The translations under genes were made by a program, and so were the position numbers. Below the pieces are notes generated by a model. That model did not search any database and had not been told where the DNA came from. It was given only the letters and a program-made list of their open reading frames with translations. A DNA stretch of 62,635 nt, filler included, from Kipferlia bialata (lineage: Eukaryota), in the NCBI GenBank assembly GCA_003568945.1. It is 5 parts of 5 records of this genome, joined end to end, with 100 filler letters (N's around TTAATTAATTAA, not from the genome) between each part and the next. Parts side by side here need not be neighbours in the genome. Positions count along the whole stretch, not along the records: positions 27,453 to 41,068 come from BDIP01000926.1; 4 more parts are not named here. The stretch is one strand, 5' to 3'. Positions within the stretch are counted from its first letter, which is position 1; each line of letters opens with the position of its first letter. Positions 1 to 62,635 of the stretch are shown here, piece after piece.

Positions 1-48
<48 letters not shown>

Positions 49-90
49 GATCAGTCATGCTCTGGGACATACATACATATATGCACATAC

Positions 91-614
91 CTCTGACCGG
101 CGCCTTGTACCATGTGTTGGCCTTGACGTTGTTCTGCTCTATCACGTTGAAGTACCACACATCCCCATAGTAGGAGATGGTGTCTGAGCCCCCAAACAGG
201 ATCAGCCTGTGTCAGTATCAAGGAGGGTGTCAGAAAAGGGTCAGGGGGTGCATAGAAATACAACGTAACTATTGATATATATATGTAAGTATACAGCACT
301 CACTCACTTCTCGTTGTCCTCTGTGTTGTCCTTCAGGAAGAGACTGCCCATGCGCCTGGGATGAGGGGAAGGGATAGAATGAGAGAGAGAGAGAGAGAGA
401 GACCCACTCCGCACCTGGCTGGGGGTGCCCCGAAGTCTGGGATGGAGGTCCAAGATACCTAGGGGTGGGAGAGAGACAGAGAGAGAGAGAGAGACAGAGA
501 GACGAAGTCTCACTCCTTCCAGACCCACCTCGGGATGGGCCAGGTCACACTGCGCCACACACACCCCATAGGCAGCCTCACACACATCAAACTCATCAGT
601 ACAGCTTGGATGAG

Positions 615-651
<37 letters not shown>

Positions 652-1283
652 CGTGGGATCTCAGTAAATATGTCAATCCATATATGGCAGAGGGACTGGG
701 TGAGTGTGGGTATATACCTGTAGTACGTGTCGTCACACACAGCATCGCACTCTGAGTTGGGGGTGTCTTGGGAGAGGCCCTTGGCACACACTGGGGGGGA
801 GGGGGGGAGGGTGGCCTTCGCTGACACTACCATGTCAGAAGCGCCTGTATGTCTAACGCTGTTAGTAACAGTCTCAGAGCCTTGGGTCAGACCGCCCTTG
901 GAAGGTGGGGGTTATCTGATACTGGTACATATAAATGGGGCCTAGAGACACAAACGCAGGCAGTGGAGAATGCCAGAGTGTCACACCATTAGACAAAGCG
1001 TATAGCTGATACAGACACAAGCGTTAGTAGTCTAGTATGTTGCTGTACCTATGTTGCCTTTGCCCTGCCCATGTCTCCCGGGGTGTCTGTGAGGGGCGGC
1101 CTCACACGACACAAGCACCGCCTGATGGTGAGTGTGGCACATTGGGTTACACAGGGAAGTCAACTAGAGTCACACATAGATCTAGCAAACCCATGGATCT
1201 AAGCTACCAAGGATATATAGCAAGAAATCACCCATACACCCTAGCGCACTCACCAGAAGCACACACAAGACAAGCCATCGCAT
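91..1283 (-). CDS. Secreted Cys-rich/Kelch-repeat protein, multi-exon, 3' end runs off the contig
   Basis: Manual splicing gives MRWLVLCVLL|AVLVSCEAAP (signal-peptide-like), a Cys-rich stretch (VCAKG..ECDAVCDDTYYS|CTDEFDVCEAAYGVCVAQCD), then VSWTSIPDFGAPPAR|RMGSLF..EK|LILFGGSDTISYYGDVWYFN, a typical Kelch GG..Y..D.W motif. GT-AG junctions are in frame. Confidence 0.75.
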
Positions 1284-1398
1284 AGCTACTGGAAAGGAGG
1301 GTAATGGATAGATGTATCGAAAGACCCCCTTTTGTTACATGGCGGTTCATTTGAGTTTCCAACGTTAGCATCCCACCAGCACTAGACACTAACTAAGC

Positions 1399-4300
1399 TT
1401 AATATATGTCAATCTCTTCTATTGCGCGTCTCCCTACTGTACAATTCTGACCAGTCCGTCTGACCACGCTGTGACCAGGACATTGGACCCAGGCAGAAGG
1501 GTGGCCTGGGGTGAGGGTATATATGTTAGGTGCGGCAGAGGTATAGAGCTTACACACAGTCTCTCCCTCCCCACCTGTGTCACGTGGCTGTTGTGCACCA
1601 GGTGCTCTAGCCACCCCCCGGGGCTGGACGCAGGGGCCTTGAACTGTCTAAGGGGTCAGTAACAGTGGGTCAGTAACAGTAGGGGTCAGTAACAGTAGGG
1701 GTCAGNNNNNNNNNNNNNNNNNGGTCAGTAACAGTAGGGGTCAGTAACAGTAGGGGTCAGTAACAGTAGGGGTCAGTGGGTCAGTAGGGGTCAGTAACAG
1801 TAGGGGTCAGTGGGTCAGTGGGTCAGGGTAAGGTTTGGGTACTGACTGCATATCACTCACCTTCCGTAGACCTCCCCGCCCGTCCTCTCTCTCTCCCCCT
1901 GGCCAGACAGGACAGAGGACACAGCCGTGAGGGCATTGCCAATGGCATAGCCTAATGTCAGGGGGGAGGGGGGGATATGGTATTGTGCATATATACATAC
2001 TAGTCCACATATACACAACATTTGGTGTCACCCACCTCTCCTGAATGCCACGTATACCGTTGCGGCATCTGGCTGCAGCACAGCTATGCCGGGGTCAGGG
2101 AGAGGTCTGTTGAACGTGGTGCTGACAGTACCCCCACCCCCTAGGGCAGAGGTGGGCTGCACCTGTCTCTCCCTCAGCAGAGAGGTCAGGATGGGGGAGC
2201 GGGAGAGGGAGGGGGACGTGATGAGGGAAAGCGACGCCACCTGGGCTGATGTTGCCATGCCCTGCTTGACAGTAGATAGGGTGCTGGCATACACACCTGG
2301 AGTCGGGGGGGGGGGGGGGGAGAAACATGTATATACAGACACATACCCATTGCCCCCCATCCTATGCTTGTAACCATGCCACTGCACGTGTGGCTATCGA
2401 GTAGAGACCCAGTCCTCAAGTCAAGGTGGGACACAGCATCCCCACAGGAGGCAACAAGGCCTGGGGGGTCAGGGGAGATGACAGTACATTCGTACACATA
2501 CATATATATACCCACACCATGACCCACCTGGCCCCATTGTGCCTGTGGTGCCATAGCCCTCTGCACACAGGTGGGTCACCCAGTCACGCCTAGGGTCAGA
2601 CAGAGGGGTGGTCTACAAGATGGAAAGACACATATAGCTAGGGTGCTAGATCCTCGGTACCGTCACATCCACCCACCTCTTGCCTAGCGACACCTGGAGA
2701 GAGTGTCTGTCGGACGTCCTCAGGTCGTATAGGGCCACTGTCCCATTGGCATACCCAGCTGCCACCACAGCACTGCCCAGCGAGGGTATGGGGCACACGC
2801 TGGCCACGGGGGACAGGTCCTGGGGTCAGGTGGGTAGTGTCCATGACATAGATATAATACCATCAGGTACAACTCCCTCCCTCCCCCCTACCTTGACTGC
2901 TCCGTGCACACTGGGCATCAGGTGCTGGATGCCGTCCTGGGCCTCCCTAGCCACCCTCTCTCTCTCCTTCTCTCTCTCCTTCTCCTTGGAGTCCTTCTGA
3001 CAGTAAGGGTATGAGGACAGTAAGGCTAAGGACAGTAACTCACCAAACTCTGTCACACACATCTCACACACCCTGCACTCACTGAATGACCACTCCACCC
3101 CCACCTTATCCTTCTTCCCTCCCCTACCCCTGGGGGGCACGGGCTCTGCAATGCTTGGTAACAGCGCAGACGCGGATATCTTGCCACCAACTGGGGTGAG
3201 TGGAGCAATAAGGATACACCACACAGAGGTTGATGGAATGTAGATATAGAGTACACTCCCTCTCCCCACCTGCTTGTGACACACTCATGGTATGGCCCAG
3301 GCTGGATAGGGTGTTCTGTCCATGGATGATACTCCTGGAGGATATCAGCCGCATCACAGTACTCTCGCTGGGAATCAGATTGGGGGTATGGAGACGATAT
3401 GCCCTAGGCTTGACAATGATACAGACGTCCAATGACACTGACAATGCACAAGGTCAGATACCTACATGGCCGGGCAGGGGCTGTGGTACGGAACGTGCCA
3501 ATGTGCCTCCTGGGGTGAGAGATATATACATACCCTGACAAACACTAGTACATACTCCACCTCCACTCGACACCAGTATACACCCCCTCACCCTGTCCTG
3601 TAGTCATGGTGCACCAGACTGGAGCATGTGCCCACCACCACAGAGTGCCCATCTGCTGCAAATGCACCACAGGTGGGTTTCCACAGGCCTGGGCGTAAGA
3701 GGGTGGGAGAGAGAGGGAGAGAGACCCCACGCCTGAGAGAGCCCCCACCTGTGAACGGCAGGCCCTCCCTGTCTCCCTTGCCGTGGAAGGTGACGGCCTC
3801 GGGGGCAGTCTCCCTGCCCCTGGCCACGCCCTCTCTCTCTCTCCTGGGCTGGTGTCCAACATAGGGGGACATGCCGGGGGAGCTGGGGTAATATGGGTGG
3901 GGGAGGACACGGACAGGGACGCGCATACCGTATCACAACAGCAACACAACAGTATGATGGTCCATTTGGTCTATGTACCAAGTGCAGAAATAATCCTACT
4001 TACCCATTGATGGCTGTGGGCAGTGGTGAGGGAACTGACTGGGCCGACGGGTACACATTGAACACTCTGACTGGGGATGGTGCACTGAGGTCAGAGGATA
4101 GTGATAGATGGGTGGCAGACTGAGTGACATGTGGGTATATGGATGTGTATACACATGTGTGTATGTTGTGCACCACTCACTCTGGCATAATGGCTAGCAT
4201 AGTACCGTCAGGGTAGGCAGCAGGTCTGGCCTCCAGGGCAAAGCAGGCCTGGGGGTGAGACAGGGGTCGACAGCTGAGGAACAGAGAGTAAGAGAGTGGG

Positions 4301-7300
4301 AGAATGGGAAATACACAGAGTGCACCCCACACCACCGTATCCCAATTCCCACACCCCATACCATATAGCATACCATATACCGTACCACACCCCATACCTG
4401 GTGGGTGGCCATGGCATATCCATCTCCCTCTGCCTCTGCCTCTGCCTCTGCCCCCCTAGGGAGCTGCTCTCCATACCCAGCCGCACCCGCACCCACACTC
4501 ATGCGTCGCATGAAGCTGAGAATAAGAAGGCAGAGAGGTGGAAGAGACATAAGAGAGGTGGAAGAGAGGGGCGAGATGAGCTGCCTGATGTGTAGTCTCC
4601 ACCAGCATATAGATATAGAGAACCCGAGCAATAACATGTGCATTGCACCAGGTGCACCCACCTGGACCCCGACCCTGACCCTGACAGTCTGTCCTGGCCT
4701 GCGTCTCTGTCTATGGGTGAGTGGGCCTCTCCCTCAGAGTCTGCGTCTCCCTCCCTGCCCCCCTCCCTCTGCTCAGGGTCTACGGTATCCACCAGGGTAC
4801 CCGTTACACCCCAGCCATTGAAGGTGCCGCCTGGGGGTTGGGGTGTATACCGTAAAGAGAGAGGTGTTCAACACACACACACACACACCTGACTCGTCTC
4901 CGAAGTACTTGCCGAACACACCCACCATGGACGCTGCAAACTGGGCCTCGTCCTGGTGTTACTGACAAGTAATACACATAGATACATACATACATAGGGT
5001 GTAGGGAGGGAGGGAGAGAGAATGCCGGGTACCTGGCCAGGACTGGACCCCAGGGCTAGGCCGACACGGAGGGAGGAGTCCTCCCTGGGGGGTTAGTAGT
5101 GGTATCAGACACGAGAGAAAGACTAACGACGAGAAGGCACAGAGACTATAGCAACTGTTAGATTGAAAGGAATGCCAACAGTCCCCCTATAATCAATACT
5201 ACACCCTCCATCCCTATCCCTACCTGCCTAGGTGCCACGGGATGTCAGTGGGACACGACCTGAAGGGTTAGAGAGATGATTGATGCCTACAATTGTGCAC
5301 GGTACTACATGTCTATCCTACTATCAATGGTCATGATCCTTGCACACCCACCCCCACCCACCTACAGGGTGTGATCTGGGACGCCACCCTAGGGGGGTGC
5401 ATCACAGTGGACCTTCTGGTGTGTGAGGGATGTATAGATAGAGAGGATGACAGGGAGAGAGGGGGTGAGGGGGGTGAGGGATGTGTACCTGACGGGGTCT
5501 GACTGGGACTGGCCCTGTAGGGCAGAGGGGTAGATGGACCCACGGGGCATGCCTACAGGGTGAGACTGATTGGTAAGGGACCACAATGATGCAAGTACCG
5601 CACTATGCCGCACCCTGGGTGAGTGTGACCCCCGACACACTGGGGTACTGGTCCATGGATGCATTGACCCTGGGGTGGAGACAGGGTGCAAAGAGGGCAT
5701 TGACATCTGGGGTGGGGGGGGATGGAGTAGCAAATACATATGAATACTATACACATATATCACACATGCCCGTACCCACACACACTGCCTTGAGGGAGGG
5801 GGGGCACAGCAGGGTGAGCCTCTGCACAGTGCCCTTGGACAGAGCCACATACTCAGCCAGAGTGGTACAGGCACCCTGCACTGACGTGAGGGGGTGACAT
5901 GAGGAGGAGGGTGGGCTAGGTGTATGACATGCGGCACCCACCTTGCACGGTATGAGCTCTCTGGGGTAGGGTGGTCTGGGGGTGGGGGGATACATGGGGG
6001 CCAGACCCAAAGGGGCCCATGAAACTGGCTGGGGGGTGAGAAGGAGGGAGCGAAGAGACACCATATCCACTCTATGTCACATATATACATATATACATCC
6101 ACCCCTGTCCTGGTACCTGGCACCAATGAGGCCTGGGCCATGAGCCTGTCTCTCTCTCTCTCCTTCTCTCTCTCCCTTTCTCTCTCCCGAAGAGCCTGGG
6201 TGTGGGAAAGAAATTGCATAACTATGCATGGAATCCCTTGCAATACACCATGTGACCCATGCCCCCATTACCAGCAGGGCGAGTGGTTGGATATGTATAT
6301 ATTCCAATGCATCATTCCCTAACACATGTGACCCCTGTATATACACTGCATATACACTGTACCTGCACTGGCGAGTGGTGCACAGACCCCCTCCTGTCCT
6401 CCGGTCTCTCTCCCTCCCTCACGGGGTTGCCTGTCACACAGGCCAGCACCGACCTCAGCTGTCTAAGGGGTCAGAGGAGAAGGGAGGGGGGAGACACAGC
6501 GGATATACTAACAATACACATATACCCCGACCCTACCTGTATCCCAGCTGCGGGGCATACAGAGGGGGGTCACAGAGCAGGACGGCCAGAAGGGACCCGA
6601 CCTATGCATCAGAGGGCAAGGGTGTACATGTATCCACACATACATGTATCCACACACATATATACACATGGTCCCAGCCACACCCACCTTCTCGTCCTGC
6701 ACCTCTGGAGTACCAGTCTCGGCACCCCTGCTGCTAGGGGTCAGTGGAGAGGACAGTGGATGACAACCTATACACTTATGCAGATACTGCAGAACACGTC
6801 GGTACGTACCCCCCTGCGAGCTGTGACACACTGAATATGGGGTCGAGACAGGCCATGAACACAGAGGTGGGGCAGACAAGGGGGTGCGCAGTGGAGGGGG
6901 GGTCTGGGGTGGGTGGAGGGGGTGGTGGAGAAAGAGGGAGAGACAAGGAGTGCCTGGTACCTGCAGACACCGTCTCAGGTGGTGAGGGTGCAGAGAGAGT
7001 CTCTCTCTCCCTCTTCTCCCTCTCCCTCTCCCCATCACTGACGCACTGGGCAAGGCGGGCCTAGCAGTGAGACAGACAGACATCAGACAGATATGGTGGG
7101 TATGCAACAGCGGTAGACACTCCATCCACTCACCACAAGCTCCGTCAGGCTATACACAGCCATGACACACACCAGGGCACGCTGCACTGCCAGCTCTCTC
7201 CTGGTCCCGTCGTCTACCCCATGGTGCATGGTGGGTATGGGCCCACTCCTATCATCCAGAGAGAATGCAAAGGAGTCTGGGGGGTGGGGGGGTAGCATAG

Positions 7301-10300
7301 GGTACACTGGATATGGAGAACATAATAGAGTGGAAGACTCGGTATATACATGCACCCCGTACCTGCAGAGGCCTCGTCCGGCAACACTATGCTGGGTCCC
7401 TTGCCCATCGGGGAGTGGGAGGGAGAGGTCAGGAAGTAGTTGCGGGGGCCCATGCTCCGCTTGTCTCTCTCTCTCTCTCTCTCCCTGTGCAGAACAGATG
7501 GCATCTTGCCGCTGTCTCTCTCCCTGACCCTGGCCGGACTGAAGGGGCTCTCCCTCCCCATCTCTCTGCCCAGGGCCATCTCATGGGGCAGGGAGTCTGT
7601 GTCGCTCAGTGACCCATCCTGCCCACCCATGGCCCTGTCCCTGTCCCTGTCATCATTGGATACGGAGGAGGAGGAGGAGGAGGGGGAGGAATCGGGGTAG
7701 TCCACGGCTCGGTTGATCTCCTGGGGGGTAGAGGGGGAAGGAGAGGGTAGACGAATGGTACGAGTCAGAGTTAAAAGAGGGAGAGAGACAGGAGGCCCCA
7801 CCTGCAGCGAGTGTGTTCTCTTGTGCATACTACGCCTGCCCTGCTCGGGGGTGAAGTCAAGGCTCTCGAGGTCTCTCTCCCTCTCCCTCTCCCTCTCTCT
7901 GTCCCGCTGTGCCTGTGCGAGAGACTGGCGCTGGGGGGTCAGAGGACACACAGCACCAGCACATACAGATACACACTATACAGTGACAGACCAACCCTGC
8001 CCACTACCCACTCCCTACCTCTTGCATGGACGTGTGAGTTGCATCCCCCTGCTGGGCGTGGGATGCAGAGTCAAGGACAGACATGGGGCTGGCCTGGGGG
8101 TCATGCGTGGGTTGTACACACTGTCTATTCATATACATCCACTGTATACAGACATCCTACCTTAGTAGGTTGGCTTCTGAAGCTGCCGAATCTGTTCTGG
8201 GTGAGGTTGTTCCCGAAGGGGTGCTCGCTGGTGTCAGACGGTGGCATTATACACACACATAACAGGATGCTACATGGTATCCCTATACCTGTAGCTATCG
8301 TCGTCAGAGTGCATGTTGTCAAATGACACCTCGCTGCTCTCACTCTCTCTCTCTCTCTGGTGCTCCTTCCTCCTGCTAGGACTAGGGGTGAGTGTTTGAC
8401 CCCAGATGAACCACAGAATAACTATAACTAATACAGAATACAGCACACATACACTGACCACTCACTCTATGCGGGTGGACAGGGAGAATGACAGCGGGCT
8501 GCTGACCCCCTTCTGGCCCTGGGTGTTGGGTCCCTCGCCCTGTCTATCTGGCGACATGGGGTACCCCCTGACTGTAGACTGGTTGAACACATTGGCTGTG
8601 ATGGGGGTGGTGCCAACGCTGTAGGGTGAGGGGGGGCAGGGTGTACAGGGGGGGAGAGTGGCACGAGTGTAGACACCATGGATACCCACCTCATCGTGTC
8701 CTGTTCATCCCCAAACCTGGACACCTGGCGCATCTGGGGTCAGGGAGGAGAGAGGATACTGAGGATGGAGAGTAATACAAGGGCCGGCAGAGTATATACC
8801 ACTATCAACACATGCACACTGCCAATAACACCCCGTCCATATCCACACATGCTGCAGCACGTGGCAATCAGAGAGGATGGCAATAGCATTGAGTAATATA
8901 TATACAACCAATCTATACCAATACCTGCTGCAGCACATGGCATGTCTTGATGGCATCGTTGACCCTGGGGGTGAGGGGGGAGGGGGGATAGAGCACATCA
9001 CAAGGGGACACGGTATACAGGGCAGCTCTGTCGCGACTATCACTAATAACAGCACTGCACCTAGTAGTGAGTGACGCTGTGACGAGTGGCATGACAACGC
9101 TGTTGACATATCCCTGGCCCACGACAGGCAGACACCGCACTATGAGTCTGACCATGGTGTCACACAGACACACCGCATACTCGGTGGGGACAGCCTGGCC
9201 AAGGGTCATCGAGGGGGGCCGCTCTCTCTCCCTCTCCCTCTCCCGGTGGCCTCTCCTAGGTGTGGTGGGACCCTGCACGGTTAGAGAACAGTGGTGTCAC
9301 TGACACATATATGAAACACTACCAAATATGGCAGCCTCTCTCCCTCCCTAGTACCTGGCTGGTGTTGGTGTTGGCCGCTATGGCAGCTCCCACATCTAAC
9401 TGGAGATACTCAGCAATCCATCTGGAGGTTAGAGTAGTAAGGGCTGCTGCCATACTACTGACAAGAACAACAACATTCGCACATGATGATATGCCAATGA
9501 CACTCGCACCCAGTACCCATATCACACACCTGGGCACACACAGCAGTGCCTTGAGCAGGGGCAGGAGGAAGGTGTAGAGGACACAGCGGGGGGTCACAAC
9601 AGAGATGGAGGTGGAGATGTGCACCTGTGGGGTAGATCAGAATTCAATACTTGAATATATGTATGTTCCGTACCAGGATATATGGACCGAAACAAAGCTC
9701 ACGTGTATTATTATAGCCAGCACACCCATATCCCACACCCACCTCGAGAGCCATCAAGGCATCGACACTGGCTATGTCGGACAGGGAGGTGAGGGGGGCA
9801 GGGTGGGGGGGGGCGTCCTCCGGCACAAGCACATGGCATGCAAGAAGGGACAGTCTGGGGGTGGGGGGAGGCAGGATGTTGCGCACATACTATCACAAAT
9901 ACAATGGGGATACATAGTGAAGAACAACAGCTGCTATCAAAACGCACCTGATTCTCTGGAGTGCCCCGTAGTACAGAGACAGTATGTGTGTGACACACAG
10001 CCGGCCCAGGTAGATGCCGAAGGTGAACTCAACACCAGTTACACGCCTGGAGGGTGGGGGGGGGGGGGGATGCAGAGAACTCCTTACAATTTCAGGACTC
10101 AAGTCAACAATTCTTGCCCATATATATGGACTAATACACCACACACCTGAGGCTGGGAATGGCAGTATCCTTCTCTGTCTCCCCACTGTCTCTAACATCC
10201 CTGGAGTGAGAGAGTGGGTGAGTGATAAGGGTAGGGGCACATGACACACGACCCCCCTCTCCCACCTGGACAGAACACTCCTGCTCTGAGAGGTGGAACT

Positions 10301-13300
10301 GAACCCACGGGCTCTCTCTCTCTCTCTCTCTCTCTCCTTCTCCCTCCCTGACCTAGTCAGCGTCTGCAGGTGCGAGATGACCTGGGGTCAGATCCGTCAA
10401 TACAGGGAGATACTGCACACACTAACCAAATGCCTACCCTCTCCCCCTCACCCACACCCTACCCCCTACCACGTCCCACATACCACCCACCTTGACCAGT
10501 GCTGTGACGTCTCTCCCCAGGGTCTGTGCCACATGGCCTAGGGCACCCGTGCGGGACGTGATGTCACGCTGCGACACAAGGCGGCGGTGCTCCTGCAGGT
10601 CAGGAGGTGAATATCTACACAGATAATAACCCTCTCGTTCCTCCCACCCTCACCTCGGATATGGCACTGCATATGGTCTGGAGGGTAACACCATTCTGGG
10701 CAGAGGAAGTAGACAGAGCGGGGGTTGCCTGGTGGTGAGGGGGAAGAGGCTCTCTATGAGTCCCATAGCAAAGTACATCTCCTGCACAATACAGTGCTCA
10801 TACCTGCTGCAGAAGTAGACACGACACCTGCAGGTCCCGTCTGACTATGCCTGGGGGTCAAGGGGGTGTATAGTCCCAAAGGATAGCTCAGTATGGCCCC
10901 ACACTACTGAGACAATCATCCCGACCACTGGTATATGCATGTGTGTGTTTGTGTGTCCCTACCTGACGTGCCGTCCAGGAACTGTCTGGCCAGCTGGGCA
11001 CTCCCAATGGCACTGACCCACCTGCACATCAGAAGGGGGGGGGGGGTAGTAATAGCTGGGGACACTACACCCACCTGTATGTGGCTGTGTAGAGCCTCAG
11101 TGCCTGTCTAACGGGGTATGAGTACAGGGCCCCTCTATACGGTCTGGACAGGACACACAGCACAGTACGGGCAGATAGGGTGCCACAGGTGAGGGCAGAC
11201 ACCACCTGGCCCAGACACTCCTTGAGGGTGGTAGGCCTGCTGCCTCCCTGGGCCCCCTCCCTGCCACTCCCCCTGCCCTTGTCCTGGTGTATCTGGCCTA
11301 TACCGGCACTGCCGCAGAAGGCGTCCTCGAAGAACAGGGCAGTCTCAAGCACACCTGCACAGTCAGTATACATACAGTCAGGATATACATACAGTCAGTA
11401 CACATACAGTCAGTATATACGGAGATCGTATACCCAGTATGGTGGCGGGAGTGTTAAGTAGATACGTATGTGTCTCAATTTGTGGTAGAGTTGACAGAGC
11501 TGTGGGTGTATCTATCTCTATGCCGTACCCAGTCCCTCCCCTTCCTTCCCCTGGTCGGTGTGGGCCAACTTGGCGGCACCCAGCCTGGGGGGTCAGTGTA
11601 TAGAAGCAGTGGGTATACACAGTATGGGCCGAGGTCTATGACACACCCACCTGAACAGAGGGTCTGCTGGGCTGTAGGACAGACTGGAGCTGGACACAGA
11701 CAGGGCGGTGGACGAGGTCTCGAGGGCGGCACACACCTGGGGGTCAGAGGCATAGGCCTATATACAATGTGGTTACATCCGTAATCACCACCCAACACGA
11801 ATCCGTATCCCACCTCCAGCATCGGCTGCACCCATGTGGGCAGGGTGTGTATGGCACGGCAGGCAGGGGAGACAAGGGTAGAGGGGGGGTCCCTGGCCAC
11901 AGGGGTGGGGGGGTCGCATGTGATGGATGTGATGTCAGAGACGGAGGTGGCAGTGTGGGGCAGGGGGGTGAAGGTGAGAGGCTCGTTGGACAGCAGTGCC
12001 GCCTCATCTGTCAGAACGTCCAGTAGGGGCAGAGACCAGTGGCCCTGCGGTAAGGGAGGGGGCAATATATATGTACTGCAACACACAGACAGACTCTTAA
12101 CATGATACCCTCCGACCCATACACACCTCTCTCCTCATCCTGTCCAGGTCGGAGGGAGTGGCATAGAACCGGTTCTGCACCAGCTTCAGAATCATACGGG
12201 CGGCACAGATCCTAGCGGGTTACGGCAGACAGACACAGACATCAACAGAGTGAAGAACCGAGAGTAGTGCTAACGCGGGAATAAAGAAGGAGTACCTATC
12301 CTTTGCGAACAGCATGTTGTTGCGCCCCTGCTCTCTCTCGTCCTGGGTCCTACTGACCACGGACTGCCACAGGGAGAGATACGCATCATCGTTGAAGTCC
12401 CTGGGGTGAACGAGGGGGACAGGATAGGACATTGCCACTCAGCTACTGTAGTGCCGCACCTGACGAATCCCGACACCATGTCGTGGTCTCTGGTGCCTAT
12501 CACCGGCCCCGCTGCCTGTCTCTGCCTGGCCCTCTCTGTATCCACGACGGCAGGGGGGAGGGACAGGGCCTGGCGGTAAAGGGGGAGGGGGGGCTCAGTG
12601 CAAGGACATGCAAACGCAGACACACACATTCATATAAACTATATGTGCCTTCACCATCATACCTTAGACAGTGGCCCCTGGTCGGCGTATGAGTGGTGGG
12701 GGGGTATGGGGAAGGACAGCTTCCCGGGGCTGGTGAGGCCCTTACAGGCCATGACTGAGGCAGAGAGGCCAGGGCCCCCAGCCACACCCCTAGTACCAGG
12801 GGAGGCACCTGACCCAGACCCAATGTCTGTGTGACCCATACCCATATCTCTAGTAGGGGTGTGGTAGGGACGGGAGGTGGGGTAGACAAGACGCCGGGGG
12901 TGGGCAGCGGTGAATAGGGGAGAGATGCCCTGGGTTGGACATGTGAGGGGGGCATAGGGGATAGAGGTTGGATATATGGAGTCATCACTAGACTGACTCA
13001 ATTAGACACCACTGGCAGAGTACCCACCTTGCTCTTGATGGCATTGTCCCTGAGGGGGTAGTTCTGTCTGTCGGCAGCTGCTGTGGACGTGAAGCCACCG
13101 GAGACAGAGTCTGTGTCGATGCCTAGGGGGAGAGGGAGCGGGATACAGGGACACACTACAGCACCCAGTGTCAACACACAGGTATTTCTTACATACATAC
13201 ATATACACCCATCAACACATGCCCCCTACCTGTTCCAAAGATCATGTCGATCCACAGGTGGAGCTTGGCAGACACCTCAGGGGACTCCAGACACTCCCGG

Positions 13301-13610
13301 TGCCACCTGGAGTCAGTATCAGTCAGGGTGCATGGATACATGGATACATGGAGACATGAATACATGAATACATGGATACATGAATAAGGATATAAGGATA
13401 TATGGATATATGGATATATGGCCACCTGGAGTCAGGGTGCAGGGACACCAGGGAGAAGAAGACATGGGCCGAGTCAACATATAAAACCACCAACCATTCA
13501 GACCAGGCCTGTCTCTCCCCACCTGACGAACTGTGCCGGTGTCTGTGTCCAGTCGGGCAGCTGCATGTGGCCCAGGGTGGAGGGGAGGGCACACTGCTCA
13601 TCAAGCTCAT
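1399..13610 (-). CDS. Large multi-exon BEACH-domain protein with probable C-terminal WD40 region (WDR81-like layout); 5' end off contig
   Basis: Exons near 13523-13610 and 13229-13306 splice to MQLPDWTQTPAQFVR|WHRECLESPEVSAKLHLWIDMIFG, matching the BEACH consensus LPxWxxxPxxFVxxHRxxLESxxVSxxLHxWIDLIFG. Minus-strand exons continue to a stop at 1399. GLVASCGDAVSHLDLRTGSLLDSHTCSGMVTSIGW (~2345-2460) is WD40-like. That all exons form one gene is inferred, not every phase was checked. Confidence 0.6.
1650..1826. repeat. Intronic tandem repeat, ~16-bp unit GGGGTCAGTAACAGTA, with an internal N gap
   Basis: Visible directly. On the minus strand the unit TACTGTTACTGACCCC contains the branch-point-like CTGAC, and the array abuts an acceptor. 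Confidence 0.9.
13331..13420. repeat. Degenerate 8-bp tandem repeat (CATGGATA/TATGGATA) between a real acceptor and its short echo
   Basis: Visible directly. GCCACCTGGAGTCAG occurs on both sides, at 13302 and 13421. Confidence 0.85.
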
Positions 13611-13628
13611 CTGGGGTGGGGGGGGGGG

Positions 13629-13728
13629 NNNNNNNNNNNNNNNNNNNNNNNNNNNNNNNNNNNNNNNNNNNNTTAATTAATTAANNNNNNNNNNNNNNNN
13701 NNNNNNNNNNNNNNNNNNNNNNNNNNNN
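13629..13728. other. Artificial contig linker N44-TTAATTAATTAA-N44
   Basis: Identical 100-nt all-frame-stop spacer occurs four times in the window. Confidence 0.97.
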
Positions 13729-13734
13729 GTATAC

Positions 13735-16700
13735 ATGTCTGAGACTGGCCAAGGCACTCCCAGTCACACAGGGTAGGGGTATATGTATATATATATATAT
13801 ATATATATAGTGTTTCATGCATATCTGGTGGTGTCTTACCTACAATGGCAGCATGAGCAGCCAATGCGCTCCCACCATCACTGACCCCCAGTGGCTGATG
13901 GCTGTGTCAACCCTCATGCTGCACCCATCGAGGGCCTGGAGAAGGTATATATATCTCCAAAGGACGTGCTCTACCTATTTTCATATGGGTGGATACCAAT
14001 AATTATTCAAATACCCCTTTACATGTATACTCACATTTTCACCTCAGGTTGAGCAGTATCTGTGCCACCTTCTGCTGGCTCTTATACTCTGATGTGTGTA
14101 CTACATATGTATATATATGCATAAATATATATTTATACCTATTGTCGTACCCTCACCCCAGGTTGAGCAGTATCTGTGCCACCTTCTGCTGGCACTGAGG
14201 GCCACACACACTGCAGAGGGCATGGTGCCACTACTGAGAAAGGTTAGTATTTACAAAGACTAAGGATACAGTATATTTGTATACATATTTATATATACTA
14301 TTCCTCACAGCTCACACCAGGCCCTGCAGGCCCCAGTGCAGTCCAGGACCAAGACCCTCCCTCACCCTGTGGCACTGGTCACAGCACGCATCACGGCACT
14401 GACATCAACAACAGCCACAGAGGGAGAGGCAGAGGAGGAGGGTGCCGCAACCTCCTTTGCTGACGCGTTGGCCAGTGCACTGTGCACAGAGATTGATACA
14501 GGTGCATATATGTGTATATGTGTATGTATATATGTATATATAGATGTGTGATGCGTCAACTGTATCACACTGAGACTGACGCATAGACTGATGCTGATAC
14601 TGGTACTGAAATTGACACAGGTGCATATATGTGTTAGTTGTATCCACCGTCTATATGACTTTAGACACTAGACTGACACCAGCCTGCACTCTAGCCAGAG
14701 AGTCAGCCAGGGGCAGTGCCACCGATAGAGTCAACTGTAGACCAGCTGTGTCTGACCCCCTGTCCCGTATATGCGGCATCCTCTCCGCAGCTGTCTCTCC
14801 CTCGGTCTCAGTGTCACTGGCACAGGCATGCCTCACTCTATTAGAGATGCCATGCCCCAAGCACCCGGTGGCACTACTGAGGTTGGTATATATATATATA
14901 GATAGATATATATTATATTGGTATACTATATATACTCTTGGAGATACCATGCCCCANNNNNNNNNTATTATATTGGTATACTATATATACTCTTGGAGAT
15001 ACCATGCCCCAAGCACCCGGCACTACTGAGTGTGGGTGCATGTATATGTTTCTGGGAAAGATGTGGTATGTGAGATATTAAGATATTAACTGATTCTGAT
15101 TCTCAGGTCTGCCTCCCTCTGCGTGTCCAACTGTGCATCGGCACCAATGTTCGCAGACAGCAAGGTATTGATATGTCGCAATGTATATGCATATATATGT
15201 ATCTGCTATGGCACCCTGACTCCGAGGGGGACTGACTAGCCCTGTCTGTCTGTGTTGTGATGAACCATTCGCATATATATGTATATATATATATACATGT
15301 GTATGTATGTATATATATACATGCCGACTCTAGGCATTGGCTGACATGTCTGTCTGTGGTGCCAACCATACATATAATGCATTTGTTAATACTCCACTAT
15401 ATCCCCTCTCATGTATTATACAGACTGAGTCCTTTATCCTCTAACCCCAGTCCCTGACCGCCCTGTCTGTGTGTGGTGCCAACCTTCTGGTCTGTATGGC
15501 AGACAGTAGCCCACACTTAGTCATACCAGGTTTGTACTTACCCAGTAGTAGTATAGAGTGTATACGTCTACTGTTGCAGTAAACATATACATCTAGTGCA
15601 CCTTCCATACATATTGGAGAGATACTATCTTCCTTTCCCACCCACCCCAGAGCTCCTAGCCGAGTCCAGCCGTGTTGTGTCTGCATACACACAGGCACAC
15701 AGTGAGGGAGAGAGAGAGAGAGAGATGGTGGCCAGGGTGTACAGGGCAGCATTCGGGGCAGGGCTCAAGCACTCAGCTCAGCAGGTATATTATAGCATCT
15801 CCACTATGACATCGAGAGATGTCTTCTATTATCTACCTTTGAATTCATGTCATCTGACCTTCTAGGTCCGTCGCTTTGCCCTCAATGAGATTGCCCTTCT
15901 CCACTCAGTGGCAGACACTAAGATTGAGGGGCTCCTCTCAGCCAGGTATGTACACTTTGTAATACTCAGGTTTCTACAGGACTACCTCCTTGCAGTTTCC
16001 ACTCATCTCACGTAGTGATTTAGTTTATACTTCATCACGGGCTTCCCCCTAATCCCTAGGTATGTGCAGGACTACCTCCCTGTGTATTGGTGTATTACAT
16101 ATGTTCCATCATTACTATCCCCCTAACCCCCCAGGTTTGTGCAGGACTACCTGCTTGTTCAATGCCACATATAGTATACAGATGAATATAGTTTCAGCAA
16201 GACCATTATCCTTACATCCAGGTTTGTGCAGGACTACCTCCTTGTCTCCATCCAGGAGCACAGTATCGGTGTCCCTGCCCATGTTGCAGAGTGCAGAGAG
16301 GCATTCGAGAGGAGGGAGATGTTCAGACAGTTCCCAGAGTCAGGTAGTGTATATTTAGAAATACTATTTTCACATTTCTGCTATCCTTCCTCAACTCCAT
16401 AGTGCGGGAGATGACTATTCGTGCCGTTCTAATGTGACTCCCACTTCATTGTCATGCTGAAGTGCGTTTTTACCCCCAGGCAGTGTGCTGGATGAGTCTG
16501 AGCCTGAGGGTGTGTATGAGGGAATGAGGACAACTAGGTATGGGGGTGGTGTCAAGGTATTAACAATAATTATATATATGTGTGTGGATGTAACCTCAGT
16601 GCCTTTGTCGAGTCCATTGTGTCTGGCGTCCGTAAGCGTGTCAACAAGGCCCCCCATGACCCATGCAGTGTGGGAGGGGGGGCAGACAGAACAGCACCCT

Positions 16701-19700
16701 GCCTCGATGACCTCCACTCAAAGTATGTTCGATATTGATTCATATAGGATTTCTCCAGATACTCTGTTTACTCAACGTACGCTATTGGGTTATGCGCTCA
16801 CATGTGTATATCCACATCCTCTCACCCCCCCAGGACCCTTGACCGCCTCATCAGAGATGTCACAAAGTGCATCATCGCTCAGTCACTCAAGGTATTTGCA
16901 GTTGTAGATATACTGGAGTCCAACCACTAAGCACATAGTATTGTCACCTCACCCCTTCAAGTCTTTGACACTGCTGTCTAGTCCTACTTTTCATGAAGAT
17001 ATGTAGACGTCTACCAATTCTGACACCAAAAGGTCTTTGACGCCGCTGTCTCCCTTGGCTCCAAGACATTCTCCCCCGCCCTGTGTTTCTTTGGCAGCGA
17101 GAGGGCACTTCTGCTGTCCCTGTCGGCATCTCTGTACCTGTCAATGACACCAGAGGGGTTGTACGAAGGTACAGACAGCGCAGTCAGTATATATATCCTA
17201 CTCTACTCTCCATTTACATATATATATACAGCCTCACCCCCTAGCCATGTCTGTCCCTGAGACACTATCAGCTATTCAGTGCATCATTACTACCATTGCT
17301 ACCTACTCATTACTCACCCCCTAGCCATGTCTGGGCCTGATGGCGAGGCAGGCCCTGTCTGGATACACGAGAGACAGGTATATTTATTTTCCCTATATAT
17401 TGGGAACAGATACCCATATATCCGTCAGTGTGTAGTCTTAGTCTCATTGTCCTTACCCCTTCAGGTCCTTGTGAGCACCCTGTCCCTGTCATGTGTGTAT
17501 GTATATATACTGATACTGATACTACTCCATACATTATAATGCATACACATTGGTTGCTTGTCTAACCCTCCAGGTCCTAGTTGGCACCCTGTCCCTGTCC
17601 ATGCTGTCCTGTGGGTCAGCATCAGACGCTCAGGTAGGAAGATACTCAGCACAGAGTGGACATATACTATTTCACTTAATCAGCATCAGACGCTAAGGTG
17701 GGGAGAGGGAGTGTCTGATAATCTGTCAAGAGTGGAAATGACTCTAATAGCCTTAATCACTGGACTGTGATGCCAGGTGGCAGTATTAATTAATATCCCG
17801 CCGCATGACCTTCTCACCCATCTCCCTATGTGTATATATCCCTCCTCACCCCTAGCTGGACTATCAGTCCCTCCTCCACTCCGCCTCTCGTGTCATGTCT
17901 GTCCCCAAGCCCCCCTTCTCGGCCAGCGACAGAGTCTATGTGGTATCCATGTACTGTGCCACCCTAGTCAAGTCCATGTCCACACACCTAGCCCTGGGGG
18001 GTGAGGTGGTGCCTATGCTGCTGGAGTCACTGGGTATGCTACCTGTACCGGCATGTGCCCTGGTACTGAGGGAGTTGAGACGCTCTCTCCTCACTGCACC
18101 TGAGCATATTAAGGGTGTAGATGTATCTCACGCTGCCCTGATGGCTGCCATCCTAGGCTCCCTATCCTTAGACACCCAGTCCCCTCTGGAGCTGTCTGTC
18201 CTGGCAGCTCTCTCTCCCTCCCCCATCCCCATACCCATATCCCCCACTAATGATACCTTCCAGACCCTTGTCTCTGCAGTTGGGTACGGTGTCCCAGAGA
18301 CACTAGGTGATAGAGTCAGACAGGGTGTGATGATGGCACTTAAGGGTGTGGAGGGATGCCCTCTCTCCATAGTCTCCCATGTGCATCAGATGTCATCCCT
18401 GACTGATACAGACATTGAGGGGCTAGATGAGTGTGTGTCTAGTGCATCTCTTGGCAGTGTGGAGCAGAGAGCTGCCCTGACCCTAGTATGTGCACTGAAT
18501 GGGCAGGAGAGGCATGTCAACTTCGCAAAGGAGCAGGTGCGTTGTTGTCTCACTCTGGTATAGATACCAGGTGTGTTTGTGTGTTCTAACCTCCAGATCC
18601 CTGCCCTCCTCCCCCTCCTCGACCCCAGTCAGCCACTCCCAATGCTGCTAGTAGGTGGGGATCGGTACTCTACTATAGTGTTAGAATGGCAATGCCTACA
18701 GTATCAGTGCATTAGTGTTCATTGATACACTGATACTCACCTCCAGGCAAGGCCCTGAGGCACCTGGGTACCCTGCCCTCCCCCCTGCCCCCTCTGCCCA
18801 TGCCCAAGACACTGGAAGAGGCCATACCTGTATTCACACTGTGCGTCAGTCTGTGTCTGGCATGTGCCACAGTGGATGCAAGGTATTAATATACATATAT
18901 ATATCATACTTGTATATATATATATATATATATATACATATATGAATGTATATATATATAGATGTGTCAGTGTGTCAGTCTGGCATGTGCCACGGTGGAT
19001 GCTAGATATATATTTATATATCATACACTACTCATATATATTTGTATATATAGGTGCGTATACGTATATATATATCAGTGTCAGTCTGTGTCTGGCATGT
19101 GTCATTAGTGGATGCCAGGTACATACATTGTACTGCAAGAGTATGTGTTCTCTCACTCTGTCCCGTTCTGACCCCTCAGGGATGGATCCAACCTGTGTGT
19201 GGCATATGTGGAGAAGGGTGAGTATTGGACACACACCTACATGTTTGCGTTTACATACTGGTTGTATCATGGATTGACACTTCTGACTAAATACTCCCAT
19301 ACTTCCCCTCATCCCAGCCCTTGCCATCGGTGTCAAGTACAAGCGTCGCTTTGCATCCACCCTCAGGTATATGGTAATTTCACATTATTCAGATGTCAGA
19401 GAATCGTGTCTATCTATGGTATGTAGTATTACTTTTATAGTACAGCAATTGGTGACATACCCTTACATGTAGGAGAGGGGTGGGTGAGATCCTTGGCTCC
19501 AGGGACTTCCTCCTGGCAGCCACAAGGAGTGAGACAGTCAGAGGTATGTATACACTGTATATCATACATGAATTCTGTATACTGACACTATTTCAGTCAT
19601 TGTGTGGAATAGTTGCAACAAGGAGTGAGACAGTCAGAGGTGTGTATATGTGTAAATGGTAGATATAGATGAGTATCATTCTCTTCATCTCACCCACAGC

Positions 19701-22700
19701 TTCCTATGTCTCCCTGTGCACCAGCGCCCTATCATATTCTTCTTTATTCTTCTAGTCTCTTTCTCCGATATATATATAGACATATGTGTGTGTATTAGTA
19801 TGGATACATTTGTGTCTCACTCCCAGCTTCCTATGTCTCTCTGTGCACCAGTGCCCTGTCTGATGCTGTCAACCACCTGTCCAGTGTGCATCCCTCACTC
19901 ATGCCGGTATTGGAGGTATGTGGAATAATAAGTGATGTGTGTGTATTTCACACACATATAGTAGTGTTCTCAAACACATATTCTATGCCTCTCACCCCTA
20001 GACCCTCTCTGCCATGCGTCAGTCCGAGGCCGAGGAGTGTCTGCCCACTGTACTACCCCTGGTGCTCAGCTGCATATTCATGACAGTCGACACAGAGAGG
20101 TATCGGCTCTGGATATTGTATGTATGTAACATAGTTCTCTTCTTATAGAATATTGTGAACTATGCGACAGTAGACACGAGTCATTAATTATAGGCGCTGT
20201 ATAATATATGTACACAGTGTGTATATACATGTACTCTCACCCCCAGTGGTCTCCCCCCTGCCCCCATGTTGGCTGGAGCTGTCCAGTCTCTGGATGATAT
20301 ATATTGTATATCCATATATATATATATATATATATATAGATAGATAGATATTGAATGATAGATATACTCTAACCTAAGTGGTCTGCCTCCTGCCCCCATG
20401 CTGGCTGGTGCTGTCCAGTCCCTAGATGAGGCATCTCTAGTGGGGCCAGCAGAGGCACCAATCCTGTCCACATACGCACTCAGGCTCAAGGTAATCATAT
20501 ATATATGTATATATATATATACAATGTCTCTGTACGTACATGTCTGAGGCACCGATCCTGTCCACATACGCACTCAGGCTGAAGGTAATCATATATATAT
20601 GTATATTTATATATACAATGTCTCTGTACGTATATGTCTGAGGCACCAATCCTGTCCACATACGCACTCAGGCTCAAGATGTGCAGATGTATATATATAT
20701 ATATATATATATATACATTGTACATTATTGCATTTCCCATGTCTCTATATGCAGAGGCACCAATCCTGTCCACATACGCACTCAGGCTCAAGGTAATGCA
20801 TGTATTTGTATATATATTACTGCAAATTACCAAGTGTATTTGTACATCGGATCTTTAGGCCATCTCTGCCCTACCTATGCCTATAGATATTCATTATAGA
20901 ACAACACAGTCTTGTACTATCGGGGTACTATCTCACTCTCAGGCCGTCTCTGCCCTGCACCGCATTGTGTCCATTGTATATATCTATCTATATATGTTTA
21001 TTATGTTATAGTGTATGTGGATACATATATACTGCACATGTCTCACTCTCAGGCAGTCTCTGCCCTGCACCGTATTGTGTCCAATGTCCAATGTTTATTG
21101 TATATATTATATTATAGTGTATGTGTATTCATAGACTGTACATGTCTCATCCCCAGGCCGTCTCTGCCCTCCACCGCATTGTGTCCAATGCCCCTCCCTC
21201 CGTGGCATCTAGTGTGTTTGTGATGGGGGTGGACATCATGAACGCTAGAGATACAGGTATGTATATGATACATGTAGGAGTCATGTCCTTCTTTGTGTCC
21301 ATCATATTACGTTTAACTCCAGCTGCCTCTGGGGCTCTCTCCCCCCTCTCTGCCTCCTGTCCCGTTGGCATATTCAACACAGTCTGTCCACAGGCCATCA
21401 TGCAGCCAGACAAGAAGGTAGAGTAGTGTATGTGTTGAAATATTATAATGATATATAGATGTATATTCAAAGGTAATAATATTGTAGCCAGACAAGAAGG
21501 TGTTACACGCATGTAGATACGAATGTATTAGATATATAGATGAATGTTTATAGATAATAATAATAGATGAATCTATGTGTATACATCTAACCCCCAGGCC
21601 TCCACGTGGGGTGCCCCTGCCCGTGGTCTGCAGCACATCCAGCGGTGCATGAGGATGGTTGTATCCCATGCCACGCCCACCCCTGCCCTGGGTGCTGCCC
21701 TGTCCTCTCTCTTTGGATCACTGGTGGGGACAGGCTGGGCCAGGGAGACTAGGTATAGATGGGTATATGTATATATACAATAGTATATACATAATTGTAG
21801 TTGATTATATGTATCGGTGTCTATATCTCTATATCACTGGTGGGTACAACAGGGTGGGTCATTGTTACTACAGTATTATCGTATTATGCTCTCACCCCCT
21901 CATGGAGACTGTGGAGCAGACCATCACTCTTCATATATATCCATGAATAGATGATTGTATGGGGATGTATTACTACAGTATCATACTATGCTCTCACCCC
22001 CCAGGGAGACTGTGGAGCAGACCATCGCGGCTGCCCTCCTCAGATACCCTGACCCCCATGCTGCACTGTACACTCTGTTCAAGGAGGTATGGATGGATGT
22101 ATATGTGTGTATATATATATGTGTGTTTATATATATATGTATATATATATAGACAGAGAGAGAGAAAGTACATATATCCCTGACCCCCTTTGCTACACTC
22201 TGTCCAAGGAGGTATGGGTGGATTTATATGTACTCACCCTCAACGTCATATATATTATCACTCTTGGGCAATGTGGGCCATCCTCTAGACACATATCAGC
22301 ATGGATAGTGATGAATACATTGACACCTATGTATATTCCTTCTCCCACCCCCAGGGCAACGTGGGACATGATCTAGACACGTATCAGCTAACATATATAT
22401 ATATATGTATATATATATGTATATATATATGTATATATACATATTCCTTCTCTCACCCCAGGGCAACGTGGGCCATGCCCTGGGTGCAGGTGGCACCCCA
22501 TACGCACAGGCCAGCTGCGTCATAGCAGGTATGTATGTATATATGTGAGTGTGTGTGTGAGAGAGAGAGAGACGTTGTCCCCCCCTTACCCCAGGTCTTG
22601 TCACCTTCCAGACTGTGGTCCTAAAGGGTCAAGACGCCATGTCCACCGTTGACTTGGTCAGACTCATATCCCCTGCCCTACTGGCCGGTACCCACTCTGT

Positions 22701-25700
22701 CAGACCAGCAGCATTTGCAGTGGTGCTACAGCTGCACGAGGCTGCGGTGGCTCAGGTGGGTATAATGGAGTGATATACGATAGTAGTCTCATGGCACTAT
22801 ATCGGCATGTTAAATGGGTTTCCTTTGTCTATTCACCTCTTACCTCTTCTCTCACTCCTAGGAGGCTGCCAACCCCACAGTGGGAGGGGGCATGACCAAG
22901 CCTGAGAGGTGGCTCCAGGTATGGCATATGTAGTAGTGATACTCAATGAAGCCGGTTATTCCATTGCTATTGCATAGCATCCATCTAACCCCCTAGGCCG
23001 TCGGCCTGTCCTAGTATCAGTCAATCTGAGTGTATATATTATGTAATCCATCTAACCCCCTAGGCCGTCGGCCTGTCCCCCGAGATGGTTCAGACCATGG
23101 ACATGCACTTCAGAGTCACATCCGCACAGGCAAAGTTCAGGTATTGAATGTATATCATCTAAAGATGTAAGAGGGGTGTGTTCTGTATATAGACAGAGTA
23201 TTGTGGCTTTAGAGTCACCTCCGCACAGGCTAAGTTCAGGTGGGTATTGAACGTAGTATATTTCTTCTTTTACTAGGAAATTGAAAACGGCTATTTGGGG
23301 TATGTATGTTGATTAAGAGTGAAGATTCCATGCACTCACCCCAGGGAGCTGTTCCGTGTCATGACCCCAGCCGAGGGGATGCAACACGCATGTCTGCCAG
23401 GTATCAATGGTGATGGGTATATTGAATCTACCATGTCTATGATATCGTTCTAACTTCATTTTGTTGATCGTATCATTACCATGCATGTCTGCTAGGTATC
23501 AATGGTGATGGGTATAGTGGATGATATGGCATTGCCACACCCCACTGATTCTAGTTGCACTTCTTACCTATACGTGTCAGTTTTGACACCTCATTCACCC
23601 GAGACCCTAATACTGCCTACACCGTGTCCTATATATATATGTATATATACTATCCTAGTCACTAGTTAAACACATCCAGTATATATATCATAACCAACCC
23701 CAGACCCCAATGCTGCCTACACCGTCTCCGTGTCCGACCTCTACCACTCAGCTGACAAGGGAGGGGTGGCTGCGTTCAAGACAGCAGCAGCACTCGGAAA
23801 GTGAGTTCGGATCATCCTCTCTCTCTAACGATATACCACCCTCCCCTGCCCCCTTCCTTCTCTCTCTCTCTATATGTAAATATACATATCTGTATCCTCA
23901 CCCCCCAGGGCCTATGACCTCCTTGGCGAGCTGAGGAACAGAGAGCTGGAGGTGGTGGCAGCGGCTGCAAAGGTACATATCTAGTGTCTACATATGACAT
24001 ATACATTCATCATGGATATGTATGTATTCATATGCAGAGCTGGAGGTGGTGGCAGCGGCTGCAAAGGTATTCATATATACTTGGAAATTGTTGAAATTGC
24101 AATGTATGACTGATAGGTCTCTTCTAGTTGAGAGTTATCATACGTAGGATCATCACTGCATATGTCATTGTTGCTATATCAGACATTGATTCTCACCCCC
24201 CAGGCCGCCAATGTGGAGAGAGAGGCCCTCCTGAGACAAAAGATTGAGAAGGACAGGGAGAGAGAGGTCAATGTCCTAGTTGCACCCGAGAGCCCACCTG
24301 CACAGAGACCGGCAGAGGGAGAGGGAGAGAGAGAGAGAGAGAGAGAGGCTGTCCCTGAGAAGGAGGGTGATACTGAGATGGTGGTCAGGCAGAGGAAGAT
24401 TATGGTGGAGGCGCCCACCGAGAAGGTATCGTGTAGTTTTGTGCCTATCGACATATATATGCTTGTATTGTCTCACCTCTAGGCTGCCGCTGAGATGTTG
24501 GCTGTGTCCACCCCTGAGACTGATGAGACATCATCCACCAAGGAGTGTATTGTGTGTGCCTCTCTGCTGGACAAGCCACCCAACCTGGGGGGACTCGCTA
24601 GATCAGGTGAGGGATGATACTTGTAGAATACTCGAGTGTTTACTATCTGAAGTATGGGTATATAGTCATGGATGTGTTGAATATGACTGTACATGTTAAC
24701 TCCTGCTGAGATCTTTGGCATACCATGTAAGTATCATCTACCCGACTCGGCTAGCACAAATGTCGTACCTATACATATGTATATATATACCTGTTAACCC
24801 CAGCTGAGATCTTTGGCATGTCGAGCCTTGTCCTTCCATCCCTGTCAGTCACAGGGGACCCGGTGTTTAAGGTATATATAGAGTGGCTTAATCATATGTA
24901 TTGTATCGTATTCTTACTGGAATCCAGTCACAGGGGACCCGGTCTTCAATATGGGGCATGCCCAATGACACGTGTATTCTAGATGCTTACTCACCTATGT
25001 TCATACTCACCCTAGGCCCTGAGTGTGTCTGCCCACCTTCACGTACCACTGCAGGCTGTCCCCCCTAGTGACCTTAGGCCATGGCTCAGACAGAAGCAGA
25101 GGGAGGGGTATGCCCTGGTGGCACTGGAGCAGGTGTGGTACATATTATCCATAAGTATAGATGTTCAATTTATCATATACTGTCTTGATACTTTGTTTCT
25201 GTATGCCCTGGTGGCTCTGGAGCAGGTGGGTGTCACCGGTGTACCTTAGTATTTGTTGTTGTGTTGTATCTGTTGGGCGTATAGATGCCACCCATATCAC
25301 CATCACCTTACCCCAGTGTGAGACCAGTGTGTCCCTCGAGAGTGCCTCCCTTCCAGCTAGATGTGTCATAGTGCTAGGCAATGAGAGAGAGGGAGCACCA
25401 GACGACATACTGGGTAGGGTCTACTACATATATATCGCTACCTATACATCCCATTGTGTATATAGCATTGCAGTCTTCCTCCTTGACTCCTAGGCATGTC
25501 TGACCTCCATGTCCCCCTTGATCCATCTCTCTCTCTCTCTATCTATCTCTCTCTTTCTCTCTCCCTCTCACCCCTAGGCATGTGTGATCTCCATGTTGAG
25601 ATCCCCCAGCTCGGATGCATCAGGTGGGTACATTGCAGTATTATATCAATACATAACTGTTTCAATATATTCATATAGATTTATGGTTAGTGGTCTCTAT

Positions 25701-26062
25701 CACTATCCAGCTCGGATGCATCATGTGGGCGACGGATACTCTACATGGTTTCAATACAATATGTATTTTCCCTCATCAGTCACCCTCTGAATATACACAC
25801 TGATGTTATCCCTCTCTAGCTATACTATTGTTTTTAGTCCCCCCCCCCCCTGACAACTATTATACCTCTTTCCCCAGGTCTCTGAATGTGCACACTGCAG
25901 CTATATATATACACATATAGATTTGTATATATATATATATAGTATATATATATAGTATTAGTATATATATATATATATCTTTCCCCTCACCTTAGGTCTC
26001 TGAATGTGCACACTGCGGCTGTCCTCCTAGAGTGGAGGTGGATATCCCAGCACAAGCTGTAG
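13735..26062 (+). CDS. TARBP1: TARBP1/Trm3-type tRNA (guanosine-18 2'-O)-methyltransferase: long helical N-terminus plus C-terminal SpoU domain; 5' end probably off contig
   Basis: Spliced C-terminus: ECIVCASLLDKPPNLGGLARS|AEIFGMSSLVLPSLSVTGDPVFK|ALSVSAHLHVP..GYALVALEQ|CETSVSLESASLPARCVIVLGNEREGAPDDIL|GMCDLHVEIPQLGCIR|SLNVHTAAVLLEWRWISQHKL*. All three SpoU motifs are present. About 11 kb of upstream same-strand exons fit the large Trm3/TARBP1 size. Confidence 0.88.
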
Positions 26063-26816
26063 GAGGGGCAGGAGTCAAGTACCCTTGGACCACCGACAGT
26101 GACGCATTGCACGATACACTGTCGGTACTCCCTTCTTGATACGGTGACACGTGTCTCGCGGCTAGAGATTAGACCTTAGGACGATCCTCAGAAGCTTTGC
26201 AGGCAGACCAGTATTGTCTGTTCTTAACCATCACATTTGTACAACCGGTCGGTATCGGGGACATGCATCCCCCTGACCGTCAATAGAACGTTCGTGTCAC
26301 TATTCCTCCTGGTAGTTTGACTCCGTCGAACACAGTTAACCACATGGTTGGATTCTACTGAGACCCGTGAATCGGGAGACCGCATTTGTGATACGTTGCT
26401 ATCTGCATCGACCGTCGCTAGCAAAGTAGGTAAAACTGCTTTAATAGCTGTGTGAATTACACACTGTGTAACACACAAATCCAGCCACACTACGGTCCGA
26501 CATAGATACACGTCCACGCATCATAGTATACCAAAGGAAGTACGGTTGGCAGCAGTGACCCTACTACATCTAGGATCGTGAACATAAGCTATCCGATTGA
26601 GGCGAATAGGTGGTTTTGACGTCCAAAGTTTGGCACTTTGCTCCATTCCCAAATGTATACTTGTCAATGTGTCCATAGTGAAATTGCTGCTGAACTGTGT
26701 AACAGTAAGACACTGCCTCATACTAAACTTGTTCTCTAAATGTCATAGTCTAGCAGGCCAAACAAGCTGAATGTAGAGACACCATCATGTGACCAGGCAC
26801 CACACTTACAGCCCAT

Positions 26817-27352
26817 CTATGTATATTCAACATCACCAAACACCTCAGGGAGAGTGTCTGTGCGTACTAAGTAGGCATGGTTCTGGTCTGCCACTAGAAG
26901 GATGTGGGTGGGACTGAGCACACACAAGGTGGCATAGTAGCTTGCTCGGGTCTCCAGCCGTACCCAATCCTTCGTCTCCCACTCACCAGACACTACGTCA
27001 TAAGTATGTATGGCCACTATCGTGTCCGTGGCCCCTTTAGCTCCTATGATGACATGACTGGTGGTACCAATTGACATGCGGCGATACTCTTTGAGTGGAG
27101 TAGGGGTGTCTTTCACCCATGGAGAGTGAATGAATTCTGATCTCACGTAGGGGGCTGAGAAGTGGTCATTTGTGTAGCTGCCTGTGTCACTACGGAGCAT
27201 ACCGAAGATGTGTGGTACACCAGATACAGTCACACACTCAAGAAGACTCATCGGATAGGGTAGGTCCCGTAGTCTAGTCCAAGTCTGCTGCACTGTATCA
27301 TACTCCCACACAGAGTCGTGACCTCCATGTGTACCGCGGTACCCACCAGCCA
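26817..27352 (-). CDS. Kelch-repeat protein, intronless in the visible part, 5' end off contig
   Basis: Open frame from the contig edge: AGGYRGTHGGHDSVWEYDTVQQTWTRLRDLPYPM..VPHIFG..IHTYDVVSGEWET, which are Kelch GG/YD/W motifs. Confidence 0.8.
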
Positions 27353-27452
27353 NNNNNNNNNNNNNNNNNNNNNNNNNNNNNNNNNNNNNNNNNNNNTTAA
27401 TTAATTAANNNNNNNNNNNNNNNNNNNNNNNNNNNNNNNNNNNNNNNNNNNN
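27353..27452. other. Artificial contig linker
   Basis: N44-TTAATTAATTAA-N44. Confidence 0.97.
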
Positions 27453-27735
27453 CCAGGGAGGAGAGGTATCACCATTAGTAGGGCCTGGTGGGGGGGGGGG
27501 GGAGAGGAGATGTCACTAGTCTGGAGATGTCTCTGTATGACACCAGGTTCTGATGGGGATGAGATTGTGGTCTGGTGTTTGTGTTTCCCATATGTCTGTT
27601 GTATATGTTGGTTCGTTGGTGTGTCTTCTTGTTGGTGGTGCACACTTGCTTGACCGATTGAGTTTGTGTTCATGCATATATGTCTCCACTACTCTGTCTG
27701 GCCAGAGTTCATTTCTCTCATACCTGACCCCTCAG

Positions 27736-30700
27736 CTTGGTTTAGAAGAGAGACATGCAGGATCTGACTCTGGTGGCATGCTCGGATACACAGCCACTGA
27801 CCCTGAAAGACACCCCCACCCCCACTCCTCCGAGGACAGGGACGTCAGGGTGCGCCTGGCAGAGCTGTGCACCCTGTGGAGCATAGCGCAGACGCCATTC
27901 TACTACGTCACAACTAGGTAACGCTGCTTATCTTTATATATGTACGGGTAGACTCCATCCTACCCTGGCACAACAGGTGGGGGCATATGAGGGTGCCAGA
28001 TCTAACGACGCCGACAATTATGTGTCCTCTCTGAATTGCTATGAGCACCATGTCTCTGTGTTCCCTAGCATACCTGTACCATACCCTTGTGACCCCTCAC
28101 CCAGGGCTGAGCTGACCGAGGTTGTGTCCTTCCTGGCCATGCACTCTGCCATCGGCATCGACCTCGAGCACTCCTCCCTCAGCTACCACGGCACGGTGTC
28201 CCTCATCCAGGTGGGGTAATAGGTTATATGTATATATATACTGTATATACAGGTGGGGTTAAGGGTTGTGCCAGTGATCACCTTCTGTATGAACTCTGCC
28301 AATACAGACAGGCTGTGTAGACCTCCCTCCCTCACCCCGCAGATCTCTGTCCCTGGCTATGACTTTGTGCTGGATGCATATGCCCTGTACCCCCACATGC
28401 ATCTGCTCAGAGGTATCATTGACACTCTCACACAGGATATTGGTGACACTGGCAGTGGCGTGGATACATATTTGTGTGTCAATGAGTGTTTATCATGCAT
28501 ATATATATTGGTCAGAACGTGCAGTACCTGCAATCACAAGGGCGATATCTGTTCAGAGTTTGTTGCAATTGTACACAATTGCCATGCATGTATGTGCGTC
28601 TTCACATCCTCCTACTTCTGCCAGGTGTGTTTTCCGACCCCACCATCATCAAGGTGCTACATGGGTCCGACAATGACATCCTCTGGCTCATGAGGGACTT
28701 CAGACTCTACATAGGTGTGTATAGACATGTCTCTCATTCCATGTATGGGTTTGTATATGTACCAAGATGGGTGTGGGGTCAATACCTCAGACTCTAGATA
28801 GGAATGAACTATATCAAGCGCTTGTACAGAGTGCTCATTTAAGAATGTATATATGCGACAGGGAGGTTGGCATCATATAGCAGTGTCTGGTTAGGCAACA
28901 CCATCCTGTCCCACTGTGGTACCTGTTTACTTGTCAATCCTCCCCCCATCCATATATCCATGCATTCTGTAACACTGGTCCCGACCCTGACCCCAGTGAA
29001 CCTGTTTGACACGGGTAGGGCCGCCAGGGTGCTTAGGAAGGGGGCCGGCCTGGGGTCACTGCTGAGGGAGTGCTTTGGGATACAGATGGACAAGGAGCAG
29101 CAGGTGGGGACACACGGTGCATATACATATACACTGCAACTCAGTCACTGGCTCTACTGATGGATACACGTCTCTGGTACTGTCCACCTACCCCCCTTCT
29201 TACCCCAGACGTCAGACTGGTCCCTCCGGCCTCTGTTGCCAGTCCAACTGTTCTATGCCAGGTACCAACCCTACATATGGCACTTCAACCCGTGTATACT
29301 AACCGTCTGAGTGTGTATCCCCCTACCTCATACAGGTGTGACACACACTGGCTGCTGCCTCTGTTCCACCGGCTGACTGCCCTCCTGGCAGAGAGGGGCG
29401 GGTATGCCGAGGAGCAGGCATGGCTACACAGCAGACAGGTACCAGTGGTAGTGGCTATGTGTATGTGTAGAAGTATATAGTGAAGTATATATATATAGGG
29501 TATGGCTACACAGCAGACAGGTACCAGTGATAGNNTGAAGTATATATATATAGGGTATGGCTACACAGCAGACAGGTACCAGTGATAGTGTCAGTGGATA
29601 TCAAGTATAGAGTGGTCTTGATCTGCGAGGTCGCATGTCGTGACTGGAAATTATATATATATATCTATATTCACAAGTATGTGAAGTTCCCTGTTTCTAC
29701 GTGGTGACTGAGTATTCCATTCCGTCTCTTTCCGCCTCTGACCCTAGGTGTCGCTGAAGGTGTTTAGACCCACACCCCCAGACAATACTCGCCATCTACC
29801 CCTCCTGGCAGATACCTACGAGGGAGACATGGACCGACACCGCAGGGGCAGGGGATCCCATGTGCACACACCGCGTATGGGGGTGCGGGGCCAAGCGTCT
29901 GTGTCACCTGTAGCCCAGGCACTCCTTCTGCACCTCACGGCATATGTGGACACACTAGGCGTCTACCTCAATCTGTCGCCAGGTATGTATGATTTAAATG
30001 TCGTCGCGCCCTAGTGTGGACCTCCCATAGCCTCCGTCTTCATGTAGCCTCTCTCTCCTCTCTACCCCCAGACACTGTCTGTGGCGGACGGGACCTGGCC
30101 CGATTGGCTCTGTCCCTCTCTGTCATCCCACCCTCCGCCATCTCGAGGGAGAGTGTCCTGTTCGGCCTCTCCCTCAGTGCCCCCCCTCTCATAGCTGCCA
30201 ATGCCGCAGAGATAGCCCTGCTGGCCCAAAGGGTGCTGCAGTACAGAGCCCCCCCGCCACACACCCAGCCACACACCCAGCCACACCACGGCCATGGTCA
30301 AGTATACCCCCCTGGGGAGAGGGTGAGGGAGAGAGACAGTGGAAGGGAGAGCGCTATGAGAGACAGAGCCCCCTCCTACGGTAACACCCGGCCCCCCTCC
30401 CAGCCCAGTGGGGGTTGGGGGGCGAGAGAGGTTATGGCACCGCCTGGGGGTCCCCCACCCCCACCCCAACCCCAATCCCAGTACCAGTACCAGTATCCAG
30501 CCACCAACCCAGGTATCAGTAGTATGTTTGTCACTCTAAGCTGCTCGATACCTCCTCTCCCTCCACTCTTACCCCAGGAGTGCACTGTCTGGATGACCTG
30601 TACCATGCGGTGGGGTGGGACATGCCCCAGGACAATAGAGGGGGGTGGGACGGCAGGGGGAGAGACAGGGAGAGGGAGAGAGCGAGGGAGGAGTGGCAGT

Positions 30701-31811
30701 GGGAGAGAGAGGATGCTGCGGAGTCAGATGGAGAGACAGACGGTGTAACTGCTCTCAGTAGTGGAGTCGACATCTTTGCAAGGTGAGGCGTTGTGTCATT
30801 ACTCATGTAACGATACACCAGAGTGAATGGGGGACTGTGTTGCAGAATATGGATTGGATTCTGTTGTGTTACCCCCTTACTCATTGCAGGGCTCTAGACC
30901 AGAAGCTCATCAAGCAGAGTTCTAGGGACAAGCACGGTCCCCCCCAGAGTGGGAGGGGCAAGGAGATCTTCAGACAGTTTGGCGATGCCTCGTTACATGG
31001 GGCGGCACCTGGATACAGAATAGGTGGGGTAGACCTAACGAATGCTGATGTATATAGTTGCCCTACTGTAATATACTGTACTGTATATAGAGGTATGTGT
31101 CGTGCCCTACTGTAATATACTGTACTGTATATAGAGGTATGTGTCGTGGGTGGGTGGCCCTTGAGTCAAAGATCTTGATGCTGCTAATACTTCAACTTGC
31201 ATACACCACATCCCCCTCTTCCCCCAGGTGACATAGGCCCAGGATCTAAGGTCTCAGCCGTCACAGGAAACTCCCTGTCTGTTTCCGTCGAGTTTGCGTC
31301 TTCTGTAGAGGGAATGTCTGTGCTGGTATGTGACATAAGTAATATGACATAACTTGGCATAGTCTTGTAGTTGTATATAGCTTTACACAACTAATCTTGG
31401 TAAATATCCGGAAACATCGTTGTCTCCTGAATCACAGCTCATCGCGTTGGTGTTTTCTGTGACACTTGTGTAGTTAGGCCTTTAGATTTTCGTGTCTTCC
31501 TCTTCCCCTCTGTCTCTGAGTCTAACCCCCAGGACGTGCTGCACCAGACAGGTATCGACCAGGTGCTGGGGCGGAAGGAGAGGGAGGACATCGCCCACAT
31601 TGGGGCAGGCAGAGACAAGGAGGGGCCTAGCCGCAGGGAGAGGGAGAGGAACAGACGAGAGGCCAGGGGGAGTAAGGGGAGGGAGAGAGACGGTGATGGC
31701 AGTCGAGATAGCCGATCTCGCTCCTCTGGTCATAGAAATAGTCACCCCCGCGACAGGTCTGGGGAATCGAACCCAGGGAGAAGGCGAGGTTATGATGACC
31801 CAAGATTGTAG
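27736..31811 (+). CDS. RRP6: Exosome-associated DEDDy 3'-5' exoribonuclease Rrp6/EXOSC10-like; true start not resolved
   Basis: Spliced: AIGIDLEHSSLSYHGTVSLIQ|ISVPGYDFVLDAYAL..|GVFSDPTIIKVLHGSDNDILWLMRDFRLYI|VNLFDTGRAARVL..MDKEQQ|TSDWSLRPLLPVQLFYAR|CDTHWLL. Exo I, II and III motifs are intact. Ends in a low-complexity R/G/S-rich exon with a stop at 31811. Confidence 0.9.
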
Positions 31812-33610
31812 ATTAGAGTAACAGACATTAACAATAGACAAGGTAATGTCCTGTTTCTGCTGGATCATGGAGTCTTGGCATTTCGGACAGGACACGTTGT
31901 CGGAATGTACTCTCGTTCTCTCAGCGATACTTTGAATCTGGAGGGCAAGGAATTGAATCCCCAGTGACACTCCACCCGGTGTCCAAGACTGTTGGACCCA
32001 GAGCTCCGATAGGTGCTTGAGTGGAATGGAAGCAGCCTCAGTGTTCTGGGACAGGCTGCGGAACAAGGGAATGGCCACTATACTATACTATACTATACTG
32101 TCGTATCCTATCATATACTACACTGGGGAGGATGGTTGCCTGCTGTATGCAGGAAGCGAACCCAAGCGCAAAGATGAGACGTTATACTCCGGTTCTGGCA
32201 TACCTAAACTTGGATAGCTGTTTAGCCAACCGTGGTGGTCACCTTGTGACACAGTGTCAGACACGCTATATAGTATATATATGATATACAGTCATTTTAC
32301 GATAACGACAAGGTATCTTGAGAATGTGCGTGGTACAACTGGTACAAGTAGCAACCTAGTTCATCAATCAGAGACTTAGGGCAAGGGTCAGTATTCGACG
32401 TCTTTCTACCTCTTGGCTGTTCGAGTCATAGCTGCAAGGGAACGTAGATAGTGGGTTCCTTCCTAGGAACCTTGAGTATCTATATTAGAGACGACAAACA
32501 GTACCACATGGGAGGCTAGTTTGACGGTGAAACCTGATGGGTTTTCGTAATCGATGTGATCGTCCTAGAGTATGATCTTTCAGTGTATCGTAGATACCGA
32601 ATGGGATAAGTAGATGAGTCATCTTAGATGACCAAGTTAACTATGTTCTCTTGATGTGACATGCCAATTATTGGAAGGAGTATTCAAACATCCTGTTAGT
32701 AAGAATTTCCGCTCGACCCGGTGGACATCTGACTCATGGCAAGGTGATAGTCTATTACCGTAATAGCACTACGGAACTGCAAAGAAGTGGAAGCATGATG
32801 GTACTTGTACTTCCTTACTTGTACTACCTTACTGAAAGGCTGCGTTCCATAAATGACAATGTCCAATGGACATGCTTCCCACTAATTGTGGAACACACTC
32901 TTCATCTGGTGAACCATTGTGATCCTTAGGAAGGATCATCCTTCCTGCTACACCTCTGTCACTGTGTATGACCTTCTGTCTATACTTCTACCAGGTGAAA
33001 ATCACGGTCTATAAACCTGCTAGATTGGGTGGCGTGTGCACGTCTGCCGGGCTCTAGCAGCGCTGTGGGAATGAACATATCCACACTGTGGATTCCACAG
33101 TGATCCTGAATCAGGATTCCTGATCGTAGATCCTGATCGAATACACTGTAGAATGGACCATTCAAAGATACACTCTTTTGTATAGGGTCCCTGGATTGCT
33201 ACTGTAATGAGACTCAACAACACCCGACAGTGTTGCTCATCTGATATGAGCTTCATCTCAGTCACTCTCGGTAAATTTAGTATGGGGTGGTGATTCATAT
33301 TCACCACTGCTGGCACGACTATACAGCAATGCTGCAACAGCAGTTTTCGACCTGGTGCTCTACTCCAGAACGACCTCCTCTGATGATGTCTTTGTAGTTG
33401 CGATATCAGTCGCCAGTGTAAGGGACGGAACAGAATCACTGAAGGTATCATTGAGGAGGAGTGTAGAGAACCTACACTCTTTACTGCAAAGAAGTATAAA
33501 TAATATGGAAATACATCTTAGTAATAATCCATTATATATCTATTTACCTATACTAAATACTTATTCTAGATTCGCATCTCTTCAGGGAGCTGTACGTTGA
33601 CTGGTGAGCC

Positions 33611-34074
33611 ATGAGGTGAGCATTGTGTGCTTCCCATGTTTAGCTTGCGGTTGACTACGTTCTCTTCTTAGCGTTCTATTTCCTCATCTCAGTAATGAAA
33701 GCAGTGGTAGCAGTGGTAGGTCCAGCCCAGTCGAAACCTCCTGTCCGGTGGGTACTCATACCAGTATGGGTGCATGCAGATAATCTCTCCCTAACGCATA
33801 GATACTCCCACCAATCAAGACCCCCGAGGAGGTCGAGGCGATGTCTTTCTTCGAGAGGAGTGAGTGCGTCGACAGGATTCTTCCTGTCGTTCATTACGAT
33901 ATTCCTCCTGAGTACATCAGGATGCTGGAACAGATCAACCAGATGGACATCCGAGAGGCGAAAGAGAACGTTGCAGAGATGCAGACCGCATGGGCAAGAA
34001 TCCTGAGACAGGAGAGTATGGAAGAGTTCGATCCAGTAAGGGCATGGCGACGTATCCTGTCCAACCTGGACTAG
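33611..34074 (+). CDS. Small three-exon uncharacterised protein (110 aa)
   Basis: Exons 33611-33615, 33693-33747 and 33802-34074 join in frame with GT-AG and local acceptor consensus: MSNESSGSSGRSSPVETSCPILPPIKTPEEVEAMSFFERSECVDRILPVVHYDIPPEYIRMLEQ..RILSNLD*. Confidence 0.6.
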
Positions 34075-34702
34075 ACCACAAAGCCACTTCACGTGCCAGG
34101 GACAGGGAGAAGGAGGTGAGTTGACCTATCTTGTGGAGGTAAGTATATCTATCTTATCCTATTGTCCCACCCATACTCCCTATTTGTATGCATTTGCTGA
34201 TAATATCTGATATTGCTACAATTCGACAGGCTCTCTGTCTAAGTTTCATTCCCCATTGACGTAAGGGACATGCCCCCCCTCCCATTGTCTCTATTGGGGT
34301 AAACGTCCTTCCCCTCTCATGTCTCACCTCTAATGTCTCACCTCTAGAGTCCTCCTTTCTGCGTTCCAGTGCTCTGATTAGGACAGACAGCCCATATACA
34401 GAGGCAGACTGACCCTGCAGGTCTGTGTGTCTTTGTTAGGTATGTCAACCTCTTCACCCCCCCCCCCCCCGTACCCCCCACTCCAAGAATTCTTCTACCT
34501 CTCACTCTCTGTGTCCCCTGCTGTTCGCCACTCTCCCTAAATTCTGGTGATTTCACAGATACCTGTCAGAACACAGATAGTAGCGGTGTGTCGTACACCA
34601 TGAACAAATAGATACTGTAGAAATAGAGAGTGATGATGCCATGTGACTTCTGCGCCCTAGTATTAGTCTATTCCCCACCCTCAAAGGGTCAATCATACAG
34701 CA

Positions 34703-35680
34703 TTAGTGCCAAGTAAAGATACCCCCTCGGCACCAGGGTATCTTTGTTCCCTCATCTTTAGATCGTGCACTGGAAGAACGGCTCATCAGGAGTGGTCTTT
34801 TGCCTAGAGCATTGAATTCTTCTCTAGATCTGTATGATCTCACACGGATCTGTTCAAGCTGTTCACCCTTGGGAGGGACCCTTGACATACCGATGAAGCA
34901 TCGCAGGGTTTTGGATGACACCCTTGGAGGTACCTCCCCGCCTCTCCCTTCGACCACTGACCTAACGTCTCTGACTGTGATACACAATGCATGAGTCTCT
35001 GCGTCAGAGTCACTCTGCATATCATACTCTCAGTGGTCCCAGTATCACTATCGGACCAGCGCTCAATGCGTATACTGTATGCAGTCATCATCAGGCCTCG
35101 TCAAGTACATCAGCCGCAGGCTGAGGGCATGGGCCACTGTTACCACATGTTCTACATACTGGGGCAGCTCATCAGACAGGCTCGGCCTAACATCGCCCCC
35201 TTTACTGACGACTGTTAGACTTGTCTCTAGTGTTCTGTTCAGTACCAACATGTATACCAGATGGTTTCACACGCTGTACCGTTATGTGCAAACTGAGCGG
35301 GTCCCGGTATCGAGCCTTCTTATGGTAATTCCCACCTGCTGTATCACACTGGACTCACACAAGTTCAACGTCACCAAAATCTGTCTTAACACCTCTTTAC
35401 CCAACCGAGGACCACTCTTCGATCCAGCTACTCTATTTGACCTCTTATGAAATGCGAGTGCTCTCCCAATGTCTCACTTGACCATAGAAGTGAATACATA
35501 CACACATTGACCAAGCTGATACCTCTCACTCTCTATCCCCCCAAACCTTGCATAGTTCCAGCCACTAGTCTTAGCACTGTCACCCCTAGGAAGTCATTGA
35601 GTAGCAGTCCTGGGGTACATAAACAATCTCTAGCGTCAGGAAAGGCACGCTCAACGTCGGCGTCGGAGGTGTAGCTTGAG
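34703..35680 (-). CDS. Possible uncharacterised multi-exon gene
   Basis: Several protein-like minus-strand open stretches (34703-35020, 35063-35251, ~35335-35450, ~35545-35675). The splice path was not resolved and no family was recognised. Confidence 0.3.
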
Positions 35681-37093
35681 AATACTCAGATTGACTGCTT
35701 TATCGGCGATTGCGTACCTTCGTGAGCGACATTAGATCTGTGACACTGCCACAATGGGGACCTCATTGATAGGAGAGACGCTGGTAGTTAAGATATGAGG
35801 TTGCACACAAGGATACAGTGCCTGATCTTATGGATCAGAGATATCTAGGCCTCAGTGTCTCAATAGTTATGTCAACAAGTAGGCATACAACAGATGTAAG
35901 GGTTGAGATATAGTTACAGGCACACCAATGGAGGATTATGTACTGAATACATAAGTTACTATACCTCTGAATTATGAGCCCCTGCATGGAGTGGCAGCAA
36001 TATCTCCTAGGAACCACAGTTGCATCCACAGATACGTGGGCAGAAAGAATCAGACGCCAAGCCTGTCGGGGCTGGCAGTTGATGTACCTGAGTGTTAGAG
36101 ATGGGGAGAGACATACACACACAATGTGCCTCGCCGGGTTTGTTCGGAATAGAGTCTTCAACATTCTCCCATACATGAATGTGAATTAACGGCGTACCAT
36201 TTAATCGCTAGAATCAGAAGGAGAGAGAGAGGGGGAGGGAGAGAGAGACATCTCATACACACCTAGCGGACTAGCGACACAAGTATAGTGACATAGAAGG
36301 GGGTGCAGGATTGCCCGTTGAGAAGACTCATAATAATGTGCCCAATGTGATAATGTGGCTCCAACAGGGGGGTAAGAAAGAGAGAGAGAGAGAGAGATCT
36401 TGGTCAGACTCCTACTGCTGGAATGAGTCACCACACACTTGAGAGAGAGGGGGGGAGAGAGAAAGAGACATTGAAGGAGGCACTTTTGGCTTGACTATAC
36501 ATATGATATAGTACTATATAGTGCCATGGCATATGTATATATGTCTATGTATACAGGTTTGAATACATGGCGGGAGATGGAGATGGAGGGAGAGAGGGAA
36601 TTATGGGCTCATGGAAGTGCAGGACCGCCTTTGAGTGGGAAAGGGTGAGTACATTTGCTACCTTATCATTGCACTTGTGGATGTTGCTGGGTGGCTGTTA
36701 CAAGTTTAGAGAGAAGAGTGCTCTTCATCTAGCGTCGAAGAGGCTTCTCATGGCCTGGCAAGTGGAAACTATCACTTACGTGCTAATACTAGGCCGTAGA
36801 AAGAGGTAAGGAGCTACTCTGAGTCTTGGCAAGACTGTCTTGCTGTATCACCGTTTGACCAACGGACTCTCGCAATTTTTGGCATTCAAAAGGCCCCCAA
36901 GATGAGCCCCTCTTCATCCAGAGTGCTCTGTCAGGTTCCACTGGCCTGGCCTCTCCGTTGTCTACATGATATCCTCATTCGGGCCATCCCATGATCGCCC
37001 GCCGGTGGCTGCCCCAGAGGAGACACATCTGCTAAGGTGGGTCATTCATTTCCAATGAGGGAGGGGGAAGGGGTCTGGGGGGGGGGGGGGGGG

Positions 37094-37133
<40 letters not shown>

Positions 37134-37615
37134 CACACTTCTCAATACTTTTGCGCCCACGACAGCTTTCTTTTAATATACATACATATATAGTATAGTA
37201 TATACCTGTGATGGGCACAGACACACATTGCCAGGCCGGGGCTCGGGAGAGGCCGCAATCAGGCTAGACAGGGACCCGCCAAGTGGGAGGGGGGAGGTCT
37301 CCACCTGCATAGAAGCGCTCTCTTCGACTCTAGGACTCCTCAACTTGCTTAGAGGCTACCTTAGAGATCGCTAGGCTGGTGAGAGAGATTGGTCACTGAC
37401 TCGTATCGACTCGGATTGGCAAAAAACAGATGAACCCTTTTCTGATCAAAGACCTGAGGGGGTTTATCTCGGAGCTAACTTTGCAGTCTATATAATCTCG
37501 GAGCTAACTTTGCAGTCTATACAAGACAGAGGGAGAGAGGGAGAGAGAGAGATAGAGAGACCTTTATAGTGGGCAAGAAGAACGCTACCTTCTCTGAAAG
37601 TGGCAGGGAGCAAGC

Positions 37616-40373
37616 ATGTCCGGCACGTCTGGAGCTAGTAAGAGCCGAGCTGTGATTAATGAAATTGAAGAGGTATATATGTACTCTCGTGCTACTGTCA
37701 CATGCGTTCTCGTTGTGTATGCACGCTATTCAGTGTATTCTTACCTATGTGGCTGCAGACTAAGATGATACTGCATCTGCCGTGGTGTCACACTGAGTGA
37801 TACTGGATTGATTGTTGAGTACTCTCTCTCTCTCACCCCTTGATAGTCCTGACTCCATTCCTACCCCCCCCCCCCTTCACTCTCTCTATATTGAGTCTCG
37901 GTGACTGTGTGAGTCTCTCTCTCTCTCCCCCCCTCTCTCTCACTCCTTTCCATCCTGACCCTAGGTCCTTGGCACAGGGTATAGTAGTCAGTATATTCAC
38001 ATACACTCTCTCTCTCTCTTTCTTTATCCATTTATCACTGTATGATCCCATCTCACCCTAGGTCCTTGGCACTGGGTATGACACATCAAATGTCGGTGCT
38101 GGTATGACCAGGTTTAGTGAGGTAATAGCAAATATGTATATGATTGTATACTCTCCACATACCTTTTTGCACTTGGTCTTGCCACCCCTCCCACCGAGAG
38201 GTACTCCTTTGCAATATTGCATATATATATATAGATATACCAGACACATATGTATCTGGCTGTCTGTCCCTACATTCATATCTGTTTACCCTAGTCCTTT
38301 GCGGCCCCTCCCACTGAGAGGGCAAGGGGCAGAGAGAGAGACAGAGACGCATATGGGACAAGAGGGCCCCTGAGGGGAGACTACAGGTATGCGCTTTATA
38401 TACACCCAACATGTTGTTTCCTTCTGTATTTGTATGTGATGTGTATTGTTTTATCTTTCCATTAACGTCCAGAGGCGACCTCACTCCACAGATGGGCAGA
38501 GACACAGCTCCTAGGTATATATACATATCCACACTATATTGGTGTATGTATGTCCTGTATGTATGTATATACTATAGTATTAGACACACTCCACGTATGG
38601 GCAGAGACACAGCTCCTTGGTAGCATAGAAGTATATAATTGATATTATCAGATAGGTACATAATTATTATTAATAATGAATATAGTATAGAATATATACC
38701 CACAGATGTCTCTTTGTAATCAACACTTTCAGGGCCTCCATAGTAGCCCTAGACCGTCTCTCTCTCTCTCAAACGCTCCCTATATACCTGTCATACTCAT
38801 TAGTATCTAATAATGCAGAACTTCCATCCTTCTCTCTCTTCTTCTTCTCTCTTCCTTCTTCTTCCTCTTCCCTCTTTCTCTCTAAGCCCTCAATCTACTG
38901 TATCTGTCTTTCCCCAAATTCCAGGGCATCCACGCTGACCTGGATGGTCTGTCCCTCATCCTATCACTACTATACTATATAATTATGCAGTTATATGTAT
39001 TCATGTATATATGCATGTACATACTCATATGTATCTCATTCCAGGGCATCTACGCTAACTCTGGACAGTCTGTCCCACAACCAGTCATTCGCTCAGACAA
39101 GGTATAGACATATGAATATATATATACGTAAGGGATGTAGGATGTATATGGATGTTTGTGTATATAGTGTGTCTGTCCCACAACCAGTCCTTTGCTCAGA
39201 CAAGGTATGAATAGTATATATATATATATATACGTATATACATTTCATTCGTATGTAAGATAGAATAGTGATAATGTGTGTGAGTAGATGTGTCTGTCCC
39301 ACAACCAGTCATTTGCCCAGACAAGGTATGAATGTATATTTGGTTATGTATATATTCATGTTTCTCACCTAGGATGAAACAGTCGAATACCGACTGAGAG
39401 AAGGAGTGAGGTTTCATTATATAAGTGTGTATCTATATTCTCTTTTGTTCCTTATACCCCAGAGGTGCCAGAGAGAGGTCCGAGTCATTCGAAGACGCAG
39501 CAAACAAGGTATTATTCTGTATATACTTATCTATATAGGTCCTATAATAATAGGAAGACGCCGCAAACAAGGTATTGGACTATTTTGGTATTGACTGATA
39601 AGTATGTATCGATGCTTTCATGTAATATATATATATACTATATATCGTAGATAGTCTCTCTTCATATAATGACTTCAGGCCATATCCATAGTGGATGCTG
39701 TCCTATCCATACCACCTAGGCGCATATGATATGCATTGTATTGTATATATCTTTATCTATATGTATTTAGGTACTAATATACCAGGCCATATCCATAGTA
39801 GATGCTGTCCTGTCCATATCACCTAGTTATTACATGCATTGTATTATGTATATACATATATATCTGAGTGAATATAGATATATATACTAATATATACTAA
39901 TATACCAGGCCATATCTATTGTGGATGCCGTCCTGTCCATACCCCCAGACACCTATATATATAGTATGTCATACGTATCAAATATTTACATGTATATATT
40001 CTAACATGTCAGGCCATATCCATATTAGATGCCGTCCTGTCCATACCCCCTAGGCGCATACACATTCCTATGTATATGTTGTCTATGTATACTTACAGCA
40101 TATTTACAATTCCATGTACTAATATGTAGGCCATATCCATCGTTGATGCCGTCCTGTCCATACCACCGAGGCGCATACACATTCCTATGTATATGTGTGT
40201 ATACTTACAACATATTAACATATTCATACAATAATGTCATCACATATATACAGTATATATGAATTAGCATATATGTACTAATACACCAGGCCATCTCCAT
40301 AGTAGATGCTGTCCTGTCCATACCACCCAGACGCATATCCAAGGACCAGATCAGAGATATGCTGAATGTATAG
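37616..40373 (+). CDS. Small multi-exon uncharacterised protein (~145-160 aa) with echo-filled introns
   Basis: MSGTSGASKSRAVINEIEE|VLGTGYDTSNVGAGMTRFSE|SFAAPPTER..GDYR|GDLTPQMGRDTAPR|ASTLTLDSLSHNQSFAQTR|GARERSESFEDAANK|AISIVDAVLSIPPRRISKDQIRDMLNV*. Splice phases are consistent, and the frame is independently supported by synonymous differences in the echoes. Confidence 0.7.
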
Positions 40374-40431
40374 AGAGGGGGAGAGAGAGAGATTATCCAA
40401 GGACCAGATCAGAGACATGCTCAATGTGTAG
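39679..40431 (+). repeat. Array of five partial copies of the last exon's 5' end plus one post-stop copy of its 3' end
   Basis: AG|GCCATATCCATAGTNGATGCNGTCCTNTCCATA at 39679, 39786, 39909, 40013 and 40130. The real exon is 40290-40373 and the tail copy is 40394-40431. Confidence 0.92.
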
Positions 40432-41068
40432 AGAGAGAGAGAGAGAGAGAGACAGAGTATGCTCGTCCATTATTCTCAAAGAGTCCAATATAATGTGTAA
40501 GATAGGAGGGGGAGGGATAATTGAAAATCTTTCAGTTGTCTCTTGCTTGGAGCAGTTGGTATTTCACTGTTATTGCAGTAACCCATCAAGAAGATCTTTG
40601 CTGGCGAGTGAGTTCGATTCTCACAGGAGACATTTATCAGAACATATACTACACAGTTGCGAGTGGGAAGTGTGTGGAGTGTATGAGAAGCTACACCCTC
40701 AGAGTTTTTGTAAACACGTCTCGGAGGTACAAGCTCACTATACTTGTGAACACGTATTGAATATATATGTATCAACCACTCTCTGTCTCATGGAGCCAGT
40801 CAGCAATGGGAGGAAGTGACAAAGCTGCACCATATAGTATGTTATATATATTTTGTGTCTCTGCACACAAAAGTGTGAGACCCTGTCTGCCAAGAAAACT
40901 TCTCTGGACCCTTAGTCAATACCTCACTGCCAAGGCCCTTGGCCCAAGGGGCTCTGGTTAGGGAAATAATCTGATTCACTCAGTATCTGCTATGTCCTTC
41001 AGGAAGGCCAGTCCAACTGTGGTGTCTGACCACTGAGCAATGAAAGGCCTAGCTCCCTGCGCTACCAC

Positions 41069-54771: not shown

Positions 54772-54871
54772 NNNNNNNNNNNNNNNNNNNNNNNNNNNNN
54801 NNNNNNNNNNNNNNNTTAATTAATTAANNNNNNNNNNNNNNNNNNNNNNNNNNNNNNNNNNNNNNNNNNNN
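54772..54871. other. Artificial contig linker
   Basis: N44-TTAATTAATTAA-N44. Confidence 0.97.
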
Positions 54872-54888
54872 CGGTGTTTTTACCCCCG

Positions 54889-54920
<32 letters not shown>

Positions 54921-54935
54921 TGGTCTAACACTCAG

Positions 54936-57900
54936 ATACTACCTCCTTGGTCTATCCATACCATCACCAGATGTCGACAACGGGGTGACCATGAAGGTAA
55001 GACATACTCTCTCTATTCAAGTACCTAGTGAGCATTCCTCTGGATACTCCCGATGCTGCCTTCACACTGTAACATTCTTCTCTTCTTGTTCTCCCTCCTC
55101 TAACCTCTCTAACTCTAGGCCCACCTGGGTGCCTGGCTTACCACCATCCCCCCTGCCGCATGTGCGGCCCTGCCCTTATTACTACCGGCCAGTGACACCT
55201 CTCTCCCCCTCTCTGTTGTGCTGTCCTTAGTGGTCCATGCAGTATTCATAGCGCTGGCTCTCCTCCTAACTAGGCTGCCTCGGAACTTCATATCGATGTC
55301 AGCAAGAGAGAGCCTGTCAATAGCAATGTTTCCCATAAAGCCGAGCGCGTTGCTGCTGCTTCGCGATGGGTGTCTCTCGGCCATATTCCAGGTGCATAAT
55401 ACTCCCTCCATCCACTCTCCTCCTTCTCTCTCATTTCCTCACCCAAGTCTCTCTTTGCTCTGGTTGTGACTGGGGCCCTTACCCCCGACTCACTCCTCTC
55501 TCTCTCTCTGGTGGCTACTGCAGATCGAGAGAGCATCACGTCTGCCCTCTCCCTCTCCACTCTTGCTGTGCTAGTGGTGGTCTGGCAGGCCATGAACGTG
55601 TCAGTGTCTCTGATACTCGGTATTCACCCTGAGAGGTGTGAAACTGCTGAAATATGGTCCTCCTACGGTGGAGGAGTATGTATATTTGTAGGTAGCCAAC
55701 GTCTAACTCCCAGGAACTCTTCTAGCATCACACCTAGCGTGGACTCTGCCCTTTCCAAGGTATGTATACTAATGTGTTTTCGCATGTTTATAGTGGTGTG
55801 ATATATCCTACCCAACCCTCTTCTTTTCCTCACCACATGCCTTTTGGTTCCTTGCCGTGGCCCTGGGCTCCCTCGCTCTTGACACAGCAGTGCCTCTATG
55901 CTGGTTCCTGGTTGTATACAGTGCCGGAGTGCTAGCCCCCCTCAGTGCATTTATCCCAGGTGTGAAGGCCAGACCACTGCCTTATACTGTATATACTCCA
56001 TCTCCTCACGCCAGATGTGCTGGAACTCCTTCAGTTCTATGTCACAGGCACTGTCGTCCCAGCGGCCCTCTCCCTCTCTCCATCGAGGCTTGCACTACCT
56101 CTTCTCAAGGTTGTATCAGCTGCCACTCCCCTTATTGCCTGGGGATATGCCTCTAAGGCTGAGTCCGGCACCACCCCATGGCTCCAGATGGCCGCAGGTC
56201 TCTCTGTTATCATCTCCCTCCTGGTGGTGCCCCTCTTGGGTACATTCCTTCTGCCCAGTAAGCGTGGACCTGGCTTCAACGTAGCATGGGTCATACACGT
56301 GGCTGTGGTCGTTGTCCCCACTGCAGTACTCTTCCTAGACAGCCAGGGGGACTCTCTCTCTGACATAGCCTCGCTAGTGTCTCTAGGTGCCAATAGTGCA
56401 GTCATGTGGGTGCTACTACTGGTCCTGGTAGTCCTGACTGGGATTAGCGGCCCTGTCCCCTTCCGTACACACACGGTGCGGCAGAAGGGAGGGGCGGTCT
56501 CCAATACCAGGAGCATCGTCCTCAAGATAGGTGAGAATTGTCTAAGCCATGCACGTGTATACATACCATTGGTATATTGTCTTGCAGCAAGTATTCCTCC
56601 GCGAATCTCACTCCCAGGCTCTGTGGTAGCGGTTCTCTTCAACCTGGTCCTGTCCACAGACGGGGCCTCTGGCAGTGGCGTGGAGTCAGTCTTTAGTAGG
56701 CTTGTCCTGGCTGATGCCTCACCCTTATCCAGTGCATCAGACATGGCACTCACCCTGGCGTGTCTGGTCGCTGTGACAAGGTGTGTCTCTATACCGTGTT
56801 GGATGTTAATAAGGTATTATACATCTTTGTATTGACCATACCAACATGCAGGTGTCTCCCCCTGGCCATATCCGATCCAGCCAGACTCATGGTGCACACA
56901 GCTGTGGGGTCTATTATTGGACAGGTGTGTGATATTTTTCTGCATTCACAGGTATGAGGGGAAGGAATATGTAGATCATTACTCACCCCAGACTGGTGTG
57001 CTCCAGAGCCTCTCCTCCTCGATCCCATCCACCACTCTGGTCAACACATTAGTGTCAGAGTGTGTCGATATCGCAGCTAGGAGACTCTTCGATGCATTCA
57101 GGCTCTGTGTGTGCCTCTGGAAGAGTGCCCTACACCCCACGGAGGACCCTGTCATAGACGCCGGGAAGTCCTCACCTGGGGCTCTCAGTGTAGGTACTAT
57201 AGCACATGTAATTGTATATATATTTGTATATATAGTCTAGTTTCACTGTTGACCCCAGGTAGCCCGTACCGCCGCACCAGCAACAGGGAGGGTGAGAGCA
57301 GGAGAGAGAGAGGAAGGGGAGGGTCTGGTGGCCCTGTCTGGGCAGCACCAGTCCTAGTTATAATCATCATAGCGTCACCCGTATACGTGCCCTTCTGTGC
57401 CATATTTGCCATCCTAGGTTGCCCCTTGCGGCCTCTGTTTGGGACACCCGTGTTGGTGCCCGGTTACAGGTATACTCCTCAATATATCTCTCAATATTTG
57501 GTTCTATTGAGATCTCTCCCCTTCTATACTGACCAAAGGCGTGGTCGCTCCTTCCTCAACGCCACTCCCCCTCCCGTGGCCCTCTCTATCTCCAAGAAGG
57601 GTGCCTCTCCCTCTCCCTCCACGGTCTCTGGGGCATCATACTCTGTCCTGGTCAGTAGCCTCATAGGCGACAGGAGGTTCAGGAGGTGGGTATCTTCATG
57701 CTTCCATATTTCCACATTTTATAGTCTTTAGTTTCTCACATACCAGGATCCTTCGCACTCAGGTTGGAGGTGCCGGTGTGCTTGGAGTCAGTGGTATGCT
57801 AGGTGGGTAGTTATAGGTGGCAATACCTACTCCCTTCCACACCAAGTCTCACTCTCAGGTGGTGTTGGTGGTGTTGCTCCCAAGGATGTTGTGCTATGTA

Positions 57901-57993
57901 TGCATGACAAGGACCTAGTCATGCTCAGAGTGATGGGCACCACAGGAGGGGGGTACCTCTGCCAGTGTAGGGCACTGGAGCTGCAGGTGTGAC

Positions 57994-58028
<35 letters not shown>

Positions 58029-59100
58029 ATATGTGGTCTAATCCCTAGGAGACTTCGTGCCACAGGCGAGAGAGGCGTATCCTCACCGAGTACCTGGACA
58101 GCGTCTGTGCAGGTATTTCAACCCATTTCTAACCTAGTTTGTTGTACCCCCATTCTCATCCTTAGGCTCTGGGTCTGACGGTGTCCCGGGTCCAGTCGGA
58201 TCATATGGGAGATGGGGTGAGTGCGATTGTCACTCAAGCGCCGCTGTTCTAATACAGCCGTGACACAATGTATTTCTCTTCCTCACACCAGGCGTTGCCA
58301 GGCCATGCGGTGTGGTATCAGTGCCCTGTTTTAGCTACAGGTAAGCTGGCATCAACTATCTTCCGGTTCTGCATATATTTCGCGTCTCATCCTCACCCCA
58401 GCAAGTACCGCCTGCTAGGTGTCTTTGACAGTGTGGATGTCAGGAGGGAGTTCCCCGCCCTGCTGCTGCGTGTCCTGACCCATGTCATCAGATACAGATC
58501 GGGTGGGGGAGGCTGTTGCTACAGTAGTTGTCTCTGTAGTATTTCCAACATCCTCTAGATTGTACCCTTACCCCAGACTCTTCCTTTGTCCGCATCCTTA
58601 TGCGCTATGTGGCCTGTCTGGATATCCCAGAGGACACTCTGCAGGTATGAGGCATATTGCATACGCACAATGCTCACTCTCCCATACATACACTCTCTCT
58701 TTCTACTCTATACAGTTATGTCTCACCCCTTAGACCCTTTCTCAGCAGCACAGCACGGCAGGCGAGGTCAGGGAGAGAGACTCGATGGGAAGCAGGTATG
58801 GGATATATATCTACTGAGATGTACAGCCTGTGTACAAATATGTATACTTACATATACATTCATACCCACCTTAGGGAGGCCATGACCATGGTGAGACCAG
58901 ATAGTAGACCAGCAGCCCATAACCCAGGGGCAGTGGATGCCGAGGAAGGTATGTATATTGTGTTCTATAGTATACCCCTCAAACACTCTCTCTCCCGTTC
59001 TCTCTGACCCTCCAGCTGCAGACGATGCCCTGAGGGGTATGTCCAACTCAGCCAGGGGGGCGCCATACTCACCAGTCCTCGCAAGGTATATACATACTAC

Positions 59101-59133
<33 letters not shown>

Positions 59134-60708
59134 CTCACCCCAGACACATATCTGCCCAGTCTGCCATGGCCCTCACCTCTCTCTCTCTCTCTCTCTTTCT
59201 CTCCCCCTCACCCCAGGCACATATCTGCCCAGTCTGCCATGGCACTGTTCCTCAGTGTGGCCCCCCAGGAGACACAGGAGAGAGAGGCAGGGTGGGAGGC
59301 ATTCGGAGAGAGCGTCCAGGTGGGCAGTATCATAGTTACTAGTTGAGCTGTATATATTTTCGTTTTCAGACTCTGACAAGTAGGACATCCTTGACGCCTT
59401 CTCTGGCGATCTCTTCACATCCAACGGTGGCATCCTGCGTCTCAACGAGTACTCCCCTGTAGAGGTGTGGGCTGAGGGAGAGAGAGAGGAGCTCGTGAAG
59501 GGGGTCATCCATGCGGCCAGAGTTAGCATCAGGTATAACACTTCTCTCTCTCCATCTCTCTCTCGATATGGCTCCTTCTATATGTCTTCTCACCTGCAGG
59601 ATCATGCTGGACACCCTCGTGATGGGCGAGGAGGTGTCAGCTCTGTCCAACTCTGAGTTGAAGGAGTGTGTGCAGGAGGCAGAGACGGTGAGTCACACCA
59701 CATAGTGTGTATAGTATACAGTGTACATGACAGTGAACTCACCCCTCAGTGGAGCCTAGCAGTGCCTGACTCCTCTGAGATGTGTGATCTGCTGTCCTCT
59801 GTCTCTGTACCCAAGGCCTCTAGACACAAGAGGAGGGGCAAGGGCAAGGGAGGGGCCAAGGCAGTGTCACTGGGGGACACAGGTCAGTCAGACAGACACA
59901 CACTTAGTATATATGTCTATCTGTATACATGTATACATCCCCTAAGCATCAGAGTCCCTGCCCGGTCGGGGTGACAGTGCCGCTGTGCAGATATTCGGCA
60001 TCGACTCTGGCTCCGGTGGTGCCTCTGAGTCTCCTGACCCATCCCCTGAGGGTGGGGTGGGCTCCATAGACGTGGAGGGTGATTCCTTTAGACACGGTAG
60101 GAGGGGCGGGATGAACCTCAACTCCTTCAGAAGGGGGGCAGGGGCAGAGAGAGAGGCCGAGAGCAGGAGAGGGTTCCAGTCCGGCACTGCCACTCAGAGG
60201 TTGGTGTTCCCAATATTTGAATACATCTATATATAAATATATGTGTGTATGTATAATTGTTCATGCCTCACCCCAGCTCCAGTCTCTATGGTGTCCAGTA
60301 CAGACTGGCCTCAGAGAGTGTCAAGGTCACAGTCATATCAGGTGAGTACCCGACAATACCAAGGGAGTATGTATAAATCTGTATGTATGTATTCTCTGAC
60401 TCCCCAGGCTACATAGCCGAGTCCCTCTGGTCCACCCTGGTCACAGACCTTGCCTTCCACAACTACGATGACGAGGAGAGATACAGTGTGCAGTCTGACA
60501 CGAGGTATGGAGCAATGTGTATATATATAGTGTTGTATGTATGTACTAGTATGTGTATATTGTATATTTGCACCTGTATGTCACTGTATTCTCAATACAA
60601 CCTCCTCTACCCCCCAGACTTCTGAGGAACATCCTCCTGGAGGCGTGTGCCGCCCCCTTCGGATACCCCCTGGTGGACTTTGGGGAGGTCCTGGTCCCCT
60701 TCCACTGA
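54936..60708 (+). CDS. Pecanex-like multi-pass membrane protein (C-terminus resembles the PCNX4 type); 5' end probably off contig
   Basis: Many hydrophobic exons (55230-57470), then RALELQ|ETSCHRRE, DAFSGDL and the pecanex C-terminal motif ESLWSTLVTDLAFHNYDDEERYSVQSDTR|LLRNILLEACAAPFGYPLV, with a stop at 60706-60708. Confidence 0.82.
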
Positions 60709-60892
60709 TCATTGATTGATTGATCAGTATTGATTCTGATCAGTATTGATTCTTGGAGAAGAGTCTTTGGCTTTGGATATGAGTGCTTCCAGTTTTGTTG
60801 TTCTGTACCATTAGATGTATTGCGTTTAGGAGTAGTTGGCAGTGTTTCACAATAGATGCTCAGTGTATTGGGAGGACTTTGCCGGTCTATTG

Positions 60893-61902
60893 CTACCGTT
60901 TCTTGGCTGTACCCTTCTTCCCAGTCCGTAGGGGGACGTGGCTGCTACGCATTAACTCTACCTCAGTGCCAACATCGATACTGGGCATCATCCCCAAGGT
61001 CTCTAACCCACTGGTGGTAGGTGTGGCCTCAGCCGAGCCTTGACCGGCCTTGACCCCCATGGCAAGACAGGAGTGGATGTCAAACATCTCTGGCAGGGTG
61101 CTTAAGGGCACCACTAGCATGGGTGTGTGGGAGAGGGCACACAGAGAGATGAGGTGCTGGGTGGAGGTGGATCTAGAGGTGACCACTAAAGAGAGGGGGT
61201 GGGGCTCTGCGCTCTGCTCTCCGTCACTCCCAGGGAGTGCCTTGGAAAGACAGCGGGCAACGGCATTAGTCCCTGCTATGAGTGACAGTGGAGAAGAGAC
61301 ACAGCAGGCACGAGACGAATATGCCAATGTCGTATATACATACTATACCTAACAGGAACTGGTCCCTCAGTACTGCTGGTAGCACAGGGGGTCTACGCTT
61401 GTCAGTGGACAGCTTCAACGGTGTGTGTGCCGATAGTATTCTGGTATAAGACAGCTGACAAACACACCAATGAAGGGTTACGTCAACGCTAGGACCCATA
61501 GGTAGCCGAGCCCCGCCAATACAAACCTCCAACTAAAGAGTTCAGTCACTTTACTCACCTTCCCATTTGTTTCTGAAAGGTCTGTGTATCTGGACATCAG
61601 AGGGGCAGAGAGTCAACATGAGTAGAGTGTGATCGATGCACCTAGTACTGATATAGTTAAAGGAGCGAAGAACCACCATACACCCCAGTATGGAAAGGGC
61701 GATGCACCACTGACCTTCGCTACTAACTGAAGGCCACTCATTCACCGTCGGAAGGCATACACTAGTCTTGACACTTGGCCTGATATGAGTGGCCAAATTG
61801 GACTCCAGTACATAGTGCAATAGCATATCATAAGGCAACAACTATCCCTAGTCGCAATATCATATCAGCACACCTGGGGCCCTTGTTCTTGCCCTTCGCC
61901 AT
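60893..61902 (-). CDS. L7Ae-fold protein, RNase P/MRP subunit RPP38/Pop3-like
   Basis: Probable start MAKGKNKGPQ at 61902. Spliced core LRDQFLL|GTNAVARCLSK..LSLVVTSRSTSTQHLISLCALSHTPMLVVPLSTLPEMFDIHSCLAMGVK resembles the L7Ae GxNEVxRxL..HLxxL..P..ALxxK pattern. The N-terminal exons are only partly resolved. Confidence 0.65.
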
Positions 61903-62054
61903 CCTTGTATGATAGAGAGTGCATCTGAGTCAGACACTGATACTCTGTCTACACCCTTGAGTCGGTTTTTCGTTCACGTTTTTGGTGTAAAAGGGTTTGT
62001 TCCTGGCCTCAGACGTAGCTGGTCGTCTGTCTCTCAGCCCTGAGGTGTCCCGCG
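61903..62054. promoter_or_regulatory. Putative compact bidirectional promoter
   Basis: 152 bp separates the divergent ATGs of the L7Ae-like gene (61902, minus) and the WW gene (62055, plus). A T-rich core lies at 61965-62000. Confidence 0.45.
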
Positions 62055-62513
62055 ATGGGTACCAACCCGCCTCTTCCCCCTGGGTGGAAGACGGCCATCC
62101 ATGGAACCACAAATCGCCAGTATTACTACCACAGGTGCCTATATGAGCATATATATATGAGCATATATATATTCACCCTCGATGCTGTTCATATGTATAC
62201 CCATAACTTCATATATCAAAGTGAACAATTGAACCGTTCAAGAGGACATTGGATGATGGTATGGAGGCAAGGGGGCCCCTGAGTCCATGTATACCACTCT
62301 CACCTTTGGGATATCTTGACAATTGGTCTATTGATAGATTCATACCACGTGTTTTCCTCTCCCCTCACTACTGTATGCCTATATATACCCGTTCTCACCC
62401 AGGGAACGTGGCGAGACCATGTGGAACCTGGAGGATGTGCTGGAGAGTGAGAGGGCTGCCCTGGGTGTCATGCCCAACAGTCCCCAGGCCTCGGGGAACT
62501 CAGACACAGAGAG
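62055..62513 (+). CDS. N-terminal WW-domain protein, first two exons, continues beyond the window
   Basis: MGTNPPLPPGWKTAIHGTTNRQYYYHR|ERGETMWNLEDVLE.. matches LPxGW..YYYxxxxxxTxW. The intron is 62135-62402. Confidence 0.82.
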
Positions 62514-62589
62514 GTGGGTGGGTGTGATGGATGTGGGTTAGGGCAGCAGTCTGTAATAAGTTAGGGTTCCAGTAGAGACACGTCCCCCC

Positions 62590-62630
<41 letters not shown>

Positions 62631-62635
62631 ACAAA

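Follow-up and report, generated by a model that had tools for sequence, protein, structure and literature searches.

More than half of the introns of a TARBP1-like gene of Kipferlia bialata contain short copies of the adjoining exon edge, here called echoes. The echoes are real, stand in cis with their exons in DNA and differ from them by an excess of silent changes that rejects the null of a dead copy within a single lineage. We give a probability of roughly 0.55 to the reading that the echoes are unused, mirage-like decoys whose coding part is refreshed from the functional exon in other alleles through inter-homologue recombination.

The gene and the material

Kipferlia bialata is an intron-rich, free-living metamonad protist (a fornicate) related to Giardia, and it has been reported to be diploid. 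Its spliceosome is credited with 87 of 174 spliceosomal proteins (PMC6679479). The window is the whole stretch of DNA analysed (62,635 nucleotides), and its scaffold is a short-read assembly with N gaps. The DNA was checked against Logan DNA contigs from one sample, of which 12 kb were compared with the window. None of the listed samples is recorded as RNA; X2 was treated as the RNA source, since the joins in its contigs fall precisely at GT-AG introns.

The TARBP1/Trm3-like gene (13892..26062, plus strand) is 5'-partial and has 42 exons encoding 1518 amino acids with a C-terminal SpoU methylase domain; the model is identical to the partial NCBI protein KIPB_004361. The PDB entry 2ha8 matches residues 1364-1516 (E 5.6e-37; next match 3e-7) and Pfam SpoU_methylase (PF00588) lies at 1369-1507, which bears out the first-pass naming of the gene. 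The domain is nearest to human TARBP1 and is preceded by a long N-terminal region, as in the family. We take the TARBP1/Trm3 family to be the tRNA Gm18 methyltransferases (G18 methylation), a role predicted here from the sequence.

Census of the echoes

A scan anchored on the exon edges, made without regard to reading frame, detected 33 echoes in 22 of the 41 TARBP1 introns at a score of at least 11, and 35 echoes at a score of at least 10. A manual tally that includes weaker copies reaches 25 of the 41 introns. The number expected by chance, from the same exon edges set against non-adjacent introns, is 0.00. No exact 14-mers from more than 55 nt inside the TARBP1 exons occur in the adjacent introns, and 27 echoes compare with 2 intron-only repeats in the gene. 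The earlier claim of more than 20 echo/exon pairs, spread over most introns, is thus confirmed, and all the pairs it listed were found within a few bases.

All TARBP1 echoes lie on the plus strand. Among the head echoes, which copy the exon start, that of exon 2 (14048..14079; exon at 14162) is identical at 32 of 32 positions and has an unrelated intron flank. Exon 9 (start 16222) has three (15970-15992, 16060-16083 and 16135-16158; 15970..16158), bridged as a set by a single DNA contig, and exon 25 has another three (20859-20872, 20943-20973 and 21053-21086; 20859..21086), also bridged by a DNA contig. Two are found at exon 29 (22267-22281 and 22355-22370; 22267..22370) and at exon 42 (an older one from 25785 and 25878-25902; 25785..25902). 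Single head echoes belong to exons 6 (15338..15367, older), 13 (16961..16979, acceptor lost), 14 (17245..17260, short, score 10 and under the strict cut), 15 (17465..17490), 22 (19700..19730, two silent differences), 24 (20247..20297; exon at 20379), 28 (21904..21925, acceptor AG changed), 32 (22997..23011), 34 (23604..23629), 38 (24706..24721, acceptor lost) and 41 (25494..25512).

The tail echoes, copies of the exon end, include three at exon 24 (20546-20584, 20640-20678 and 20751-20792; 20546..20792), the first with two silent differences and a homologous spacer, and two at exon 18 (18978-19005 and a gapped one from 19080; 18978..19118). The echo of exon 35 (24036..24066) is identical at 31 of 31 positions, with an unrelated flank. 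The remaining ones belong to exons 3 (14576..14620, older, gapped), 4 (14990..15030, gapped, donor lost), 15 (17680..17697), 21 (19618..19639), 26 (21486..21499), 27 (21826..21870, older, gapped), 28 (22178..22211, internal gap), 32 (23207..23239), 33 (23480..23495, short, score 10 and under the strict cut), 38 (24925..24950, donor lost), 39 (25201..25225) and 41 (25707..25724).

Besides TARBP1, the window has three more echo-rich genes, and two long genes are nearly echo-free. Gene D (37616..40373, plus strand, 7 exons) contains 10 echoes, spread over four of its six introns, and its last exon has five head copies (39679-40177) with three codons each in three synonymous states. Gene B (45461..46557, minus strand, 4 exons) contains four tail echoes, which occupy two of its three introns; in gene A (48008..54317, minus strand, 14 exons), 24 echoes occupy 10 of the 13 introns, in arrays of up to five. 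These three are hand models whose reading frames derive from ORF continuity, not from RNA. Gene C (41251-44083) was excluded from every count because its frame is uncertain; its tail echo near 41383 appears by eye mostly non-synonymous in either open frame.

Structure and splice signals

In total, 76 echoes (40 head, 36 tail) are anchored at exon edges in 49 arrays, with a unit length of 48-172 nt (median 99). The splice dinucleotide is kept in 65 of them and lost in 11. The similarity ends at the splice motif: the intron flank is unrelated in 56 of 65 echoes, including 12 without any coding difference, and homologous in 5 of 65, which carry 7 silent changes and 1 replacement. The acceptors of 70% of the head echoes and the donors of 64% of the tail echoes have scores inside the span covered by real sites, and the echo outscores the real site in 13 of 40 head acceptors and 14 of 36 tail donors. 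The blunt ends of head echoes show no donor excess (12/40 vs 37%), while the blunt starts of tail echoes show a weak acceptor excess (6/36 against 5.9%), with p 0.02 under a single one of the three thresholds.

Two candidate explanations were discarded. Spacers as complete introns, with the echoes as mini-exons, are contradicted by the lack of donor excess, and a transposon target-site duplication by spacers that mostly resemble the flanks of other introns no more than background. A simple gene finder called several echoes mini-exons.

Linkage in DNA and absence from mRNA

The echoes stand in cis with their exons in DNA: 18 of 32 TARBP1 echoes share one Logan DNA contig with their exon, and the echo-bearing contigs have a flat depth of 445-484, the same as echo-free sequence, with no other letters or gaps. 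On the linkage question raised by the first-pass annotation, these contigs favour cis. The X2 contigs follow the echo-free model and omit all 18 echoes that they span (of 33 in TARBP1): across the intervals holding them, the offset to that model stays constant in six pieces from one RNA contig and in two from a second. Normal splicing is undisturbed across these 18 echoes, and the sampled mRNA uses the splice site nearest the exon. The RNA evidence consists of contigs, which represent the major form only, and the exon pieces listed show no other letters. The bin 20632-21037 is without X2 cover, yet one contig joins across it.

No second allele appears in the DNA contigs over the 12 kb compared (no alternative letters), and no relatives were found in two metagenome scans with two TARBP1 exons, which is weak evidence; the echo variants are therefore unmatched to any real allele. 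Programmed excision with the echoes as pointers was rejected, given the flat DNA depth and the match of the listed RNA pieces to the exon copy.

Silent excess

Echo and exon differ in TARBP1 by 33 silent and 12 replacement changes (73% silent, pN/pS 0.13-0.16). A lenient gapped detector applied to four genes gives 55-57% silent and a pN/pS of 0.26-0.35. These ratios cover genes of the window. Over all seven genes the counts are 83.5 silent and 31.5 replacement, or 66.5 and 28.5 as unique variants. In the wrong-frame control, 14 and 8 of 115 differences are silent, against 83 in the chosen frame.

The null for a dead copy was set at a pN/pS of about 0.5 (41-47% silent differences) and not at the all-sites expectation, since the working exon itself keeps changing silently. 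The TARBP1, seven-gene and unique-variant counts depart from the 0.5 null with p 1e-8 to 5e-6, and across all estimates p ranges from 2e-12 to 6e-3 against the single-lineage value of about 0.5. The earlier premise that a dead duplicate should accumulate mostly non-synonymous changes was too loose a null; the data nevertheless reject the corrected one. The silent excess is genuine, but the wording that differences are overwhelmingly silent was too strong, because the quoted examples were the best ones. These were correctly read: six of six differences are silent at 20247 against 20379 (exon 24 head echo), three of three at 23207 against 23108 (exon 32 tail echo) and one of one in each of the YALVALEQ and SLNVHTAA pairs.

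Variants private to one echo comprise 23 silent and 13 replacement changes, and comparisons of echo with echo give 71 and 41 (ratio 0.22). The exon is distinct from all its own echoes at 7 variants, 5 of them silent. Copies less than 85% identical have a pS of 0.26 and a pN of 0.19 with the lenient detector. The silent differences are compatible with one rate (chi2 84.7, df 75, p 0.21), which does not separate the models. The pS by array size (0.142, 0.121, 0.164) shows no clear rise, and no four-gamete pairs occur in 7 arrays, which hold few informative sites.

With the lenient detector, 10 gaps are frameshifting and 3 in-frame. The replacements resemble random changes (mean BLOSUM -0.64 vs -0.58) and include two stop codons; they lend no support to the idea of tolerated polymorphisms. 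Frameshifts and stops indicate that the echoes are untranslated. The first-pass statement that both copies evolved as coding sequence therefore holds for their ancestry and not for their present state, as the echoes are also absent from the RNA contigs.

Origin of the echoes

In the proposed origin, break repair near an exon edge would duplicate that edge. The surviving units would be those that cross one splice site only, since duplication of a whole exon or within an exon would alter the protein. The decoy may be tolerated because exon definition would let the spliceosome pick the site nearest the exon body. Subsequently, the AT-rich spacer would drift past recognition; the coding part, 11-51 nt long, would meanwhile be overwritten from the homologue's exon faster than it decays. 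The echo/exon difference would then be allelic divergence filtered by selection to silent changes, with an allelic part of perhaps 0.10-0.13 per silent site and about 0.02 random changes per site acquired while dead. Sex would not be needed, as a clonal diploid with two diverged homologues should also yield a low ratio. Fornicates are without NHEJ and Rad51A and retain two Dmc1, and Dmc1 is described as tolerating mismatches; Dmc1-only recombination is a candidate driver.

In simple simulations with theta chosen to fit (0.13), inter-homologue exchange at 4Nc 4-8 gave a pS of 0.10-0.18, a pN of 0.01-0.03 and a ratio of 0.11-0.18, and cis exchange a ratio of 0.54-0.58. Ratios as low as those observed arose only with exchange between diverged homologous chromosomes. 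Of the origins offered by the first-pass annotation, capture from diverged alleles agrees with these results, and copies cycling within one chromosome do not. Counting against refresh from other alleles are the echo variants left unmatched to any allele, the lenient ratio, the pS and pN of the copies below 85% identity, the gene C tail echo, the lack of four-gamete pairs and a pS that does not clearly rise with array size. A homology of 11-51 nt is shorter than the lengths at which conversion is efficient in model organisms.

A low ratio (0.17-0.19 with rebirth at 4Nc 8 and recombination at 4Nr 10-40) was also obtained for young tandem duplicates that arise on one chromosome, turn over fast and, in a highly polymorphic population, are parted from their exon through ordinary recombination between alleles. 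This explanation dispenses with ectopic copying and suits the five echoes with homologous flanks. We consider it unlikely, as such duplicates should retain an alignable spacer, which 56 of 65 echoes lack, intron-only repeats are rare, and intron alleles would have to be far more diverged than silent sites. Neutral relics of one lineage, in which the copy keeps an older state of an exon that has since changed silently and possibly mutates faster, would need no special process. Their appeal lies in the near-neutrality of the copies below 85% identity, the 7 variants that separate exons from all their echoes and a lenient ratio closer to 0.5. Equal mutation rates nevertheless impose a floor of about 0.5 (simulated 0.52-0.58), and every estimate is lower, including that of echo against echo; slow mutation of the copies would clash with the scrambled spacers. 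We judge this reading improbable.

Direct selection on echoes translated in minor isoforms, or replacing the exon edge by alternative splicing, would account for decoy sites that score like real ones, for the gene finder's mini-exons and for the weak acceptor excess at tail-echo starts. It is very improbable, because the RNA contigs equal the echo-free model in length and their listed exon pieces show no other letters, head-echo blunt ends have no donor excess, 11 of 76 echoes are without the splice dinucleotide, and frameshifts, stops and random replacements have accumulated. Hardly any weight is left for an assembler that stitched several haplotypes in tandem, the main alternative of the first-pass annotation. 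The scaffold is gapped, an intron-only repeat flanks the gap at 14957-14965, 14 of 32 echoes are unbridged in the listed contigs, and the DNA run may be the window's own source and thus not an independent sample. On the other hand, a separate assembly joins echo and exon in the other 18 at echo-free depth, and some arrays hold six distinct copies, more than two haplotypes could supply.

Refresh from other alleles may extend to a broader scheme, which we put forward only tentatively. In echo-rich regions each exon edge would belong to a small conversion pool: tracts of 15-50 nt would pass between the exons of some alleles and the intronic echoes of others through Dmc1-only recombination that tolerates mismatches, and the introns would be an archive of the population's alleles.

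Relation to known systems

The first-pass annotation did not recognise the arrangement as described; its layout is that of the amphioxus 'mirage' minisatellites, of which the Kipferlia echoes are a variant. Mirages are reported in Adh3, the globins BflGb6 and BflGb9, troponin C and PGBD5 (PMC3087553, PMC3902484; Canestro 2002 via these). They are repeats across one exon-intron boundary, at either exon end, of tens to about 160 bp, with normal splicing; many units, not all, keep AG/GT, and the BflGb6 units are 81-100% identical (PMC3087553, PMC3902484). The Kipferlia echoes likewise span the boundary beside their parent exon at both ends, have units within or close to the range of about 10-160 bp, mostly keep AG/GT and leave splicing normal in the RNA contigs. 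Unlike mirages, they belong to a metamonad protist, are present in more than half of the introns in some of its genes and stand mostly as single copies; their units are mostly not similar throughout, and their spacers match ordinary intron lengths. Some mirage-type whole-unit arrays exist (20452-20704 and parts of gene A). The silent excess below the single-lineage limit goes unmentioned for mirages in the portions available (PMC3087553, PMC3902484), and the literature searched holds no description of such an excess or of the Kipferlia case.

The Rogers model, as summarised in PMC3087553, derives new introns from proto-splice sites that have been duplicated in tandem. Internal duplication also multiplies splice signals in Kipferlia; however, it brings no new intron into use, as the outer sites are retained in the RNA contigs and head-echo blunt ends are without donor excess. 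In gene-pseudogene conversion and inter-allelic minisatellite exchange, recombination keeps a dead copy similar to a working copy, as proposed here. The Kipferlia tracts differ in being only 11-51 nt long, in lying some 100 nt away from their parent exon and in recurring at the majority of exon edges in a gene.

Significance

The echoes can mislead gene finders. The decoys are a natural test of splice-site choice, since many outscore the real site and the mRNA still takes the nearest, and the pN/pS limit of about 0.5 is a simple test applicable to animal mirages. The literature searched holds no data on allelic diversity or inter-homologue recombination for such a free-living relative of Giardia. 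If the conversion pool were true, its archive would be readable from one homozygous genome; it would point to a silent diversity at or above about 0.1 and to outcrossing, since more than two donors would have contributed, and hundreds of strong decoy sites would show exon definition with a reduced spliceosome and short introns. If refresh from other alleles is true, one genome would record both the allelic diversity and the inter-homologue recombination of a free-living relative of Giardia.

The echo-bearing gene and its surroundings

The echo-bearing TARBP1 gene (13892-26062, +; 5'-partial) sits on the second scaffold of the window, 13729-27352. Its model was built by hand and comprises 42 exons, with 41/41 introns of GT-AG type and a frame that is open over 1518 residues. 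The long exon matched one database protein, the partial KIPB_004361 of Kipferlia bialata, which is identical to the hand-built model. The C-terminus is a SpoU domain, and the closest match of this domain is human TARBP1. The fornicate K. bialata is free-living; 124,912 introns are reported for its genome, and two k-mer peaks were read as diploidy (PMC5874029). In TARBP1, a 46-nt repeat flanking a 9-N gap (14911-15011) is probably a scaffolding overlap rather than a real duplication.

N-run linkers containing a 12-mer with stops in all frames (13629-13728, 27353-27452, 41069-41168 and 54772-54871) join the five separate scaffolds; the genes on either side are unlinked. A BEACH-domain gene (PF02138; 308-13610, -), predicted with 67 exons, has short GC-rich introns and one echo, and served as a control. 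In the scaffold 1 gene, a tandem repeat of short period surrounds an intronic N gap (1651-1830). The 3'-5' exonuclease gene (27736-31023, +), which we take to be Rrp6-like, shows weak PF01612 matches on three exons and carries 3 echoes in 10 introns. The approximately 6 kb between genes R and D (31800-37500) contain few splice motifs and no echoes. Inspected by eye, 38733-38763 (+) holds a far older copy, in frame, of the gene D exon 5 head, altered chiefly at third positions. One exon of gene C (41251-44083, +) has four head copies (41579-41945), and a good donor follows three of them; the gene was excluded from the counts because its frame is uncertain. Gene B (45461-46557, -) encodes a small cysteine-patterned protein that presumably resembles a saposin-like domain; no saposin-like Pfam match was returned for the two single exons searched. 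Additional head echoes lie upstream of gene B (~46700-47170), outside the counts.

Echo census

Echoes are intronic copies of the adjoining exon edge with its splice signal, the head type carrying the exon start and acceptor and the tail type the exon end and donor. They were detected by an ungapped, frame-blind scan anchored on each exon edge. The first-pass annotation had described such copies in the TARBP1 introns, and the scan confirmed them: 33 echoes occupy 22/41 introns at the strict cut, for which non-adjacent introns give an expectation of 0.00 (35 echoes at a looser cut). Head copies lie upstream of their own exon and tail copies downstream. Echoes and introns number 24/13 in gene A, 4/3 in B, 10/6 in D and 3/10 in R, all hand models based on ORF continuity, and 1/66 in S1 and 1/29 in S5, both models from a small gene finder; the finder, trained on other genes, recovered 38/42 TARBP1 exons. 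Intron GC is 0.35-0.39 in echo-rich genes versus 0.44-0.50 in echo-poor ones, and TA runs are commoner in the former. Over 76 echoes, the coding part measures 11-51 nt (median 26), the spacer 33-141 nt (median 72) and the unit 48-172 nt (median 99).

Linkage and splicing

The DNA contigs (X1) over 13730-25880, in eight long listed pieces, have a depth of 445-484 and no alternative letters or gaps; they may be the window's own source, and contigs drop rare variants. The coverage examined ends before the last 180 bases of TARBP1. In this stretch, 18/32 echoes share a single piece with their own exon. For the contigs treated as RNA (X2), the offset to the spliced model is constant across six pieces of one contig and two of another. 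The mRNA therefore gains no length from the 18 echoes lying between these anchors; this concerns the major form, and a same-length swap in small unlisted exons may escape notice.

Scores in the real-site range are reached by 70% of acceptors in head echoes and 64% of donors in tail echoes, and roughly one echo site in three outscores its own real site. Nearest-site pairing across the intron would pick these decoys, whereas the sites used in the RNA contigs are those nearest the exon, which points to exon definition; decay of mis-spliced RNA could contribute. Only 2/76 spacers fall below 45 nt, although breakpoints placed at random would put 33-56% of them there. Spacer lengths resemble those of ordinary introns (median 72 vs 79), yet differ at KS p 0.03. 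The acceptor in use at exon 24 (20367-20378), with its terminal AAG, appears weaker than the decoy lying 132 nt upstream (20235-20246).

Silent excess and decay

As a fair null we take a dead copy that accumulates mutations at every site, next to an exon whose changes are all silent; it predicts a ratio of replacement to silent differences per site (pN/pS) of ~0.5 and a silent share of 41-47% (transition bias 1-4). TARBP1 echoes differ from their exons by 33 silent and 12 replacement changes (pS 0.13-0.15, pN 0.02), a ratio of 0.13-0.16 (p 1.5e-5 to 3.5e-4 against this null). Genes A, B and D together give 48.5 silent and 17.5 replacement differences. Across all seven genes, counting each variant once per array leaves 66.5 and 28.5, or 54.5 and 26.5 when the richest array is set aside; those found in just one echo of an array number 23 and 13. 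Echo-to-echo comparison gives 71 and 41 (ratio 0.22; pairs non-independent). The silent signal vanishes upon frame shift. A lenient gapped detector, which also extends into unrelated spacer, returned 107/81 and 124/100 silent/replacement differences (ratio 0.26-0.35, p 8e-6 to 6e-3), and with it copies below 85% identity are near neutral. Between the two detectors, the ratio thus ranges from 0.13 to 0.35.

It had been proposed that both copies evolved as coding sequence. The echoes are now dead: their gaps comprise 10 frameshifting and 3 in frame, and among the 28 distinct replacements, which score as random changes would, are two stops. Their divergence has two parts, a random decay of ~0.02/site and a silent-only surplus of ~0.10-0.13 that was likely acquired under selection; the proposal holds for ancestry only. 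Splice-dinucleotide bases are changed in 13/152 cases, above the pN prediction, which may reflect selection against decoys or homology stopping at the edge.

Origin of the echoes

Amphioxus "mirages" are tandem exon-intron boundary copies with intact splicing (PMC3087553, PMC3902484). The Kipferlia echoes behave like the mirages so described, but most lack their similarity over the whole unit. The echoes are a variant form of this mirage-type layout; no account of them was found in the literature searched, with most subscription papers outside the reach of the search.

A reading of the silent differences as earlier states of the exon is quantitatively too weak for the excess seen here. The source of the silent surplus was modeled by forward simulations (theta 0.13, 150 diploids, each setting run three times). 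Exchange within a chromosome gave ratios of 0.54-0.58, whereas exchange between homologues gave lower values, 0.32 at 4Nc 1, 0.18 at 4 and 0.06 at 16, or 0.25 at 4Nc 2 and 0.11 at 8 when one-way. Clonal diploids gave 0.03-0.04 with higher pS, and cis rebirth combined with ordinary allelic recombination 0.11-0.45, depending on the rates. In these models, exchange between diverged homologues would therefore be needed for the surplus, whatever its route and with or without sex. Of the earlier interpretation, diverged-allele exchange is accordingly retained and cycling within the chromosome is not. The intronic flanks of the echoes are unrelated in 56/65 cases (12 of these without any coding difference), and TARBP1 has 27 echoes against 2 intron-only repeats at equal score, which favors old structures with refreshed coding parts. 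Three synonymous states at 4/128 codons covered by several copies hint at more than two donors.

Against such exchange, no second allele appeared in the X1 contigs (13730-25880) or in two metagenome scans, which would require homozygosity of the TARBP1 locus in the sample. Ku-dependent end joining and Rad51A are missing from fornicates, which retain two Dmc1 (PMC8516963), and Dmc1 tolerates mismatches (PMC8682777). This tolerance and these losses may be tied to the echoes. The best mechanism, to which we assign a probability of roughly 55%, is that the coding parts of the echoes are re-copied from other alleles through inter-homologue recombination.

What the first reader, a model, noticed from the sequence alone, without database searches (positions are those of the whole stretch)
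20247..21200. Ordered architecture and polarity: tail echoes then head echoes within one intron, decaying with distance
SEEN: exon 20379-20490 is followed by three tail echoes of EAPILSTYALRLK (about 20546, 20640, 20753; cca/ccg and ctc/ctg silent). Then come three head echoes of the next exon, AVSALHRIVSN, at about 20859, 20943 and 21053, before the real exon at 21157. The head echoes lengthen toward the real exon (about 15, 31, 35 nt) and the two longer ones differ only silently (gcc/gca, ctg/ctc, cgc/cgt). All are in direct orientation and not interleaved. INFERENCE: introns grow from both ends by serial ~100-bp duplications straddling each splice site.
Basis: partly seen in the sequence, partly recalled or inferred. 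Interest (0 to 1): 0.7.

Follow-up and report, generated by a model that had tools for sequence, protein, structure and literature searches.

The report
Silent-biased exon-end echoes in protist introns
Several genes of the free-living protist Kipferlia carry spare copies of their exon ends inside introns, skipped in the one transcript checked, and these copies differ from the real exon mostly at silent codon positions, which likely means they were taken from other, quite different alleles by recombination and would be a trace of hidden sex.

Summary
The echoes are real. The gene is a 42-exon Kipferlia bialata protein with a SpoU methylase domain. Its 666-nt intron holds three tail copies, a central 66-nt GT-AG unit and three head copies. 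A spliced contig skips them. In five echo-rich genes, 37 of 64 introns hold 71 echoes, none inverted or interleaved, adding about 106 nt each. This resembles lancelet 'mirage' repeats and the human F7 repeat; earlier scan notes report such echoes in other genomes. The polarity follows from tandem duplication plus selection, and the claimed decay with distance fails (identity 20 versus 17 pairs). The unusual part is the silent bias: 95 silent versus 49 amino-acid differences, pN/pS about 0.2, against 0.35-0.51 for simulated neutral decay. It holds between echoes too, but genes C-E alone give 0.41. Likeliest cause: exchange between divergent alleles (about 55%). No second allele was found to test this.

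The parts
13894..26059 (+). Gene A: 42 exons, 1518-aa partial protein P0001 with a C-terminal SpoU methylase domain; likeness to TARBP1/Trm3 is recalled, not tested
   Evidence: source name 'hypothetical protein KIPB_004361, partial [Kipferlia bialata]'
20247..20297 (+). Head echo of exon 24 with its own AG; 51 nt, 6 differences, all silent
20379..20490 (+). Exon 24 (real)
   Evidence: RNA contig offsets constant
20491..21156 (+). Intron 24, 666 nt, from the first donor to the last acceptor
20452..20639 (+). Two near-identical 94-nt units (exon tail + donor + 55-nt spacer); spacers differ at 2 of 55 sites; a recent tandem duplication
20546..20584 (+). Tail echo 1, GT kept, two silent differences
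20640..20678 (+). Tail echo 2, identical to the exon tail, donor GT lost
20751..20792 (+). Tail echo 3, 42 of 42 identical, GT kept
20793..20858 (+). Central 66-nt GT...AG unit, probably the ancestral-size intron (inference)
20859..20873 (+). Head echo 1, eroded, 13 of 15 identical (one V-to-I, one silent)
20943..20973 (+). Head echo 2, 31 nt, one silent difference, AG kept
21053..21086 (+). Head echo 3, 34 nt, three silent differences, AG kept
21157..21256 (+). Exon 25 (real)
37616..40373 (+). Gene B, 7 exons, 13 echoes; five head echoes in intron 6 show up to three codon states at the same silent sites
40393..40434 (+). Echo of the end of gene B including its stop codon, behind the gene; 38 of 42 identical, three silent codon changes
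48008..54317 (-). Gene D, 14 exons (own model, open frame to a stop), 19 echoes

Best explanation
The echoes are direct-repeat copies of exon ends with their splice signals, about 100 nt apart and skipped in the spliced contig, likely born as tandem duplications and likely copied or refreshed from divergent alleles by recombination between homologous chromosomes. Shown: position, direction, unit size, skipping in one RNA contig, and a silent excess stronger than decay gives. Inferred step 1: duplications fall anywhere, but only those holding one splice site (or the stop codon) leave the reading frame intact, which fixes the tail-then-head order. Inferred step 2: the spliceosome takes the first donor and the last acceptor, as exon definition would. 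Inferred step 3: the short exon-like core is the only alignable part, so unequal crossover or conversion with another allele's exon renews it. Echoes then differ from the neighbouring exon, and from each other, by the population's silent polymorphism (about 10-20%) plus a little later decay. An old hybrid or homeolog as donor would look the same.
For: Echo versus exon: 95 silent, 49 non-silent; pN/pS 0.18, or 0.205 counting each site change once without the 3 junction bases, bootstrap 0.13-0.31. Neutral decay with the same detection gives 0.35-0.51. Fourfold sites 64 of 371, zerofold 45 of 1216; a 2:1 expectation is rejected (p = 8e-6; unique changes p = 1e-4). At twofold third positions 14 transitions and 1 transversion, against 37 and 33 at fourfold sites, so the filter is the amino acid and not the position (11.6 expected, p = 1e-4). 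Echo versus echo: 30 silent, 20 non-silent variable sites, ratio 0.23, four sites with three states. Non-silent changes run GC-to-AT 28 versus 9, like decay; silent ones are nearly symmetric, 39 versus 32. pN is lower within 15 nt of the splice site (14 of 769) than beyond (28 of 609; p = 0.004), as renewal from the splice-site side predicts. No clonal simulation went below 0.43; outcrossing with short-lived echoes gave 0.12-0.25 among detectable copies. Stop-codon echoes show that no splicing role is needed. Metamonads lack NHEJ, and all fornicates examined lost Rad51A and have two Dmc1 (PMC8516963, passages).
Against: No second allele was seen: run X1 shows no other letters on 15000-25890 and a metagenome scan found no relative. 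Genes C-E alone give 0.41, which fits plain decay; their frames are my own. The outcrossing simulation fitted only after I raised the cost per copy: the first settings gave 0.19-0.86 and 0.29-0.39. Spacers are more diverged than silent sites: only 15 of 70 echo flanks are recognisably homologous to the real flank, though the test would catch 87-92% at 20% substitutions, so faster intron turnover or repeated renewal of the core must be added. The distal rise in pN could partly be alignment overrun. Sex has not been observed in metamonads (PMC8516963, passage).
Confidence: 0.55

Rival explanations
1. Plain mirage repeats: slippage or sister-chromatid exchange duplicates the exon end, the copy decays neutrally, and the silent excess comes only from the exon's own silent drift.
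For: Spacers 1 and 2 of intron 24 differ at 2 of 55 sites; 14 of 39 adjacent flanks within arrays are homologous; non-silent changes lean GC-to-AT; genes C-E give 0.41; TA runs are common in these introns.
Against: Genes A and B, whose frames come from or agree with database proteins, each give 0.17 (p = 7e-4 and 8e-3 against 2:1); 1 transversion at 260 twofold sites; echo-versus-echo differences are also mostly silent; cores are about 93% identical (144 differences in about 2140 sites) beside spacers that mostly cannot be aligned.
Confidence: 0.2
2. The echoes are themselves under selection for their coding sequence, because they are sometimes translated or often replace the real exon end during DNA repair.
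For: They keep what function would keep: codons, GT in 25 of 31 and AG in 36 of 40 echoes; several substitutions are conservative.
Against: The RNA contig has the exon lengths of the echo-free model at 7 of 7 anchors and shows no other letters; using any of the five echo splice sites of intron 24 gives an early stop; echoes also lie behind stop codons; heritable collapse in a clone gave 0.46-0.63. Contigs drop rare isoforms, so minor use is not excluded.
Confidence: 0.15
3. Assembly artefact: two alleles were concatenated.
For: Silent differences are what alleles show; X1 may be the source of the assembly.
Against: Separately assembled contigs of 0.9-3.2 kb run through many echoes with no difference at even depth of about 450; concatenated alleles would put a head copy before a tail copy, seen in 0 of 10 introns with both.
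Confidence: 0.03

Closest known systems
Lancelet 'mirage' minisatellites (Adh3, troponin C, globins BflGb6/BflGb9, PGBD5): PMC3087553 and PMC3902484, passages read; the original Adh3 paper was not seen
   Same: Direct repeats spanning an intron-exon boundary, at either end; many keep AG/GT; splicing undisturbed; units of 10-160 nt; unequal crossing-over proposed.
   Different: Here 37 of 64 introns in five genes carry them and intron length follows copy number; spacers are mostly unalignable, unlike the 81-100% identical BflGb6 units; echoes also follow stop codons; the passages read report no silent-site excess; the host is a fornicate protist.
Human F7 intron 7 37-bp VNTR: PMC1557585, abstract and outline read
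   Same: The first unit spans the exon end; identical downstream donors stay silent and the most upstream donor is used.
   Different: One locus, donors only, near-identical units. Here acceptors are duplicated too and the last one is used.
Intron gain by duplication of proto-splice sites (Rogers model, as cited in PMC3087553)
   Same: Short internal duplications containing splice signals.
   Different: No new intron or exon is shown here; existing introns lengthen.

Membership tests
Mirage-type splice-junction minisatellite | Direct repeat whose unit spans an exon-intron boundary | tested here: met
   71 anchored echoes, 0 of 128 inverted, 0 of 7828 foreign
Mirage-type splice-junction minisatellite | Many copies keep the splice signal | tested here: met
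   GT in 25 of 31, AG in 36 of 40
Mirage-type splice-junction minisatellite | Normal mRNA is not disturbed | tested here: met
   One spliced contig, constant offset at 7 of 7 anchors; gene A only, rare isoforms not visible
Mirage-type splice-junction minisatellite | Head-to-tail units alike over their whole length | tested here: inconclusive
   Met for the 94-nt pair in intron 24 and for 14 of 39 adjacent flanks in arrays; only 3 of 31 single echoes have a homologous flank
Mirage-type splice-junction minisatellite | Copy number varies between haplotypes or cells | not testable with these tools
   One sample only; no relative found
Duplicated alternative (mutually exclusive) exons | Copy is a whole exon with both splice sites and an open frame, found in mRNA | tested here: not met
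   Copies are exon ends with one splice site; all five echo sites of intron 24 lead to a stop; not in the RNA contig
Mobile introns (Introners) or transposon-derived repeats | One shared element at many loci | tested here: not met
   Each echo matches only its own neighbouring exon; self-comparison of the window shows local repeats

The most novel reading that the evidence does not exclude
A single Kipferlia genome holds a library of other alleles: each echo is a piece of exon captured from a different, 10-20% silent-divergent homolog by a Dmc1-only, NHEJ-free recombination system. Introns in echo-rich genes then grow in steps of one intron length, and the echoes give population diversity and evidence of sex in a lineage where sex has not been seen.
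Probability: 0.4. Interest if true: 0.82.

Novelty: new variant of a known kind. Interest (0 to 1): 0.62.

Why it matters
The architecture alone is a known kind of repeat. Two points go further. First, the density: in affected genes most introns above 136 nt owe their length to these copies, which gives a simple mechanism for intron length and thousands of natural tests of splice-site choice in a reduced spliceosome (87 of 174 proteins, PMC6679479, passages). Second, a non-coding copy that follows the genetic code needs an explanation. If it is allele capture, one draft genome would allow an estimate of silent diversity and a test for outcrossing in a metamonad, and the same test could be run on mirage repeats elsewhere.

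Tried and rejected
No whole genome is held, so the genome-wide regression could not be run; 64 introns of five echo-rich genes and 96 predicted introns of three other regions were used. Reads were laid only on 15000-25890, so genes B-E have no RNA or DNA check. No run is on record as RNA; X2 is a guess, though its contig is spliced. The protein search for gene D found nothing, so its frames are my own. The metagenome scan found no relative. My gene finder took echoes for exons in genes B-E, so those models were set by hand for an open frame; gene B agrees with P0002 from exon 3 on. Four unanchored hits were dropped before the counts. Nested inside-out splicing was considered and rejected as the general rule: only 8 of 37 echo introns have both kinds. 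A mutable third position was rejected: twofold transversions are nearly absent and 70 of 95 silent differences involve no CpG. A decay gradient was rejected. The first simulation settings did not reproduce the ratio. Literature searches listed no paper on such echoes in Kipferlia or on silent bias in mirages; the library lacks most subscription papers, and no supplements were read.

Full report
Setting. The window is several contigs joined by N spacers. The finding lies in contig 13729-27352. A search with its longest exon returned one protein, P0001, named by its source as KIPB_004361 of Kipferlia bialata, with a SpoU methylase domain at residues 1369-1507. P0001 maps exactly onto 42 exons, among them 20379-20490 and 21157-21256 with a 666-nt intron between. 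K. bialata is reported to have 124,912 GU-AG introns (PMC5874029, passages).

The observation. All six echoes are present, direct and ordered as described, and the silent changes are correct. Between the last tail echo and the first head echo lies a complete 66-nt GT...AG unit, the size of an echo-free intron. DNA contigs of run X1 cross the head echoes with no difference (20763-22084) and include the junction into a tail echo; the stretch 20303-20762 is not spanned by a listed piece. A 3249-nt spliced contig of run X2 keeps a constant offset to the echo-free mRNA model at 7 of 7 anchors, so the first donor and the last acceptor are used across this intron. Use of any echo donor or acceptor of intron 24 would give an early stop.

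How general. I examined all 41 introns of gene A and 23 introns of four other echo-rich genes (B-E, models set by hand). At a strict threshold there are 71 echoes (31 tail, 40 head; 4 unanchored hits dropped) in 37 of 64 introns: 0 of 17 introns up to 136 nt and 37 of 47 longer ones. Controls: 0 of 7828 foreign exon ends, 0 of 128 inverted. Units have a median of 103 nt, and intron length rises by 106 nt per echo (r = 0.875). No interleaving in 8 of 8 introns with both kinds (10 of 10 at a lower threshold). Echoes also follow the stop codons of genes B and D. They are patchy: only 3 of 96 predicted introns in three other regions have one, and those introns are shorter (medians 84, 132, 76 nt) and less AT-rich (48-56% against 60-64%). 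These five genes were chosen because they show repeats, so 37 of 64 is not a genome-wide rate.

Polarity and gradient. A tandem duplication across a donor leaves a tail copy behind the donor; one across an acceptor leaves a head copy before it. Duplications holding a whole exon, a whole intron with both flanks, or exon only would alter the protein. The order is therefore forced (inference). The gradient is not general: nearer copies are more identical in 20 pairs and less in 17, and nearest versus farthest is 7/7/3 for identity and 8/4/5 for length in 17 arrays. Copies within one array mostly share the same far boundary (for example 48, 48, 48, 41, 49 nt), which points to one founding breakpoint and later expansion.

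The silent bias. A dead copy mutates at all sites while its exon accepts silent changes only, so pN/pS should be near 0.5; my simulation with the same detection gave 0.35-0.51. Observed: 95 silent and 49 non-silent differences, 0.18; 0.205 counting each change once and leaving out three junction bases, bootstrap 0.13-0.31. Fourfold sites differ at 64 of 371, zerofold at 45 of 1216. Twofold third positions show 14 transitions and 1 transversion, fourfold ones 37 and 33. Echoes differ from each other in the same way (30 silent, 20 non-silent variable sites, ratio 0.23). By gene, A and B give 0.17 each, but C-E give 0.41, not different from decay; gene D is a low-complexity protein that may be weakly constrained, which I did not test. 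Beyond the splice signals, 55 of 70 echo flanks cannot be told from unrelated introns, although the test has 87-92% power at 20% substitutions.

Mechanism. For two sequences to differ mostly at silent sites, both lineages must have spent most of their separate history as working exons. Within one clonal chromosome this did not happen in any setting tried (ratio 0.43-1.13, 0.52-0.63, 0.46-0.50). With outcrossing the result depended on settings: 0.19-0.86 in short single runs, 0.29-0.39 among detectable copies with long arrays, and 0.12-0.25 when copies are costly and short-lived, where pS of 0.10-0.25 and pN of 0.02-0.06 bracket the data. The lower pN near the splice site (14 of 769 against 28 of 609) is what renewal by crossover inside the core predicts, and it appeared in several outcrossing runs. 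The repair background fits: no NHEJ in metamonads, Rad51A lost and Dmc1 doubled in all fornicates examined, sex not observed (PMC8516963, passages); Dmc1 is described as able to recombine mismatched sequences (PMC11514202, start of abstract in a search listing). None of this shows a second allele, and the very divergent spacers need an added assumption of fast turnover in TA-rich DNA.

Comparison. The structure works like the lancelet mirages (PMC3087553 and PMC3902484, passages) and the human F7 repeat (PMC1557585, abstract). It meets three mirage features, is inconclusive on whole-unit similarity and could not be tested for copy-number variation. Earlier notes of this scan describe the same kind in other genomes, one with silent differences; they are unchecked leads, and they gave me the mirage papers. 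Searches listed nothing on this in Kipferlia.

Verdict. Real; a new variant of a known kind. The density and the amino-acid-respecting divergence of non-coding copies are the parts worth following. Interest 0.62.

Noticed in passing
window 40393-40434 (+) and about 47856-47893 (-): Echoes of the last codons including the stop codon lie behind genes B and D, so the process is not tied to splicing.
   Followed up: yes
window 30-13620 (-), 27453-31900 (+), 55300-60700 (+): Three regions are nearly echo-free (3 of 96 predicted introns) with shorter, less AT-rich introns; echo load looks gene- or region-specific and goes with TA runs. Cause unknown.
   Followed up: partly
window 39509-40289 (+): Intron 6 of gene B holds five head echoes with up to three different codons at the same silent sites; the clearest single example of the silent bias.
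   Followed up: yes
acceptors throughout gene A: A CTNAC-like motif sits about 7-11 nt before the AG, like the fused branch point and 3' splice site described for diplomonads (PMC6679479, passages); echoes keep this element.
   Followed up: partly
window 30-13620 (-): A long gene of about 60 predicted exons; its first exons read like a BEACH domain followed by WD40-like repeats (recalled, not tested).
   Followed up: no
window 27736-31756 (+): Exons that read like an Rrp6-type 3'-5' exonuclease (recalled, not tested); the echoes near 29500-29590 flank a 2-N gap.
   Followed up: no
window 26817-27352 (-): An intron-free open frame with kelch-like repeats at the contig end (recalled, not tested).
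   Followed up: no
window 1651-1830: A short tandem repeat inside an intron, built on a branch-point-like ctgacccc motif and interrupted by an N gap.
   Followed up: no
window 23600-23650 and 24230-24400: Many unrelated DNA contigs pile up on these low-complexity TA and GA-rich stretches; the joints listed there look like repeat noise.
   Followed up: no

What the first reader, a model, noticed from the sequence alone, without database searches (positions are those of the whole stretch)
39679..40373. Six different synonymous spellings of AISIVDAVLSIPP(RRI) in tandem, each behind an AG acceptor
SEEN: relative to the real last exon (40290), copy 39679 has 5 silent and 0 replacement changes. Copy 40130 has 6/0, copy 40013 has 5/1, and copy 39909 has 5 silent changes in its first 7 codons. 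Copy 39786 has 2 silent and 1-2 replacement changes. Four of the five echoes keep a CTAA(C/T)-N-AG acceptor as good as the real one, and copy 39679 runs straight into TGA after RRI. INFERENCE: six distinct codings exceed what one diploid carries, so this needs a history of many alleles, polyploidy or a mixed culture, or alternative last exons giving near-identical C-termini.
Basis: partly seen in the sequence, partly recalled or inferred. Interest (0 to 1): 0.8.

Follow-up and report, generated by a model that had tools for sequence, protein, structure and literature searches.

The report
Introns that archive old exon alleles
In the free-living protist Kipferlia bialata, introns hold dozens of partial copies of the neighbouring exon ends that differ from the working exon mostly at silent positions, likely because each copy was once a working allele left behind by out-of-register recombination, which would be a single-genome record of sex and very high diversity.

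Summary
The array is real: one DNA contig spans all six copies at flank depth. The gene is Kipferlia bialata KIPB_004363. The copies carry 13 distinct silent changes and 2 replacements. RNA contigs show 40290 as main last exon; their break points fit minor splicing to copies 1 and 5 (junction letters unseen).

The array is the extreme case of a window-wide pattern: 73 partial exon copies in seven genes, acceptor copies upstream and donor copies downstream. In internal exons, where using a copy would mostly break the frame, fourfold sites differ 5.2 times more than zerofold sites; about 2.1 is expected if only the live exon is constrained. So the copies diverged while coding. Best reading (0.55, inferred): former working alleles left by out-of-register recombination in a diverse, outcrossing population; translation of copies 1 and 5 may add constraint. 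No second isolate was found, so this is untested.

The scan noted similar copies in sea urchins, one with weaker silent bias. Junction-spanning repeats are known (human F7); I found no report of this pattern in print.

The parts
40290..40373 (+). Main last exon of KIPB_004363 (27 codons + TAG)
   Evidence: X3 record 17 joins the upstream exons to it; X2 record 15 starts at its AG with contig depth 46
39679..39729 (+). Copy 1: 16 codons, 5 silent/0 replacement, then TGA; minor alternative last exon
   Evidence: NCBI model KIPB_004363 ends here; X2 record 12 starts at its AG with 17 unlaid letters
39786..39826 (+). Copy 2: 2 silent, 1 replacement (P12S); no sign of use
   Evidence: X2 record 12 runs unbroken through its acceptor
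39909..39947 (+). Copy 3: 13 codons, 7 silent/0 replacement; use unresolved
   Evidence: its acceptor lies in a hole of X2 cover (39808-39929)
40013..40060 (+). Copy 4: 5 silent, 1 replacement (V5L); shares break point and spacer start with copy 5; no sign of use
   Evidence: X2 record 13 runs unbroken through its acceptor
40130..40177 (+). Copy 5: 6 silent/0 replacement; minor alternative acceptor, frame runs 34 codons to a stop
   Evidence: X2 records 13/14 break at 40128, extra 90 depth x nt in that bin
40394..40431 (+). Copy of the last 12 codons and TAG behind the stop codon; 3 silent/0 replacement; no acceptor of its own
39463..39508 (+). Penultimate exon; phase-0 donor to the last exon
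39554..39571 (+). Donor-side copy of the penultimate exon's end, 1 silent change, GT kept
39045..39101 (+). Internal exon
39171..39204 (+). Donor-side copy of exon 39045-39101, 2 silent/0 replacement, GT kept
39292..39325 (+). Second donor-side copy of exon 39045-39101, 2 silent/0 replacement, GT kept
38473..38514 (+). Internal exon; its donor-side copy at 38587-38617 differs at two bases of one codon (replacement)
38295..38386 (+). Internal exon; upstream copy at 38179-38201 has 2 silent, 1 replacement
38062..38121 (+). Most upstream exon of my model (not in the NCBI model); acceptor copy at 37965-37982 has 1 silent change
   Evidence: inferred from frame continuity only
13892..26059 (+). SpoU-domain gene KIPB_004361 (41 exons) carrying 30 such copies; main independent test set
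   Evidence: My model matches the NCBI protein at 1472 of 1473 residues and neither holds a copy; Pfam SpoU E 3.4e-25

Best explanation
The five upstream copies are partial tandem duplicates of the last exon's acceptor and first 13-16 codons, and each was likely a working allele of that exon until out-of-register recombination between homologous chromosomes left it behind in the intron. Steps: (1) Shown: short duplications across splice junctions are frequent here, and only those that leave one whole exon persist, so acceptor copies lie upstream and donor copies downstream. (2) Shown: the copies differ from the live exon and from each other mainly at silent sites while keeping AG or GT, although the intron DNA beside them is close to unrelated. 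(3) Inferred: once a first copy exists, a live exon on one chromosome can pair with the copy on another; an exchange inside the shared codons turns that allele's exon start into a new copy and puts another allele in the live position. Ordinary crossovers in the spacer reshuffle copy and live exon further. The differences are then mostly allelic diversity (roughly 0.10-0.12 at silent sites window-wide, more in this gene) plus a little neutral decay (about 0.03). (4) Supported by graph geometry: the spliceosome mostly uses the last acceptor but leaks to copies 1 and 5, giving minor C-terminal variants; selection on these may help keep this array unusually clean (inferred).
For: Polarity: 36 of 38 upstream copies begin at the exon start, 30 of 35 downstream copies end at the exon end, none reversed. 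Differences by codon position 23/15/101 in 73 copies. Fourfold/zerofold ratio 6.3 for all, 5.2 for 65 internal-exon copies, 5.4 without the five copies of the finding; one copy per family, bootstrap 3.7-10.9, 0 of 2000 at or below 2. Simulating 'only the live exon is constrained' through the same detection filter gives median 2.1-2.2; the maximum was 4.1 in 300 runs at matched divergence and 5.4 in the lowest-divergence setting. The NCBI-verified gene alone gives 33/168 against 15/529, ratio 6.9. 41 of 46 internal copies with an intact AG/GT would break the frame if used, and their ratio is 5.3. Zerofold differences lean GC to AT (21:6, decay-like), fourfold ones are symmetric (18:18; Fisher P 0.036). 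AG kept in 33 of 36, GT in 24 of 29, while ungapped identity drops from about 0.93 in the exon part to about 0.3-0.45 beyond 13 nt into the intron (background about 0.3). Copies 4/5 and 1/2 share spacers yet differ silently, as exchange inside the codons predicts. Two of three informative site pairs show four gametes. Toy population model: ratio 1.7-3.1 without recombination; 5-12 in the four settings with theta 0.15-0.3, rho 10 or 100 and fast turnover. In hyperdiverse Schizophyllum, silent diversity is 0.13-0.20 and crossovers prefer exons (PMC4576712, PMC4209137, abstracts).
Against: No second isolate was found, so no allele was seen directly. The sequenced culture shows no heterozygosity here, so the diversity must be historical. 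pS in this array (0.37) and gene (0.32) exceeds the 0.20 reported for Schizophyllum (PMC4576712 abstract). In internal exons the changes polarised to copy branches are only 16 silent to 15 replacement (P 0.005 against 0.28, 0.04 against 0.35), weaker than 9 to 2 here (Fisher P 0.08). The predicted age trends are not significant: nearest copies cleaner P 0.057, distal halves more decayed P 0.096. Both four-gamete pairs involve codon 5 and one recurrent change explains them. With slow turnover the toy model gave only 2.5-3.8 at theta 0.15-0.3 even with recombination; it ran 3 replicates per setting and is noisy. Break-point microhomology is weak (AT fraction P 0.01, TA/AT dinucleotides P 0.26). 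Intron flanks are more diverged than silent sites, which needs fast slippage of TA-rich DNA (assumed). Sex has not been observed in metamonads (PMC8516963, passage).
Confidence: 0.55

Rival explanations
1. Selection in cis: the copies are alternative last exons whose proteins matter, so each is kept free of replacements where it sits.
For: Of 32 acceptor sets simulated, only those with copies 1 and 5 (with or without 3) reproduce X2 records 12, 14 and 15. The two used copies have 0 replacements; the two copies with a replacement show no use (chance 3 in 10). The NCBI model ends in copy 1. This array is cleaner than internal copies (pN/pS 0.034 against 0.19).
Against: Cannot explain 65 internal-exon copies, the donor-side copies or the copy behind the stop codon. 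Use is minor (contig depths about 6 and 3 against 46; contigs do not measure levels). The variants lose the last 11 residues and gain unrelated tails or none.
Confidence: 0.15
2. Relics of a hybrid or polyploid past: the copies come from a few deeply diverged subgenomes or cryptic species that were later lost, not from ordinary alleles.
For: Explains coding-type divergence and the very high pS of this gene (0.32-0.37) equally well; fits a now homozygous culture.
Against: Six distinct spellings need at least several donors; silent counts per copy are not overdispersed across 73 copies (chi2 76.7, 72 df, P 0.33), so no discrete donor classes show.
Confidence: 0.15
3. Clonal DNA-level swapping: copies and live exon exchange sequence in cis often enough that every copy is regularly tested as coding DNA.
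For: Shared spacers with different codons; sharp end of similarity at the splice site; fornicates lack Ku-type end joining and Rad51A and keep two Dmc1 (PMC8516963, passages).
Against: Exchange fast enough to purge replacements would also erase silent differences (population-genetic reasoning, not run as such); refreshing copies from the own exon without recombination gave ratios of 1.7-3.1. No deleted or swapped form is seen in DNA contigs (rare forms would be dropped).
Confidence: 0.07
4. Ordinary decay: dead same-chromosome duplicates, silent bias only because the live exon is protected (the reading given for a sea-urchin gene in e1-9861148).
For: Explains polarity and the near-identical young copies (for example 20546-20792); zerofold changes look like decay. 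The finding was picked as an extreme case.
Against: Predicts a silent share near 0.40-0.46 and a ratio near 2.1; observed 0.64-0.70 and 5.2-6.3 (P 5e-7 for internal copies). A chain of snapshots needs 17 silent steps on the live lineage while five dead copies gain only 2 replacements.
Confidence: 0.05
5. Assembly artefact: diverged haplotypes of a mixed culture stitched in tandem.
For: Short-read draft with many small gaps in arrays elsewhere in the window; X1 may be the source of the assembly, so it is not independent sampling.
Against: A separately assembled contig reproduces 39246-40419 without a difference at flank depth; X2 contigs bridge copies 1-2, 4-5 and 5-6.
Confidence: 0.01

Closest known systems
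Human F7 intron 7 37-bp minisatellite spanning the exon 7 / intron 7 boundary (PMC1557585, abstract read)
   Same: A repeat unit holds a splice site, so spare splice sites line up in the intron; for donors the most upstream one is the live one, as in the donor-side copies here.
   Different: F7 units are identical and the pseudo-sites stay silent. Here units are 100-160 nt with near-unrelated spacers, copies differ at silent codon positions, they occur at many exons, and two acceptor copies appear to be used.
Internal tandem repeats at exon-intron boundaries in human segmental duplications (PMC2812944, passages read)
   Same: Tandem duplication across a junction by slippage or unequal crossing-over, sometimes with alternative transcripts.
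   Different: Rare there (27 intron modifications); the word 'synonymous' does not occur in its main text. Here 73 copies lie in one 62-kb window with a strong coding-type signature.
Tandem exon duplication giving mutually exclusive or alternative terminal exons (recalled, no paper read)
   Same: Homologous exons in tandem, purifying selection, alternative acceptors; fits copies 1 and 5.
   Different: The copies are partial; most belong to internal exons and would break the frame if used (41 of 46).
Intron gain by tandem duplication of exonic AG|GT (potato RdRp case PMC4974935, search listing only; mechanism recalled)
   Same: Tandem duplication changes gene structure without changing the protein.
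   Different: Needs an AG|GT inside the duplicated part; present in 1 of 65 internal copies. Here introns grow, they are not created.
Hyperdiverse outcrossers such as Schizophyllum commune (PMC4576712, PMC4209137, abstracts read)
   Same: Silent diversity of 0.13-0.20 and crossovers drawn to conserved exons are the conditions my reading needs.
   Different: Those data come from many isolates; intronic copies of exon ends are not mentioned in the abstracts.

Membership tests
Junction-spanning tandem repeat (F7 IVS7 type) | Repeat unit spans an exon-intron boundary and carries the splice site | tested here: met
   All five copies start at the exon start behind AG; AG kept in 33 of 36 window-wide
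Junction-spanning tandem repeat (F7 IVS7 type) | Near-identical head-to-tail units | tested here: not met
   Among the TRF rows shown only copies 4-5 form an array (117 nt, 86%); periods are 104-160 nt and spacers align only in part
Junction-spanning tandem repeat (F7 IVS7 type) | Spare sites normally silent | tested here: not met
   Copies 1 and 5 appear spliced; 2 and 4 show no use; 3 unresolved
Junction-spanning tandem repeat (F7 IVS7 type) | Copy number varies among individuals | not testable with these tools
   No other isolate found
Alternative terminal exons from exon duplication | Each copy is spliced to the upstream exon in mRNA | tested here: inconclusive
   Supported for copies 1 and 5 by contig geometry only, letters unseen; not for 2 and 4
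Alternative terminal exons from exon duplication | Purifying selection on the encoded peptide | tested here: met
   13 silent states against 2 replacements; when the selection acted is not shown
Alternative terminal exons from exon duplication | Whole-exon duplicate with its own 3' end | tested here: not met
   Copies hold 13-16 of 27 codons; RNA contigs run on through later copies
Intron gain by duplication of exonic AG|GT | AG|GT inside the duplicated segment that lets copy and exon be joined in register | tested here: not met
   1 of 65 internal copies; the five copies of the finding were not in that test
Captured alleles of a hyperdiverse outcrosser | Coding-type divergence in copies that cannot be translated usefully | tested here: met
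   Ratio 5.3 in 41 frame-breaking copies against about 2.1 expected
Captured alleles of a hyperdiverse outcrosser | Silent diversity of 0.1 or more and short-range recombination among isolates | not testable with these tools
   Metagenome scans found nothing

The most novel reading that the evidence does not exclude
The introns of Kipferlia bialata are a fossil archive of its population: thousands of exon ends from other chromosomes, frozen beside the live exon by out-of-register recombination. One homozygous genome would then give silent diversity of 0.1-0.3 and show outcrossing in a free-living metamonad, a group in which sex has not been observed, and would show introns growing mainly by captured splice junctions.
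Probability: 0.5. Interest if true: 0.8.

Novelty: new variant of a known kind. Interest (0 to 1): 0.62.

Why it matters
If true, sex and population diversity of an uncultured-type protist can be read from one genome, which makes an open question on metamonads testable with data already public. It also gives a mechanism for intron growth in the most intron-rich fornicate, and a natural test bed for splice-site choice: 15 of 36 acceptor copies and 18 of 29 donor copies score as well as the live site, yet the live one is mostly chosen. In practice, gene models in this genome can pick a minor copy, as KIPB_004363 does.

Tried and rejected
No whole genome is held, so all counts are for this window. 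The letters of the RNA junctions to copies 1 and 5 were not seen; their use rests on contig break points and depth sums. X4 laid nothing and X3 one contig; no run is on record as RNA, though spliced joins show that X2 and X3 hold RNA. An automatic gene finder over-called copies as exons; I curated genes A, B, C, E and F by hand (stop-free, GT-AG), took G and H from the finder (one copy removed from G), and left out gene D (41170-44300; four acceptor copies at 41579-41945) because its frame was unclear. Only genes A and C were checked against NCBI proteins. The scan kept ungapped matches of 18 nt or more and dropped low-complexity ones, so older or gapped copies (for example 38732, 38925) are not counted. 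Protein function: no Pfam family, no relative among 1.84 billion representatives, no usable Atlas hit, model pLDDT 0.39; I ran no structure prediction. Other isolates: 0 matches to a degenerate pattern; 46 pattern hits and 0 confirmed for KIPB_004361. Literature: 10 searches found no description of such copies in Kipferlia or of silent-only partial exon copies as captured alleles; most subscription journals are not in the library and no supplements were read. The genome paper has 0 hits for 'duplicat', 'ploid', 'heterozyg', 'synonymous' in its main text. Rejected: the exon-like piece 39373-39410 as part of the mRNA (skipped by X3 and by the NCBI model); mutation bias alone (AT-biased simulation still gives about 2.1).

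Full report
Setting. The window is five scaffolds joined by N-spacers. A 41-aa exon matches Kipferlia bialata KIPB_004361 at 100%, and the gene of the finding is KIPB_004363, a 103-aa hypothetical protein with no Pfam family, no relative among 1.84 billion representatives and no usable Atlas hit. No whole genome is held. The genome paper (PMC5874029, passages read) reports 124,912 GT-AG introns and two coverage peaks, 10x (bacterial) and 130-150x, and does not mention duplications, ploidy or heterozygosity in its main text.

The observation. There are 13 distinct silent states and 2 replacements. DNA run X1 holds one contig over 39246-40419 with 0 differences at depth 454, against 393-465 on the other long unique pieces, and no other letter. 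X1 may be the source of the assembly, so this checks assembly, not sampling. The frame is that of the NCBI protein and fits the phase-0 donor at 39508. The copies' acceptors score below the live one.

Which acceptor is used. X3 record 17 joins 39055-39099, 39461-39503 and 40288-40357, skipping all copies; it is one letter short at the last junction, next to a run of A (a homopolymer error is my inference). In X2, record 15 starts at the AG of 40290 (depth 46), record 12 starts at the AG of copy 1 with 17 unlaid letters and no cover of the intron before it, and records 13 and 14 break at the AG of copy 5 with an extra 90 depth x nt in that bin. I simulated the k=31 graph for all 32 sets of used copies; only {1, 5, live} and {1, 3, 5, live} give 17 unlaid letters, a 190-nt record at 40128-40317 and a start at 40288. 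So copies 1 and 5 are most likely minor acceptors, 2 and 4 show no use, and 3 lies in a hole of cover. The junction letters were not displayed, and contig depths do not measure levels. The NCBI model ends in copy 1. If used, copy 1 gives a 16-residue end and copy 5 a 34-residue end instead of 27.

The pattern is window-wide. I built models for seven genes; the largest matches NCBI at 1472 of 1473 residues, and no copy is in either model. A codon-blind scan of the adjoining introns found 73 partial copies: 36 of 38 upstream ones start at the exon start, 30 of 35 downstream ones end at the exon end, none is reversed. This is what survives of short duplications across a junction when one whole exon must remain (inference). 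Density is uneven: 30 copies in 40 introns of gene A, 23 in 13 of F, 12 around the 6 exons of C, but 1 in 28 of G and 0 in 68 of H, whose introns are shorter and richer in G+C.

The silent excess is more than protection of the live exon gives. Differences fall 23/15/101 on codon positions. Fourfold sites differ at 70 of 387, zerofold at 38 of 1333, ratio 6.3; internal exons alone 52 of 327 and 35 of 1141, ratio 5.2; counting each change once, 6.1 and 5.4. If the copy is neutral and only the live exon is constrained, simulation through the same filter, with transition and AT bias, gives 2.1-2.2 (maximum 4.1 at matched divergence, 5.4 in the lowest-divergence setting). The excess holds in 41 copies whose use would break the frame (5.3) and in 64 without an AG|GT swap site (5.2). 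Zerofold changes lean GC to AT (21:6), fourfold ones do not (18:18). Identity is about 0.93 in the exon part and at AG/GT, but near background beyond 13 nt into the intron. A copy of the last 12 codons behind the stop has 3 silent and 0 replacement changes (not significant alone). Weaker points: polarised changes on internal copy branches are 16 silent to 15 replacement, and gene F alone is only marginal (P 0.036).

Mechanism. In one clonal line only one copy can be the live exon at a time, so most branch length among six copies would be neutral; the data need several lineages coding at once, either on different chromosomes or side by side. Side by side is possible for copies 1 and 5 but not for internal copies. 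Different chromosomes is therefore the simplest general reading: a first duplication creates a copy; misaligned pairing of a live exon with a copy on the homologue, with exchange inside the shared codons, converts that allele's start into a new copy with the old spacer. Copies 4 and 5, and 1 and 2, share spacers but differ silently, as this predicts. Subtracting decay, fourfold divergence of 0.16-0.18 minus twice 0.03 suggests silent diversity near 0.10-0.12, in the range of Schizophyllum (0.13-0.20; PMC4576712 abstract), where crossovers prefer exons (PMC4209137 abstract). A toy forward model gives ratios of 1.7-3.1 without recombination and 5-12 with theta 0.15-0.3, rho 10-100 and fast turnover, but 2.5-3.8 with slow turnover (3 replicates each). 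Fornicates keep meiotic genes and two Dmc1 and lack Ku and Rad51A, and sex has not been seen in metamonads (PMC8516963, passages). All of this step is inference: no second isolate was found, and this gene's pS of 0.32-0.37 is above any value I read, which leaves room for a hybrid past or for added selection on the used copies.

Comparison with what is known. Repeats across a splice junction are known (F7, PMC1557585 abstract; PMC2812944 passages), so the duplication itself is a known kind. The array fails two of the F7-type features and is not a whole-exon duplication. Ten searches found no report of this density or of coding-type divergence in such copies. The scan's own notes describe similar copies in sea urchins: one with a silent share of 43 of 107, put down to protection of the live exon, one silent-only; I did not check those data. 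The F7 lead came from those notes and.

Verdict. Real, correctly described, and part of a larger pattern. New variant of a known kind. Interest 0.62: the silent excess in copies that cannot be usefully translated is well supported within the window; its cause is inferred and directly testable.

Noticed in passing
window 1-13630 and 54872-62635 versus 13729-54771: Copies are almost absent from the two G+C-rich scaffolds with short introns (1 in 96 introns) and dense in the three A+T-richer ones (72 copies), suggesting genome compartments.
   Followed up: partly
window 39373-39410: A 38-nt exon-like piece with a strong acceptor and a GT donor is skipped by X3 and by the NCBI model; inclusion would shift the frame. 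Origin unknown.
   Followed up: partly
window 20247 and 20379: The live exon uses an AAG acceptor while its upstream copy (6 silent, 0 replacement over 51 nt) has the textbook pyrimidine-rich acceptor; how the cell avoids the copy is unexplained.
   Followed up: no
window 40746: One X2 contig reads A where DNA run X1 reads G, at full contig depth 8; allele, culture mutation or error.
   Followed up: no
window 39503-40290 junction: X3 record 17 is one letter shorter than the modelled mRNA beside a run of A; likely a homopolymer error.
   Followed up: partly
window 39679-39729: The public model KIPB_004363 ends in the minor copy 1 and has a different start from my model, so the main isoform is probably mis-annotated.
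   Followed up: yes
window 41170-44300: A gene with at least four acceptor copies (41579-41945) and further copies downstream; frame unresolved, left out of all counts.
   Followed up: no
window 52460-53067 (- strand): Five acceptor copies of one exon carry three or four different acceptor flanks, each still shaped like a working acceptor, even where the exon part is identical.
   Followed up: partly
window 13892-26059; 27736-31811; 91-13610 (- strand): Neighbouring genes: SpoU methyltransferase, Trm3/TARBP1-like (Pfam SpoU; subfamily name recalled); RRP6-like 3'-5' exonuclease (Pfam hits under the cut-off; name recalled); a long gene with a BEACH-like motif (recalled, no Pfam hit for the exon tested).
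   Followed up: partly

What the first reader, a model, noticed from the sequence alone, without database searches (positions are those of the whole stretch)
40394..40431. Echo downstream of the stop codon is still purely synonymous
SEEN: after the stop at 40373 and a GA-rich run, SKDQIRDMLNV* is repeated with three changes, all silent (gat/gac, ctg/ctc, gta/gtg), including the TAG and the following GA repeat. It has no consensus branch point/acceptor. INFERENCE: ordinary alternative splicing cannot explain the constraint here. This favours DNA-level capture of another functional allele or recurrent conversion.
Basis: partly seen in the sequence, partly recalled or inferred. Interest (0 to 1): 0.75.

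Follow-up and report, generated by a model that had tools for sequence, protein, structure and literature searches.

The report
Introns storing exon ends of alleles
In the protist Kipferlia, two thirds of the introns examined carry short copies of the neighbouring exon's end that differ mostly at silent positions, and the copy after this stop codon is one of them; they are likely scraps of other working versions of the same gene left by DNA repair, which would make one genome a record of its population's diversity.

Summary
The echo is real: 40394-40431 repeats the last 38 nt of an exon, stop included, with three silent changes. Three of three silent is not significant alone (p about 0.08), and the window's only other post-stop echo has one missense change and a frameshift, no silent one. 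The finding is one of 84 echoes at 53 exon edges in Kipferlia bialata genes; 40 of 62 introns carry them. Spliced RNA contigs use the outermost splice sites and keep this echo in the 3' UTR, so it is not coding. The family is strongly silent-biased (pN/pS 0.20, bootstrap 0.13-0.30; neutral decay simulated 0.45-0.47). Silent divergence is a uniform 18%, unrelated to decay and symmetric in base composition, whereas missense changes lean GC to AT in the echo. This fits capture from other functional alleles during break repair (0.5), ahead of exchange with indirect selection (0.25). No second strain was found, so the donor alleles are inferred, and the unalignable intron flanks are not fully explained.

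The parts
40394..40431 (+). Post-stop echo: copy of the last 38 nt of the final exon with TAG, three silent changes; lies in the 3' UTR
   Evidence: RNA? contig of depth 46 placed 40288-40419
40374..40393 (+). 20-nt GA-rich spacer, shorter than all 76 intronic spacers measured (minimum 30, next 45)
40290..40373 (+). Functional last exon (AISIV...MLNV*), acceptor used in RNA
   Evidence: joint 39508>40290, depth 54
39679..40177 (+). Five acceptor-side echoes of the last exon (39679, 39786, 39909, 40013, 40130), each behind an AG; 23 silent, 4 missense, 1 indel against the exon
   Evidence: skipped by the RNA joint
37616..40373 (+). Host gene, 7 exons, 145 aa, no known family; all six introns supported by RNA joints; 13 echoes
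38587..39571 (+). Donor-side echoes 38587-38619, 39171-39204, 39292-39325, 39554-39571 and acceptor-side echo 38925-38961 of the same gene
13894..26062 (+). KIPB_004361 (SpoU methylase domain), 41 introns, 34 echoes, 41 silent and 22 missense differences; frames from the database protein
48008..54317 (-). Hand-built 14-exon gene, all GT-AG, open frame, 25 intronic echoes
47857..47893 (-). Second post-stop echo (37 nt, period 152): 0 silent, 1 missense, one 1-nt deletion

Best explanation
The stretch is a non-coding copy of the last exon's end, one of 84 exon-end copies in this window, and was likely captured from a different functional allele of the same gene during repair of a DNA break. Shown: the copies sit next to their exon, end at the edge of coding sequence (splice site or stop), are skipped or left untranslated in RNA, and differ from the exon at about 18% of silent and 3.5% of replacement sites. 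Inferred: a break in an intron or UTR is repaired from a diverged homologue; the invading end copies the donor's intron and 15-50 nt of the next conserved exon piece, then is joined to the unclipped other end instead of annealing to it, leaving the donor's exon end beside the resident one. Silent differences would be allelic divergence already filtered by selection in the donor; missense changes and indels would be neutral decay since capture. Intronic copies survive because the first donor and last acceptor are used; a copy behind a stop codon is harmless anyway.
For: pN/pS 0.20 (109 silent, 64 missense, 2414 sites), bootstrap 0.13-0.30 over 53 arrays; 0.16 in the two genes with database- or RNA-backed frames; simulated neutral echo plus purified exon with the same detection gives 0.45-0.47, lowest 0.26 in 600 runs. 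Variants private to one echo: 28 silent, 26 missense against about 0.28 expected, p<0.001; only 7 differences are shared by all echoes of an array, so the exon lineage is not the source. Silent divergence is equal in echoes without and with decay (0.185, 0.174), rho 0.04, no overdispersion; the age-driven null misses these, a capture model tuned on pS and pN fits them. Missense differences lean GC to AT in the echo 33:14 (p 0.008), silent ones 46:37 (p 0.38). 4 of 4 three-state columns are silent, suggesting more than two sources. The innermost intron has normal length (median 104 against 103), spacers are shorter. Echo splice dinucleotides are not better kept than replacement sites. No paralogue seen. 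K. bialata lacks NHEJ and Rad51A and lists Spo11, four Dmc1 entries, PolQ, XPF (PMC8516963); Dmc1 stabilises mismatched joints (PMC6719624 abstract).
Against: No donor allele was observed: no second strain in metagenomes, no variant letters in the DNA run. Intron flanks align in only 18 of 81 echo-exon pairs and fall to background within 6-20 nt, more than 18% silent divergence predicts; this needs fast intron turnover between alleles, which is assumed. Missense changes are commoner far from the splice site (11 against 24 by thirds, p 0.04; 4.7% of capture simulations reach this gradient), as indirect selection predicts. The capture simulation had two tuned parameters and its ratio (0.10-0.205) only just covers 0.20. 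Echoes of one array are not independent. Spacers under 45 nt are nearly absent (1 of 76), which random break positions do not predict without selection. 22 of the 62 introns and 37 of the 84 echoes rest on hand-built models or on gene B, whose frames were partly hand-built before RNA confirmed its joints.
Confidence: 0.5

Rival explanations
1. Echoes arise by local tandem duplication and stay coding-compatible because they keep exchanging with the exon (conversion, or deletion between the repeats makes part of the echo the working exon), so missense changes in the echo are purged indirectly.
For: Missense changes rarer near the splice site; exon part can be identical while the flank is unrelated (9 of 11 zero-difference echoes), as conversion limited to the repeat gives; silent bias persists in pairs with homologous flanks.
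Against: Echo GT/AG should then be kept best, but 12 of 82 are changed (8 of 156 letters after dropping four doubly changed, against 3.5%); 10 indels; missense changes look like one-way decay; silent divergence does not vary with decay. By population-genetic argument (my inference) it also needs a huge, very diverse population.
Confidence: 0.25
2. Ordinary splice-junction tandem duplications or minisatellites decaying neutrally; the silent look comes from silent change in the exon plus chance and detection bias.
For: Sufficient for this one echo (p 0.08; head-to-tail 58-nt unit); some arrays are plain head-to-tail copies (10 of 49 echo pairs share flanks); the second post-stop echo shows no silent bias; an earlier scan note on another genome reached this reading (e1-7810567).
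Against: Family ratio 0.20 against 0.45-0.47 simulated with detection; echo-echo ratio 0.21; private variants silent-biased; frame-free phase test 104 of 144 against 84, maximum 96 in 1000 shuffles.
Confidence: 0.1
3. Echoes are used in minor spliced forms (alternative acceptors or last exons) and are under direct selection.
For: 70 of 82 keep GT/AG; the database protein ends in the echo at 39679; RNA contigs break exactly at the AG of echoes 39679 and 40130.
Against: All six listed spliced joints use the outer sites; donor echoes precede acceptor echoes in 9 of 9 introns, so none is framed as an exon; internal echoes are truncated; the post-stop echo follows a stop in the transcript.
Confidence: 0.08
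4. Assembly artefact from merged alleles.
For: Short-read SPAdes assembly (PMC5874029 methods); letters 40420-40463 not checked.
Against: DNA contigs cover 37948-39205 and 39246-40419 with 0 other letters at even depth; RNA contig enters the echo; spacers are unique.
Confidence: 0.02

Closest known systems
Human F7 intron 7 37-bp VNTR (PMC1557585, abstract read)
   Same: Repeat spans an exon-intron boundary; downstream pseudo donors are functional but silent; the most upstream donor is used.
   Different: One locus, donor side, near-identical head-to-tail units. Here 40 of 62 introns, donor, acceptor and stop sides, mostly unrelated spacers, and codon-aware divergence.
Intron gain by tandem duplication of an AG/GT site (PMC3265369 abstract; PMC2891723 passages)
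   Same: Local duplication of exon sequence with splice signals ends up intronic.
   Different: No new intron position arises; the original outer sites are kept and the intron grows.
Double-strand-break footprints and parallel unrelated introns in Daphnia (PMC4202315, passages)
   Same: Break repair leaves direct repeats of exon ends; unrelated intron sequences occur at the same site in different alleles.
   Different: Repeats there are 4-12 bp and ascribed to NHEJ; here 13-51 nt (median 29) with their own splice sites and silent bias, in a lineage reported to lack NHEJ.
Synthesis-dependent strand annealing aborted and closed by end joining (recalled, not from a call)
   Same: Templated copy of donor sequence beyond the break, then a duplication at the junction.
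   Different: Not known to me as a genome-wide source of allelic exon-end archives; junction microhomology could not be tested.

Membership tests
F7-type splice-junction minisatellite | First unit spans an exon-intron boundary | tested here: met
   82 intronic echoes anchored within 6 nt of a splice site, 5 unanchored hits dropped; the post-stop echo is anchored at a stop instead
F7-type splice-junction minisatellite | Pseudo sites silent, most upstream donor used | tested here: met
   RNA joints at 38514, 39101, 39508
F7-type splice-junction minisatellite | Head-to-tail units alike over their whole length | tested here: not met
   flanks align in 18 of 81 echo-exon and 10 of 49 echo-echo pairs; met locally for the 58-nt unit
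F7-type splice-junction minisatellite | Variable copy number between individuals | not testable with these tools
   one sample only
Intron gain by tandem duplication | Duplicated AG/GT pair creates a new intron between the copies | tested here: not met
   RNA joints use the outer original sites; no 58-nt skip
Staggered-break repeats of Daphnia neointrons | Repeat of 4-12 bp at the far end of the intron | tested here: not met
   13-51 nt, inside the intron with own splice site
Mutually exclusive duplicated exons | Each copy has acceptor and donor and appears in mRNA | tested here: not met
   donor echoes before acceptor echoes in 9 of 9 introns; no joint to an echo listed; rare forms are dropped by contigs
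Introners | Introns at different sites share a sequence family | tested here: inconclusive
   45-nt ends of different introns are 0.31-0.42 identical beyond the signals; no genome-wide search
Allele capture by break repair | Echo matches an allele present in the population | not testable with these tools
   no second strain found

The most novel reading that the evidence does not exclude
Kipferlia introns and UTRs are a genome-wide archive of exon ends taken from many other alleles by Dmc1-only, NHEJ-free break repair in a hyperdiverse population (silent diversity about 0.14), tolerated because its reduced spliceosome always picks the outermost sites; one genome then reveals sex or parasex and population diversity, and introns grow and are replaced this way.
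Probability: 0.4. Interest if true: 0.85.

Novelty: new variant of a known kind. Interest (0 to 1): 0.68.

Why it matters
If true it gives a mode of intron growth and turnover on a scale not found in my searches, indirect evidence of recombination between very divergent alleles in a free-living fornicate, and a way to read diversity from one genome. Whatever the origin, skipping five intact nearer acceptors (781 nt against 170) in a genome with roughly 100-nt introns is a natural test of splice-site choice in a reduced spliceosome (87 of 174 proteins, no snRNA candidates; PMC6679479 passages). It also misleads annotation: the database protein ends in an echo.

Tried and rejected
No whole genome held, so no genome-wide census. 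No run on record as RNA; X2 is a guess, though it gives GT-AG joints. Metagenome scans: 0 matches for the last-exon pattern, 333 pattern hits and no relative for the long exon. No database protein for the minus-strand gene, so its model is by hand. Host protein: no Pfam family, no usable Atlas hit. Idea that GTATAG at the stop acts as a donor: no such joint, and the second post-stop echo lacks it. Faster silent change in the exon lineage: rejected (7 shared against 54 private differences). Programmed deletion between repeats: no deletion joint at echoes among the 15 of 20 joints shown; contigs drop rare forms. Contig breaks at echo acceptors are a hint only. The exon at 43157 and exons beyond 42069 and below 45751 were left out because frames were ambiguous; contigs 1-13628 and 54872-62635 and the genes at 27453-31811 were not modelled. 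First pass with looser alignment over-extended and was replaced. Ten paper searches listed no description of these echoes; the genome paper's main text has 0 hits for duplicat, allel, heterozyg; its supplements and subscription journals were not seen. Scan notes: none for this genome.

Full report
Observation. The last exon of a small gene ends SKDQIRDMLNV* at 40338-40373; after a 20-nt GA-rich spacer, 40394-40431 repeats its last 38 nt with three silent changes. A DNA-run contig covers 39246-40419 without other letters; the rest of the echo fell in a stretch the tool skipped. That run may be the window's own source.

Organism and gene. Two window proteins match Kipferlia bialata database proteins (100% for KIPB_004361; KIPB_004363), and the contig lengths given there equal two window segments between linkers. 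The host gene has seven exons (37616-40373, 145 aa); six GT-AG joints in run X2 match all six introns. It has no Pfam family or usable Atlas hit. An X2 contig of depth 46 (background 3-8) starts at the acceptor and continues past the stop into the echo, with no other letters and no skip: the first copy codes, the echo is in the 3' UTR. X2 is RNA by guess, supported by its spliced joints.

The family. A repeat scan showed similar copies across the window. Using the database protein for one gene (41 introns) and hand-built models for five others, I found 84 echoes at 53 exon edges, in 40 of 62 introns on three contigs; five unanchored hits were dropped. Acceptor-side echoes (47) lie upstream of the exon with their own AG; donor-side echoes (35) lie downstream with their own GT; two follow stop codons (2 of 5 gene ends checked). 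Median length is 29 nt, nearest period 100 nt. Donor echoes precede acceptor echoes in 9 of 9 introns with both; the innermost intron has normal length (104 against 103) and spacers are shorter (medians 68 and 79). RNA and the annotation of the long gene use the first donor and last acceptor.

Is the silent bias real? For this echo alone, no: p 0.083 under a neutral echo with a purified exon, and the other post-stop echo has one missense change and a deletion. For the family, yes: 109 silent and 64 missense differences, pN/pS 0.20 (0.13-0.30); distinct variants 90 to 59, p 2.6e-5; simulation with the same detection gives 0.45-0.47; a frame-free test agrees. The bias lies on the echo side: private variants 28 to 26, echo-echo ratio 0.21.

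Two components. Silent divergence is 0.185 in 40 echoes without decay and 0.174 in 44 with it, uncorrelated with missense divergence and not overdispersed. An age-driven model misses the ratio, the correlation, the dispersion and the silent level in undecayed echoes; a model with 0.14 prior silent divergence plus 0.035 decay, tuned on two numbers, covers all seven summaries, the ratio only at its upper edge. Missense changes lean GC to AT in the echo, silent ones are symmetric. All four three-state columns are silent. I read this as sequence that was functional elsewhere until copied, then decayed.

Mechanism (inferred). A break in an intron or UTR is repaired from a diverged allele; the copied strand runs through the donor's intron into the next conserved piece and is joined to the unclipped other end. 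This gives a full inner intron, a truncated spacer and an echo ending where conserved sequence ends, including at a stop. K. bialata is reported to lack NHEJ and Rad51A (PMC8516963 section read) and its table lists Spo11, four Dmc1 entries, PolQ and XPF (supplement rows); Dmc1 stabilises mismatched joints (abstract). No paralogue donor was seen.

Against. No donor allele or second strain was found. Flanks align in only 18 of 81 pairs, less than 18% divergence predicts; Daphnia shows unrelated introns at one site in different alleles (passages), but this is assumed for Kipferlia. Missense changes rise away from the splice site (p 0.04; 4.7% of simulations), which favours exchange with indirect selection; against that rival, echo GT/AG are not better kept than replacement sites and there are 10 indels. 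Arrays are not independent, and part of the set rests on hand-built frames.

Comparison. Closest is the F7 intron 7 minisatellite (abstract; lead from scan note e1-7810567): same silent pseudo sites, but one locus with uniform units. Tandem-duplication intron gain makes a new intron, which does not happen here. Ten searches listed no description of these echoes; the genome paper does not mention duplication or alleles in its main text. Supplements of that paper were not seen.

Verdict. The flagged echo is real but proves little alone; the system it belongs to is real, widespread in the window and unusual. New variant of a known kind, interest 0.68; allele capture 0.5.

Noticed in passing
window 37616-40373: Database protein KIPB_004363 (103 aa) starts in another frame at 38078 and ends PPRRI*, which fits the echo at 39679; RNA joints support a 145-aa product ending at 40373. 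Echoes may mislead annotation widely.
   Followed up: yes
window 39509-40289: The last acceptor (781 nt away) is used although five nearer echoes have AG; suggests exon-definition-like choice in a short-intron genome.
   Followed up: partly
window 39677 and 40128: Low-depth RNA? contigs begin exactly at the AG of two echo acceptors, a hint of rare use; no joint listed.
   Followed up: partly
window 38735-38768: By eye, an old acceptor echo below the detection score whose translation still resembles the exon at 39045 with mostly third-position changes.
   Followed up: no
all modelled introns: Spacers between copies are 45 nt or more in 75 of 76 cases; the post-stop spacer is 20 nt, as if splicing sets the lower bound.
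   Followed up: partly
window 40746: G>A difference in one X2 contig (depth 8) against the window and X1.
   Followed up: no
window 13629-13728, 27353-27452, 41069-41168, 54772-54871: N-flanked linkers join five separate contigs; neighbourhood across them is not real.
   Followed up: yes
window 13894-26062: 1518-aa partial protein with C-terminal SpoU domain, resembling Trm3/TARBP1 (name recalled), 41 introns.
   Followed up: partly
window 29420-29590 and 59131-59243: Further echo-like repeats in genes that were not modelled.
   Followed up: no
window 1667-1811: 16-nt tandem repeat array interrupted by an N gap.
   Followed up: no
window 42017 and 49169 arrays: Most echoes share one amino-acid difference from the exon (Gln for Arg; Ser for Thr), so some replacement differences are allelic or arose in the exon.
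   Followed up: no
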